Source: Piromyces finnis finn (lineage: Eukaryota; Fungi; Neocallimastigomycota). Taken from it: a stretch of DNA of 64,000 nucleotides. The first letter of the stretch is position 1. Every line of letters begins with the position of its first letter. Positions 1 through 64,000 of the stretch are shown here, piece by piece. Below the pieces are notes generated by a model that did not search any database, was not told where the DNA came from, and worked only from the letters and a program-made list of their open reading frames with translations. A program made the position numbers and the translations under genes. The stretch spans positions 1 to 64,000 of the forward strand of contig MCFH01000017.1 in NCBI GenBank assembly GCA_002104945.1. Direction: 5' to 3'.

Positions 1-77
1 TCGATTAGTACATATATCAACCATTTTATTTAATAAATAATATGTAATTGTATTATTATTATTATTATTAATAAAAA

Positions 78-3000
78 ATGAACTTTGAATATTACTATTT
101 TTGTCTTTATCATCAAACATTTTTGATATTCTACTAATAAAATAATGAAGTATTAACCCATTATTTTATTTTGATAATATAAAATATGATGAAAATGTAA
201 TGGATATTAGTATTGAAAATAGACAATTTATGAAAATGTTTAACAAAAACAGTTTGATAGATTATAAAAATTAGCAAAAGAAAACAATAAAGATGTAATT
301 TATTATTATTTTTGATGAAAGTTTTGTAAAATTATTAACTGAAGATAATGATGATATATTTATTGAGAAGTTTATTTATAACAATTATATTTATTACAAA
401 ATATATTCCTTTATTATTTATATAAATGGAATTATATATCAGCTAATGTAGTTAATTTATTTAATATTAATGGACAGATATCAATAGATAATTATATTAT
501 AATAATTTTGTATACTAATTATTTTTATTTCAATGAAGATATAAATAATTCAAATATTGAAAAATATATTGATAAAACATTATTAATAAATACAATTATT
601 AAATACCTAGGTAAAGATAAAAAAGTATTAGAATATATTGTTAATTCATATGATGAAAAAGTAGATTGTATTAATGAATTAAGAATTCCATTATATTACC
701 CGTTTACTATAATTGAACATTGACCTTCTAATCCTAACAAATTAGAAGGTCAATGTTCAATTGGAAATGATGATAAAGATAATAAAAAAGCAAACATTAT
801 TTACTCTGATAAATTATGGTTAAATGATAATAGTTTTATAAGTTGTAATAACCCAACAAAAAAATTATTGTTAAATAAATATTTTTATGATCATAGAAGG
901 GTAAATATTGGATAAATTATAAAGGAAATATTACTAGAGAATTTTATGAAGAATTTTATAAATCATGCAAACTAAACGAAATATGGTATGATAATAATGA
1001 GTTATTTAATAATAGGGTTGCTCAAGATTTTTGTATGCTTAAGAGGTTTAATAATCCTAATGTTCGATATAAAAAAAATTTTGATTTCCATAGTTATCAT
1101 GCACCTTTTCGATATTGTAGATTTATGGGTAATAAATGTGCTGAAATTCTTAATAAATATTTTACTGAGAATAATATTTCTAATGTTTTAAATGATTCAA
1201 ATTATATATTTTCTATATGTCCAGAATATTATTTCATCAAATTGTATTGTATATTTATTAAATTAAGCGTTTTAGGTTTATTATTATATAAAAAAGCATC
1301 TTTAGTTATTATTACTTTTCTTGCTAAATTAATTGAAGAAGATGATAATATTTCGTTTTTTGCTACAGGCAGCTCGATTAATTTTTCAAATTCTATTGTT
1401 GAATCAGTGATTGATTATAATCATTTTGATATTAATAAAGATTTTACCAAAAACGTAGCGAAATGTGCAGGATGCAGTGTTGTTTGTAATACATTTATTT
1501 CAAGTACCTTAAAAAATCAATATTCCATTACTACATCGAAAAGAATTTCAGTTACACATTCTACAGGAGATGTTACAAGTAATTCTAATAGCTTAACAGA
1601 TGAAATCTCTTATACCATTGAAGTAGCTAAATCCTTAACAAAGAGCAATAGTTTTAGTGGTTCTAATAGTGAATTAGGTACAAATACTTTGGAAATTGCG
1701 ATTGCTATGGCACAATCAAGTTCCAATGCAGTTTCTGATGAAGGAAGTTCTTCACATAACGAAGAGTATTCCGAAAGCAACATTCACTCTATATCAAAAG
1801 AAGATAATCATACAGTAACTAATACCGAAGGAGAAACTAATGAATCTAATTGGAATGTGTATCAAGAGCATTCAGGTAAGAGAGAGCATAGTCAATTGGA
1901 TAAATCCGATTATGATTATTACAATAATCAGTATGAAGAAGTTAAAAAAAATAGATTATATTGATAAAGATAGTGAATATGAAAATAAGAAGAATAAAAG
2001 GCAAGCATATGTTAGTTTGAACAATTCCTTTGCCATGCGAAATGTTAATAAAATCAGAAGTAAAAGTAAAAAGAAAGATTTTCATCCCAAGAAGTTAACA
2101 ATCCTCTCAGAAATGATCAATCTACAACTACAAGTGTTCAATTAGAAAAGCGTATTTTACCAGCACTTTTACCAATTGCTATGGTTAGAGGTGAATTTAT
2201 TGCAAAAGCAGAGCCAAAAATAGCACCTAAATTAACTAATTTTATTGCCAATAGCAGTGTAGGTAAATATGTAGGAAAATTATTTGGAAAAGGAGATTCC
2301 AAAGGAAGCAGTGGAGGAGGAGGTAATAATGGTTTATATTCCAAAATCACCAGAAGTATCGATTCGTATTATAATGGAGTTCAAGGAAATGCAGCAGTTG
2401 ATACTAACAATATTGCAAGAGATTCAAACACCATTGCAAAAGATGCTAATAACATTTCAAGACAATCTATGTTGAATGAGCATGCAGATGCTGAAAAGAC
2501 ATATAACCAAACAGAATTATGGGGACCAAAAGAATTATGATCAAATGGAGCATTGGAATCAAATGAACTATAATCAGACAGAGACTTGGAATAACTTAAA
2601 TTATCAACAAACTGAAACATGGAATGATAAAAACTATCAGCAGACGGAATATTGGAATGCCAGAAATTATGAGCAAACTGAAAAATGGAATTGGAAAGCT
2701 TTTAATCAAATTGAATATTGGAATGAAAGAAATGAGTATAAACAATATAAATTAGTAAATTTTAATTATGATATGCAAGAATATTTACATCAAGACAGGA
2801 AAGATCCGACCAAGTCATGGCTTTAGCTGGTACACGCTCAGTTAGTAACGCAGATGTTGAAGGATCCTCTGAAGGCAGCTCAGTAATTAACTCTAAAGAA
2901 ACATCAAGATATGATTCAAATTCATCCAGTGAAATGAATCAAGATCAAGTTACTAACAGTTATTCCGATTCCTATAGTTGAAGATGTAAAGGAAAATATA

Positions 3001-3080
3001 GTATAACCACTGTCAAATTACCAATTCAAGTTGAAAATTATTGTCTTTTCTTACCAATATTTCAGAAAAGACAATGCTCT
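78..3080 (+). pseudogene. Disrupted gene for a large Ser/Thr-rich, probably secreted protein (beta-pore-forming-toxin-like architecture, tentative)
   Basis: ORF pieces 508-723, 1035-1964, 1840-2145, 2181-2540 and 2476-2826, plus an unlisted frame from ~2825 to 3080, join into one protein through several frameshifts and in-frame stops (e.g. TGA 721, TGA ~2978). There is a decayed hydrophobic N-terminus after ATG 78. Two Ser/Thr-rich segments (SITTSKRISVTHSTGDVTSNSNSLT... and TRSVSNADVEGSSEGSSV...) flank LEKR, an amphipathic helix, a Gly stretch and an 11-aa repeat. Family assignment is by pattern only. Confidence 0.7.
2499..2733 (+). repeat. Coding 33-bp / 11-aa tandem repeat x7, consensus NYxQTExWNxx
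   Basis: After removing one extra G at ~2522 the translation reads TYNQTELWDQK NYDQMEHWNQM NYNQTETWNNL NYQQTETWNDK NYQQTEYWNAR NYEQTEKWNWK AFNQIEYWNER. Confidence 0.9.
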
Positions 3081-3084
3081 TTCG

Positions 3085-4100
3085 CTGTTACGTACAGCGA
3101 CCTTGAAAGAGGGTCGCTCTGTGATGATTTAGAAAAGATACGTAAGGCTGAAGATGGGGGGGTTTCCGATCCCCCTCAGAATTAAAAATTCAAAGTATCA
3201 ATTTTCTAAATTTCTAAAAATATATTTTATGAACTTAGTCCTTATATTTTTCCTTTAAAGACTAACCAAGTATACGGAATACTAAGAATGTTCCTTTGTC
3301 ATATCAGTACGACGTCGGCACTCTTAATTACGTTAGGTGTCTTACTAAACTGGCAATAGCAATGGAAGCAGAGTTCCATTTCAAAGGAAAGGATCCATTC
3401 CAGATTTTATTAAAAATTGATTTAAGACAATTTCCAGCAGACTTATGTTCTTTTTCCAGTTCTTTGTTACAAAAGAAAGCTTTGAAGAATTCAATTGGGA
3501 TACCATCGGGACCTGGACCCTTATTATTCTTCATTGACAGAACTATATTCCTAATTTCCTCAATAGAAATGGGATCATTAATATCCCATGTTATTTGATT
3601 GATATGATTAAATTGGAAGGCTCTTTCCCAGTAACCCCGATTTAAGCTATGATTTGTAGCATCAGATGCAAGATTTTCGTAATGTTCAGCCCAACGTTTT
3701 AATTGTTCTTGAGGAGTAAATAAATCCTTGCCATTCTTGTCCTTAAGAGTTGAAACATGAGAGGAGGAATAACTTGGTTTGGCAAGTTTTTTAAGGCCTT
3801 TCCAACCTTGTCTAAAGCTTTTATCAATAAAATGTTTACCGATAGAAACAATACTAGCTTTATAGAGATTGGATCTGAATTTACTCTTAACCTTTTTGAT
3901 AGTATTACATAAATTTTGGTATATGGAGAACTGGTTAAGATAATTATCCATTTCAGCACAATGAAGATTTGTTTATGTGTTCTGTCATAACTTTGTTGTA
4001 TATAATATGGTTATTATATGAGGATTTAGATCCTTTTTCCCAGTTAACTCAGCCATAGTCCAATCAGTCCGCTTTGTACATGATAATTAATGTATTTAAC
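3085..4100 (-). mobile_element. Non-LTR retrotransposon (LINE) fragment, 5'-truncated and internally deleted
   Basis: ORF 3328-3951 contains RWAEHYENL, ISIEEIRNIVLSMKNNKGPGPDGIPIEFFK and FPLKWNSASI, the linker and start of a LINE ORF2 RT domain. It breaks off before the YxDD core. The same frame continues upstream with stops to ~4100. A GC-rich hairpin-forming stretch at 3082-3180 is probably the 3' UTR. Confidence 0.88.
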
Positions 4101-4580
4101 ATAATGTAGTAAATTAACAAATATCATTTAAATACAATTTGTTTAAAAGTAAAAGTTTTAGAATTAGAAACAACACTGAATAAATACTATAAACTGGAGG
4201 ATTATATACAATAAAAATAATTTGCATTTTTTTTATCTTTTTTTGCTTCTTTTTTTTATTAATTTTTTTTTCTAGTTATTTAATTGAAACAAAAACAAAA
4301 TCTTTTTCTAATTAAAATGGTTTACAAGAAAAAAAAATATTATAATAAAATATATATTTTTTCTTTTTAACTATATTAAGAATTACATAATTTTATTTTA
4401 GTAAAGCTGATAAATAAATTACCATGCATTATGATAAATTATTACTTTACTTTATTTTATTACTTTTGTATATTATTAATTATTAATTATATTGGTGTTT
4501 AGTACTTCCTTTTATTAGAACTATTATTTAGATTATTTAAAAATTAAGATTTAAAATTATTTAATTATATTTAACAACTT

Positions 4581-7519
4581 TTAATTATTATTAACAACAT
4601 TATTGTTAAATAACATTTGTTGCATATTATTGTTTTTATTTTCATTGTAGTTGTTATTATTGTTGTTGCTATAATTATAAGAATTATTATTGTTACCATT
4701 GTTAGGAACAAGGTTATTATTAATAAAATGATAATTATTATCATTATTATTATAGTTATTTGGATAATAATAATTATTATTATTATCAACATTGTTATTA
4801 TTCATATTAATCATATTATTACTATTAAGTCCATTGTTATAATATCCATTATTATAAGTCATTGTTATATCATTTCCATTATTACTATCAGGAATAAATG
4901 AAAAATTATTATTTGGAACATTGTTGTATCCATATGAGCTAAAAGCAGGATTATTCATAGTTGGTGAAAAGGAATATGAAACATTCATTGCGCCCATAGA
5001 AGATCCGAATTGATCTTGTTCAGAATATGAAGGAGGAACATCGTCAATTTTGTTCTTTGATGCGGTATTTTCAAGGTCTGCCAAATGCTTATATGACGGA
5101 CGTTCTTTATTAGCAGTAACAAGTGGTACTGTATTATGTCCGATGCTAATAGCACTTCCATTTGATAATGAATTAGCATGGCCATCTGAAATATCAGGAA
5201 TATCGTTTTTACTACTATCATTGTTATATTCAAAATTATTGTTGCTGTTACCATTATTAACCTCAGGATTATTGTTGATACTACCATTAATAAATCCAGG
5301 ATTATTATTAATGCCATCGTTAATAAATTCAGGATTAGGATTATTGTTGATATTACCATTAATAAATCCAGGATTATTATTAATGCCATCGTTAATAAAT
5401 TCAGGATTAGGATTATTGTTGATATTACCATTAATAAATCCAGGATTATTATTAATGCCATCGTTAATAAATTCAGAATTATTATTAATGTTATCATTAT
5501 TATATCCAGCAGGATTATTATTGTTGATGTTATTATTAGTAATATTTTCAAGATTACTGTTAGAATCATTGTTATTATTATTATTAGTATTGATATTATT
5601 TTCAGGCATTGGGTTGGATGATGAAATAGAATTATTATCATTGACATTCAATACTGGTGGAACAAATCGTGTTTCTTTAGTATTATATTCATTATCTTCC
5701 TTTTGATTTTTACTTTTCCAGAGGAATAAAATACAAATAATAAGAAAAATAATAATACCACCTATAATATATAATAATAAATTTCCACCTTTAGAAGGAG
5801 ATGATTTTGGCTTTTCACATTTATTAGAATAAACTGATTCTGCATCTGGATAAAATTCGCGTGGATTCTCCTTTTTAATAAGTTTTTTACATGTGCCTGG
5901 TTCATAACAAATAACATTAATATTTCTTAAATCACATTGATTCACCTGTTTGCCAAAATTTCTTATTTCGATTGATAAGTCTGGATTCCCATCAAGATCG
6001 CTAAGTTAAAATTGAAAATAAAAATTTAATCATTTAAAAAATAAATATTTCAAATTTTTAAAATGTATTAAATATATAAATGATATAAGTATGTATAAGA
6101 TATGCAAATTAAGTTGAATTTATATTTATTATTATTTAAATAAAAAAACTTACAGCTCATTTAAATTTAATTTAAATATTTCATTAGATAAACTTTTTAA
6201 CTTTGTTTGACCGATATATCTTATTTATTACAATTTAATAATTAGAAAAAGAATATATTTAGATATATACATATATTATTACAATATTTCATCATATATT
6301 TTATATTTTTTTAATATTATCATTATATTAAATAATTTTATATAGAAATATTAATAAAGGTGATTATATCTTACAATATCTCGAGATTTTTTAATTTACT
6401 AATATCATCTGGAATAGAACTTAAATTATTTATACTCATATCCCTTTATATTTTAATAAAATAGTTTGAGATACAATGTTATTATTAAGATTAAAATTGC
6501 AAAATAGTATTATCTTTTTAGCTTTTATCATAAATATACTAACAAATAATTTAAATTAGAACATTTAGTAATTGAAGAAGGAAAACCGTTAAATTCATTT
6601 TTATATAAATCTCTATAAAATAAATTTTAAAATATAAATATTAATTGTTAATATTTTTGAATTTTTTAAAACATTGGTGCTTTTTAGATAAACTATTTTA
6701 ATAGTTAATATATTATTATTTAATGATTTTTTTAATTATAATAATAATAAAAAAAAGATTGATTTATTACAATAATTCTAATGAGCATGAAGATGGGATA
6801 TCATTTGGAATAGACTTAATATTTGAATTTATAGCATGTCTATTATCAAAATAAAAATTAATAAAAGAAAATATTATTATATAATAAATTAATAAAGAAA
6901 AGGAAATAAAAGCTTTTATGTTTGTATTAATAAATATTTACAATTCTTTTAATTTTGGCATTTTAAAAAAAACAGAAGGAAGGACACCATCTTTAAATAT
7001 TTTACCTTCTAAAATTCTTTTATATTAAATAAGAATATTAAATAAACAAAATGATAAAAGAAAAAAAAAAAGTTTATTAATAATAAATACTTTTAAATAC
7101 TTTTAATAAATTTAATAAGTTTTTTTGTTTTGTTTTGTTTCAATATATTACAATTTTTCAAGATAAGGTAATTCAGGGAAAGTGCTAAAGTCAATAATTT
7201 CTGGTGAACTATTCATTCTAATTTCTCTTAAATATGAAAATCAAAAAATAGTATTTTATTTTAAAGTATTAATACTATTTATATTCAAGTAAAATGTCTT
7301 AATAAATTTAAATATTTAATATAACCCTTACATTTCTGTAACATTATTATTGTCATCACAATAGACATGATTACCCCCTTTATCTTTTGAACATTCTAAT
7401 TTTTCTCCATATTTATTAAAGAAGTTTTTTACTTTAATACAGTCTTCTGAATCAAAAATTCCTAAACCAAAAATAGATATTATATTAAGAGAAAATAAAA
7501 CGATAGAAAAAAATTTCAT
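4581..7519 (-). CDS. LRR receptor-like single-pass membrane protein, copy 1 (~673 aa, 8 exons)
   Basis: Exons read by eye: 7519-7332 (signal peptide + Cys N-cap), 7217-7152, 7016-6942, 6839-6771, 6612-6544, 6443-6375, 6219-6154 (one LRR each, e.g. DMSINNLSSIPDDISKLKNLEIL) and 6000-4581 (last LRR, C-cap CDLRNINVICYEPGTC, TM LLLYIIGGIIIFLIICILFLW, Asn-rich tail with PPSY). All introns are GT-AG and the frame is preserved throughout. Confidence 0.88.
5269..5478 (-). repeat. 72-bp coding tandem repeat (~2.9 copies; 24 aa EFINDGINNNPGFINGNINNNPNP) in the cytoplasmic tail of LRR copy 1
   Basis: Units 5269-5340, 5341-5412 and 5413-5478 are near-identical. Confidence 0.92.
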
Positions 7520-7974
7520 TTTTTTTTTTTTAACTTGACTCTAAAATATTATATTATTTTCAATGGAGTATACATTAAATGTTTGAAAATTATTTATTTG
7601 TATGTAATATTTAATTCTTAAATTAATTATTAACAACTATGTGATACTATAATATATATATTTATTTTATTTTTATAAATATATATAAATTTTTATTTTT
7701 TATTTTTTATTTTTTTTTCAATTTGTTCTTTTATATATTTTTAAAATTGTTTTTCTTTTAAAAGTAAAATAAATTAGTTTTTTTAAATTAATAAAATAAC
7801 ATTTATTATTTACTTTTTTATATTTCTATGAATATTTTTCTATTTTTTATTTTTTCAATTGTTTTTTACTTTTTTTTTTTTGTAAGTTTTTAGAAAAAAG
7901 AAGTAAAACGTTTAACTTATATTATTCTATTTTCAATTTTTTGGACTTTACAATTCAGTTTGTCCGACATTAAC

Positions 7975-8185
7975 ATTTTTGATTAAAGGACTCTTTTTAA
8001 TATATATTAATTACATTTAATATTTATACTAATATATGATTAATTATATTTACATTTGTATATACATATATATATTGCGCCACAACATGACGACTAATAT
8101 TCAATTATTAATTATTATACTCTATAAATAATATAAATATATTTTGTGCTAACTATAATTAAATCTTTTTAACAATCTATATAAT
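7975..8185 (+). repeat. ~200-bp non-coding dispersed repeat, copy A (inverted relative to 14925-15135)
   Basis: gattaaaggactctttttaatatatattaattacatttaatatttatactaat...tgcgccacaa...ttttgtgctaactataattaaa matches the reverse complement of 14925-15135 with few differences. Confidence 0.85.
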
Positions 8186-9149
8186 TCGTATATTAAAATA
8201 TAATATATATTCATTTATTCATTATTAATGATGTTACATTTAGAATTTTAATACAATAAATAAATTAAACGTTAAGTGTAACATAAACTTTTAAAGTTTA
8301 TTTGTTATTAATTTGAAAAGTTTCATTCTAATCAAAATGTATCAAGTAAACTTTATTTATTATTATTTTATAAATTATTATTTATTAAACTATTGGTAAG
8401 AAGTTAAAATGTCCAGAAAATTAAAGAAGAATATCCAAGAAAATGGATTGAAAAGAATAATAATATTTCCTTAGTAAAATGACTATCACCTATCAATTTA
8501 GTATTATGTTAAAAAAAAAATGCTTGTATTTATTTTTCTCTTTGTTTATTTGTACATTGTCTATTAGTCTATTTATCTATTTGCATCTTCGTATTCTTGT
8601 CTATTTGTTTATTTGTCTTAATAGGCATTTAAGACCAGTTTAAATATGTTATTTACTGTGAATAATGAATATATAGAGTTTATAATGTGAAAATAATGAA
8701 AATTGAAACTTTTTTTCTTTTATTTTGTGATTTATTATGTAATAACATGAATTATTTCTTGTATTTCTTCTTTTAAATAGTACACAATTAATATTATTAA
8801 TAAAATGTAAAAAAATTAAAAAAAAAAAAAAAAGTAATTGTTAATCTTTAATGAACTAAATTGTTTATGTATAAAAAAGTTTTTTTCTAATTTTTTCATT
8901 GTTTAAATAATACGTAAAGGTATTATGGTTTAGCCTTTTTTTTTTTTAATTAGAATAATAATTTATTATATTTAAATGTTTGTTAAATTTCTGGTAAATA
9001 TATTTAAAAAGTCCTTCAAAGTAAACTATTTGTAAATATTATATATGTTTAATACTTCTTCCTTTTCTTTTTCTTTTAAAAGCTAAAAAAAACAATAACA
9101 AAAAATAAAAAATAATATTATTGAATCTTTATAAGTCAATATAAATAAA

Positions 9150-10760
9150 AACAATATTTTTTATTTAATAACTTTGCTATTAAGAATAGGCTTAAAAAAA
9201 AAAAAAAAAAGGAATTATTATCTTTTTATGTTTTAAAAATTTTTGGATTGAGTGCTTATCAAGAGCTTCAAAAGTTTCTTTATGGAAGTTATTATATAAG
9301 AGATACTATTAATTGTTATCATGAAAAAGAAATAAAATATGGGGATTTAGAAAAATTACAAAAATGTGTGCATTTATAAAATTGATATGATATAATTAAG
9401 TATTAAAGAGGAAAACTTTATGATTTTTCAGAATTTCTAAAGTTAACTGAACTTAATACATTGTGAATATCATATTTTGCTCCTTTTTTTGGTATAATAT
9501 AATAAAGATTTTTGTTATGAGTTAGTGCATTTAAAAATTATTAATATATATATGGTAAAATATTAAAATGAATATTAATATTTACATTATTTTTTTTTTT
9601 ATATAATTTAATAATTTTAGGAGCTTTTATCTTGGAGAAATGGAAAGCTTTCCAGAAGAAATTTTGAAAAGTTCAAATTTGAAGGCATTGTAAATAAAAG
9701 TATAAATATTATAAACTTTATATGATTGAAAAAAAAAGCATTAATATTAAACAAATTATATAGAGATCTTTCATATAATAAAGTAGGTGAAATGACAGAT
9801 AAAACTAATGATCTTAAAAATTTAGAAGAATTACAAGTTATACCTAAAATATTACAACAAAAAAATATTTCTTTATATCATTAAATAAAAATATTTTATT
9901 TCTAAAAGTATAATATAAAAATGCATTACTTTTTTTTTTTATTAAATTATTAACTGATAGTGAAATAAAAAGTTTACTAGAAAGTATTTACAATGTGAAC
10001 TTAAAATATACGTAAGTGAATATGTCCTATTTTTAATTTTAAAAGAACAACTTTATTAAAGACTATATTTTTATTTAATATTTTGGTAAATATTAGTCAT
10101 ATGAATAAAAATAGTAATTTGAAAATAGATTTCTACAAATTTAAAAATACGATTGATGGATGTACTTTTGATATTGATATTGATTGTTATCAATATGAAA
10201 AATGTTCAGCTATTTATACAGATCCTGAAAAAAAAAAAAGAAAAAGTAAAAATGAATAAGAACTTTAGAAATGCGTTATACCAGAAGATTCATCATTTTA
10301 TTATATTTTTAGTGGTGATATTGCTTTATTATTAATTATTTGCTTATTATTATTCCTTTTAAAAAGAAGTTTAAGGATGATGACTTAAATACCAGTAATA
10401 AGGAACAAAGATTTAGTTTAAATGATATGAACAATAAGAAAACTAAAGTTTATATTTATTCAGTAGATGATTCCAAAGAAACTGAGGAAGAGACAAGAAT
10501 TCCAGTTCTATTGATGTTAGCCAAAATGAAAACTTAAATCTCAATAATTTTCTACAGGACCTATATATAATGCAAATGAAATAGCAATCTCACCAATTGA
10601 AAATATAAATAATAATAATAACAACAACAACAACAGCAACAATAACGATTTCAATAACAATTTTGAAAATAATTATAATTCTCTATAAATATACACCTCC
10701 TAATTTTGTGAATACTTCTATAACTAACAATGATGCTGGATCTATACTTTTCAATTAATG
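9150..10760 (+). pseudogene. LRR receptor-like gene, copy 2 (pseudogene)
   Basis: LRR exons are recognisable (SFYLGEMESFPEEILKSSNLKAL ~9621-9689; DLSYNKVGEMTDKTNDLKNLEEL ~9763-9831), as are a C-cap (GCTFDIDIDCYQYEKC) and a TM remnant. No in-frame ATG precedes the signal-like segment, a donor is mutated (acaagtt for gtaagtt at ~9832), there is an in-frame TAA at ~10257 and there are frameshifts near the TM. Confidence 0.78.
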
Positions 10761-11676
10761 AAAATTTAAATAATAATAATAATAATAAATGATCCATCAT
10801 TAAAGTTAATAATATGTATTCTATTTGTATTTACAAACAAATTTATAACTATTATAAATTAATATTTAATGTAATATCCTTCTTTGTGATTTGAATGTCT
10901 ATTTTTTTTTTTTTGAATTGCCATGAGGAAAACTTAAAAACTGAAAGTAATATTTCAATATTTTAAAAACCTTTTTTTTACTTTGTATAAATCAATTATA
11001 ATTAAAATTTAAAGTATTAATTTTTTTTCAATAATTTAAAAGTTAACAGTAATATAATTATTATTGATATAGAAATGCATTATATATAAAAACTAAGAGT
11101 AATATATTCTCGTTATGTTATATATCAATAATTCTTTAATCAAAAAAGTTTCTCTCTTTTTTTTTTAGTACTGGCGTTGAGCATAGAAGTAAGATCTTCT
11201 TCAATACCTAGAATATATCTATCAATATTTAGCATTATTTGTGTAACATTCTATTTAAATTAAATAATGCAACAGTAAATAAATAAATTTTTTTTTTGTA
11301 AAAAATTTAAAATCTTTTGTTATTTAATTTATCAATGTAAAAAGAGATAAAAAGTAATAACAAAACAAAAAAAAAAATAAATAAAATAAAAACAAGCAAA
11401 AAACAAGCAAAAAAATAAGCAAAAACAAAAACAAAAACAAAATAAAGCAAAATATAACTAAAATAATACAATATTAAAATAAAAATAAAAAAAAAACGAT
11501 AAACAAATAATTTTTAAAATTGTAATAATTAGTAATAGCAATAATAATAAATATTAAATGAGTATTTACTTTTACTAAAACAACAATAAAAGTGATACTT
11601 AACAAAAATATTGATATAAATTTAAAAAAATATTCAAGTAAATAAAAGTTTTTTTCTTTTTTTAAAAAAAAAAAAA

Positions 11677-14538
11677 ATGTCAGTATATATAAATCAGGAT
11701 TGTGCATTAGTTACCGATTTCTTTGATAATTACATGATAAGTAACAATAGGGAATTAAACCCTAAAGTTCCAGAATGCTGTAAATCCTCAGATAAAAGTC
11801 ATTATATTAATTGTAATAATGAAAATATTACAGAAATGTAAGTTTATATTAAATATTTAAATTCGTTAAGACGGTACATTCGAATATTAATAATTTTTTT
11901 TTATTTATTTTCATATTTAAGGACATTAAGATGGTCAAAATCCATAGAAAATATTGACTTTAGCACTTTTCCAGAATTACCTTATCTTGAAAAATTGTAA
12001 TATATATTGCCACTGAAAAAAAAAAACTAATTAAATTTATTACAAGTATTTAAAAGTATAATTATTAATAAACTTTTTTTTTTCTTTTATCATATTGTTT
12101 ATTTAACTTTCTTATTTAATACAAAAGAATTTTAGAAGGTGAAATATTTAAAGATGGTGTCCTTCCTTCTGTCTTCTTTAAAATGCCAAGATTAAAAGAA
12201 TTGTAAGTATCTTTTCAATTAAATATTTATTAATAAAAATATAAAAGTTATTTCTCCCCCATTTCTTTATTAATTTATTATTTAATATTATTTTCTTTTA
12301 TTAATTTTTAATTTGATAAATAGCCATGTTGTAAATTCAAATATTAAATCTATTCCAAGTGATATCCCATCTACCTGCCCTTTAGAATTATTGTAATGTA
12401 TCAATCTTTTTCTTTTGTTGCTGTTGTAATTACTAAAAATCATTAAACTATTGTTAAATAATATGTTTATTAAAAAAATATTGTTTTATAAAATTTAAAG
12501 ATATTAACGAAATTTGAATATTTATATTCATATTTTAAATTTTATTTTATAGAGATTTATACAATAACAAATTTAACGGATTTGCTACTTCAATTACTAA
12601 TTGTTCCAATTTAAAATATTTGTTAGTATATTTAAAATAATGATTAAAAAGATAATATTTCATAAATACAATTCTAATAATAACATTATATCTTAAATTA
12701 TTTTATTAAAATATGAAGGGATTTGAGTGTTAATAGTGTAGGTTCTATTCCAGATGATATTGGTAAATTAGAAAATCTTGAGACATTGTAAGTTAAAAAC
12801 ATTTCTATTAAGATTTTCATCAAAAAATAGAATAAACCATTTACAATAGTATATGAGTATAAAGAAATATCAATTAATATTTCTCTATTTACTAAATTGT
12901 AATATTTAAGGTATATCGGTTCCACCCAATTAACAAGTTTATCTAATGAAGTATTTAAATTTAATTTGAAAGAGTTGTAAGCTTTTATTTTAATTGGAAT
13001 AAATTTAACATAATTTATTTTTTATATATTTTATGATTAATATTTTATATTTCCAATTTATTTCTTAATTTAGTGATCTTTCTGGAAATCCAAACTTATC
13101 AATTAAATTAAATAATTTTGGAAAAAAAATTGAAACTTGTGATTTAAGGGATACAAAAATTACTTGTTATGAACCAGGTACTTGTGAAAGTATTATTAAA
13201 GTACCTGCTGAAAAAGAAGGAGAACCATCAATATATTATTCAGAATCCGAATTAAGTTTTCTAAAAAAATGTGAAAAGTCATCTTCCAACCCTAAAGAAG
13301 GGGAGGGTGGTAATTCATTATTATTTATCATAGGCGGTATTATTATTTTACTTATTATTATTATTTGTATTTTATTTTTCTGTAAAAAGAAAAATCAAAA
13401 GGATAATGATAATGATAATAATAATGATGATGGCGAATATAAGACCAAAGACACCCAATTTATCCCACCACTAATGAAAGATAAGGATAATAATTCTATT
13501 TCATCAGCTTATCCAATGCCGGAAGATGATAGCAATACTAATGATAATAAAATTAATAGTACTAACAATACTGTTATTGTGGGTAGTGTAGATAATATTG
13601 ATTCTAATAGTAATCTTAAAGAAATTGCTAATGACAACAACAATGATAATAAAGAAATAATTGATCCTGATTCTTCTCCTATTACGGATAATATTATTAA
13701 TGACAATACTGACGCTGTTAACATTGATAATAATGTTATTATTTCTGATAATAATAATAATGCTAATACTGATAATGATATTAATAACAATAATCCTAAT
13801 TCTGAACTTAATAGTACCATTAATACGACAACAGCACCTATTATTAATAATTCAGAAAATTCTATTGATCATAGTAATATAAACACTATTAATAATAGCC
13901 ATAATATTGTTCCACTTGTTTCTTCTAATAGGGAAGAACGTCCATCAAATAAGCGTTTAGAAGTTATTGAAAATACCGCATCAAAGAATGAGATTGAAGA
14001 TGCTCCACCATCATACACTGAACAAGATCAATCATTTTCATTTAATCCAATTCAATATTCTCTTTCACCAACCATGAATAATGCTGTTTTATGCTCTTAT
14101 GGATACAATAATGTTTCAAACAATCGTTTATCTTATATTTCCAATGATAATATGGGAATGAATATGAATATGAATATGAATATGAATATATTAAATAATC
14201 CTTTAGTTGGTAATAATATTGTTTATTCGGGAAATGGGGTTAATTTTACACCTATGAATTATACTAATTATGTTAATGGTGGATTTGATAATAATATTTA
14301 TATGAACAATAATTATATTAATACAAGTGTAAATAATAATTATGCTAATAACTATAATTTTATTAATAATAGCTTTATGAGTGGTAATTTTGATTATAAT
14401 ATGAATTCTGGTAGTAGTAGTAATAATAATATTAATAATAATATTAATAATAATAATAATAATAATAATAGTAATAGTAATTATTGCAACGCTATTATCA
14501 CTAGCAATAACAATAATAACAATAATCAAAATGAATAA
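11677..14538 (+). CDS. LRR receptor-like single-pass membrane protein, copy 3 (closest paralog of copy 1)
   Basis: N-cap exon (DCALVTDFF...PECC...INC..ENITEI), six LRR exons (~11921, 12128, 12323, 12552, 12719, 12911) and a terminal exon from ~13074 with CDLRDTKITCYEPGTC, TM SLLFIIGGIIILLIIIICILFF and an Asn-rich tail with PPSY. The true start and signal peptide are uncertain: ATG 11677 gives no signal peptide and sits beside a long A run. Confidence 0.84.
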
Positions 14539-14924
14539 GAAGATTGTTAAAAATCTTTATAATAGATTATATTAACAGTAATTTAATTTAATGTACTTTT
14601 TAATAAAAAAAAATTGTAAAAACAAAAGAAATTTTGAAATAAACAAAGCAAAACAAAAATCATATTATTAAACATAGAATTAGCCATAAAAAATGACAAC
14701 AATTAATAATTTAGAAATAATGTAATATTTTATTATCATAGATTTAACATTCATTATTATTAAATTAATAAGCGTTATATTTAAAAAAGTGTAGATATAT
14801 AAATCATTCTTTGGAGTATTCCCATATATAATAAATATAATTTTGCTTAGCTTATTAGAGTATCTTTTTTTTTCTTCTTCTCATTCAGATTCGATCTATT
14901 GAAGAGTTGTAAAAATTTATTTGA

Positions 14925-15135
14925 TTGAATTGCATTATGTTAAAAAAAGTTTAATTATAGTTAGCACAAAATATATTTATATAGAGTATAATAATTAATA
15001 ATTATATATTAGTTAATATATTGTGGCGCAGTATATATGAATATACAAATGTAAATGTTAATTAATCATGTATTAGTATAAATATTAAATGTAATTAATA
15101 TATATTAAAAAGAGTCCTTTAATCAATAATGAAAT
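14925..15135 (-). repeat. ~200-bp non-coding dispersed repeat, copy B (inverted relative to 7975-8185)
   Basis: Reverse complement of 7975-8185: tttaattatagttagcacaaaa...ttgtggcgca...atatatattaaaaagagtcctttaatc. Confidence 0.85.
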
Positions 15136-15530
15136 TAACACAGATCAACTTAAAAAAAAATTTTTTCTTTTGCATTAAAGTTTTTAATATAACTTTAATT
15201 ATTAATAAAATTTATTATTATTAATTACTTTTTTTTTTTCTGTATTTTTAAATTTGTAGCTTATATTTTTTATTCTTCACTAAAACTTTTGATGGTTCAT
15301 TATATATTATTAATGTGCTTTTAAAAATTATACTAATTAATTATTATGTACTTTTAATAATGCATTATTTAATTTTTCTTTTAATATATTTTCTTTATTC
15401 ATAAAATTAATAAATAAAAGAATCTTCTATATATTTAAAAGAAAAGAAATGTAGAACATTTTTAAAACTAATTTTTTTAATATTTTTTTTTACTATATAA
15501 TACTATAGTTAGTGCTAATATTAATTATTA

Positions 15531-15547
15531 TTATTGAATAATATTAA

Positions 15548-15638
<91 letters not shown>

Positions 15639-17734
15639 ATTGTTGTTGTTATAGCCATTACTATCAACAAAACTATTGTTATAATTATTATTAAAAGAAA
15701 TATTATTGTTGAATCCATTATATCCATTACTATTGAATCCATTATTGAATCCATTATTATTGAATCCAGTATTATATATAAATCCATTATTATTCATATT
15801 ATTCATAAGTCCAGTATTATTCATAAATCCAGTATTATTCATAAATCCAGTATTATTCATAAATCCAGTATTATTATAATTATTGGCTATAAATCCATTG
15901 GTATTTACAAAATTAAAACTATTATTACCAAAATTGTTGTTGTTATAATTGACGTTGTCTCCATTATTATAAACGGAAACAGAATTATCATTGAAACTAC
16001 CATTATTAACTTCAACGTTTTCATCATTATTATTTGAATACTTTATAGTTGGTTCAGCAACACCATAGGATATAGTTGGAACAGCTTTAATAGAATTTTC
16101 AGTTCCTTTTCTTTGTATAGAAATTGATTCTGCATCATCATCATCACTCTTTCTAAATCTCTTGAAACAACAACAACCAATAATACATAAAACAACAATA
16201 ACTGCAAATCCTCCAATAATAATATAGATTATTTTACTAGATCCATTAGATTTTTCTCTAGTTTTAGTACATTTCTTAAAGTCAGATTCCTTTAATTCCT
16301 TAATAGGATTTTTTGATTCAGGATTATCAATAATTCTTTTACATGTACCTGGTTCATAACAACCAATAGTTAAATCAAAACTACATTCATCGACTACTGA
16401 TGGAAATTTATTGATTTCTATTTTTAAATCTTTATTGTCATTAATATACCTTAAAAATACCAATTTATCAAATAATATATAAATTATGATATTATACTTA
16501 ATAAATTACATTCCAAAATGTTCCTTATAATAATAATAATAATAATAATAATATAAACTTACAGTTTTTCAATATTTAAATCAAAAATCTTGTCTGATAT
16601 TGAAGTTAATTTACTATCAATTAATGATCTAAAAAAATGTATTTTTTTATAAATGAATAAATTTAAAAAAAAAAGATTTATAACAATTTTTTTTAAAATA
16701 ATAATATTTATCTTACAATTCTTTTAAGTTTTTTAATTCACTTATATCATCTGGAATTGTACCAATATTGTTAAATGAGAGATTTCTATTAATAAAAATT
16801 TATTTCATTTGTTAGTATAGGATACTAATAAATAATTAAAATACACTACATAGCCATACTTACAAAATTTCTAAATTTTTACAATTTGTAACTTCTTTTG
16901 GAAAACTTTTAAGAGAACCAATAAAAAAACTCCTATTAAATTTGATTATAAGCAATCATATATGATGTATTTACATAGTATTTTTAGTATTATATAATAA
17001 ATAGGATTAATGATTAAATACTAAATAAACAAAACAAATCGATTTCTTTATTACAATAATTTAAGAGAGTTTGATTTTGGAATATTATTAACGGAAACTA
17101 TATTAGATTTCATAATATGTCTATATTTTACAAAAAAATAATAGTTATAATAATAACATTTGAAATGTTTTTAAATAAATAGAATTAAATATATATATAT
17201 AAGGTAATGTTATTTTATATCTATATTATAAATTTACAATTGTTCTAGTTTTGGTAATTCAAGTAGTTTTGAAGGAAAAGCGTCATTTTTATATATTGGT
17301 CCTTCTAAAGCGCTTAAATATATATAAAAAAATAATATTATAATAATTATTCATAATAAAGAATAATCATATTATATATTACATATAGTTAAGATTTGGT
17401 AACATTGGAAAAGAGGAAAAGTCAATATTTAATTTTTCTTTAGTTCTCCAAGTTCTTTTTATTGAAATATATATATATATATTAATAAGTAATGAAAAAA
17501 GTGAAATTATTAAAATAAAGAAAAATTATATTAATTTCATATTTATACTTACAATTCAGTTACTCGGCCATTTTCACATTTAATACTATCACTACAACAT
17601 GCTGGGAAATTTGCTTGGTCTAGATTATTCATTTTTGAAAATTGATTAAGTTTATTGCAATCTTCTGTTTCTAAACCTAAACTATATACTGAAGCTACAG
17701 TACATAAAGACAATAATGATTTCCAGAATTTCAT
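15531..17734 (-). CDS. LRR receptor-like single-pass membrane protein, copy 4 (8 exons)
   Basis: Signal peptide MKFWKSLLSLCTVASVYS, N-cap DC..ACC..IKC, six LRR exons (e.g. NLSFNNIGTIPDDISELKNLKEL ~16785-16717) and a terminal exon from ~16450 with CSFDLTIGCYEPGTC, TM IIYIIIGGFAVIVVLCIIGCCCF, NTGFMN repeats and a poly-Asn tail. Confidence 0.88.
15545..15655 (-). repeat. Coding (AAC)n(AAT)n microsatellite encoding poly-Asn at the C-terminus of LRR copy 4
   Basis: The plus strand shows (att)n followed by (gtt)n. Confidence 0.92.
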
Positions 17735-18670
17735 TTTATTTTTTTTTTCCTTAAATTAAAGTTTATTATATATTTATTTTTTTTAGTTATGGTTTATAAT
17801 TATTATTTATAATTATAATCCTTAATTATTTATTCTATATTTTTATGTTTAGCTTTTTTTTTTTTTGTTCTTTAATTTTTTATATATAGGATTTTATATT
17901 TATTTTTTATTTATTTATTTATTTATTTTATAAACTAAATATATATAAATAAATATAAATGAATATATTAATATGTATCATTTTTCTTAAAAGAAAATTA
18001 ATTTAAATTAAATTAATTATTGGTCAAAATTTTTAATAATTATTTAACTTTTTTTATGTATAAAAATTAATAAAACTTTAAACTTTATTTAATAATAATT
18101 TTTATTAATATAAAAAATCTAATTTATATATTGGACTATTACATTTCAATATATATTAGATATTAGGTAATCATCTCATATACCAATGCAATACATTTAT
18201 ACAAACAAGATAAATAATGTATTTATTTGTTACAACGAAATATTATTATTTTGATATTTTATTAGAAAATAAAAATAAAGAATAGGCTCTCTAATCAAAA
18301 TAAAAATAACTTTAAATATACATTAATCAAACTTTGAGTAAAAAAAAAAAAAAAAGAAAAAGCTTTAAAAAAGTTAACTAAAACTATGCTACCTCTGTAA
18401 CATAATAATAACTTTTATTTCTTATTGAATTTACTAAATTGACATTTCAATTTTTATTATAGAAATAAAAATGTATAATTTTTTTTAATCTACTCTTCTG
18501 TTTTGTTCATTAACTGATTTACTTTTTATTTATTTACTTATTTTAACGATTTATTCTTACATTTCTTAATTTATGTTTGCATTGTTATAATATATTAACT
18601 ATGTATTCATAAGCTTTATTTCATTAATGTTTTATAACATTTTTTTTTATTAATTTATTTTATTTATAAT

Positions 18671-21269
18671 CTAATTATTTTTTTCATTATCCTTATTTTC
18701 ATTATTATTATTATTATTATTATCTATATTATTATTATTACTATTGTTATTGTTGCTGTTATTATTTATTAAATTATTATTGTTGAAATCATTTATATTA
18801 ACATTAAGGTTATTCAATGGTAATGAATTATTATAAGACATTAATACAGAATTTGGATAATTACCGCCATTATTATTCATAATGAGGCTGTTATTCATAA
18901 TGAGACTGTTATTCATAAGAGCATTATTTATAAGATTATTATTGTTCATAGGATTATTATTCATGAGGGCATTGTTCATAAGAGCATTGTTCATAAGGGC
19001 ATTATTCATAATGGCATTGTTCATGAGGGCATTATTTGAATTAACAGCATCACCCATGTTATAATTATTTAAATAATATCCATTATTAACTAATGATGAA
19101 TTAACACCACCATACATTGGGAAAACAAAATTGCCATAAGAATTTATTGGTAATGATTGAATAGATTCAAATTGTGCGTTGCTTTTAAAAGGTGTTTCTT
19201 GGTTATCAGAATGATAGGATAAACGACTTTGATCTAGACCATAGCCCATATTTGAATTATGACTAAGAGTTGAATGTTGCATTGTTGGAGAGGTTTGGTA
19301 AATCATGCTACTATTATTTGCATTAGTATCTGTAATTGAATATGGTGGTAATTCGGAATTTGCTTGATCTGCATTGTCTTTACTTTGACTTCTAAGAATT
19401 TCCAACTCTTTAGTCGTAAGTTTTTGCTTTTGTTCAGCAATTTGATTCAATTGAGCATTTACATCGTTATTTTCAACTGTATCATTATGAATTTCTTTTT
19501 GCTTTCCAGAAGGAATAGTTAGTATAGGAGCAACTGGACTAATTGGACTAACACCGAAACTTGTATCCGAATTTGGTTCAATATGAGAATCAAGGTTAAT
19601 GCCAAGAGTAGATGAATTTGGTGAACTACATGAAATATCAACTGAGGATGGAACAGGTGAGCCGGGATTAATATCACTCACCATAGACATTGATCCAACT
19701 GGTGGCATTATCGGTGATATTGATGGGGAATTTAATTCACAATTAGATAATTGGGTCTCAATATTTTGAGTTTGTGTTTCAGTATTTTGAGTTTGGGATT
19801 CTTGAATTGGTAAAGCCATTCCTTTATCTGGAGATATTGGGGTTTTAATGTTAATTTCAGAAATTTGATTTGGTAATATATTTTCACTGTCATCCACTTC
19901 CTCAATCGTAATTATTGGTAAGTTTCTATTTTGTTCTTGTGCTGGAGGTTTTGATAAAACCATAAAGTTTTTTTCAGTTTCACTCTTTTTGCCCTTCTTT
20001 TTTCTACATAATAAACAAATCAAGCATAAAAGTATAACAAGAACAACACCAAGACTTATAATAATAATTAAATTAAGAGTGCTCATCCCCATTACACCAG
20101 CTTTACATTCATCATATTTATCCATATATTCACTTTCAGCTACAATCTTACGTGGATCCTCTTCAATAATAAAATTTTTACAAGATCCTTTTTTGTAACA
20201 TGAAATTTTTGTATTCATTAAATTACAGGTTTCAACAGGATTTTTAAAACGAATTTCAGTACTTATTTCGAGATTCCCATCAAGATCACTAAATAGAGGG
20301 GGGTTAATAAATTAAGAAATTTTAATATAAAAATATGATCATATTAATAGGCATTATAATTGATTCAAACTTACAAATCGGTTAATTTTTCTAAATTAAA
20401 TATTTCTGATGATAGTGATTTCAATCCAGTCATTCCAATATACCTGTAATTACAAATAAATATAAAATTAGAAATTTTTTCGAATATTCAGCATAAACTT
20501 ACAAAATAGTTAAATTTTTTGTGAAAACTTACAAAATTTCCAAATTTTTTAAGTTACTAATTTCATCTGGTATAGTCCTAATATGTTGGTTTCTTGAGAT
20601 ATTACTATATATTTCATTGTTTTTTATACATTAATGATATTAATTATTCACCTTATATTATTTCCTAATTATATAATATATACAGATAATAAAAACAATA
20701 ATTTATATAAATATAAAATAAAAGCAATGATGCAAAAACAACATGATATGTTATTTTTTCTTCATTGATTTATCTGATAATTTAACTTACAGTTTTGTTA
20801 ATTGTGTACATTTCAAAAAAGGACTTGGGAAACCTTCAATAAAGTTGTTATATACATCTCTATATAATAAAAAAAAAAAATTGCATATTTTTTAATAAAA
20901 ATTTAAAAAAATAATCGTTTTTATATTAAAAGTGATAAATTAATATCTATTGTTAATAACGTATTCAATAAACAAATAAATTCAGTGCTTACAAAATTTT
21001 AATGTTACAAGGAAAATCAAAATCCGGAACAGTTTTAATATTAGAATTTAAAATTTGACTTTTATTTTTTTAATAATAATATAAAAAAAGGAAGATAATT
21101 AGTACACTATGAAATTACATGTTATAAATAAACATTTTACTTACAGAGTTTCTAATTTTGGATATTTTAAAAATGAAGTTGGGAAAGAATCATCTTTTAG
21201 AACTGAACCGTCTAAATAGCTTTTTAATTAATTTGAAAACAACAACTTTAATATTTGCTTTATAATAAA

Positions 21270-21318
<49 letters not shown>

Positions 21319-21914
21319 TTTTATTTTATTTATCCAGTAAAACAATATATGAATTTAAATATTTACAATAATTTAAGATTTTCCAAAGGTGGAAAAGAAG
21401 AAAAATCTATTTTTTTTCCTTGAAATCTACTATATCTCAATTTTCTATTAAAAAGATATAAAAAGGAAGGAATATATTAATATTTATACTTAATAAATCA
21501 TAATTACTTAAGAATTGGGATTTATAAATTATCCTAGATTTTTTTGCCTAGAAATTCTGGCTTTTTTGATTTTTGTCTGGTTAAAAATTTACCAGAGGTC
21601 AAATTTCTTCTAGCCAGAATCTTTGGCTAAATCCTTAGAAAATCTAAGATAAGTTATAAATCATAGAACAAAACACCATTATATTCTATTAACAAAAATA
21701 TAAAGTATACATACATAGCAGTAATAGAATTATTTTCACAAGCAATATATGGACCATGTTCTTTATATACACAACATTCTGGAACTTCTAAAGTTACTCC
21801 AGAATCAAGCATATAATTATTGAAAAAATTTTGAACTTGTTCACAGTCATTGTTTATCAAACAAAAAACTGATAAAAAATTAAGAATAAATATAAATAAT
21901 GAATAATAATTCAT
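18671..21914 (-). CDS. LRR receptor-like single-pass membrane protein, copy 5 (8 exons)
   Basis: Signal peptide MNYYSLFIFILNFLSVFC, N-cap DC..PECC..IAC, six LRR exons (e.g. DVYNNFIEGFPSPFLKCTQLTKL; NISRNQHIRTIPDEISNLKNLEIL) and a terminal exon from ~20288 with CNLMNTKISCYKKGSC, TM LIIIISLGVVLVILLCLICLLC, a Pro/Ser-rich then Asn-rich tail with LPPY and NNALM repeats. Confidence 0.88.
21519..21662. mobile_element. MITE-like foldback element in intron 1 of LRR copy 5
   Basis: 24-bp terminal inverted repeats (GATTTATAAATTATCCTAGATTTT versus revcomp GATTTATAACTTATCTTAGATTTT, 22/24), with further internal inverted matches (attctggct/agccagaat; tctggt/accaga). No clear TSD. Confidence 0.65.
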
Positions 21915-24019
21915 TTGTAATTACAAAACTAGTTAATTTACAAAAAAGGATAAGATTTTTTTTTTTTTTCAAATATTAAATTTTAATATTTGTTAATTAA
22001 ATTAGTATTTTTTTTTTTCAATTTATTTATTTCTTATAGTATAGTAAATATATTATTATTGTTATTATTATTAATTACTATTTCTTTATGAAAAATATTA
22101 TTTCATAAAAATAATTAATAATAATTTTAATTTAGAAATTGGTTGATAGATGTTGGATATATATTTACTATTTATTTATTTTATTATTTATTATTTTTTG
22201 TTTTTTAATATTTAATTTTTATATTTAAAAAAAAAAAAGAAAAAAGAAATTTCAATGAAAAATACATTTCTTTGTGAAGCTTGTGTAACATTATCCATTA
22301 CTTTTTATAACCAATGAAATGGACAAAATAGGAAACTACAAATTCAAGGATATCCACAATTAAAGAACAATTTTTGAACGAGATAAACTTTAAAATAGTT
22401 GACAGTTTTTGAAAGAATAAATAAAAACAAAGGAATAACAAAGGAACGATATAAAAAAAAACCAAAGATCTATATTATTCAATATTTCTTGAAAAAAAAA
22501 TAAAGTTTCTTATAAATATGTGATATGTAATCATTAAAAAAGAAATAAAGTTTTTATAATTCATCTGATAACGATAATGCTTATTAGTTAAATAGGCCTA
22601 ATATAATAATATACGTGTTCAATTAATAATAAATTTTATAATATTATCTTACGTACTTTTGTATAGTATTATTGTGATAATCCATGATATTATACCTAAT
22701 TTTTCACATTATATTATCTAATGATAATTGCATAATAAAAATAAATCAATATAGAATGTTTTGAAAAAATATATACCATATATTTATGTATTAAGATGCA
22801 TGATTTACTACTTTCGACATAATTTATATATTTATATTTAGGTTTTTATTATTTTATATAATATATAATATATAGGATTATGAAACTAAAAATGAAGCTT
22901 TTTTTTTTTTTTTTTTAATATAACCATATCAGAGTTAATTAAAAAAAAAAAAAAAAGAAAAAAAAGAATAATATTAAAGTTAACTTCATATAACCATTGT
23001 AATGAAGAGATTTAAATAAAAAATGCATAATGACATAAAGTTTATTTTAAAGATTAAATATTTAATATTTTATTATTAGTAGTAGTTGCTGTAGTAGTAG
23101 TAGTGGTTTTGCTTACAAAGGAATGAAATTTTATCTTTATTAATAATTCTAATAGGTTAGTTTTAATATTATGACCTTATAAATAATAATACAATGATAC
23201 CTTTTTATTATAATATAAAAAAAAATCACAATTCTTTTTTAACTTTTTTTTAAGTACAATATTTTATTTTTATAAAAAAAAAAAGTTAACATTTACGTGG
23301 ATGGTAGATTCCGTATTTTAGTTAAAAATTTTATTATTTACTAATAAAAAAAAAAAAAGGTTAGTCTAGTATGAGCACATTTTATATTCTATTCTTATTT
23401 TAATATAAAAATATGAAATAAAATAGTAATAATATGACTTAAAGAAGAACCCACTTTTTATAAATTACTTTATAATAATTTGAAATCTAACCTTTTAAGT
23501 AATTAATTTGGTAATTAAATATATTTAAATAAAAACAATAATTATAAAAGTATTATATCATATATTTAAAAAACTACTTTTGATATATATACAAGATTTA
23601 CTTTTTTTTTTTTTTTTTTACTTTTCAATTTATTTTCTTACTCAGAGAATATGAGTTAACAAGGTATAATGTAAATCCACTATTTCTCCATGATATTCAA
23701 TATGAAAAAAAAAAAAAAAAAAAAAGAAAAAAATTAACTTATTCTTTCAACACCCCCCAATATATTATTATTATTATTATTTTAGACTTTGATAGTTTTG
23801 TTTATTACTATTTTAATTGAATTAAAATAACTCTTTTATTAAAATACATAAAAATTAAAAATAAAACATAAATAAATAGAGTGAGTAAAGAGGATGAAAG
23901 AACCTTTAACTCTTTCCATTCCTCGATAATAATTTTTCTTTTTGTGGATTATTATAATTATTATTCAATTCTGTATCAGAATTTCTTCTTTGCTTTTTTT
24001 TTTTTTTATTTATTTATTG

Positions 24020-24600
24020 CCATCAAAGCTCTCGGCAACGGTTGGTCTAATACTGTTGCCTGAGAGTACCTACCTTCAATCGGTCATTGGGTAAAAGTCA
24101 CAAAGTATCATCGACATGTTATTAGTAAGGAATTCTGAAAAGCCCCACACTATATGAATACGGGAAAGAAGATGCATGAGAAGAAGATTGGAAAAAAAAA
24201 AATAGTATCATTTAATTGTTTTTCTTTCCAACGACTTAACGCATAAAATTATTGCTCTTACGCCAAAAAAAAAAAGGATACACATAATACATAAAAGTTT
24301 AAGAGTGCCTTTAAAAAGTCATTTTCTGTCGCACTCAGATGGTTCAACTTTTTTTTTTTTTTCATGAACCATCCGTAAAAAAAAAATATATATATATATA
24401 TAAAAGATATCCTCTACATGATATTTGTCAAATTTTGAATATGGTAACAGTAAAAACCAGGAACACTGTTAATTCTCTTACCACAACAAGGACATATGTT
24501 GAGATAGGTGTCTATACTACTTAATATTATACTACCACTGTAAAAATCACAAATCTATAGTACCTTAAAATGACTATAGAATTCCAAAAAATTTCATAAT
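24020..24600. ncRNA. Candidate structured non-coding RNA island, unidentified
   Basis: Visibly more GC-rich than its flanks, no credible ORF, and at least five hairpins (ctctcggcaacgg/ctgttgcctgagag; gagtgc/gcactc; gatggttca/tgaaccatc; aacagt/actgtt; ctatagt/actatag). No known family matched convincingly. Confidence 0.3.
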
Positions 24601-25387
24601 ATAAAAAATTAATAAACAAATTATATAATACACTAAAAAAAATTGACCAGTTTCCTTTCTCGACTTACCATTTTAAATAAAAAAATAAATAAATAAAAAT
24701 GCTTTTAAAATCATTATATGTATTTATTATCAAGAAAAATTGCACAATACTTTTTTTTTTTTCAGCTACTATTAAAAGTAGTCCTTTTACCAATATAAAC
24801 ATACAAAAAACTAACCATAATGCTTCTTTTTAACAATCATTTCAATAATGTAAACTTTTAAACTTAAATAATCTTTTCCTCGAAATAAATATATGTTCTG
24901 AAAACCCATAATTACTAAATTTATAAATATTACATGATATTGACCCTTCATACAAATCTCTTCACACAATTCAACTCTTATTAAATTTAAAAATAAAAAA
25001 AAAAATACTCTATAAACTTGAAATGCTTATTTTTCAAAAGAATATATATATATATGGAATTAAAAAATATTTATTTCTATTAAAAATCTATATTAGCTTT
25101 GCTTGATTTAACGTAAATTTAGGTACAGATATAATTTTTCATCTCTTCATGTCAACTTATTCTTTCACTTAAATTTTTTTCGTTAACTTTTGTTTCACTT
25201 AAAACGCTCTTTCTTTTTCAACACTTGATTTTTATAAATATTTTTATGAATAAAAAATTCTTTATTATTGCAAAAATAAATTTTACAATATTTATTTCTA
25301 TAATTCCTTACAATTAAATCAATATATATCTTGCGATAATATTTAACTATATTGAATTATTTATTACAATGGTTGTTTTTAAATCAT

Positions 25388-25804
25388 TTATTCTTGAGAC
25401 TTGATGATATCAGAGTCACCAGCATCAGTGATAGATAAGACACCAACACGGAAGTATTTACCACAAGCAGTACCAAGATCGATATTGTCTATTTTTATTA
25501 TAACATTACATTTTTATTAATTTCACTGAAACTTTATCATATAATTTTCAATTATTACACATATAAGATACTTACTTCCATTGTAGTGGTGGACACCGGT
25601 CTTAGAAAGCATAGCGTAGTATTCGAGTTCAGACTTTCTGAGTGGTGGGCAGTTACCGGAGATGATAACTAACTTGGACTTACCTTGACGGAGGGTCTTT
25701 AAGGTTTGCTTGTAACCAAGAGAGTACTTACCACTCTTCATGACAAGGGCAAGACGGGAGTTAATGGATTCAATAGACTTCTTAGACTTCTTTTGGGCAG
25801 CCAT
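25388..25804 (-). CDS. RPL30: 60S ribosomal protein L30 (eL30)
   Basis: Exon 25804-25576 ([36 protein letters not shown]...HHYNG) and exon 25488-25388 ([33 protein letters not shown]). There is a probable 5'UTR intron at ~25810-26090. Confidence 0.97.
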
Positions 25805-26149
25805 TGTTCTATTTAAGTTATTAAAATATAGAATTTACATTAATACTTTCATTCAAAATACTTTCAACAATTCATCCATCCCTACTTCTGAATGTTGTTA
25901 TTAGTCTTTTCATTATGTATATCTTTGTTAAACGACAAAGATTCAAATACATTTAACTATCAACAAAATTCATCATTATAACATTTTAAAATATAAACAT
26001 CTTATGCAACTAATAAAAAAACACATTCATTCATTATTTAACATTAAATTAAAACATTCATTCATCATTTCATAATAATTATAAAGGCTTACATTAATTT
26101 CCTGAACGTCTAATAAACGAACACAAGGAATTTTTTATTAAAGTAAAAA

Positions 26150-26240
26150 GGAGGAAATATCTAAATTAAGTTGCTCGTTCTATTATAAACTTAGCCACAT
26201 TTCAAAATATATTTGGTTGGTTTTAATGATCTCTGATTGG
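26150..26240 (-). promoter_or_regulatory. RPL30 core promoter: CCAATCA box and pyrimidine-rich putative TSS tract
   Basis: Plus-strand tgattgg at 26234-26240 lies ~80 nt upstream of the minus-strand tttcctccttttt tract. The same arrangement occurs at RPL41 and RPS10. Confidence 0.45.
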
Positions 26241-27110
26241 ATTTCATTTACGCCAAATTGATTATTTATACTCTAATATATAGTATAAATATATTAACTT
26301 TTTGAAATTTTTATAAGAGGTTTTAGACACTTTTTGATTATCAAGCCACATAATTGTCTTATTTTCAAGGAAATTTTATTTTATATTTCTTTTTTTTTTA
26401 ATTGCCACGAGAATAATATTATTCAGTATTCATCAAGTAATAATAACTTCATTATTAAATAAAATATCTTAAAAGCCATAAAAAGCAATAATTTTTTAAT
26501 TAATTTATTAGAATTATAATTATATAAGCAAATTACAAGCCATTTCAGTTAAAAAATAAAGCATTAATCCTTTTATTTTTATAAACACTTTAATTTTGTT
26601 CTTGCATCATCCTGTAGTTTTTCTATTATCTTTTTTTTTTTTTTTTTCTATTTATTTATACAATTCTCTTTATTTTTATTAGTAGTAGTGTTGTAATGGT
26701 TTTATGTCTAAAGGTATGAATTCTTTACGATTAAATAACAAAACAAATGAGAATTCATTATTTTTATTTATAGATTAAGAATAATTTTATTAATAAAAAG
26801 GTAATATAAAAGTGTATTATTATTATTATTTAATAATAATAATAATAATAATAATAATTATGATATGATATTCATCTTCAAAACACTATCTATTTACTAA
26901 CTATTACTACTTTATAAAAAGAAAAAGGGATAAACTAAAAATGAATAACAAAAAAAAAATTATACTTTTTATTAATAAAAAAAATTTAAAATTTATATAT
27001 ATAAATACATTATATATGTCCTTTTTTTTTTAATATAAAAAAATAATAATAAATATTTAATCTAATATTTATTTTTTAATAAAAAAAAATATAACAAAAA
27101 TGATAATTAT

Positions 27111-28249
27111 TTATTGTTGATCCTTTAAAAAGATTTCCAAGAAATCAACAATAATTGGTTCTTTTAAAGCACCAAGTTTAAATTCTGTTAATTCCTATGT
27201 TTTTTTTTTTTTTAGAAAATATGCATACATATAGATATATTCAATGAAATTTAAAGTTAGAAATGGTTTAAAAAAAAATAAATTTTTCAATAAATACATA
27301 CTAATTGTTCATTTCCATCGACATCTAAATCTTCAAATAAACATTGAACCATATTTTTCATTTTTTGTTCACCTTCTCCATCATCTGGATATAATGTTTT
27401 ATACTTTTTATTATTGAAAATAATAATAAGAAGAAGATATATATATAAATAATTAAAAATTTGAATGTATGATTTATAAATATGTAATTAAATTATAATA
27501 TGAAACATGTAAATATAAGTTTACCATATAACAAGTGAATTCTTCTAATTCTTTTCTTGTTAAATATCCTTTGTGTTCAATATCATAAATCCTAAATGAT
27601 ACTATAAAATAATTAATAGTGAATTTAATTTATATATATGAATTAACTAAATAAAAAAAAAACTTACATTCCATTTTTTCATCTGTGCTGCCTTTTAAGA
27701 TGATAGAGAGTCCTTTAATAAATTCTCTAAAATCAATACTATCATTGTGATTTTCGTCAAAAGCATCAAAAAGTCTTTGTAAAAATAATTGTTTGGATTT
27801 ATTTGAAAAACTTTCTACATGGCATGTCATAATCTTTATGAAAAAAAAAAAAAAGTATAAAAATTAATTAATTTTTTTTTTAAATATATGTATTTAACAT
27901 AATATTAAGAGATAATATTGTTATTATTGTTGTCATTACCTCCATAAATTGGGATTTTTTGATTTCATGATTTTTATCAGATACTTTACTAAATTTCTCA
28001 TTTAATTTTTGAATTTCAGCCTCCGAAACTTAAAAAATTACAAAAAAAAAAAAATTTTTTTAATAACTCTATATTACCTTTGTTATTATTGTTATTGTTG
28101 TTGTTATTACTATTATTATTATGTTTATTGGATCAATGTATTGTATAAATAATCAAAACATTGTTCCTACTTTTTAATATATGTTAAAATAAAAGCTTAC
28201 AATGAGATATTTTTGAAAGGCATTTATACTCATCATTATTATTTCCCAT
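27111..28249 (-). CDS. EF-hand calcium sensor, NCS-1/frequenin/calcineurin-B-like, with N-terminal MG
   Basis: Six exons: MGNNNDEYKCLSKISHF / SEAEIQKL... / RLFDAFDENHNDSIDFREFIKGLS..KGSTDEKME / LSFRIYDIEHKGYLTRKEL / LFEDLDVDGNEQL / ELTEFKLGALKEPIIVDFL...*. Confidence 0.88.
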
Positions 28250-30096
28250 TATTGGCGATACAATTAAATCTTTTTTTTTTTTAATACGGAAAAGTTTAAA
28301 AATAAAGTACAATGGCAACTTTTAGTTCTATTGTTTTTATATAATATATATATATATATTTGAAATTGTTAATAAATGAATAATATTTTCTATATATATA
28401 AAAAGAGGAATAAGAAAAAAAAAAAAAAAGTAAATATAATATAGTAATAATAATATTTGATTCGTTTTTTTTTATCCTTTAATATTTTTAACTTAAGAGT
28501 AGTATTGATAAATGGATCATCCACTTTTTAAATTTGGTATTAATAAGAATATTTTCTTAATATTTATAAATTTTATTTCTCTATCAATAATTATAATATT
28601 TTTTTTTTTTAGTTTTTATTAGGTTTTACTTTATGAAAAAGTGTTGTAGTGTTAATACCGCAAAATTCTTAAAGCTTTTTTTATCATTCTTATGTTTTAT
28701 TTGAAAATTTTCATATTACTATTATTATTTCCAACAAAAAAAAAAAAAATTCCTTAATGTTTTAAAAAAATATTTTTATATTTATTTTCCTTATTGTTGT
28801 TGTTATTCACAAATTCTTAGAATAGTTGTCAATAAACTATTATTATTTTTTATTTGTTCATTTAAAATTATTAATAATTCTTTCAATTTACACAATAACA
28901 TAGAATAACAAGAAGAATATATATATATATTTTGATGTTGGTGTTGGTGTTGTTATTATTATTGTTAGGCGTTAAATAATCCTTTTTAAAAAAAAATAAA
29001 AAATAAAAAATAAAAAATAAAAATTAAAATAAAAAATAATCTATATATTTACTTTTAATATGATTAACAAAAAAAAAATAACAATTAAAACTAAAACTTT
29101 TATGAATTAATACATTTATCTTTGTTTTTTTGTTTTTTAAAAAATTAAATATTTTTAATAAATATTTCCATAAGTTTAAATATTTATATTAATAAAAAAT
29201 AAACTTTTTTCTTGCTTATATATATAATTATTAAGATTTAAAGCAATATTATTCTGTAATTCTACTTTTATAAATACATTCATAATAAATTCTTTAAAAA
29301 AAAAAAAAAGGAAGAAAAAGACAGATATATTTTACCTCTTTTTTTTTTCTTATTATTATTACAATTCTTTTCTTTTTTTTTATTTTAATGAAAAAAAATT
29401 AAAAAGGATAAAGAAATAAATGACAATTTTTTTTTTCTTTATCCTATGAACCTTTTGAATATAAAAAATATATATATGCACTGTACATAAAAAATAAGAT
29501 TTTTAAAATTCTCAAGCTTTAATATTTAATGGAATTCCCATAATATAAATGTCAGTAGATTTCAAATATAATTATTTTTAGCAAAATTATATAAATTATA
29601 TATATCATTGCATAAGGATACAAACGTTTCAATAATTAAAGAATTTTAACATCTATATAATCTGCCCATCTATATATATATATATATACCTATCCGATAT
29701 ATCTATGATATTTGTGATAATATAAAATAAAAATAACAATTCTATAAAATAATATTTTTTTTTCTTACCACGAATTCAATGATATATGAAATGTAACCTT
29801 TCTCTACGACACGACACTTTCTTTAATAAGTTTATCTTTTTTTTTTTTTTTAATATTTCATAATAATCTAAATGGTTAGAATGAATCAAATTTTCATTTA
29901 AAATATTATATTTTTAAATTTTTCTCGATATCCATAAATTTCTTTTTTTATTTGAATTTTTTTTTTAATTTATTTAATAATATTTATATTATAATTATTA
30001 TTATTTAACTATTTTTTTTTTTTTTAATGAAAGTAAAATTTGATTAAAATAACATTTTAGATATTTTAAAAGTTAAAATAACAAAAAAAAAAAAAA

Positions 30097-30142
<46 letters not shown>

Positions 30143-30424
30143 CTTAAAATTAATATTCATAATTTAAAAATAATGTTTTAAATTTTTAAAATTTGTAACA
30201 AATTTTGTAAGTCCCTTCATTCCCTTCATATAAAATAAAAAAAAAATATTAAAAGTACATATAAAATGAAAAACCTTTTTGTTTTGTTTCTAATATTATT
30301 ATTTTTATTCTTTATCCTAATAAATTAATTTACAGAATAATATAAATATTTACATCCAGTCGACAAAAATTGTTTTATATATATAAAGAAAGGAAAGAGG
30401 AGGAGGAAAAAAAAAAAAAAAAAA

Positions 30425-31450
30425 ATGGACCATAAAAAAGAAAATTTATTTACAGACGAAGATATCAATTTTTTTCAAAAACCATATAGTGAAAATTCAC
30501 CATACAATATGGTGAAAATGGCAGCTGTTGAACCGGTTTGTTTTTATCCTAATAGAAAATATATAAACGAATTTAACCAACGTCAAATTAATACAACGAA
30601 ATTAGCAGATTATCTTTATCAAAAAGAAAATGAAAAAGAAGAAAAAGAAAAAGATGGTATATTATTTAAAATTAAACAACCTTATTTACAACCAGATTAT
30701 TATAATTCAACACTGGTTCATACCATGCCAATAATTACTGTTTTACCAACAAATTGCATTCACGAAAATACCAAACAGTATAAACAATACGAAATTCACC
30801 ACTATGAAGAACCAGCCTGGACAAAAGCTGAAAAAGAACTATTTAATGTTCTCTACAAAACAATAGGAAAAAATTTTTATAAAATAGCCAAAGAATTTGA
30901 AAATAGAGCCACAACCATAGTATTACCATCAACCATCCTAAAGCATAGTAAACTAAATATCACCACCAAAGAAACTGAAAATAATTGTTTGACCAATGTG
31001 ACGGCAGTGAAGCCAATAGCTTTAGATACAGAAACAGCAGCTGTGTCTACCGAAGAAAATAGTTTTTATGGAAAAACTAAAAAGGTAAATAGATTAAATA
31101 ATACCTATTGTGTAAATATTAAAAGGAAATAAAAACTTTTTAACACTATTACCACATCAATAAATATTTAATTATGTTAGCGAAAACTTACAAAAGACGA
31201 CAAAATTGGAATGAAAACTACGCAAGATCATAGCTTTAATTGTCAAATGATACCAAGTCAAAATAATAATACACTCTACTTACTTGTACATAATGTAGAT
31301 GATATTCAACCACAAACAATTGAAAAAGAATCTATGATATTTCCTAGAACAACATCTGAAATAATTCATTATTATTATAAATATAAATTTAATATACCAA
31401 ATTGGAAAGATCATAAGGAAGTAAAAAATAAACTAAAAAAAATAAAATAA
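30425..31450 (+). CDS. SANT/Myb-like domain protein (N-CoR/Snt1-type motif)
   Basis: WTKAEKELFNVLYKTIGKNFYKIA in exon 1. A phase-0 intron 31085-31180 (AAG|gtaaat ... tgttag|CGA) joins it in frame to ORF 31211-31450 containing RTTSEIIHYYYKYK. Confidence 0.65.
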
Positions 31451-31853
31451 AATATTAATACCATAATTGTATAAATAAATAATTAAAAATAAATATTCCC
31501 AATATTTTAAATTCCCATTTTTCTTTTCATTTATTAATAAAATATTTACCAAAACAAAATATACACAATATACATCATTTTAATTTTATTACACACTCTA
31601 CACAACAATTTATAAATTATCACAACGTTTTTAATATTTGTTTTTGTATCATTTGAACGTTTATTAAGTATTAAAAATTCCAAACGTAAAAGTTTATCAC
31701 TTTGGAAATTAATCTAGAGTAGTAATCTAATGCGATGTTATCCTTAATGACTTTAGTAAACTAGATACATTCGATTTCAATGTAGCGTTCAAAAATTTCA
31801 ATAATCGGAGATTAAATTCATCTTTGGAGAAGCTATACAGAATCTTGAGCAGC

Positions 31854-32041
31854 TTATTTGGATCTGGCTCTCATCTTTCTTCTTTTACGCTTTAATCTTC
31901 TCTGTCTCTTCTTTCTCCACTATTTTATTCAATTATTTATAAAAAATTTACAATATTAATATACCATTTTTTTTAAATTTTTATTCATTTATTTTAATTA
32001 TTTCATAATTTATTTTTTTCGAATTTTACCTTATCTCTCAT
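31854..32041 (-). CDS. RPL41: Ribosomal protein L41 (eL41), 25 aa, absent from the ORF track
   Basis: Exon 32041-32030 (MRDK) and exon 31919-31854 (WRKKRQRRLKRKRRKMRARSK*) with a GT-AG intron. Confidence 0.96.
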
Positions 32042-32902
32042 TTTTAACAATAAGCTAAAAGGAAGAACAAAATATTTAGGTTTGATAAATTTCTTAAATA
32101 CATATTGTATTTATTAATTCTTTTCTGTGATTGGTATTTTAAAATAATTTTATCCAATAAAAAAACTAATTATATTAATAGTAATATATATAATCTAACC
32201 CTATTATAGTAAAAATTTTTAAAGTTTCTTTCCTACATTTTAAAATTTACTACATTTACATTAACAATCGATGATTATAAAAATGTTTTTGAAAAAATGA
32301 AAAAATACTAAAAAAATATAAATATATTTTAAAGTTTTACATTTTTTTGATATAATGTTTATTTGATCAATACTTAGAAGAAGCCTGGGTCAAAAAATAC
32401 CAATGCCAAAGAAACTTTTTTTAAAGAGAAAAAAATATAGTATTATAAATTATAATATTATTTTTTTTAAAATAGAGGAAAATAAAAATATGAATATATA
32501 TTTAATAACAAAAATGTTCCAATTCTTTTAGTTATTTAAAACATTTTATTCTTTTTATTTATTATATTTAATATTATATTAATTGATAATAGATATATAT
32601 ACTTTTTGAAAAAAAAAAAAAGTTTATTATTTTTATTTTTTATTTAAAAAAATGAAAATAAAAAAACTAATTAAGGATGAATAATTGAATACTATTTACT
32701 TATTGTAATGATTACTAATTTTTTAAAAAAAAAATAAAGAAAAATAGTTTATTTTTTTTTTCTTTTTACTATTAATGATATATTATTTAATTTTTAATTT
32801 TATTTTTAACTTATATTATTATTAATTTCCATTGAATCATAAATTTTACGTTTATAAAAATATTTTAATATTAAAAATAATAATCGATATTTGGAAAAAA
32901 AA

Positions 32903-34498
32903 TTAACCAAAAGTGGCCCTTGCTGAATCAATTTCCTTTTCTATTTTTAATTGTTCTTTAAAGTGAAGAATTGAAAAGTAGAACGCAACTATAAATAACA
33001 AAGCCATGACACATTCAATTAAAATATATTGAAGTAAACCAGATTTAATAGCTTTTACGATAATTCTTGCACAACCTTCATCTTTAATATCTGATTCAGT
33101 ATATGAATTAGGATCCTTTGATTTATATAAATTCTTTAAATCTTGTGCAGGATCTGTAGTGTTAGCAGTGCCTGCGCCTGTTGTATCTTGTCTTTTATTT
33201 AATTTATTTATTGCATCTGAATCAAGATAATTAAAAGTATTAAGCATAGCAGATGAAGTTTTAAGAGTTAAAGTGGTAGAAGCAGTATCTGGCATACACA
33301 TAGATGTAGTAAGACCATGATCAACTACGGAAAGATAACCACAACATTGATATACTTCTTGAATGGTTTGTTTTTCGGCATCACTTAATACATCTATCCA
33401 TTTATACCTCATTTGTATCAAAGGATTGAAATAAATCTTTAAGAATAAAAATATAATAATGATTTGAACAATAAATCCAAAAACAAGGAAGACTGAATAA
33501 GTAATTAATAATGATGTCCATTTTTTATGATAAGCAATATAACCAGTCAAACCGATTAAGAGCATAAATACTGAGAAAAAGATAAAACCAAAGGAATCTT
33601 CACTTGAAATATCATGAATTTTACTTTCTGTTAATCCACCCTCTCTTAAAACAATGAATGCAATAGCTAATGAAACACTAGCTACCATAAATACAATACC
33701 CAATGAAAAAATAAAATTTGGATTTTGTGGTTTTAATAAAAGTTTGCTATCAAAAACTGGCTTAGCTAATAATGAATTTCTATAAGCACTATGTACATTC
33801 ATACCACCATATGAATTTAATTTTTTTGCTTTATCGTTTTTTGTACTAAACTTTCTACTGATACTTCTATTTACGATATCTACAAATTTTGATTTTATAC
33901 TAGAAGCACGACTAGATGCACGACTTACTGAAGAATTTGACTTTTTAGGAAAAACTGGTGGTGCTGGTGGAGGTGGAATATCCTTTTGAGAATATGTTCT
34001 TCTTTGTTGAATATTATTATTAGCTTGCATATTATTATTTGGATTACCACCTACTGGATTTGGAGGAGGATTAGATAATTGAGCTATTGGTAAAGTAGTT
34101 GGTTGATTTCTAATTATATTTTGTTGATTGGTATTTTGTCTTTGTTGTGGTAAAATTGGGGCTTGATTTGGTGAATTGTGTTTTACTGGAGAAGGGAATT
34201 GAGGATTATTACCAGAACGTTGTGGTATAGATGGTTGATTTGGCATTGGAGGTCTTTGCATATTTTGTGTTGGGAATTGTTGAATTTGGTTTGGTATTGC
34301 AGAGCCATTTCTTTGAGGTACAGGCCTATTATTTGGGTTAGCACCATTATTTATTGGAGGTCTATTTACTGTTGGACCACCAACTGGAGGAGGTCTTGCA
34401 TTAGCAACATTATTCCACATATTTTGATTTGATTGAATTGGATAATTATTAGCCCTTGGTGGAATCTCCGGTTTTGGATTTTGATTATTTGATTGCAT
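32903..34498 (-). CDS. Tetraspanin-like protein with long Pro/Asn/Gln-rich N-terminal extension
   Basis: Three TM segments, an EC2 loop with QCCGY, MC and EGC cysteines, and a fourth TM near the C-terminus. The N-terminal ~250 aa are low-complexity and Pro-rich. Confidence 0.85.
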   Translation of the reverse strand: MQSNNQNPKPEIPPRANNYPIQSNQNMWNNVANARPPPVGGPTVNRPPINNGANPNNRPVPQRNGSAIPNQIQQFPTQNMQRPPMPNQPSIPQRSGNNPQFPSPVKHNSPNQAPILPQQRQNTNQQNIIRNQPTTLPIAQLSNPPPNPVGGNPNNNMQANNNIQQRRTYSQKDIPPPPAPPVFPKKSNSSVSRASSRASSIKSKFVDIVNRSISRKFSTKNDKAKKLNSYGGMNVHSAYRNSLLAKPVFDSKLLLKPQNPNFIFSLGIVFMVASVSLAIAFIVLREGGLTESKIHDISSEDSFGFIFFSVFMLLIGLTGYIAYHKKWTSLLITYSVFLVFGFIVQIIIIFLFLKIYFNPLIQMRYKWIDVLSDAEKQTIQEVYQCCGYLSVVDHGLTTSMCMPDTASTTLTLKTSSAMLNTFNYLDSDAINKLNKRQDTTGAGTANTTDPAQDLKNLYKSKDPNSYTESDIKDEGCARIIVKAIKSGLLQYILIECVMALLFIVAFYFSILHFKEQLKIEKEIDSARATFG

Positions 34499-36293
34499 TG
34501 TTGATATTATTAAATTTAATTATACACTGTTATAAAATGACTAAAATAATTTGTTTAATATATGTATGTATTTTTTTTTTTTAGTAAAAAAAAAAAAAGC
34601 TGGATAGTATTTAAATATAACTATTATTTATATCTAATTATTTTATTCTATATTTTCAATATTATAAATGATTCAATTTAATAAAGAAAAATTATTTTTA
34701 TTATTCTTAATAATAATATATTCTTTAAAAAATATATATAACTAAACTGATGAAATAATTATTAAATGTTTTAATTTATGATTATTTTTGAATTTACTAA
34801 AATTAGATATAATATTTGTTGATAATTAAAATATATACTTTATATTTTTCCACTTTATATTATTCTTAAAAATATAATTGATAAATAATATTTCAAGAAT
34901 AAAAATAATAAATATTAAATCAATTTAAATTAATAGTATCCTTTAGTATATTATTTATGATATTTTAATTATATTTTTTTTTATTCCTCTGACAATATTT
35001 ATTTTCTATTAAAAAAATAAATATATAATGATGTTTATGTTTTTTGTTTGTTTCTCTTTTTTTCTTTTTTGTTTTTGTTTGTTTTGCTTTTATTTTTTGT
35101 TTTTGTTTTTTTCAATTGGAACGATGGAATTATACTCGTTTTTTTTATATAGGTTGAAATATACTATCTTTATTATTTATTTAAAATTCATATATCTATA
35201 AAACTAACATAAATTAAAACATGTTTTTTCAACTCAATTTATATATATGATTTCAAATAATACTAAAGATTCTACTAAATAAAAAAGGGCACTTTTTTTT
35301 AAAAAATTTTTTAAAAAAAAGAAAATATTAAATGAACTACCAAAAATAGTTTTTTATTTTAAAATATATATTGGTATTAAATAGTGGGTGGTGATGAAAA
35401 TGAAAAAACTATCAATTGTTATCTATTTAATAATTTATTAATAAATAATATATATATTTTTTAATATATAAAATTTTTATATAATTTTAATATTAATTTT
35501 TTTTTCTATAATAAAAGGACTGTTACAATTTCATGTCAATTTACAATACAATATACAATACAATATAAATTTATTTTGTATTAAAGTTTATTAATTAGGA
35601 AAAAGAAGAAGGAATTTTTTAATTTCATTAATTTAAAGAAATTATAAATATAATATATATTGTAATTGTAGTACATAATATATTATAATATATTTTGAAT
35701 TAGATTTATTCAATTGAAAATAAATTCGAGATTCTATTAAATTGAATTTTCTTTTTCGTCATATATAAAGGTAAAAGAGGAAAAAACTAGACCGATGAAT
35801 GACAAGGATTAATTCTATTATTATTCTAATATATTAATTTTATAGTATATTTAATACAATATATTGTTAATATATGATAAAGTAAAAAATTATAGTTCAA
35901 TTAAAAGAAATTCCAAAAAAAAAACTAATTTATTAAAAATTAATTTATTATTACCTATAATACAATTGGAATTAATATATGAGTATCAATTTTTAATATA
36001 TTATTTAATTAATTTAATATGTTTGAATATATTATAAATTTAATTTATTATATTTAACTTTTCTTGTCAAATATAATCTTATAATTTAATATTTATATTA
36101 ATTTAACTATTTTAAATTTATTTAAAAATCATTCCATTATATATCATTATATATTGAATATATTACAGATTATATATTATTATATATAATAAACTGTTAT
36201 TAAAAATATTAAGAATTTAATATAAAATAAATAGACGCATTATTAAAGTCATTTAAAAGTCTTTTTTTTTTATGAGCTTAATAGAAACTGCTT

Positions 36294-36377
36294 GCACTTT
36301 GCTTGCATGGTATAAAAATAAATCCTAAGCACTTTATCTTTATTTTTATGCAATGCAAGCAAAGTGCTTAGGGTTTA
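36294..36377. other. Intergenic long hairpin with an alternative pairing
   Basis: gcactttgcttgcatggtataaaaataaa (36294-36322) pairs with tttatttttatgcaatgcaagcaaagtgc (36339-36367). The loop-spanning taaatcctaagcacttt can instead pair with aaagtgcttagggttta (36361-36377). Confidence 0.6.
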
Positions 36378-38675
36378 CCATTCATTATGGATGTAGCTTA
36401 CTTTCTACTAAAAATTTATTTTACATTTTTATGTTTGAACAAATAATAATTATTTTTTTTACAAGAAAATTGTGTTAAGTTTTAATCCTCCTTAATGACT
36501 GGCTACATTTATTTTTTATTATTATTATCATTACTATTATTAAAATTATTATTAGCGAAATTGTAAATAAATTAAAATTTAAATAATAAAAAATGTTTTA
36601 GCCAAATGGCCCATATGCAAATTAATTTTTAAAAAGATAAAAATGTCAATGGTAGTAGGGTTGAAATTTGATGTAAGAATGTTGTTGTTGTTGATTTTAA
36701 GTATTAATCACTTATTAATAGCAATCATTCATTATTTCTCAAACCTTCATTTTTATTCATTTTCCATTATACTATTACTATTATACTATTATTAAAATAT
36801 TATGAAGGAAACAAAAAAAAAAGTAATACTAATAAATTGCTTCATCTAATAAAAATTGAAAATTAAAAAATATTTGAAGAAAATATAGAAATAATAATAA
36901 ATTGTAAACAATTCCAATTATATCCTTTTTAGCACAAACAATAAAATATAGTAACAAGGTCACGTAATAACATTTGGTTTGAAATCTAACAAGAAATAAA
37001 GGTGTAAAAGGCATCATTCAAAATAAAGTTAATTACATATAAATTAGTATATTCAAATTTAATTGGCTATAATAATAATTAAAATAATAAAAAAGGTTAC
37101 ATTAAAAAAATTAAAGTTTAACAATTTGTTTTAAAAAAAATAGTAAACAATAAAATTTTCTTATTTACAGAGGATTAGATTATGGATTTCTACAATTATC
37201 ACATGAATATTTAACTTTTATTTATCATACATTTATGTTAATAGCATATATTTATAAATATCCACGTGAACAGTAATTTAATTAATTAAACTTTTAAAAC
37301 GATTGAAATCTACAATTTTCTTATTACTATGATTATTCGTTATTTGCTATTGTTGTTGGTATTACTACTACTATTATAAAAATTAAAAGCATTAAAGTTA
37401 CTACACTTATTATAATTTATTATTTATGATCTTTTTCATCATTTATATTTTAAATAATAATAAATTTAATATATATTTTTATCTTTAATAATAATAATAA
37501 TAACTCTTTATATTCAAAAAAATATGTAATCCTACAATTTTTTTTTTATAATTTACTTTATCATTTATAATGGTAGTTTTATTTCATAATGGATTTTAGC
37601 AACACTTGTTATGATTATAAAAATATTTGTTACGTATAAATAATGTAATATATTCATTCTTTTTATATCCATTTCTCTTTTTCAGAATAACTAAAAAGAA
37701 TGAAATTAAAAAGTGTATAATATTAAAGGTTTAACAACAAAAAAATACAATTTTTTATAGTAATAGAAAAAAATAAATGTTAAACTCTAAAAGTGGAATT
37801 AAATACAATTAAAAAAATACTTTTATTTTACCATAAAATAATTGTATATATCTCTATTATTATTAAATAAAAATTATTTTTTATTAAATTTACTTGATAT
37901 ATTTTATATTCTTTTTTTTTTTTTTTTACTTTAACCATAATGAATTAGTATAAATCCTAGATTTCCCTAGGGCCGGATTTTTGGCCCACTGGAAAAAAAA
38001 TCCAGCACAGGGATAATATTCTACCATCACTTGCTTTTTCTTTAATTAAAATCAAACAATCTAACCCTCAATCACAAAACCTTAATCCTTAATTTTATTT
38101 TTATTATCAAAAATAATTAAATTTTATTTTTTAATAAAACCTATGTCTTATATTTAATAAAAAATTAAGCATCCAATAAGTTTCATTATTTAATTTTTTT
38201 ATGAGATTTTACTATTATAATTAAGGTTGTATGATATTTTTAAAAAATTTAATTATATTAAAAATAGAATAATTAATAATGAATTAATTTAATGGGTATA
38301 CCCTAAATAATGAAAACTATCTAGAATGAATGATAGTATCATTGACATAGTCATACTAATAATAATAATGTTTAAAAAACTAAAGTGTTAAAAAAGAATA
38401 TTTAATATTTAATTATATCATATTAAAATAAAAAAAAATATGAAGATAAAGACAATTAATAAAAATAGAAATTAAAAAAAAAAATAATTGTTATTCATAA
38501 GAAAAATACTTTGCATTAAATAAAGTAATACTGATAATAGTTATAATACTAGTACTAGTACTAGTACTACTACTATTAATAATAATCATAATAGTTGTTA
38601 AAAAAAATTAAAAATTAAATTTGATGTTTAAATTAAAGAAGTAATAAATAATAATTCTATTTTATATAAGAGAAA

Positions 38676-40490
38676 ATGAAAAGAAGTAATATCAAGTTTT
38701 TTAATAATGACATTTTATTATTTTGTGTTATAATAACAATTTTTTTTATTGGGAAAACGGTACATGCACATTTTATAGAAAATAATGATGAGAAGGAAGG
38801 AAAAGTTATGGATAAAGAATTAGAAGCATTTAAATCATTAATTCATGGTTTGGAAACAATAAAGGCAGATGATATGGATAATACTGATGAAAATAAAAAT
38901 GATAATGATGATAAGCATATCATTGGAAATTTAATAAAAGACATAGTGAATAATGAGAAAGAAAATCAAAAGATTGAGAGTGAAACGATAGAGGAACAAA
39001 AAAACGATACCATTGAAATGCAACAACAACAACAGCAACAACAACAACAAGAAAAAAATACCACCAATGGCAATAAGGAAGATGTTATAAAAGAAAATAT
39101 AAAGGGTGAATTAAACGAAGAGGCGGCGGTTCAAAACAATAAAGGTAATGATAAAAATCAAAAATCAAAAAATTTAAGTGATCAAAAAAGTACGGTTACA
39201 CCATCTTCATCTTCTATTCAATCCAATTCTAATAAAAATCCTAAAAAGATACAATTAGTTACAGAGCCTCAAATTTTTAAAGTGGAAGATGGTGATGACA
39301 ACATTGATGCAAATAATGATGACACTTTTAACGTTAATGATAAAGAAAACGATGAGGATATAAAAAGTTTAGTTAAAATAATTGTAGAGTCAGACGGAAG
39401 TACTGGAAATGAAGCTGATGAAAAAAAGGAAGACATGTTTCATAAAATTAAAGAAGCTATAAATAATAATAGAATTAAAATACATAATTCTAAATTAGAT
39501 AAATTAGCCAAGGCAAAGGAAGAAGATTTAAAGAAAGGTTTAAAGTTTTCAAAACCTGCAGAAAAACAAATGAAAAATGAATTGAGTAGTAGTAATGATA
39601 ATATTCCAGGGGACATTTTTAATGCAGAAGAATCTTTTGTATATAAATGTTTCTATGACCAAGAATGTACAAATTTTAAGGGTTTTTCACCAGATGTCGC
39701 TAGTTGTAATAAAACTAGTAGACACTGTTCAAATTACTGCTTTGTTCAAAAAGCGTGTTTTGTAGATACAGACTGTTCTACATCATGTGGATCTTGGTGC
39801 TTAAGAGAGGATGATATGGTTTTTGGTCGTTGTGTTATGACTTTTGATGAAGGTGATTTTTGTATGGAATCTTGGAGAGTGTGTGGTGAAGGTTTATCTT
39901 GTAATCTTAATACTTATATATGTGAAAAACAACGTATTCCAATAACGTTTACCAGAATTGATTCACAAGAATCTCTTTTATCTATTGTTATATTTTTATT
40001 AGTTGCTATCTATTTAATAAAAAATAGTCGGTCTCATAATCTTATATCCTTTTTCTCTGGTTATAATATAAATGATTATTGTAGTAATACGGCTCAGGAT
40101 TATGATACATTACCGGAATATCAAAGAACAGAAGTTCTTAATGAAAATGAAATGGAGGATTTGATTGAACCACCACCAGACACAAATGCTCCAAGTAATG
40201 TCGAAGAAGCTGCTGCTTTATATGGATATATTGATGAAAACAATAACACTGTCAATTGTGACTATATACCTCTTTTATTACAAGAACGCCCAGTTCCTTA
40301 TGATCCATATAATGAACCAACCCTTCCTTATGACGTACCACCATCACCTCTTAATGAAATATCCAATGTTGATTATATACCTGTTAATGAAAATCATGAT
40401 ATCAATGTCCGTATACCATCTGTATCATCATTAAGTGATACAGAAAATATAGATCCACCACCAGACTATGATGCATCAATATTTAATTAA
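38676..40490 (+). CDS. Single-pass membrane protein with Cys-rich ectodomain and cytoplasmic PY motifs, function unknown
   Basis: N-terminal hydrophobic signal, acidic/Asn/Lys low-complexity region, Cys-rich module (CFYDQEC...C..GEGLSC..NTYICEK), TM LLSIVIFLLVAIYLI, and a tail with LPEY and PPPDY. Confidence 0.85.
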   Translation: MKRSNIKFFNNDILLFCVIITIFFIGKTVHAHFIENNDEKEGKVMDKELEAFKSLIHGLETIKADDMDNTDENKNDNDDKHIIGNLIKDIVNNEKENQKIESETIEEQKNDTIEMQQQQQQQQQQEKNTTNGNKEDVIKENIKGELNEEAAVQNNKGNDKNQKSKNLSDQKSTVTPSSSSIQSNSNKNPKKIQLVTEPQIFKVEDGDDNIDANNDDTFNVNDKENDEDIKSLVKIIVESDGSTGNEADEKKEDMFHKIKEAINNNRIKIHNSKLDKLAKAKEEDLKKGLKFSKPAEKQMKNELSSSNDNIPGDIFNAEESFVYKCFYDQECTNFKGFSPDVASCNKTSRHCSNYCFVQKACFVDTDCSTSCGSWCLREDDMVFGRCVMTFDEGDFCMESWRVCGEGLSCNLNTYICEKQRIPITFTRIDSQESLLSIVIFLLVAIYLIKNSRSHNLISFFSGYNINDYCSNTAQDYDTLPEYQRTEVLNENEMEDLIEPPPDTNAPSNVEEAAALYGYIDENNNTVNCDYIPLLLQERPVPYDPYNEPTLPYDVPPSPLNEISNVDYIPVNENHDINVRIPSVSSLSDTENIDPPPDYDASIFN

Positions 40491-40970
40491 TAAGAAGAAA
40501 AATATTTAAAATTTGATCTATTTATTTTATACAATATATAATTTCTAGCATTGTAATTTTTTTATAGTAAAAAATTTATATCAGTAATAAAGTGGATAGA
40601 TAGTCTATTATTATCTTTTTTTTTTTTTTTCTTTTAAATATATTTCTTTTTTTTAAGACAAATAAATAAACAAACAAAAAAAGTCCACATTTTGATAATG
40701 TGGATGGTAAATGTTTCATTATTTTTTTCTTATATTGATTAAAATAGTAAAAAAAAAAAAAAAAAAAATTATAAACCATTATTATTATTTAATTTTTTTT
40801 TTATTTTATATTTTGTTTTTTTGGAAATTTTTATTAAATACAAATATTATTAAAAAATAGAATAAAAATTTAAAAAATAAGATTAATAAAATTTAAAAAG
40901 AAAATATATAAATATTCTTTACTTTTTTTTTTTTTTTTTTTTTCTTTAATAATAAAAAATATAAATAAAA

Positions 40971-42195
40971 ATGTCGAATGTATTGGATGAATTGGAAGAA
41001 AGTAATGAAAACTTGTATGAAATATTAAAATTAAAAAAAGAAGCGGATGAAAAAGAAATTAAAAAGAGTTATAGAAAATTAGCATTAAAATGTCATCCTG
41101 ACAAATTAAAAAAAGATAGTTCGGAAGAAGAAAAAAAGAATGCTAACATTCTTTGGCAGAAAATTTCTATTGCTTATGACATATTATCAAATGAAAAATC
41201 TAGAACTAAATATGATAGTAATTTTATATGTTTATTTTTATTTTTATAAATATTTAGATAATTTATTTTAATAGCATAATTTTAAATTTTAAATAATGTA
41301 TATATATATTTAAAAACATTAGAAACTGGAAGTGTAAAAGAGTCAAAAGATTACAATTATTCTGATGATGATTTTTCATGGGAAAAATATTTTGAAATAT
41401 TATATGGCAATTCAGTTGATGAAGAAAAAATTAGCAATTTTGAAAAGAAATATCGATGTAAATTTTATTAAAAATAGTTATATTTAATTTTTTATAAATG
41501 AAATTGAAATTTAAAAAAAAATATAATTTCAATTTTCTTTTCTTATTTATCTTTGAATTGAATATATATATTTCCTTTAATTGAATATTTAGTTTATACA
41601 ATTGCAGACATTTATACTAATATTATTTACTTTTTTAATAATCATATTTATATACCTATTATATATACTATATTACATATATCTATTTTAAATAAATACA
41701 TTAGTTTCCGAAGAAGAAGAAAAAGAAGTATGTGATTTATATGTTAAAAGTAAGGGTGATTTAGAATATATTATGGATAATATTCCATTATGTACAGCAG
41801 ATGATTATCCACGTTTTGTAGAAATTATAGATAAAGCCATCAAAGAAAAAAAAGTTAAAAAATATAAAAAATTTAATAAGGATTATAAGGAGGCTATGAA
41901 AGCACGAAAAGATTTTGAAGAAAAAGAAAAACAAAAGTTTGAAAAGGCTAAAGCTAAAGAAAAGAAGAGTAAAAATGCAAAAAAAGAGGAAAGCATTGAT
42001 GATTTAGCTTTAATAATTCAAAATAATCGTAAGCGGAGAATGGAAAATGTTTTTGATAATCTTCTAGAAAAATATGATAAAGTTGAAAATAAAAAGAAAA
42101 AAATGAATAAAAATAAAAAGTCACCCAAGGATGATCTTCCTTCCGAAGAAGAATTTTTAAAACTTCAAGAAAAATTATTTGGCAAAAAAAAATAA
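40971..42195 (+). CDS. DnaJ-domain protein, DNAJC9-like
   Basis: J domain with HPD (IKKSYRKLALKCHPDK). Exons 40971-41217, 41323-41457 and 41705-42195. C-terminal EEEEKEVCDLY..KGDLEYIM and DLPSEEEFLKLQ motifs. Confidence 0.88.
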
Positions 42196-43046
42196 TAAAA
42201 TAATTTTTTTTTCCCTTCTCTTTGTCGTTTAATCTACCTACTACTACTATTATTATTTTATAAGCTATTAATAGTATATTAATAGTAATTTGATTATTAT
42301 TAAATACCATCAATGTAATTATTACTACTACTACTACTTAATAATAATACTTTAATAGTAATAGCAATCATTATCATCGTTATCATCATTACCATTATTA
42401 TTATTTTATCATATATAGAAATCATATTATACCAAACAAGAAATGCTTTATATTTATTTCTTTTTTTTAAACAGCAACAACAACAACAACAGTACTTGAT
42501 ACTATTTATATTTATATGTGTAAATTAAAAATAAAACAATTTTCAATCAACTTTATTATTTATTCATATCCCTTTTTAAAAAAATTATTTCATTTTTATT
42601 TGGGTATAATGAATAACTAAAAGTGTATTTCTTATTATTATTCTTCATTCATTTCTATAATTATTGAATTAAAACAAACCATATACGTATATAAAAATAA
42701 AAAAAATAAAATTTGGGAGATTATTTTAAAGTTTTCTTTTTTATTTAAGAATTTAATCAATTATTAAATATGAGTTTTGAACTTTAAAAGCTTTTTTTTT
42801 TTTTTTTTTTTAATTATTCATTCTAGTTTTTATTTAAAGAATTATAAAGAATTATTATTAAAAAAGATTATCCAATACACATTATAATTATATTTTTATT
42901 GATACTTTTTTATTTGTAGAAAAAGAGAAAAATAGAGAAATATTTTATTTTATTATATATTTTTTTTTCTTTTCTTTTATAGAGGAAATTAAATAGAAAA
43001 TACATATCCATTTAATAAAATTAATAGTTAGTTTATAGAAAACAAA

Positions 43047-43664
43047 ATGAGTGAAACTTTAAACTTTATTTGCCCATACTGCAATGAAAGTACCAAAACA
43101 GATGAAAGATTCAAGTATATTGAAGATCAAACTTATCATTTAAAATGTTTTAATTGTTCTAATTGTAAGGAACCATTACAAAATGGAAAATTCTTTTTCA
43201 ATAATACTCCAGATCAATCCTGTAAACTTTTACTTTGTTCAAAATGTCATGATGCTGCAAAACCAAAAGTTCAAGGTAACGGTCCATCAAGAGTTAATGC
43301 AGGACTTTACAATAAACCATCAAATCCACTTGCTGCCAATTCCAACAATGCTTTAAATGAATGGAAAAATACCGGTTCTCAATCTAGTTTAAGTAATGTT
43401 GAAAATGGTGGTAGTTACACCGTTAAAATTCCAAAAATCTCTCAACAACAATTAAGTACTTGTAAATGTGAAAAATGTGGTAATCGTGTCTACGAAACTG
43501 AAAAGCATTTAGCTGATGGTAAAATTTGGCATGTTAACTGTTACAGATGTACCAAATGTAATATGATTTTAAAGGGTAAGAATGGCGTAGAAACTGTCGA
43601 TAAGAAACCATATTGTGCTAAATGTAAGGAATCTGCCAAGGGAACTCATTACTTTAGACATTAA
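43047..43664 (+). CDS. Two-LIM-domain zinc-binding protein
   Basis: CPYC..H..CFNCSNC..CSKC and CEKC..H..CYRCTKC..YCAKC LIM patterns. Confidence 0.92.
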   Translation: MSETLNFICPYCNESTKTDERFKYIEDQTYHLKCFNCSNCKEPLQNGKFFFNNTPDQSCKLLLCSKCHDAAKPKVQGNGPSRVNAGLYNKPSNPLAANSNNALNEWKNTGSQSSLSNVENGGSYTVKIPKISQQQLSTCKCEKCGNRVYETEKHLADGKIWHVNCYRCTKCNMILKGKNGVETVDKKPYCAKCKESAKGTHYFRH

Positions 43665-45139
43665 TAGATTTAATAGATTTAGTATCTTTTTTTTTTAACT
43701 GAAATTATTATTGTAATAACCAATCTTAACATTGTAAAATAATAAATAAAGAAATAATAAAAAAAAAAGTATAATTATTATTGCTAAATTTTGGGTGGAG
43801 CAATGAATAATAAAATAAAAGTAATAATGTAGATGGAATTAAAAACTAAATATATATGTATATTGAAAAGTTTTCAATAGCTAGTTTAATTTTTTTATTT
43901 TTATTATTTGAATTGAGAGTGTTAATATTGTGTATATATATACATTTGTCTTTTTAATTTTAATACTTATACTATAATACAGGTAAAAGAATGGGAAAAC
44001 CACTTTTTATAATAATGAATAATTACATAAGTGAATGAATTTACAAAAGAAATTAAAATAATATCGTTATAAAAATTCTAAAGTTTTTCTTTCTTTTTTT
44101 TTTTTTTTTTTCCTTGTAAAAATAGTTAAATTGATATTTTTTTTTTTTTAGAATTTATAATAAATTCAAGTTTGAATGATCCAACTTTAACCAACAATAT
44201 TTTATTAAATTTCTATTGAAAATAATTTTTAATATATAATAATTTAATTAAGGTAATATAAAGGAATTTATATTAAATAAGAATTAGAATTAATAGTTCA
44301 TTTTATACCAGAAATAATAATAAATAATAATAATAATTAATAGTAATCATAGTTGTATATGCAGGTTATTCCATTTTTTTTATTTTAGAACTTGTAATCA
44401 ATCATTTTGTAAATATATTTAATCAGGAAAATAAAAGGTATTATTAATATTAAATATAGAAATTATATCCAGAAAAAAAAAAAAAAAAAAAAAAAAAAAA
44501 ACAATTATATGATATGTATTTTGTAAAGAAAATAAATTTAGTATAATGGATAGATTATAAAATTGGAGCCTTGAACATTTCACCAAATTTCGACATTAAA
44601 ATATACTTGTTCAATTTTTTTATTAAGTAACTAGTATTATTAGTATTAGTATTATATATATATATATATACTAGAGTATTGGAATAATCAAATTTATATA
44701 TTTAATAAAAATGAACCAACCTTTACAAAATTCTAATAATACTACCATCAGTACACATAATTAATTTCAATTCATTTTTTATTGAAACATTGATGATAAA
44801 TTTTTCAAAATACAATATTTTCCCTTATTTTAAAACCAAAGAATAATTGACAATTAAAAAAAAAAAAAAAGTTATTACTATTAATGAAATTTTTTAAATA
44901 TAAATGATTAATTGTTTATTGAGCAGCATTTCTTTTTAATTATTAAAATTAATTATTGCTATTTTTTTTTCCACAATAAAAAAGAATAATAATATTATTT
45001 CAATATTACTTTGAAGAAGAAAATTAAATAAAAATCCATTAATAAATCATTAATTATATTTATTTTTTATTTTATCATTAATATTATTTATAATATTATC
45101 ATCATAATAATAAAAGAAGAATAATAAAAAAATAATAAA

Positions 45140-45997
45140 ATGACTAAAGACAGTAAAATGGAAGTTGATCAAAACAAGATTAAGGATACAGATTCAAAGG
45201 AAAAAAGTCCAGTAAAAGAAAATGAAATGAAAGTAGATTCTCCAACAAAGGATTCAGAAAATAATAAAGAAAAAAAAGAAGAAATCGAAGATAAAAAGAA
45301 GGAAGAAAAAAAAGAAGAAACAAAAGATAAAGATTTAGAAAAGAAAAAGTTAGAAAGTGATTCTAACACCACCACCACCACCACCACCACTACTACTACA
45401 AAAGAAAAAACAACTGAAAGTAAATCTACTGTTGACCGTGAAAAAGTTTGTCCATTTTTATTACGTGTATTTTGTAAAAGAGGAAGTCATCATAGAATAG
45501 AAGATTTTACTATTAACCATCAACCTGTAGAAGATGAAATTCAAATATATACTTGGAAGGATGCTTCTTTACGTGAAATTGCTTCATTATTAGCAGAAGT
45601 TGATCCAAAATACGCAAAACATGGTAATTCTCTTTCCTTCAAGTCTGTTTATTTAGATAATATAAGAGCAAGATATAATTCCAAGGATCTTGGTGTTATC
45701 AACGTATCTAAACCATCCAAGACCGATGAGACTACTCTTGAAGAAAATAGATTTATTATTGGAGATTTTATTGATGTCGCCTTACAAACCTATGCAGATA
45801 TTCGTCGTAGTAAATATTCTTACGATCGTCAAGATAATTTTGGTGGTAGATTTGGTGGAAGTAATCTTCGTGGTAGTCTTAGTTTTGATAGAAAAAGAAA
45901 GGGAAAAATTGGGGAAAGACATGATCATTTTTCAAGAAATATGAGAGAGGATAGAAGAGGCGGTTCCTTCCGTAGTGATAGAATAGTACGTTATTAA
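45140..45997 (+). CDS. SAP18: Sin3-associated protein SAP18 homolog (ASAP complex)
   Basis: VDREKVCPFLLRVF, EIQIYTWKDASLREIASL and RFIIGDFIDVA are SAP18 signatures, with a charged N-terminus and RG-rich C-terminus. Confidence 0.9.
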   Translation: MTKDSKMEVDQNKIKDTDSKEKSPVKENEMKVDSPTKDSENNKEKKEEIEDKKKEEKKEETKDKDLEKKKLESDSNTTTTTTTTTTTKEKTTESKSTVDREKVCPFLLRVFCKRGSHHRIEDFTINHQPVEDEIQIYTWKDASLREIASLLAEVDPKYAKHGNSLSFKSVYLDNIRARYNSKDLGVINVSKPSKTDETTLEENRFIIGDFIDVALQTYADIRRSKYSYDRQDNFGGRFGGSNLRGSLSFDRKRKGKIGERHDHFSRNMREDRRGGSFRSDRIVRY

Positions 45998-47106
45998 CAT
46001 CTATGAATAAATTATTATTCCTATTCCTATTTTATATATTCTAATTTCTAAAATATCTATATCTATATTTTTTTTTTTGTATTCTTTTTCTTCTTCTTCT
46101 TCTTCTTTATTATTGTATATGATACTTGAACTTTTTTTTTTTTTTTTTTTTTAGTAATAAATAGTGTTTTGATGGTAGTAAGAAAAAAATAAAAAAAAAA
46201 GTCAAATAATAACAGTCCAACTCAAAAAAAAAAAAAAAAAAAAAAAAAAGAAACCAACATCAGAAAAAAACCATTTCATTAAATTATTATTTTTTCTTTT
46301 AATTACACCAACTCGCTATTATTATTTATTTATTTATTAGTATTATTATTATTTTTTTTATACGTATAAACTTTTATTTATCCTACCTATACTACTACTT
46401 TTAACAAAATTTTAAAATAATACTAAAATAAATATACACAATATAAGTAATAATAATGGTTTGAAAAAAAAGAAAGTTTTTTTTTTTTTTTTTTTTTTTT
46501 TTCATTTATTTTATTTTTATTTCCTCTTTACACTCTTTATTCTATTCTTCAATATTTTATTTTAAAGAAAATGTAATATTTTATACCACCTATAATAAAT
46601 ATATATTTTTTTAAAAAAAAAGAAAAAACATTATCTAAATAAACATTTTTTCTTCTAATAATCTTTTGTTTATTAAAAGGTATTTGCACTCTCGTTTCAT
46701 TTCTTTCATAACTTTTTTTATTTTAAATCTTTAATATTTACATTTTTACAACGATATTTATTTTTCTCAATATATCCATAATAATCATATTTTCAAATAT
46801 GACCCTTTTCACCACATATTTTTATTTTAAATAATTAAACTCTATTAAAAAATATATTCTCCTCTATCCAAAAAACATTATAATTTTAATTATTACAATA
46901 CTCTAACATTACTTTTATTTTCAAACATTATACAAAATTTACAACTTTTATTCTCTTTCGTTTATCATATATCAAAAAACTTCCTTTATCATCTTTCGTT
47001 CAGAATAATATGAAACTGAAATGATTTAAACTCTTAAAAATTTATATATTTTTTGATTCTTTATTTATTTAACATAATAAATAATACATTAAATATATTT
47101 ATATGC

Positions 47107-47815
47107 TTATTGTTGGTTTTGAGCACGACCACGACCAGCTCCACCACGCTATTAATTATTAAATAAAATTAAAAATATTATTAATTTCAAGTCTTTTTTA
47201 AAAAATTTTCATTTATAATCTTAATATTTTTATTGACACTTACGAAGCTTGGGTTGAAGTTACCACTTGCACCTTCCTTGTCACGTCTGCGGTATTCATC
47301 ACGTTGACCACGGTTTTCACCATCACGACGTTCTATTTTATATAAATTTAAATAATTAATTTCATTATTATTTTTTTAAGAGTTCAATAATACTTTGACA
47401 CTTACCACCTCTGAAGTTTCCTCTTGGAATGCTCTTTTGAGTCTTAATGTGGGTCTTTGGAACAATTTCTTGTGGGAGGTGGAGGTATTCTCTGAGGTAT
47501 TCAATACCCTTGTCGGTAAGGAAGTAGTAGTAGTATAACCAAGAAAATTGGACCTTAACGTATTCACGGGAAGCTAAGGATTGGAGAGCCTTAATGACGT
47601 AGAGGTTGGAAACATCAACATCTTGGTGCTTTGGGGCATTGAAATCTTTCTTGGCAACCATAACACCCTCTATTTATTTTAACATTAATAATAGTTTTAT
47701 TAATTCATCTATTCAATACTCATAATATATACTAATTATATTTTTATTTTTATCAATTTTTACCTTGGAAGAGGTATTGGTAGATAGCCTTCCTGTCTTT
47801 TTGTGGAATAAGCAT
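47107..47815 (-). CDS. RPS10: 40S ribosomal protein S10 (eS10)
   Basis: Exons 47815-47764 ([17 protein letters not shown]), 47669-47406 ([15 protein letters not shown]...[14 protein letters not shown]), 47332-47244 and 47148-47107 ([13 protein letters not shown]). Confidence 0.97.
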
Positions 47816-48804
47816 GTTGTCTATTATTATGTGATAGGATATACAATATTACATTTAATAATTTGTTCTATATAGGACATCTTAAATAAACCATTCATTC
47901 ATCCATTCAAATAAATAACGTATTAAAATTCTTTTAATAGAATTTCACATATAAATTCACAGCATTTTATAAAACACAATTAACATAAATATTCGAAAAA
48001 ACATAACACATAAAATTCATTCATAATAAAATAACATAAAACATTATTATTGATCATTATACCTTAGGTGCAATAAATTTATTAAGAGAGAGAACTATTA
48101 ATGTAACCTGTACTCAAAATCATTTTAATGATAGTAAAATTTTTTTAATAATTGATTGGAAAATCAAGAATATTTGATTGGCTAAAATCAATCACATATT
48201 AATATAAATATATAATACATTAAAGTTATAATATATGGATAATATGGATATATGAATTAATATAACAAAAATTTTTCTAGTATAAATTAATTATTATATA
48301 AAAAATAGTCAACTACTGAACTTTTTTTTTTTTTTTTGAATATAAGAATTATGGTGGTAGTTTAATAAGCACATTGTGTTTAAAAAACAACTAAACATTT
48401 TTGTCTATTATTATTTAGAACAAAGGGAAAAAAACAAAGTTAAAATTATTATTTAAAATTATGTTTTATTATATGAATAATGAAAATATATAATATTAAT
48501 AATATATATATATATTATTTAAAAATCAGAGGTTATTTAATTTTATTTTTTTTTATTATATTTTATTGTGGTTATATAATATTCTAAATTTATATGTAAA
48601 AAAAAATGATAAAAGTAAATAAATTAAAAGGTTTTAAAGAAAAAAAATGAATGTAATATTTATGGTCATAATAAAAATATAATTAATTTTTAAACAAGAA
48701 AAGACTCAATAATATTGTTTTTATCTATTTCGTTTTTTTTTAAATAAAAAAGATAATAAATTTAATTTTCATTTTTAAAAAAGTGAAAAATTAAATTTAT
48801 TAAT

Positions 48805-50576
48805 TTATTGACTAACAACAATATGCTTTCTCTTTTTAGTTGTTGTTTCTTCTGATTCTTCATTATCAAAGAATTCAGCTGATCTTTCTAAATCATATTC
48901 TTCCTTTAATTGTTTTAATGCTGCTAAATTGAAACCAATAGTATTCTATTTATAAAAATGTATAATAATTTTTTAATTGTAAGAATTTTTTAAAAAAACA
49001 TTAATAATGCCGTTGTATCATTTTTTTTATTTTTTTTTATAAAGATGAAATTACCTTTTGTTTTTGAATATTCTTTTTAGTGGCAACCTTAATTCTATTT
49101 AAGGTAACCATCATTGTTTTGGTGGCTGTTAATTGATTTTGGTGAACCTTTAATAGGAAGAAAAGAATTCTACAAGTAAGCTTGATTTCCAATCCCTTTA
49201 TTTTTTTTTTTAGCAAAATTAGAAATGAATTTTTATTATATGTTAGGCTCTTAAAACTTGGTTTTTGTAAATATTATTGATATATTTATAGAATTCTTTT
49301 TACCTTTTCAATCCAGAAAGCAATACTTTCAAATAACATTATAACCTTTGAGAATGGAAGAACTAATAATGCTTCTTCAAGTTCACTGGATTTTATACTC
49401 TTAATTTCTCTTAAAACATATTCTTCTGGAGTAATATCTGGTATATTAAGAGCAAGAATATATGGATTTCTAGCTGGTTTTGGAACATTACCTCCTGGTG
49501 TAATTTTCTTTAACTATTTAATATAATTGAAAAATTCAAATTAATTTACTAATTCTATCTCTATTTAAATTTATTTATGATATTATAAATACATCATTAA
49601 TATAATTTATATGTTATTTGTTTATTAAACCTACTTGTTCATATTCTTCCATCTTTCCCTTTTCATCTTCGTAAATTTCAATGGCTTCAAGAATAGTTTC
49701 ACCAGCCTTTAAAGTTTCCATAGTTTTCTTACCGGCTGAACCGACTTCTTGAACCTCGGTTTCCATTTTTTCACCATTCTCATTTTCAACACCACTACCA
49801 ATTGGTAAGTTATTACGGTCTTCATCATTGATAGCATTTTCATTATACATTTGTTCGTATTCTTTATCTCTTTCTTCTTCAAGGAACAATGGTTCTTCAG
49901 TTTTTGTCCAAATACGAATTGATCTATCATGAGAACCTGTAACTACAAAATTACCATATTTACCAACAGCAATAGCCCAAACTTCGCTATGATGACCTTC
50001 TAATTTTTGAATATTTTCAAACTATAAATAATATATTTAAATAAATATTCATATTTTAATTCATTTTTTTTAAATATATTTTTAAATATTCATAATTTAA
50101 TTCATATTTTTTAAAGATTATTGATTAATTTTATTATTCTTATTACTAATGGGTTTAAATAAAATTATAATTTTACCTTATCACAATCCCAGTATTTAAC
50201 AATTTTGTCCTTACTAACAGTGAATAAATAATGGGTACCCCAAACAAATTGACATTGCATAATACTGTCTTGGTGAGCAAAGATAGATTTATGACAATCA
50301 CCAAAATCTAAACCCCATAATTTAATGGATTTATCTGCTGAAGCAGTTGCAATAAGAGTATTATCGGATGAAATATCCATAGAAAGAACTGGTAATTTGT
50401 GACCATATAAAGATAAGAAGAATTTTAATGTATCGTGATAGAAGACCTTAACAGTACAGTCAAGAAGAGAAATGGCAATTAATTTTTGGTTTTGACTGTA
50501 ACGAACGCATAAAACATCATCAGACATTCTTAAAGTACGCATATGAATAGCACTTAAACGTCTCATACCCTATTTA

Positions 50577-50607
<31 letters not shown>

Positions 50608-53414
50608 TACTTAATGATTAGACAAAGAAATATAAGAGTATTAAGGGTATAAAAAAAATCTTAATATATAAATATTATTTATTATCAAATCCAGAAATAC
50701 TTACAGTTTTTTCATCTTCAACAAGTTGGAAATCCCAGAATTTAACATCCTTATCAGCACTACCAGTAACAAAACCCTTTTTATCTGGTCTTATTTGTAA
50801 TGACCAAATAGCACCATCGTGAGCATCGATACTTTCAATTAAGGATGATGAAGAAATATCGTAAATTTCTAATTGACCAGTTTTGGTACCGACAATAACC
50901 TTTATTATATAATTATAATTATCAACAACAACCATAAATTTAATATCATAATGATTTAATTATATAAATAATTTATATTTTATATTTTAATAATATATAT
51001 AAATATAATTATTATATAAAAAAATTACATGTTTGTTTCCTGGTACGAATGCACTACATAAAGCATATCCTGAATCTAAGGTTCTAATACATTGTTTTGT
51101 ATGTAAATTCCAAATTTTAATAGCATCTATTTTTTATATTTGTAATTTATAATTTATATTAATTTTAAAAGTATATTAATATAGGCAAATCTAATTTAAG
51201 CTTTTTTTTTTTTTCATCATCCATATTTATGAATAATAATATAATTAATTCTTATATTTTATTTTATTTTTTTTTTTTTTGATTCTTACTGTTTGATCCT
51301 GATAATAACATTTCATCATCTGAACTTAAAGCTAAAGTTCTAATATCTGATCTGTGACCATGTAAATCAATAACAGCATTTTGAACAGTTGGTTGTTCAG
51401 CTGATTGTAATCCTGATGTATAGACTTCAATAGAATTATTACTTAAAGCAGCCATAATCTTATATTATTAAAAAAAAAAAAAGTGATGATTTAATAATTG
51501 TCCTATTTTATCCTTTAATTATTGAATATCTTCAATAAATAGTAGAAAGAAATTAAAAAAAAATTACATTAAATGAACCATCTTTGTTAAGACTGTTTTT
51601 AAAATCAAAGGATTTTATTTTTGAACTGGCTTTAATTAAAGTTAAAGCTACAACTTCATCAGCAAAAGTTGGTTTTTCATTTTCTTCAACAACAGGTTTT
51701 TCTTCTGTTTTTTCACCATTTTTATTTTTCTTACTCTTTTCTCTTTGTCTTCTCTTTCTTCTAGCTATTTTCTTTTTTATTTCTTCTTCTGTTTGAACCT
51801 TGAATAATTCTATGTTTCTATCAGCACCCTTTTAATTATTATTATAGTTTTATGTAATAAAAATTAGATTTGTTAATATTATAAATACTTTACAATTTTT
51901 CCTTTAATTATTATTTATTTATATATATTGTAAGTTGGTATAATCCGTGTATAATTAATTACTTGACAACCAAGATATCTTCCTGATGGATGGAATTTTA
52001 ATGTACCAACACGTTCCTTGCTAGCACGGGCAATAGATCCACGATATTTTATAGCCTTTTTTAACTAATTGTAATTATAATTACATAAATATAAAATAAA
52101 TAATATAAAATATATTGGAAATTTAAGTGATTAATAGAACACATTTTATTATTATTAATATTAACATTATAAAAATAAATAACAATAAATTATTTATTAG
52201 AGTACATTTAAAAAAAAGTTAACTTACAGTTTCAGTTTCTGCATCAATTTCGAGATTATCTAAACCTTTTACAAGGGTTTCAGTATCAATATCCCAGAAT
52301 TTAAGTTCTTGGTCTAAAGCACCAGTGACAATTAAATTTTCATCTTTATTAACATCTAAACCCCAAATTTCACTACGATGACCAATAAGGGTCTCTATAC
52401 AATGTTGAGTGGTTAAATCCCATAATTTTATTAAAGTATCTTTTGAAACGGAAATTAAATGATTAGCTCCGTTTAAATTTAAGAATTTTAAACCAGTAAT
52501 TTGATCTTTGTGACCCTTTAAACGATATAAACCTTGTTCTGAAATAACATCCCAAACAATTAAATCAGTATCTCTTGAACCTGATGCTAAATATGAACCA
52601 GTATTATTGAAAGCTAATGAAGTAACTGCTGATTTGTGACCATTGAAAGTAATAATTAATGAATTTGTTGAATACTTCCATATACGAATAGATCCATCGG
52701 AATAACTATTTTTAAATTTCATTATAATTTCAAATTTAAATAAATACGATTATTGATTATTTTGTGTATTATTGTGTATATTGTCATTTATATATATATA
52801 TGATTAATAAACAACGTATAAAAAAAAAGTATATAAAATATATAATATATATAATTAAAATCAATATTTTAAATAATTATAATAGTGTTTTTTTTTTTAA
52901 AAAAAATTAATATTGGTAATTATTTTATATTAATTTTGAAATTTAATTTTAAAAAGTTTTCCTTTCTCTTTTGTTTTTATATATATGGTTTAATGAAAAG
53001 GTTTCTTTTCTTTTTTTTTTTTTTTGTTATCTTTTTTTTAATATTTCACGAATTGAATTATTTACATATTTATTTGAATTGATACGTTCAATTTTATTAT
53101 ATATATATAAAAAAAGGAAATTTCATTCTAATTATAAATAATAATTTAATATATATATTTTCATTTTAAAATCCATACCCAACTGCATAATCATCTTTAT
53201 TTGGACTTTTTAATATTGCTGTAACTTCAGCTTTATTATCTACATCATGCCAACAAGCAGTTTCTAAACCTGTACGAATATTCCAAACTTTAGCATCTTC
53301 TAATGATGGTGTAATAATATGAGTTCCTTCTTCATTATAAACTGAATTTGAATTTCCACTTGCTATAACACCAAAGCAAGAGTCTTTAACGTAACGTAAA
53401 TATGTTTTTACCAT
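48805..53414 (-). CDS. UTP12: WD40-repeat SSU processome protein Utp12/Dip2 (WDR3), multi-exon
   Basis: N-terminal MVKTYLRY, many WD repeats ([25 protein letters not shown]; [34 protein letters not shown]), [13 protein letters not shown] and C-terminal [13 protein letters not shown] pieces at 53166, 52219, 51264, 50675, 50165 and 49614. Confidence 0.93.
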
Positions 53415-54682
53415 TATTTATATATATATATTACTTATTATTATAATATCAAAATTTATTATTGAAAATAGTTTAAAAAATAAATATATAAAATTGTAAT
53501 AATACTATAATTTTTAATTAATATTATAATAATGAATGTTAAAATTTGTAAAAATCTTTAAAAAAAAAAAAAGAAATATTTTGTTACCAAAAAATTAAAT
53601 CTTTAAAATGATTGGTTAAAATAACAAAATAATTGTAAAAAATTTAAAGGAAATTTTAAAAAAAATAGTATTTATATAAATATAAAAGTTAAACTATTTA
53701 AATATTTAAATAGTAATATTATGAAGAAAAAGAAATGAAAACATTTATTATTATTTGTTGATATTTTTATAAACGAATATAATAATATAAACTTACATTT
53801 CAGTTATTTCATTCAAATTTTAAAGTAAAGCTATATAAAGAATTTCTTGTTTTAGAGCAGAGGTGAATCAGTAAAGTAAATAATTTTTTAATTTTGATGT
53901 ATTGTTTAAAGGTTAGGTTAATACACTATTATATAGTATTTATTAAAAGTAATTTTGTTGTTATTCTTACTTTTATATTTTATTCATAAAGCCAATATTT
54001 AAAAAATTGCTTTAAATATTTCATTATATCCTTAGTATTTTAATATTAATACACGTCATAAACTTGTAGTTTGTTTTTATAATCCTTTTCATAATTAATA
54101 AAATAATTATTAATACCTTAACAGACCTTTGCATAATTAATTTTTTTTAAAAAAGAATTAGATTAGTAAATTCAATTTTCTTGTTAATAGTACTGTGTAT
54201 ATATAAATGTTTTCCTACTTTATATATACATATATAATAAGGAAAAAGTACTCAACAACGTAGAAATAAAAATTTAAAAAATTATTTCGTTATAAAAAGA
54301 GTGGTTAAAAAAACTTTTTTTTTTAAAAAATAGTGCGGCATTTAATTAAATATTGGCAAAATATTTATAATAAAAAACATTGTGATAAAATACATAAATA
54401 GCCGTAACAACAACAATAATAATAATTATAACCACTACTACCATCCACCACAATAATAATACTAAACATTGATTTGTTTTCTAATTTCTATAGTATTAAG
54501 TCTTTCTTTTTTTAAATAATTAAAAATGATTAGTGGAATGCATTATTCTTTAGTTATTTATTTAAAAAAAAAAAAGAAATCATATTGGATGTTAAATAGT
54601 TATTATAACCATTACCATTAAAGTATAAAAAACAACAACTATTAATTCATTTATAATTAAAAAAAAGTAAACTTTTTAATTA

Positions 54683-54770
<88 letters not shown>

Positions 54771-54800
54771 AAATAAATAGATAGATAAATAAATAAATAA
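54683..54800. repeat. (TAAA)n microsatellite, degenerating to ~54900
   Basis: Direct tandem TAAA array. Confidence 0.95.
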
Positions 54801-56461
54801 CTAAATAAATAAATAAATATAAATGAATAAAACTAAATGAATAAATGAATGAATGAAAAAAAATAAATAAATAAATAGATAAACAAATATAAATGCATAA
54901 ATAATTATAAAATAAATAAATATCTATTGATTAATAAGTAAATGTAAATATTAGATATTAAATAAATTATTAGTATCTCTTTTTAATAATAATTTCAATA
55001 TCAAAAATATATATGACATAAATATATTAGAGTATATTTTATATATTTCCATTTTAATTCTATATAATTTTTATATTAATTATTCTTAGTCTCATATATT
55101 AATATATTAAATAAAACATTAAAAACCAACCTTTCATATTCATTTTAATAATCGAGTCAATTATTTTTATATTATTTATTTATATTATAATATATTATAC
55201 CATATATTAATAAATTACACAAACTATAAGAATTTTATATAGAAACAAATCAAATAATAATAAGAAATATATTATTATTTAAAGTTTTAACTTACACCGC
55301 AAAAAATGGAAAAATTTTAAAAAAATTGTGGTGAAATTTTAGGAAAAAACAAAAGACAAAATTAGGCAATAATTATTAATAAAAAAAGGAAATAAAAATT
55401 AAAATAAAAAAATTTTTTTATTTTATTTATAAACTTTTTTTTTAAAAAAAAAAGAAATAGAGAAGTTTATAAAAGTCCACTTTTTAAATATTATTTAATA
55501 ATTAAAAAAAAGAAAACAATATAATAATATATAATAAATAAATATAAAGGTAGGAATAAGAAAAGTAAAAAAAAAGGATTTACAAAAGAATAATCTTTTA
55601 TTAAGTATTCATCAATTATTATCAATGAAATGAACATTTATTTTTTCGTTACCTTTATCAACTCAAGATAACATAAAATATATTAATTGTACAAATTGCT
55701 AGAGAAATGGAAAAAAAAATTAAGAAGGGCATATTCATTTTTATTCAATATCGATAAATAGCATTTCAATTAATTAAACAAAAAGCAATAATAAAATTAA
55801 AAATTTTATATGAATATTCAGTAATAATAAACAAACTAATTTTACTTTTGCATTTATCATTAATTTATGAGAAAAGTGTAGAAATCAAGATGAAGGAATC
55901 AATAGTATAAATACATGAATGTGTATATTTTCAATTAAAATATAATCAATTTAATATAAAATGAATTAGTATATAAAATGGGGAGGTGAACCAAATTTTT
56001 TTTAAAATTGAAATTCATTTAAAGAAATTTACTGGAAGAGTAAGAATATAATTAATGTGTAATAATAAAGTTAAAAAACCAAGACAAATTATTATTTTAT
56101 TCAGTAATGCATTATGAATAACCGAAAAGAAATAAATAATACCTAATAATAAAATTTTACTTTTAATTCATAAATTGCAAATTAAAATATTTTATATAAA
56201 AATTGTTTAAAGTAACAGCAGCATACCACATTTCATATTAAATATATATACTTTTTGAAATTATTATATTCAGAATATATAAAATAATACTTTAAATTTA
56301 ATAATATTAAAATTAGTTTTTTTTTTTTTTTTTTTTTTTTATTATTTATATATGAGAGATTGTATCTAACTATTTGCCCATATGCTTCTTTATATATTCA
56401 CATATATTTATTGTATAATTAGATTCAAAAAAAAAAAAAAAAAAAAGTTTAGTCATACAAA

Positions 56462-57506
56462 ATGAATGGATATGCAGATACTCCAGATGTTTCACAACTT
56501 ACCTTATCTAGAACCACTACACCTTCTTCTGAATTTGTAGTGTTTGTTTCAAATATTATTCAAGGTTTATGGCGTAATGTTGAAATTGGTGAAGTTCGTG
56601 AAAAGGTTTCCAAGAATGAACGCCAATCTTTCCAAACTTATGTATATAGAGTAATGCGTAGAGCTAAACTTAGTTATGCAGCTATTATTATTGCTTTAAA
56701 TTATATTAATTTGCTTTCAAAAAAAAGAGATCAAATGCCAAGTCTTAAAATAAGAACAGCTGAATGTATGGCTACAGAAGAAGCTAGAATTGTTGTAGTT
56801 TCTTTCATTCTTGCTAATAAACATTTCTATGATCATGCTTACCGTAATAAGACATGGTCAAAAATGACTGGTATTGATAAAAATGTATTGTATTATTGTG
56901 AAAAAGAAGCTCTTGCTGCATTAAATTATGATTTAACTGTTTCACCACAACGATACACTGAATGGTTATCTACTTTAGAAGCCACGTATGAATTTTTATA
57001 AATAATTTTAATATGATATTTTTTGATTTTTTATTAATTTATATATTATATAATTACTAATATTTTTATATTTTCTTCATCTCTATTCATTATATATATA
57101 TAAATAATAAAAAACTCCATGTTCAATTATGAATTATTCCTTATATTGTCTACCTTCTATTCATTATATATAAATAATAAAAAAATTTCTTGTTCAATTA
57201 TGAATTATTCCTTATATTGCCTACCCAACCCATATCTTCTATTTATTATATATATATTTCAAAATATCGCATAAAAATCTCATCCTTTTATAATCATAAT
57301 AATTCAAAAATCAATTACATTAAAACAGTTCAAATGTTATAACAGACGATATAGATAGTTTAAATGAAACTATATCAAATCAATATAATAAAGCTACTTC
57401 CCCAATGAAACAAAATAGTGCATATTCATTAAATGAAGAGAATATAAATGCAAAAAAATTTGAAACAGCAACATTACCAAGAAATTTCGAATCTGTTGTT
57501 AATTAA
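56462..57506 (+). CDS. Pho85/Pcl-type cyclin-like protein (2 exons)
   Basis: Cyclin box: YVYRVMRRAKLSYAAIIIALNYI...SFILANKHFYDHAYRNKTWS..EKEALAALNYDLTVS. Donor GCCAC|gtatga at 56986 and acceptor cag|T at 57328 give an in-frame second exon 57329-57506 that the ORF track lacks. Confidence 0.85.
57087..57224 (+). repeat. ~70-bp tandem duplication within the cyclin intron
   Basis: ttcattatatata..aataataaaaaa....tgttcaattatgaattattccttatattg.ctacc occurs twice in succession. Confidence 0.85.
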
Positions 57507-58189
57507 TAAATAATTAAATTTCTTATGTGAATAGTTATATATATATATATAAATTAGAAGAAAAAAAATATACTTTAAAAAAAAAAAAACAAAAAAATCA
57601 GTAATAGAAGAATTCATTTTCATTATTGTTTTTTTTCCACTAAAGATTTTAATTTTTTTTTTTTTTTTTTTAAAAAAAGAATAATCAAAATGAATTAAAA
57701 TATAATAATATCAATAATAATAATAATAAAAATATATTCAATTTTATATTTATTAGTTATTATGAATATTATTATATTTAACGGTTTATATAGTATTATT
57801 ATTTTTTTCTTCTTCATTTTATTATATCTTTAAAGTAAGAATCATATTTTATTTTCTTTTCTTTTTTTAAAACAAATTTATATTCCCCCCTTTTTTTTTT
57901 AAATTATTTATTATCTTGTAGTTAAAAAAGTTCAAAAAATCTTTATATTATTTCTATATCAATAAATTGTTTAAATACCATCATTTTATATCATCATCAT
58001 TATTTTAATAAATAATTTATGGTTATAGAATATTTTTATAAAAAGTTAAAACCTTTTTTTATTTTTATTTTTTTTAAAAAAAGTAAAAAAAGATATATAA
58101 AAATATATAAATATAGATATTAACAAATTAATCAGTAAAACAACAAAGGATAAAAACAAACAAACAAACCATTAATTGTATAAAAAAGA

Positions 58190-58225
<36 letters not shown>

Positions 58226-58550
58226 GAAAATCAATTTAAAATCAAAGTTTTTTTTATATACTTTATCATCCAAATAATCATAAACATTACTATTACTATA
58301 TACAAAATAGAAGAACCAAACATATATAGGAAAAAACGATAATACAAAACTACCAATAATAAATTATACCTTTTTGGAAAAGTTTAGAAGAAAAATAATA
58401 AATAGAATAGAAAAAAAATTGTATAAATAATATCATACCAAAGATAATACAACTTTATATATAAAAATATTCTAATGTTTTTAAACTATATATTAACAAA
58501 TGAAAAATAATTTATTGATAAATAATCATTTAATTTTTTAGTCTTTTAAT

Positions 58551-58690
<140 letters not shown>

Positions 58691-59283
58691 ACAAATCTAT
58701 ATAATAATGATACTTTCTTTTTATCCCATAAATAACTGGGCTTTTAATTCATAATAAATATTAGTTTTTAATATGCTTTGATATAAATTTTAATACTATA
58801 AAAGAATTGTAATAATTAGATTGGTTTAAAAAGTAGACTTTTTTTTTTTTTTTATATATGTATATGTAAAGTTAATATTTATATAACAGAGTAGAATGGT
58901 ATAACTAAAAAAAAATATATATATTTATAAAGAACAAAATATTTTAAACTTTCTTTGGTTTGTTTTTCTCAAAGACTAAAAAATCAAGAGAAAATCTTTT
59001 ATTTTATAATTTATATCCATTTTTTTTTTTTCCTTTCCATTTATGAAAATACATATTATATTTATAAATATTCTATTTCTTTTCATAATATATTATATAT
59101 ATATTTAAATAAATTAATAATTAAAAGAAAAAAGAACGTTAAAAAAAAAAAAAAAACTAACAATATTATACAACTACTTTTGATCCTATCCTACAAATAG
59201 AACTCAAAAAATTAAAAGTAAAAAAAAAATTATAAATAGGAATAATTTAATATATATAATATATATATTCTCATATTTTTATT

Positions 59284-61499
59284 TTAAAAAGTTAAAATAT
59301 GAGAATATTCTGAATCCCATGTTTTGCAGATATTAGAATTATTGGATTCATCGTTATTAGCTTCAGCACCATTATTTAAAATTAATGTATTATCTTCCAT
59401 TAAAATGGATGGATCGATGGCTTCCTTTTCCAGTTCATTGGTTAATGTACAGTTACTTTTGGTTTCATCATCGGAATAACAACAACAACTTTCAGATGAA
59501 TTTACTCTTTTTAATTTTTGGTAGGAAGAAGATTCTGGTTTTTTCATTTCTATAGGGTTAATATTATTATTATGGGGGGCTTCGGAAAATAATTCATTAT
59601 TTCTAGATCTAGATTCGCCATCTGAATAGAAAACATTTTTCTTTTTACTGTTATTATAATCATTATTATTTTCTGATATAGAATTTTGTTTTAAATTATT
59701 TACAAGGAAAGGGTCCTTAGCAGATTTAGTTTTTGAAGAGTAAAGGGTAGATTCGTGTAAAGGACTATTAATATATTCATCATTCATTAAATTTTTACTG
59801 ATATTTACCAAGGGTTTATTTGGAGTTATGTTATTAATGACATTGGCCGTAGAGGAAGGAAAGGGATGACTATTTAACGATTTACTTAAATAGTCATAAC
59901 TGTTCATATCAGTTAATTTTGAGGCTGATGATGAGAATAATAAGGTTTCATTTCTATAGTCATTTTTATTGTTTATTAACAAGGTACTGTTTAATATTTT
60001 TGGAGATGCGGTTACTGGCGTGGCGGCTTTTACTAAAGGAGAATTACGAGCGGGTGAATTTGCTGTTTTAATGAGTGGTGAATTAACTATAATAGAATTG
60101 GAAGAAAGAATAGAATTTTCTGGTTTTCCATGGGAAGAAGGCATATTTATACTAAAGGAAGAGAGTGGTGGAGTATATAAGCAAGAAGGTGAATTAATTC
60201 TTATTGGGGAATTTAAACAAGTTGGTGAAGCAACATAAATTTGGTTTGGTCCCATACTATTATTAGAATTTGCTAATAAAGTAGCATTAGCATTATTTTT
60301 TAATAAAGAAGTATGAATAGATAAGTTTGGTTTCTTTTTATTCTTTGGTAAAGTAATCACATTCCAATCAATTCCTTCAAAAAATTCATGATTTTTTAAC
60401 TCTATTAAGTTATTAGAAAAAAACAATAAGAATAATTGAATATAAGAAGAATGATATCAATAGGGGATGTAAAGAAATATTAATTAATAAAAAAATTAAT
60501 AAAAATAAATATATAAGAAATATTATCAATAAAAGGAATATTATAATTGACTATATATTAAACTATTATATCTATGAAAAAAAAAAAATACCTTCAATAG
60601 TAATTCTAGAATATACATCTGGATTACAACATTGATAAAAAATATCGTAGAGTGGATCATAAATTTCATCTGTATCATATAATATAACCGTATTTTCCAA
60701 AATATTATACATGGTTTCGTAGTAATCATCAATTTCATCATCTGAAAATGGATAATGACCCGTAACCATAAAGAATAAAAGAACACCAAAAGACCAAATA
60801 TCGGATTTTTCAGAATAACAATTATCCACTAAAACCTCCGGGGCAATAAAATCTAATGTACCAATAATATTTTTTTTGTTAATATCATCAGGATCAACCT
60901 CAGGATATTCTTCAAATGAAGAGCATTTTGGAATATTATTTGGATCAAATACAGTAGCACAGCCAAAATCCTATTTTTTATTTTTTTTTTTTTTTTTTAT
61001 TTTTTTTATTTTTATTAGTTTTCAAATAAGTATAATAAAAAATTTTTAAAATAATATTTTTAAAATTTTCAATATCTATCTATTTATGATGAATAAATAA
61101 AATGAATGAATAAAGGAAATGAATAAAGCCTTACAATAATTTTGACAGTTCCGTTAGGTTGAATTAAAATATTATTATCACTTAAATCACGATGTAAAAC
61201 ACTATGACTATGAATAAATGATATTGTTGATAAAATTTGTGCTAAAATTAATCTGATTGTATTAATATCTGTAAATGGTCCCATTTCATTAACAATAGCT
61301 CTTAATGATTCTTAATAATTATATAATAATTAAAAAAATTAATAAAAAATTGTTTCAATTGTAATTCTATTATGTTATTTAATTCATTCTCTTTTTTTTT
61401 TTTTTTTTTTTTTTTCAAACTTACTTCCTTTAACACTATCCATTAACTATCATATATTGTAATAAAATTATATATATAAAGTTTATTTAGTTTTTTTAT

Positions 61500-61532
<33 letters not shown>

Positions 61533-61947
61533 ATTATAACCTTTTACTATTTTATATAATTTTTTTTTCTAAAAAAAAAAAAAAAATACATACAATATAA
61601 AAGTTATCTTTATCTTCTCTATCACCAACGTAACGAGGAATACCAGAACATTGACCTGTACATACTTTTTTCATTGCCGTAATTTCTTTTAAAGCTTGAC
61701 TTCCAAGCATTTTATTTTTATTATTATCACAAACTTCATCATTATTGGTATTACCATCATTTTGTTTTTGAATTTCAATCATATATTTACTAATAGATTC
61801 TTTTGGAATTGTTTTTAATGCAGCTACACCACCTTTTGTTTTTTCTTTAACTAATTGTACACTTCCAAAAGTACCTTTTCCTAAAGTATCAACAACTGAA
61901 AGTCTTGAGAAAGGTAAACATAAAGAATTTGTTTTAACTTTATCCAT
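59284..61947 (-). CDS. Ser/Thr protein kinase, AGC-like, with long Ser/Asn-rich C-terminal tail
   Basis: LGKGTFGSV, AALK, HRDLSDNN, DFG, GTLDFIAPE, DIWSFG and HEFFEGIDW across exons at ~61947-61592, ~61445-61427, ~61312-61136, ~60970-60593 and ~60405-59284. Confidence 0.9.
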
Positions 61948-64000
61948 TTTTTCCCTCCTTTTTTTTTTTAATATCTATGTAATATTGTTTTGATTAGTTA
62001 TATAATTTAATTATAGGTTTTACTTTTATTATATATACAATATAATGATATATGATAATCTAATTTCATTAATTATTAAAAATAATAATAATAAATAATT
62101 ATAATAATAAATGTTAATATTCATTATTAATATAGAATATAGTGTGTTATGGTTATTTTATCAGTTCAAAATTATTTTATTCATTTTTATACTGACATTT
62201 TATTTTATTTAAAATATTAAGTTGATTTATTTTACAAGTTTATTCTTTATAAAGAAAAAAATTATTTCCTTCTAGAGACTATTTTTTTACCCAATATTAT
62301 AAAAAAAAAAATAGTTGTGTGTTGCGTGTGTGCGTGTGTATATGTGTCGTTGTATTTTTATATATAAATATTAATACAATATTTATTTACACTACTATTA
62401 TTATATAATAATAGTATTTTTTACTTTTTTTTTTTTTTTTTTTTTTTAATTATATATATATAAATATATATATATATAGTTTTTTTTTTTTTTTTAATTA
62501 TGCCTATATTCCAATTAGAAAAAAAAAGCCTTTAACAATAAAATGGAAAACTATTCCTATTTATATTAATTTTATTATTTAATTTTATTTTATATTAAAA
62601 TTTTATTTACTCTTTTTTTTTTAAATTTTCAAAAGATATTATTAGTAGTATTTTTTATTAGTGTAAATTACTTATTAATCAATATATATAATTATTATTT
62701 TTTTATAATCTATAATAATAGCTCTTATTGATTGTTTAACTATTCATTGTATGGTTATTATTTCATTATATTTCAATGTAATTATTTTGTTGTAAATTTT
62801 ATGTTATTCTATATCATGTTGTTTTATTGTGTCATATTTTTCAATGATTTAATTTTTTTATTTTATAAACTAAATATTATATATTATACTATTTATATTA
62901 TATTATTGATAATAATAATATTAAATATTATACCATTCCATTATTACTAACTTAAACCGATATTTAAAAAAAAAAAAAACTATTATTAAAAGACCTTTTA
63001 CATAAACTATTTATAAAATGCTTTCTTTTTTAGTTTGAGTTGTTACTCTTTATTTTTAATATTAATTCATTATAAAAGGTAAATTAATTTAATTAAAATT
63101 AAAGAATTATTAATTAAAATTTAATATAAATAATTATGATTTAATAAATTAATTCCACATTAAATTCCAACATATAAACTTTAATAATTAATAAAATTAA
63201 TCATTTTTTAGATGAAATTACAAACTTTAATTAATAATAAATTTAAAATTGATCATTGATAGTATAAATTGACCATTTAGATAGGAATAAAAAAAAAAAA
63301 CTCTAAAAAAAAATAATTTTATATATTATTAATACTATTCAATATATATAAATTATATTGATTTAATTAAATTAATCTATTCTATTTTAATTAAAAATAT
63401 TTTAAAGTTTTGAATTGTACTACCAACATCAAAAAAAAAAAAAAAAAAAGGTAGGATAAACTAACAAGTTTCTATATAATAAATGATGCTAATAATCAAT
63501 GGATGTTAGTTATTCTTAGAGTAGGTTATTTAAATAATCACATGCATTTTTTTTTAAAATTGATAAAAGAAAAATTATGTCGTTTACTTGATAATAATAA
63601 AAAAAGGGTCAAAATATGTTAATATGAATATATTTATGTATATCTATATTTATATATACACCCTATCTACCTACCTTTTAAAAAGAAAAATAAGGTAAGT
63701 AGATATGGTATGGTATGTATATATAAATAAATAAATAAATAAATAAATATGATTTAGAAAGAAATGAACTGTATCAAAATGTTGAGATGATAAATAAATA
63801 GACTATTATAATACTTTATTTTTTCTATTGAATTAAAAAATGTGACATCATGTAACAAAGTTAAATATTCAAACATTCTCTTATAAAGATATATTAAAAA
63901 CTATTAGAAAAAAAGTAGCTGAAAAAGAATATAAAGGAAATTCTAAATTCTATTATAATTTTATAAATTTCAATATTAATATTATTTATTTAAAACTATG

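Follow-up and report, generated by a model that had tools for sequence, protein, structure and literature searches.

We examined the first 64 kb (64,000 nucleotides, hereafter the window) of Piromyces finnis scaffold MCFH01000017.1. Five paralogous copies of an LRR gene lie at 4581-21914, at the start of the scaffold, and tblastn against the whole window detected none elsewhere. Our in-frame models resolved them into four intact eight-exon genes (G1, G3, G4, and G5) and one pseudogene (copy 2), in mixed orientation (Table 1). The cluster is confirmed as proposed in the initial annotation, with the corrections given below. All four intact genes have seven phase 2, GT-AG introns at the same positions. 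Their products share a plan in which a Cys N-cap is followed by LRRs, a four-Cys C-cap, one transmembrane (TM) helix, and an N-rich tail of 210-450 aa. The single TM segment recognized earlier was borne out as one helix after the C-cap, followed by basic residues. Public annotation already covers the cluster genes, as hypothetical or "L domain-like" proteins. The initial annotation knew of no characterization of this LRR-TM family, and we found no description or characterization of it in the literature searched.

Table 1 Features of the LRR-TM gene cluster (window positions; minus-strand exons in transcript order)
Feature	Position	Strand	Basis
G1, intact 8-exon gene, 676 aa	4581..7519	minus	own in-frame model
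G1 exons	7519-7332, 7226-7152, 7016-6942, 6839-6771, 6612-6544, 6443-6375, 6219-6154, 6000-4581	minus	
G1 C-cap core, C-x8-C-Y-E-P-G-T-C	5889..5936	minus	
G1 transmembrane helix, K-rich stop-transfer residues after	5718..5780	minus	
G1 PPSY (PY) motif, cytosolic tail	5025..5036	minus	
Copy 2, pseudogene, closest relative G4	9149..10800 (approx.)	plus	
Copy 2 remnants	LRR5 9622-9690, LRR6 9765-9842, LRR7, last exon 10071-10349	plus	
G3, intact reading frame, 682 aa	11677..14538	plus	own in-frame model
G3 exons	11677-11837, 11922-11996, 12128-12202, 12324-12392, 12553-12621, 12719-12787, 12911-12976, 13074-14538	plus	
G3 PPSY motif	14005-14016	plus	
G4, intact 8-exon gene, 505 aa	15531..17734	minus	own in-frame model
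G4 exons	17734-17553, 17454-17383, 17312-17238, 17120-17055, 16932-16864, 16785-16717, 16628-16563, 16449-15531	minus	
G5, intact 8-exon gene, 748 aa	18671..21914	minus	own in-frame model
G5 exons	21914-21715, 21444-21367, 21219-21145, 21058-20993, 20859-20791, 20604-20533, 20443-20375, 20288-18671	minus	
G5 LPPY motif	19340-19351	minus	

The cluster genes are transcribed and spliced. In four RNA runs, 0.38-0.46 of the words from 11400-17399 were present. The share fell to 0.17-0.18 over the stretch of G3 that consists only of small exons and introns, where the presence of all six exons and the absence of every intron would give 0.20. The possibility that the genes are untranscribed, raised in the initial annotation, is not borne out: exon words occur in the RNA runs and intron words are absent. 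For the window's own genes, splicing rests on these word shares, on the in-frame GT-AG models, and on agreement with the public model of G3 (P0003), which is identical to ours over residues 1-373. Relatives are represented by full-length ORFs that run without interruption, and without introns, through six AT-rich, metatranscriptome-like contigs.

The copies differ in how much of the plan they retain. G1 encodes a signal peptide, a three-Cys N-cap, LRRs, the C-cap, the TM helix, and an N-rich tail bearing PPSY; in public model P0001 (BCR36DRAFT_411712), the N-terminal part of this protein is missing. G4 has a signal peptide and a four-Cys N-cap, and its tail contains a poly-N run but no PY motif. 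Only G5 combines all family hallmarks (signal peptide, four-Cys N-cap, and LPPY). Signal peptides had been assigned to all copies except the third, which was left unresolved. They were found in G1, G4, and G5, but G3 has none, and a scan of 900 bases upstream revealed no candidate exon for one. G3 might not reach the surface because it lacks a signal peptide. Copy 2 has no start codon, N-cap cysteines, or LRR1-4. Its last exon contains two in-frame stops between C-cap cysteines 3 and 4, before the TM region, and frameshifts later. Public annotation places a 109-aa product there, at 9640-10688.

Each ectodomain contains six full LRRs, each encoded by one exon, and a half repeat within each cap, so that the earlier estimate of about seven LRRs was fair. 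At 66-78 nt, and mostly 69, the LRR exons encode a 23-residue repeat with the consensus IPxxIxxLxNL. This repeat type is SHOC2/Leptospira-like; the 24-residue plant repeat LxxLxLxxNxL[ST]GxIPxxLGxLxx was not encountered. Pfam LRR_8 was present in all 34 full-length relatives, and P0003 (G3) matched LRR_8, LRR_4, and LRR_1 above Pfam cut-offs. Across the same 34 relatives, the four cysteines of the N-cap and the four of the C-cap are invariant. The N-cap pattern C..CC..C and the Cys-rich C-cap described initially thus hold for the family, but in G1 the N-cap reads C..C..C, with one Cys of the invariant doublet gone. The C-cap motif, C-x(8-9)-C-Y-x-x-G-x-C ... C, immediately precedes the TM helix.

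In the AlphaFold2 model of the G3 ectodomain (pLDDT 90.5, pTM 0.89), an LRR solenoid lies between an N-cap that is helical and a C-cap that is rich in beta structure. The solenoid is about 250 residues long and is predicted to be disulfide-capped. Foldseek matched this model exclusively to LRR proteins, the best being generic ones (Leptospira LIC, SHOC2); internalin A, LRRTM2, and the Nogo receptor were also among the matches. Sequence matches of the LRRs in the PDB were LIC11098, LRRD1, SHOC2, GSO1, and FLS2. Queried with the G3 ectodomain, a word-indexed protein search yielded generic plant, bacterial, and archaeal LRR proteins with no special affinity and no transcript-derived copy of G3. 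The ESM Atlas contained only generic LRR clusters, all scoring below 0.9.

Compared with 14 plant N-caps, the N-cap gave an hhalign probability of 93.8% (E = 1.7e-7, 28 columns), and its sub-threshold PDB matches fell exactly on plant N-caps. The C-cap profile matched nothing in the PDB, and in the word-indexed protein search the G1 C-cap matched only the gene's own public model. Pfam LRRNT, LRRNT_2 (PF08263), and LRRCT had zero matches among 34 family ectodomains.

The initial annotation had read the family as RLP-like and had drawn a parallel with plant RLP/RLK and animal TLR immunity. This does not hold for the repeats, which are of neither the plant RLP nor the TLR type and match LIC and SHOC2 best. 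SHOC2, LRRD1, and the LIC proteins are the closest in repeat sequence and fold and share the 23-residue repeat. However, they are cytosolic or bacterial and lack Cys caps, a TM helix, and a PY tail, and they resemble the family in the repeats alone. Among kinase-less animal LRR-TM proteins, LRRTM2, the Nogo receptor, LGR ectodomains, and RP105-like proteins are comparable in size, in being of type I or anchored to the membrane, and in their disulfide caps, and such proteins were among the fold matches. In sequence the likeness does not go past generic LRR affinity, and their LRRNT/LRRCT caps have no match in the family. Toll-like receptors differ in the same caps (absent from the 34 ectodomains) and in their TIR domain, which is missing from the G1, G3, and G5 tails.

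To delimit the family we used a profile of the C-cap and TM helix. It gave 117 matches, 110 of them with the Cys motif, corresponding to at least 110 protein clusters. All named members come from Piromyces, Pecoramyces, Neocallimastix, and Anaeromyces, which all belong to the Neocallimastigomycota; many are truncated public gene models. The matches support the view of the initial annotation that this is a lineage-specific, multi-copy family. Matches to Diversispora, a fish Ig protein, an oomycete kinase, Dscam, and one repetitive ENA protein were rejected because they covered only TM or low-complexity sequence without the Cys motif. A bacterial origin of the C-cap module was rejected, as it had no match among 185,579 bacterial and archaeal genomes. 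With at least 110 sequence clusters detected solely in Neocallimastigomycota, the family represents a large repertoire of LRR surface proteins in gut fungi. Soanes and Talbot reported in 2010 that "receptors" combining LRRs with a single TM helix are almost absent from fungi (PMC2939053). The proteins described here have both features that defined an LRR receptor in that survey, a Pfam LRR match and a single transmembrane helix. To our knowledge, the survey is older than the sequencing of any Neocallimastigomycota genome.

The long, low-complexity tail had been described as disordered and free of kinase and TIR domains. Neither these nor any other Pfam domain was detected in the last exons and tails of G1, G3, and G5, but a PY motif had been overlooked. 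Of 82 family tails, 50 contain [PL]PxY; the expectation from shuffles was 3.7 +/- 2.0 (maximum 11), and just two of the 82 ectodomains have the motif. This enrichment is a new finding of the present analysis. The cluster motifs are PPSY in G1 and G3 and LPPY in G5. The extended consensus is acidic-x-[PL]PxY-[ST]-E, often no more than about 10 residues from the C-terminus. G4 and about 40% of the family have PY-less tails, although some public tail models are doubtful. In the N-rich tails, the public models differ from ours in removing blocks of repeats as introns. The tail block around the motif is conserved among G1, G3, G5, and relatives in Piromyces sp. E2. PY motifs are established WW-domain ligands and known docking sites for Nedd4/Rsp5 ligases (PMC9282857). 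The motif suggests that the tails dock an Rsp5/NEDD4-type ligase and that the proteins are under endocytic control, and it offers a concrete first handle on function.

On balance, we consider the locus to be probably a tandem cluster of Neocallimastigomycota-specific type I membrane proteins, with the solenoid outside the cell and a PY tail that docks a ubiquitin ligase. Signal peptides, N-glycosylation sites, and paired cysteines, together with the basic residues that follow the TM helix, suggest that the solenoid is external. It would bind an extracellular partner, which may be a protein, a peptide, or a surface, either of a plant or of another microbe. In the tail, the PY motif would engage WW domains in a HECT ubiquitin ligase of the Rsp5/NEDD4 type. 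Surface level or signaling output would then be set by ubiquitin-dependent endocytosis rather than by a kinase or TIR domain.

Such a motif, strongly enriched and often close to the C-terminus, also invites comparison with membrane-anchored Rsp5 adaptors such as yeast Bsd2, Ear1, Ssh4, and Rcr1 or animal NDFIP, in which a cytosolic [PL]PxY likewise lies beside a membrane anchor, as it does in Commissureless. Acting as adaptors, the cluster proteins would recruit the ligase through the PY motif and deliver it to other membrane proteins, with cargo selected by the LRRs on the luminal or outer side. The TM region of G5 has a weak match to RCR (PF12273, E = 0.32), but this is far below the Pfam threshold. 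No homology to any of these proteins was detected, and none has an LRR ectodomain. More than 100 diverged paralog clusters would also be unusual for a sorting adaptor, and we regard this role as quite unlikely.

Variability on the putative binding face of the solenoid does not exceed that on its back (entropy 1.88 for the concave and 2.00 for the convex face, p = 0.55). Positive selection found no support, as the dN/dS of 0.47 between G1 and G3 does not exceed 1 and concave-face entropy is not above convex. Because the binding face shows no excess variability, receptor, adhesin, and immune roles can each be entertained.

The initial annotation favored RLP-like pattern-recognition or non-self receptors for rumen bacteria, methanogens, or plant ligands; such receptors would signal through partners. 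Plant RLPs (Cf-9, EIX2, RLP23) do share the signal peptide, the Cys-capped extracellular LRRs, the single TM helix, and the lack of a kinase. Their paralogs are also clustered, with one LRR per exon, and the family N-cap resembles theirs in the C...CC...C pattern and a C-D-x-x-G-x-[VI]-T-x-L strand, in keeping with the hhalign result. The architecture fits the Soanes and Talbot definition. The family has many members, is clustered and lineage-specific, and includes a pseudogene, and its copy number may differ in Piromyces sp. E2. When a Pecoramyces species was co-cultured with a methanogen, the ten most strongly down-regulated genes included an LRR receptor-like gene (PMC6414434), possibly of this family. 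However, the repeats have 23 residues (IP-x-x-I-x-x-L-x-N-L), not the plant 24 with L-[ST]-G-x-I-P. There are only about seven of them, without an island domain, the C-cap is unrelated, and LRRNT_2 does not match. The tail, short in plants, is long here and carries the PY motif. No kinase, TIR, or death domain was detected, no SOBIR1/BAK1-type partner or other co-receptor is known for the gut-fungal family, and neither the entropy nor the dN/dS value favors such a role. We find this reading unlikely. It is likewise improbable, in our estimation, that gut fungi have a surface recognition system of their own, in which over 100 diverged LRR-TM receptors, each with an N-cap like that of plants, sense rumen bacteria, methanogens, or plant surfaces and have as their output a PY-recruited Rsp5/NEDD4 ligase instead of a kinase or TIR domain. 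If true, it would be a third independent LRR surface-sensing solution and a counter-example to the idea that fungi are without LRR pattern-recognition receptors.

A role in adhesion is a lesser but real possibility. The LRR ectodomain would give zoospores or rhizoids a hold on plant particles, on partner microbes such as methanogens, or on one another, and the tail would control turnover only, with no signal transduced. The short ectodomain, the lack of a catalytic or known signaling domain, and the unexceptional variability of the concave face are consistent with this. Adhesion-type LRR proteins are among the fold matches (internalin A, LRRTM2, Nogo receptor), but such matches are generic to all LRR proteins. 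The conserved tail block suggests more than a passive anchor. Should the proteins sense or bind rumen partners, they would be relevant to the way in which gut fungi locate plant material and syntrophic methanogens.

The cluster probably evolved by tandem or inverted duplication, gene conversion, and decay, as judged from a tree, the identity between G1 and G3, and the partial match in gene order with Piromyces sp. E2. G1 and G3 are 80-95% identical from intron 1 onward and 48% in exon 1, which are signs of a recent inverted duplication or gene conversion. Losses would have accumulated along the cluster: copy 2 is dead, G3 is without a signal peptide, G1 is short of an invariant cap cysteine, and G4 has no PY motif. 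Together with the G1/G3 dN/dS, these losses could mean that the cluster is mostly decaying and consists of expressed, non-functional remnants, with the working members of the family elsewhere. We consider this very unlikely. The four long eight-exon reading frames are intact with canonical splice sites throughout, and a dN/dS that lies well under 1 points to continuing constraint. G5 retains each hallmark, and its ortholog in Piromyces sp. E2 (P0004, OUM62816.1) is also intact and lies in a gene order that matches only loosely or in part. The birth-and-death evolution proposed initially has its signs here, in the pseudogene, the G1/G3 duplication or conversion, and a copy number that may differ between the P. 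finnis cluster and Piromyces sp. E2, which has one more match to the last exon, upstream of its G5 ortholog.

In a six-frame reading of 4400-22100, LRR-like exon fragments form five sets. A long exon comes after each set and encodes a cysteine motif, a hydrophobic helix, and an N-rich tail, in that order. Enumeration of GT...AG pairs gave in-frame 8-exon models for four of the five sets (G1, G3, G4, and G5), listed below in window coordinates, which are also those of Piromyces finnis scaffold MCFH01000017.1 (GCA_002104945.1), whose first 64 kb form the window. All 28 introns of these genes start with GT, end with AG, and are in phase 2; they are 70-270 nt long and lie at equal positions, and exons 2-7 (66-78 nt) encode one LRR apiece. 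A tblastn search with the four ectodomains found no copy in the window beyond the five loci. The cluster first proposed, with four intact genes and one pseudogene, is confirmed with small corrections. The window DNA has 15-33% G+C, and such low values are expected in an anaerobic gut fungus.

Features of the LRR-TM gene cluster and its neighbors
Feature	Position	Strand	Description
G1	4581-7519	minus	676 aa, 8-exon model
PY motif, G1 tail	5025-5036	minus	PPSY
Copy 2	~9149-10800	plus	dead; remnants of LRR5, LRR6, and LRR7, and last exon
G3	11677-14538	plus	682 aa, 8-exon model
PY motif, G3 tail	14005-14016	plus	PPSY
G4	15531-17734	minus	505 aa, 8-exon model
TM helix, G4	16164-16232		CCC at cytosolic end
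G5	18671-21914	minus	748 aa, 8-exon model
PY motif, G5 tail	19340-19351	minus	LPPY
TM helix, G5	20006-20071		C-x-x-C-x-x-C at cytosolic end
Tetraspanin-family ORF	32903-34498	minus	ordinary neighbor gene
LIM-domain ORF	43047-43664	plus	ordinary neighbor gene
SAP18 ORF	45140-45997	plus	ordinary neighbor gene

The public models differ from ours. That of G3 (P0003, 'L domain-like protein') agrees exactly over residues 1-373 and runs beyond the stop at 14536-14538, to 15065. That of G1 (P0001, BCR36DRAFT_411712) begins at an internal Met of exon 3 and so lacks the signal peptide and N-cap. Both remove parts of the N-rich tail as putative introns, whereas our models keep them (4581-5700; 13500-14538); the block removed from G1 contains three tandem 24-aa repeats. 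Copy 2, where the public annotation has a 109-aa product, lacks a start codon, the N-cap cysteines, and LRR1-4. Its last exon is nearest to that of G4 (E = 2e-14), with two in-frame stops between C-cap cysteines 3 and 4 and with the TM and tail in shifted frames.

We compared the cluster with RNA data along three indirect lines. Four RNA runs from the same organism contained 0.38-0.46 of the sampled words of 11400-17399 (G3 and most of G4), where full splicing of G3 and G4 would give ~0.49 and G3 alone at most ~0.30. Within 11845-13070 lie G3 exons 2-7 with their introns and nothing else, and 243 of the 1,196 31-mers of this interval are wholly exonic (expected share 0.20). The runs contained 0.17-0.18 of the interval's words, so the small LRR exons are present in RNA and the introns absent. 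In addition, six metagenome contigs (1.5-3.0 kb, 20-26% G+C) have a single uninterrupted ORF apiece, 499-813 aa long, that encodes a signal peptide, N-cap, LRRs, C-cap, TM, and tail. Because the genomic copies have seven introns and these ORFs none, the contigs are spliced transcripts of relatives, and in these the LRR and TM exons are joined. Neither of two outcomes that would have refuted the initial annotation, untranscribed genes or splicing that leaves the LRR exons apart from the TM exon, was observed.

A profile (A1) that covers the C-cap and TM of the four window genes, scored on 1.84 billion representative proteins, yielded 117 matches at E <= 0.001, with the C-cap cysteine motif in 110. 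Six of the seven motif-less matches were non-fungal or repetitive proteins, matched only via the TM region or low-complexity sequence, and were rejected. The named true members are all from Neocallimastigomycota: Piromyces finnis (including P0033, on another scaffold), Piromyces sp. E2, Pecoramyces ruminantium, Neocallimastix californiae/lanati, and Anaeromyces robustus. The remaining members are N-rich proteins of metagenomes and run assemblies. The plan is complete in many matches, which have a signal peptide, an N-cap, and a TM helix at residues 230-380; many others consist of gene models cut down to the last exon. At E <= 0.001, A1 matched no chytrid, zygomycete, or Dikarya protein in this set, and scanning 185,579 bacterial and archaeal genomes for the pattern gave no match. 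The family appears to be restricted to Neocallimastigomycota, in line with the lineage specificity claimed in the initial annotation and at odds with a single-copy housekeeping protein conserved across fungi.

Soanes and Talbot define an LRR-receptor by an LRR domain together with a single TM helix, and G1, G3, G4, and G5 qualify; their survey, which did not include Neocallimastigomycota, found LRR-receptors in only 4 of 49 fungi, with five genes in total (PMC2939053). A 2026 paper reported expanded LRR-RLK orthogroups in a chytrid MAG and cited small LRR-RLK numbers in chytrids and zygomycetes (PMC13618815). In a Pecoramyces-methanogen co-culture, an 'LRR receptor-like' gene was among the ten most down-regulated (PMC6414434). 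A study of the membrane proteome of gut fungi makes no mention of LRR proteins and classes many single-pass proteins as unknown (PMC5168858). Our literature search found no description of a Neocallimastigomycota C-cap/TM LRR family. The main new points are the apparent restriction to this phylum, a PY motif found family-wide, a plant-like N-cap, and a family-specific C-cap.

Among 34 full-length relatives, the four cysteines of the N-cap (C...CC...C) and the four of the C-cap are invariant or almost invariant. The four-cysteine N-cap holds for the family and fails in G1, which has ECS where the others have ECC and has lost one cysteine. The proposed signal peptide is typical in G1, G4, and G5 and missing from G3. 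The G3 N-terminus (MSVYINQDC) lacks a hydrophobic stretch, no alignment was obtained between the 5' regions of G3 and G1, and a scan of the 900 nt upstream found no ATG-hydrophobic-donor exon in compatible phase. G5 alone within the cluster retains every family hallmark. Otherwise the architecture described in the initial annotation holds. The repeats are of the 23-residue IP-x-x-I-x-x-L-x-N-L type, and each ectodomain has 1-3 N-x-S/T sites. LRR3 and LRR4 (exons 4 and 5) of G1, G3, and G5 carry two cysteines exactly one repeat apart, which would fit an inter-repeat disulfide.

Pfam detected LRR_8 in 34/34 relatives and LRR_14 and LRR_4 in 33/34 each; LRRNT, LRRNT_2, LRRCT, kinase, and TIR domains were absent from the ectodomains and from the G1, G3, and G5 tails. 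The AlphaFold2 model of the G3 ectodomain, with the 34-sequence alignment as input (pLDDT 90.5, pTM 0.89), starts with a helix and hairpin, continues through six regular LRR strands, and has a C-cap rich in beta structure. Foldseek searches of PDB and Swiss-Prot models matched LRR proteins only (TM-scores by query 0.35-0.57). Leptospira LIC12234, LIC10831, and LIC11098 and SHOC2 ranked first, followed by internalin A, LGR4, LRRTM2, the Nogo receptor, and some plant LRR-RLKs; a PDB sequence search agreed. Since the fold and sequence matches are all generic LRR proteins, there is no privileged likeness to plant RLPs or TLRs, and the likeness first proposed is unsupported beyond the general plan. 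Profile-profile comparison of 33 family N-caps with 14 plant RLP/RLK N-caps gave a probability of 93.8% (E = 1.7e-7) over 28 columns, spanning CC...[IV]-x-C-[DN]-x-x-G-x-[IV]-T-x-L. The N-cap profile also had three sub-threshold plant PDB matches, at or near receptor-kinase N-terminal caps. These results are suggestive of a cap type in common with plant RLP/RLK, which does not prove common descent. The C-cap profile had no match in PDB and therefore appears family-specific.

Phylogenetic analysis of 37 ectodomains placed the four window genes in one 13-member clade (support 100/100), which also takes in sequences from Piromyces sp. E2, Pecoramyces, another scaffold of P. finnis, and transcript contigs. 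G1 is sister to G3 (100/97) and G5 to P0004 of Piromyces sp. E2 (OUM62816.1; 100/100), and G4 clusters with two transcript-derived proteins; ectodomain identity between copies is 37-62%. The Piromyces sp. E2 contig (KZ150918.1) has the same order for part of the cluster, with the G5 ortholog followed by a G4-like last-exon match and a G1-like first exon. Upstream of the G5 ortholog, at 5472-7250, it carries a family last-exon match (annotated as a 547-aa product) with no window counterpart, so the two Piromyces genomes may not have equal copy numbers.

G1 and G3 are arranged head to head. Their first exons (7332-7519 and 11677-11837) and upstream DNA are unrelated (48% identity), in contrast to 67-95% identity from intron 1 to exon 8 (80% in the introns, nearly as high as the 85% in exons 2-7). 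This pattern points to recent inverted duplication or gene conversion, with the putative breakpoint at the end of exon 1. Together with the dead copy 2, it bears out the view of a clustered, expanding and decaying family. Focused diversification is typical of immune receptors. Exons 2-7 of G1 and G3 have a dN/dS of 0.47 (dN 0.14, dS 0.30), and in the 13-member clade mean entropy was 1.88 at concave-face x positions versus 2.00 at convex x positions (one-sided p = 0.55). There is no sign of focused diversification in this crude entropy test, and the immune function put forward in the initial annotation is unsupported.

K/R-rich residues follow the TM helix. Under the positive-inside rule a basic flank marks the cytosolic side, which places the tail in the cytosol. 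No Pfam domain was detected in the tails of G1, G3, and G5, consistent with the reported lack of kinase and TIR, but the tails are not devoid of features. A tail block ending in [DE]-[AV]-PPSY-[ST]-E is common to G1, G3, and their Piromyces sp. E2 relatives, and G5 and its ortholog carry LPPY; the G4 tail has no [PL]PxY. Across the 82 family tails of at least 60 aa (from P0004-P0116), this PY motif occurs in 50, compared with 3.7 +/- 2.0 (maximum 11) in 300 composition-preserving shuffles, and only 2/82 of the same proteins have it in the ectodomain. The tail motifs have acidic flanks, and in half of the positive tails the last one is no more than 11 residues from the C-terminus. The motif is present on both main branches of the family tree and is therefore probably ancestral. 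It is established that WW domains of Nedd4/Rsp5 HECT ligases bind PY motifs (PMC9282857). From the motif, we infer that the tails could dock a Nedd4/Rsp5-type ligase, and ubiquitin-dependent endocytosis may control these LRR-TM proteins or be their output.

A glycine is conserved in the TM helices (as part of a GG pair in G1, G3, and G4), and those of G4 and G5 have cysteine clusters at the cytosolic end; these are possible helix-packing and palmitoylation sites. A G+C-richer island (0.33 versus ~0.2 nearby) was observed at 2001-4000. Its 207-aa ORF (3328-3951, minus strand) has no Pfam match at E <= 0.001, and the island lies between the LRR cluster and a 452-aa annotated gene at 1035-2540.
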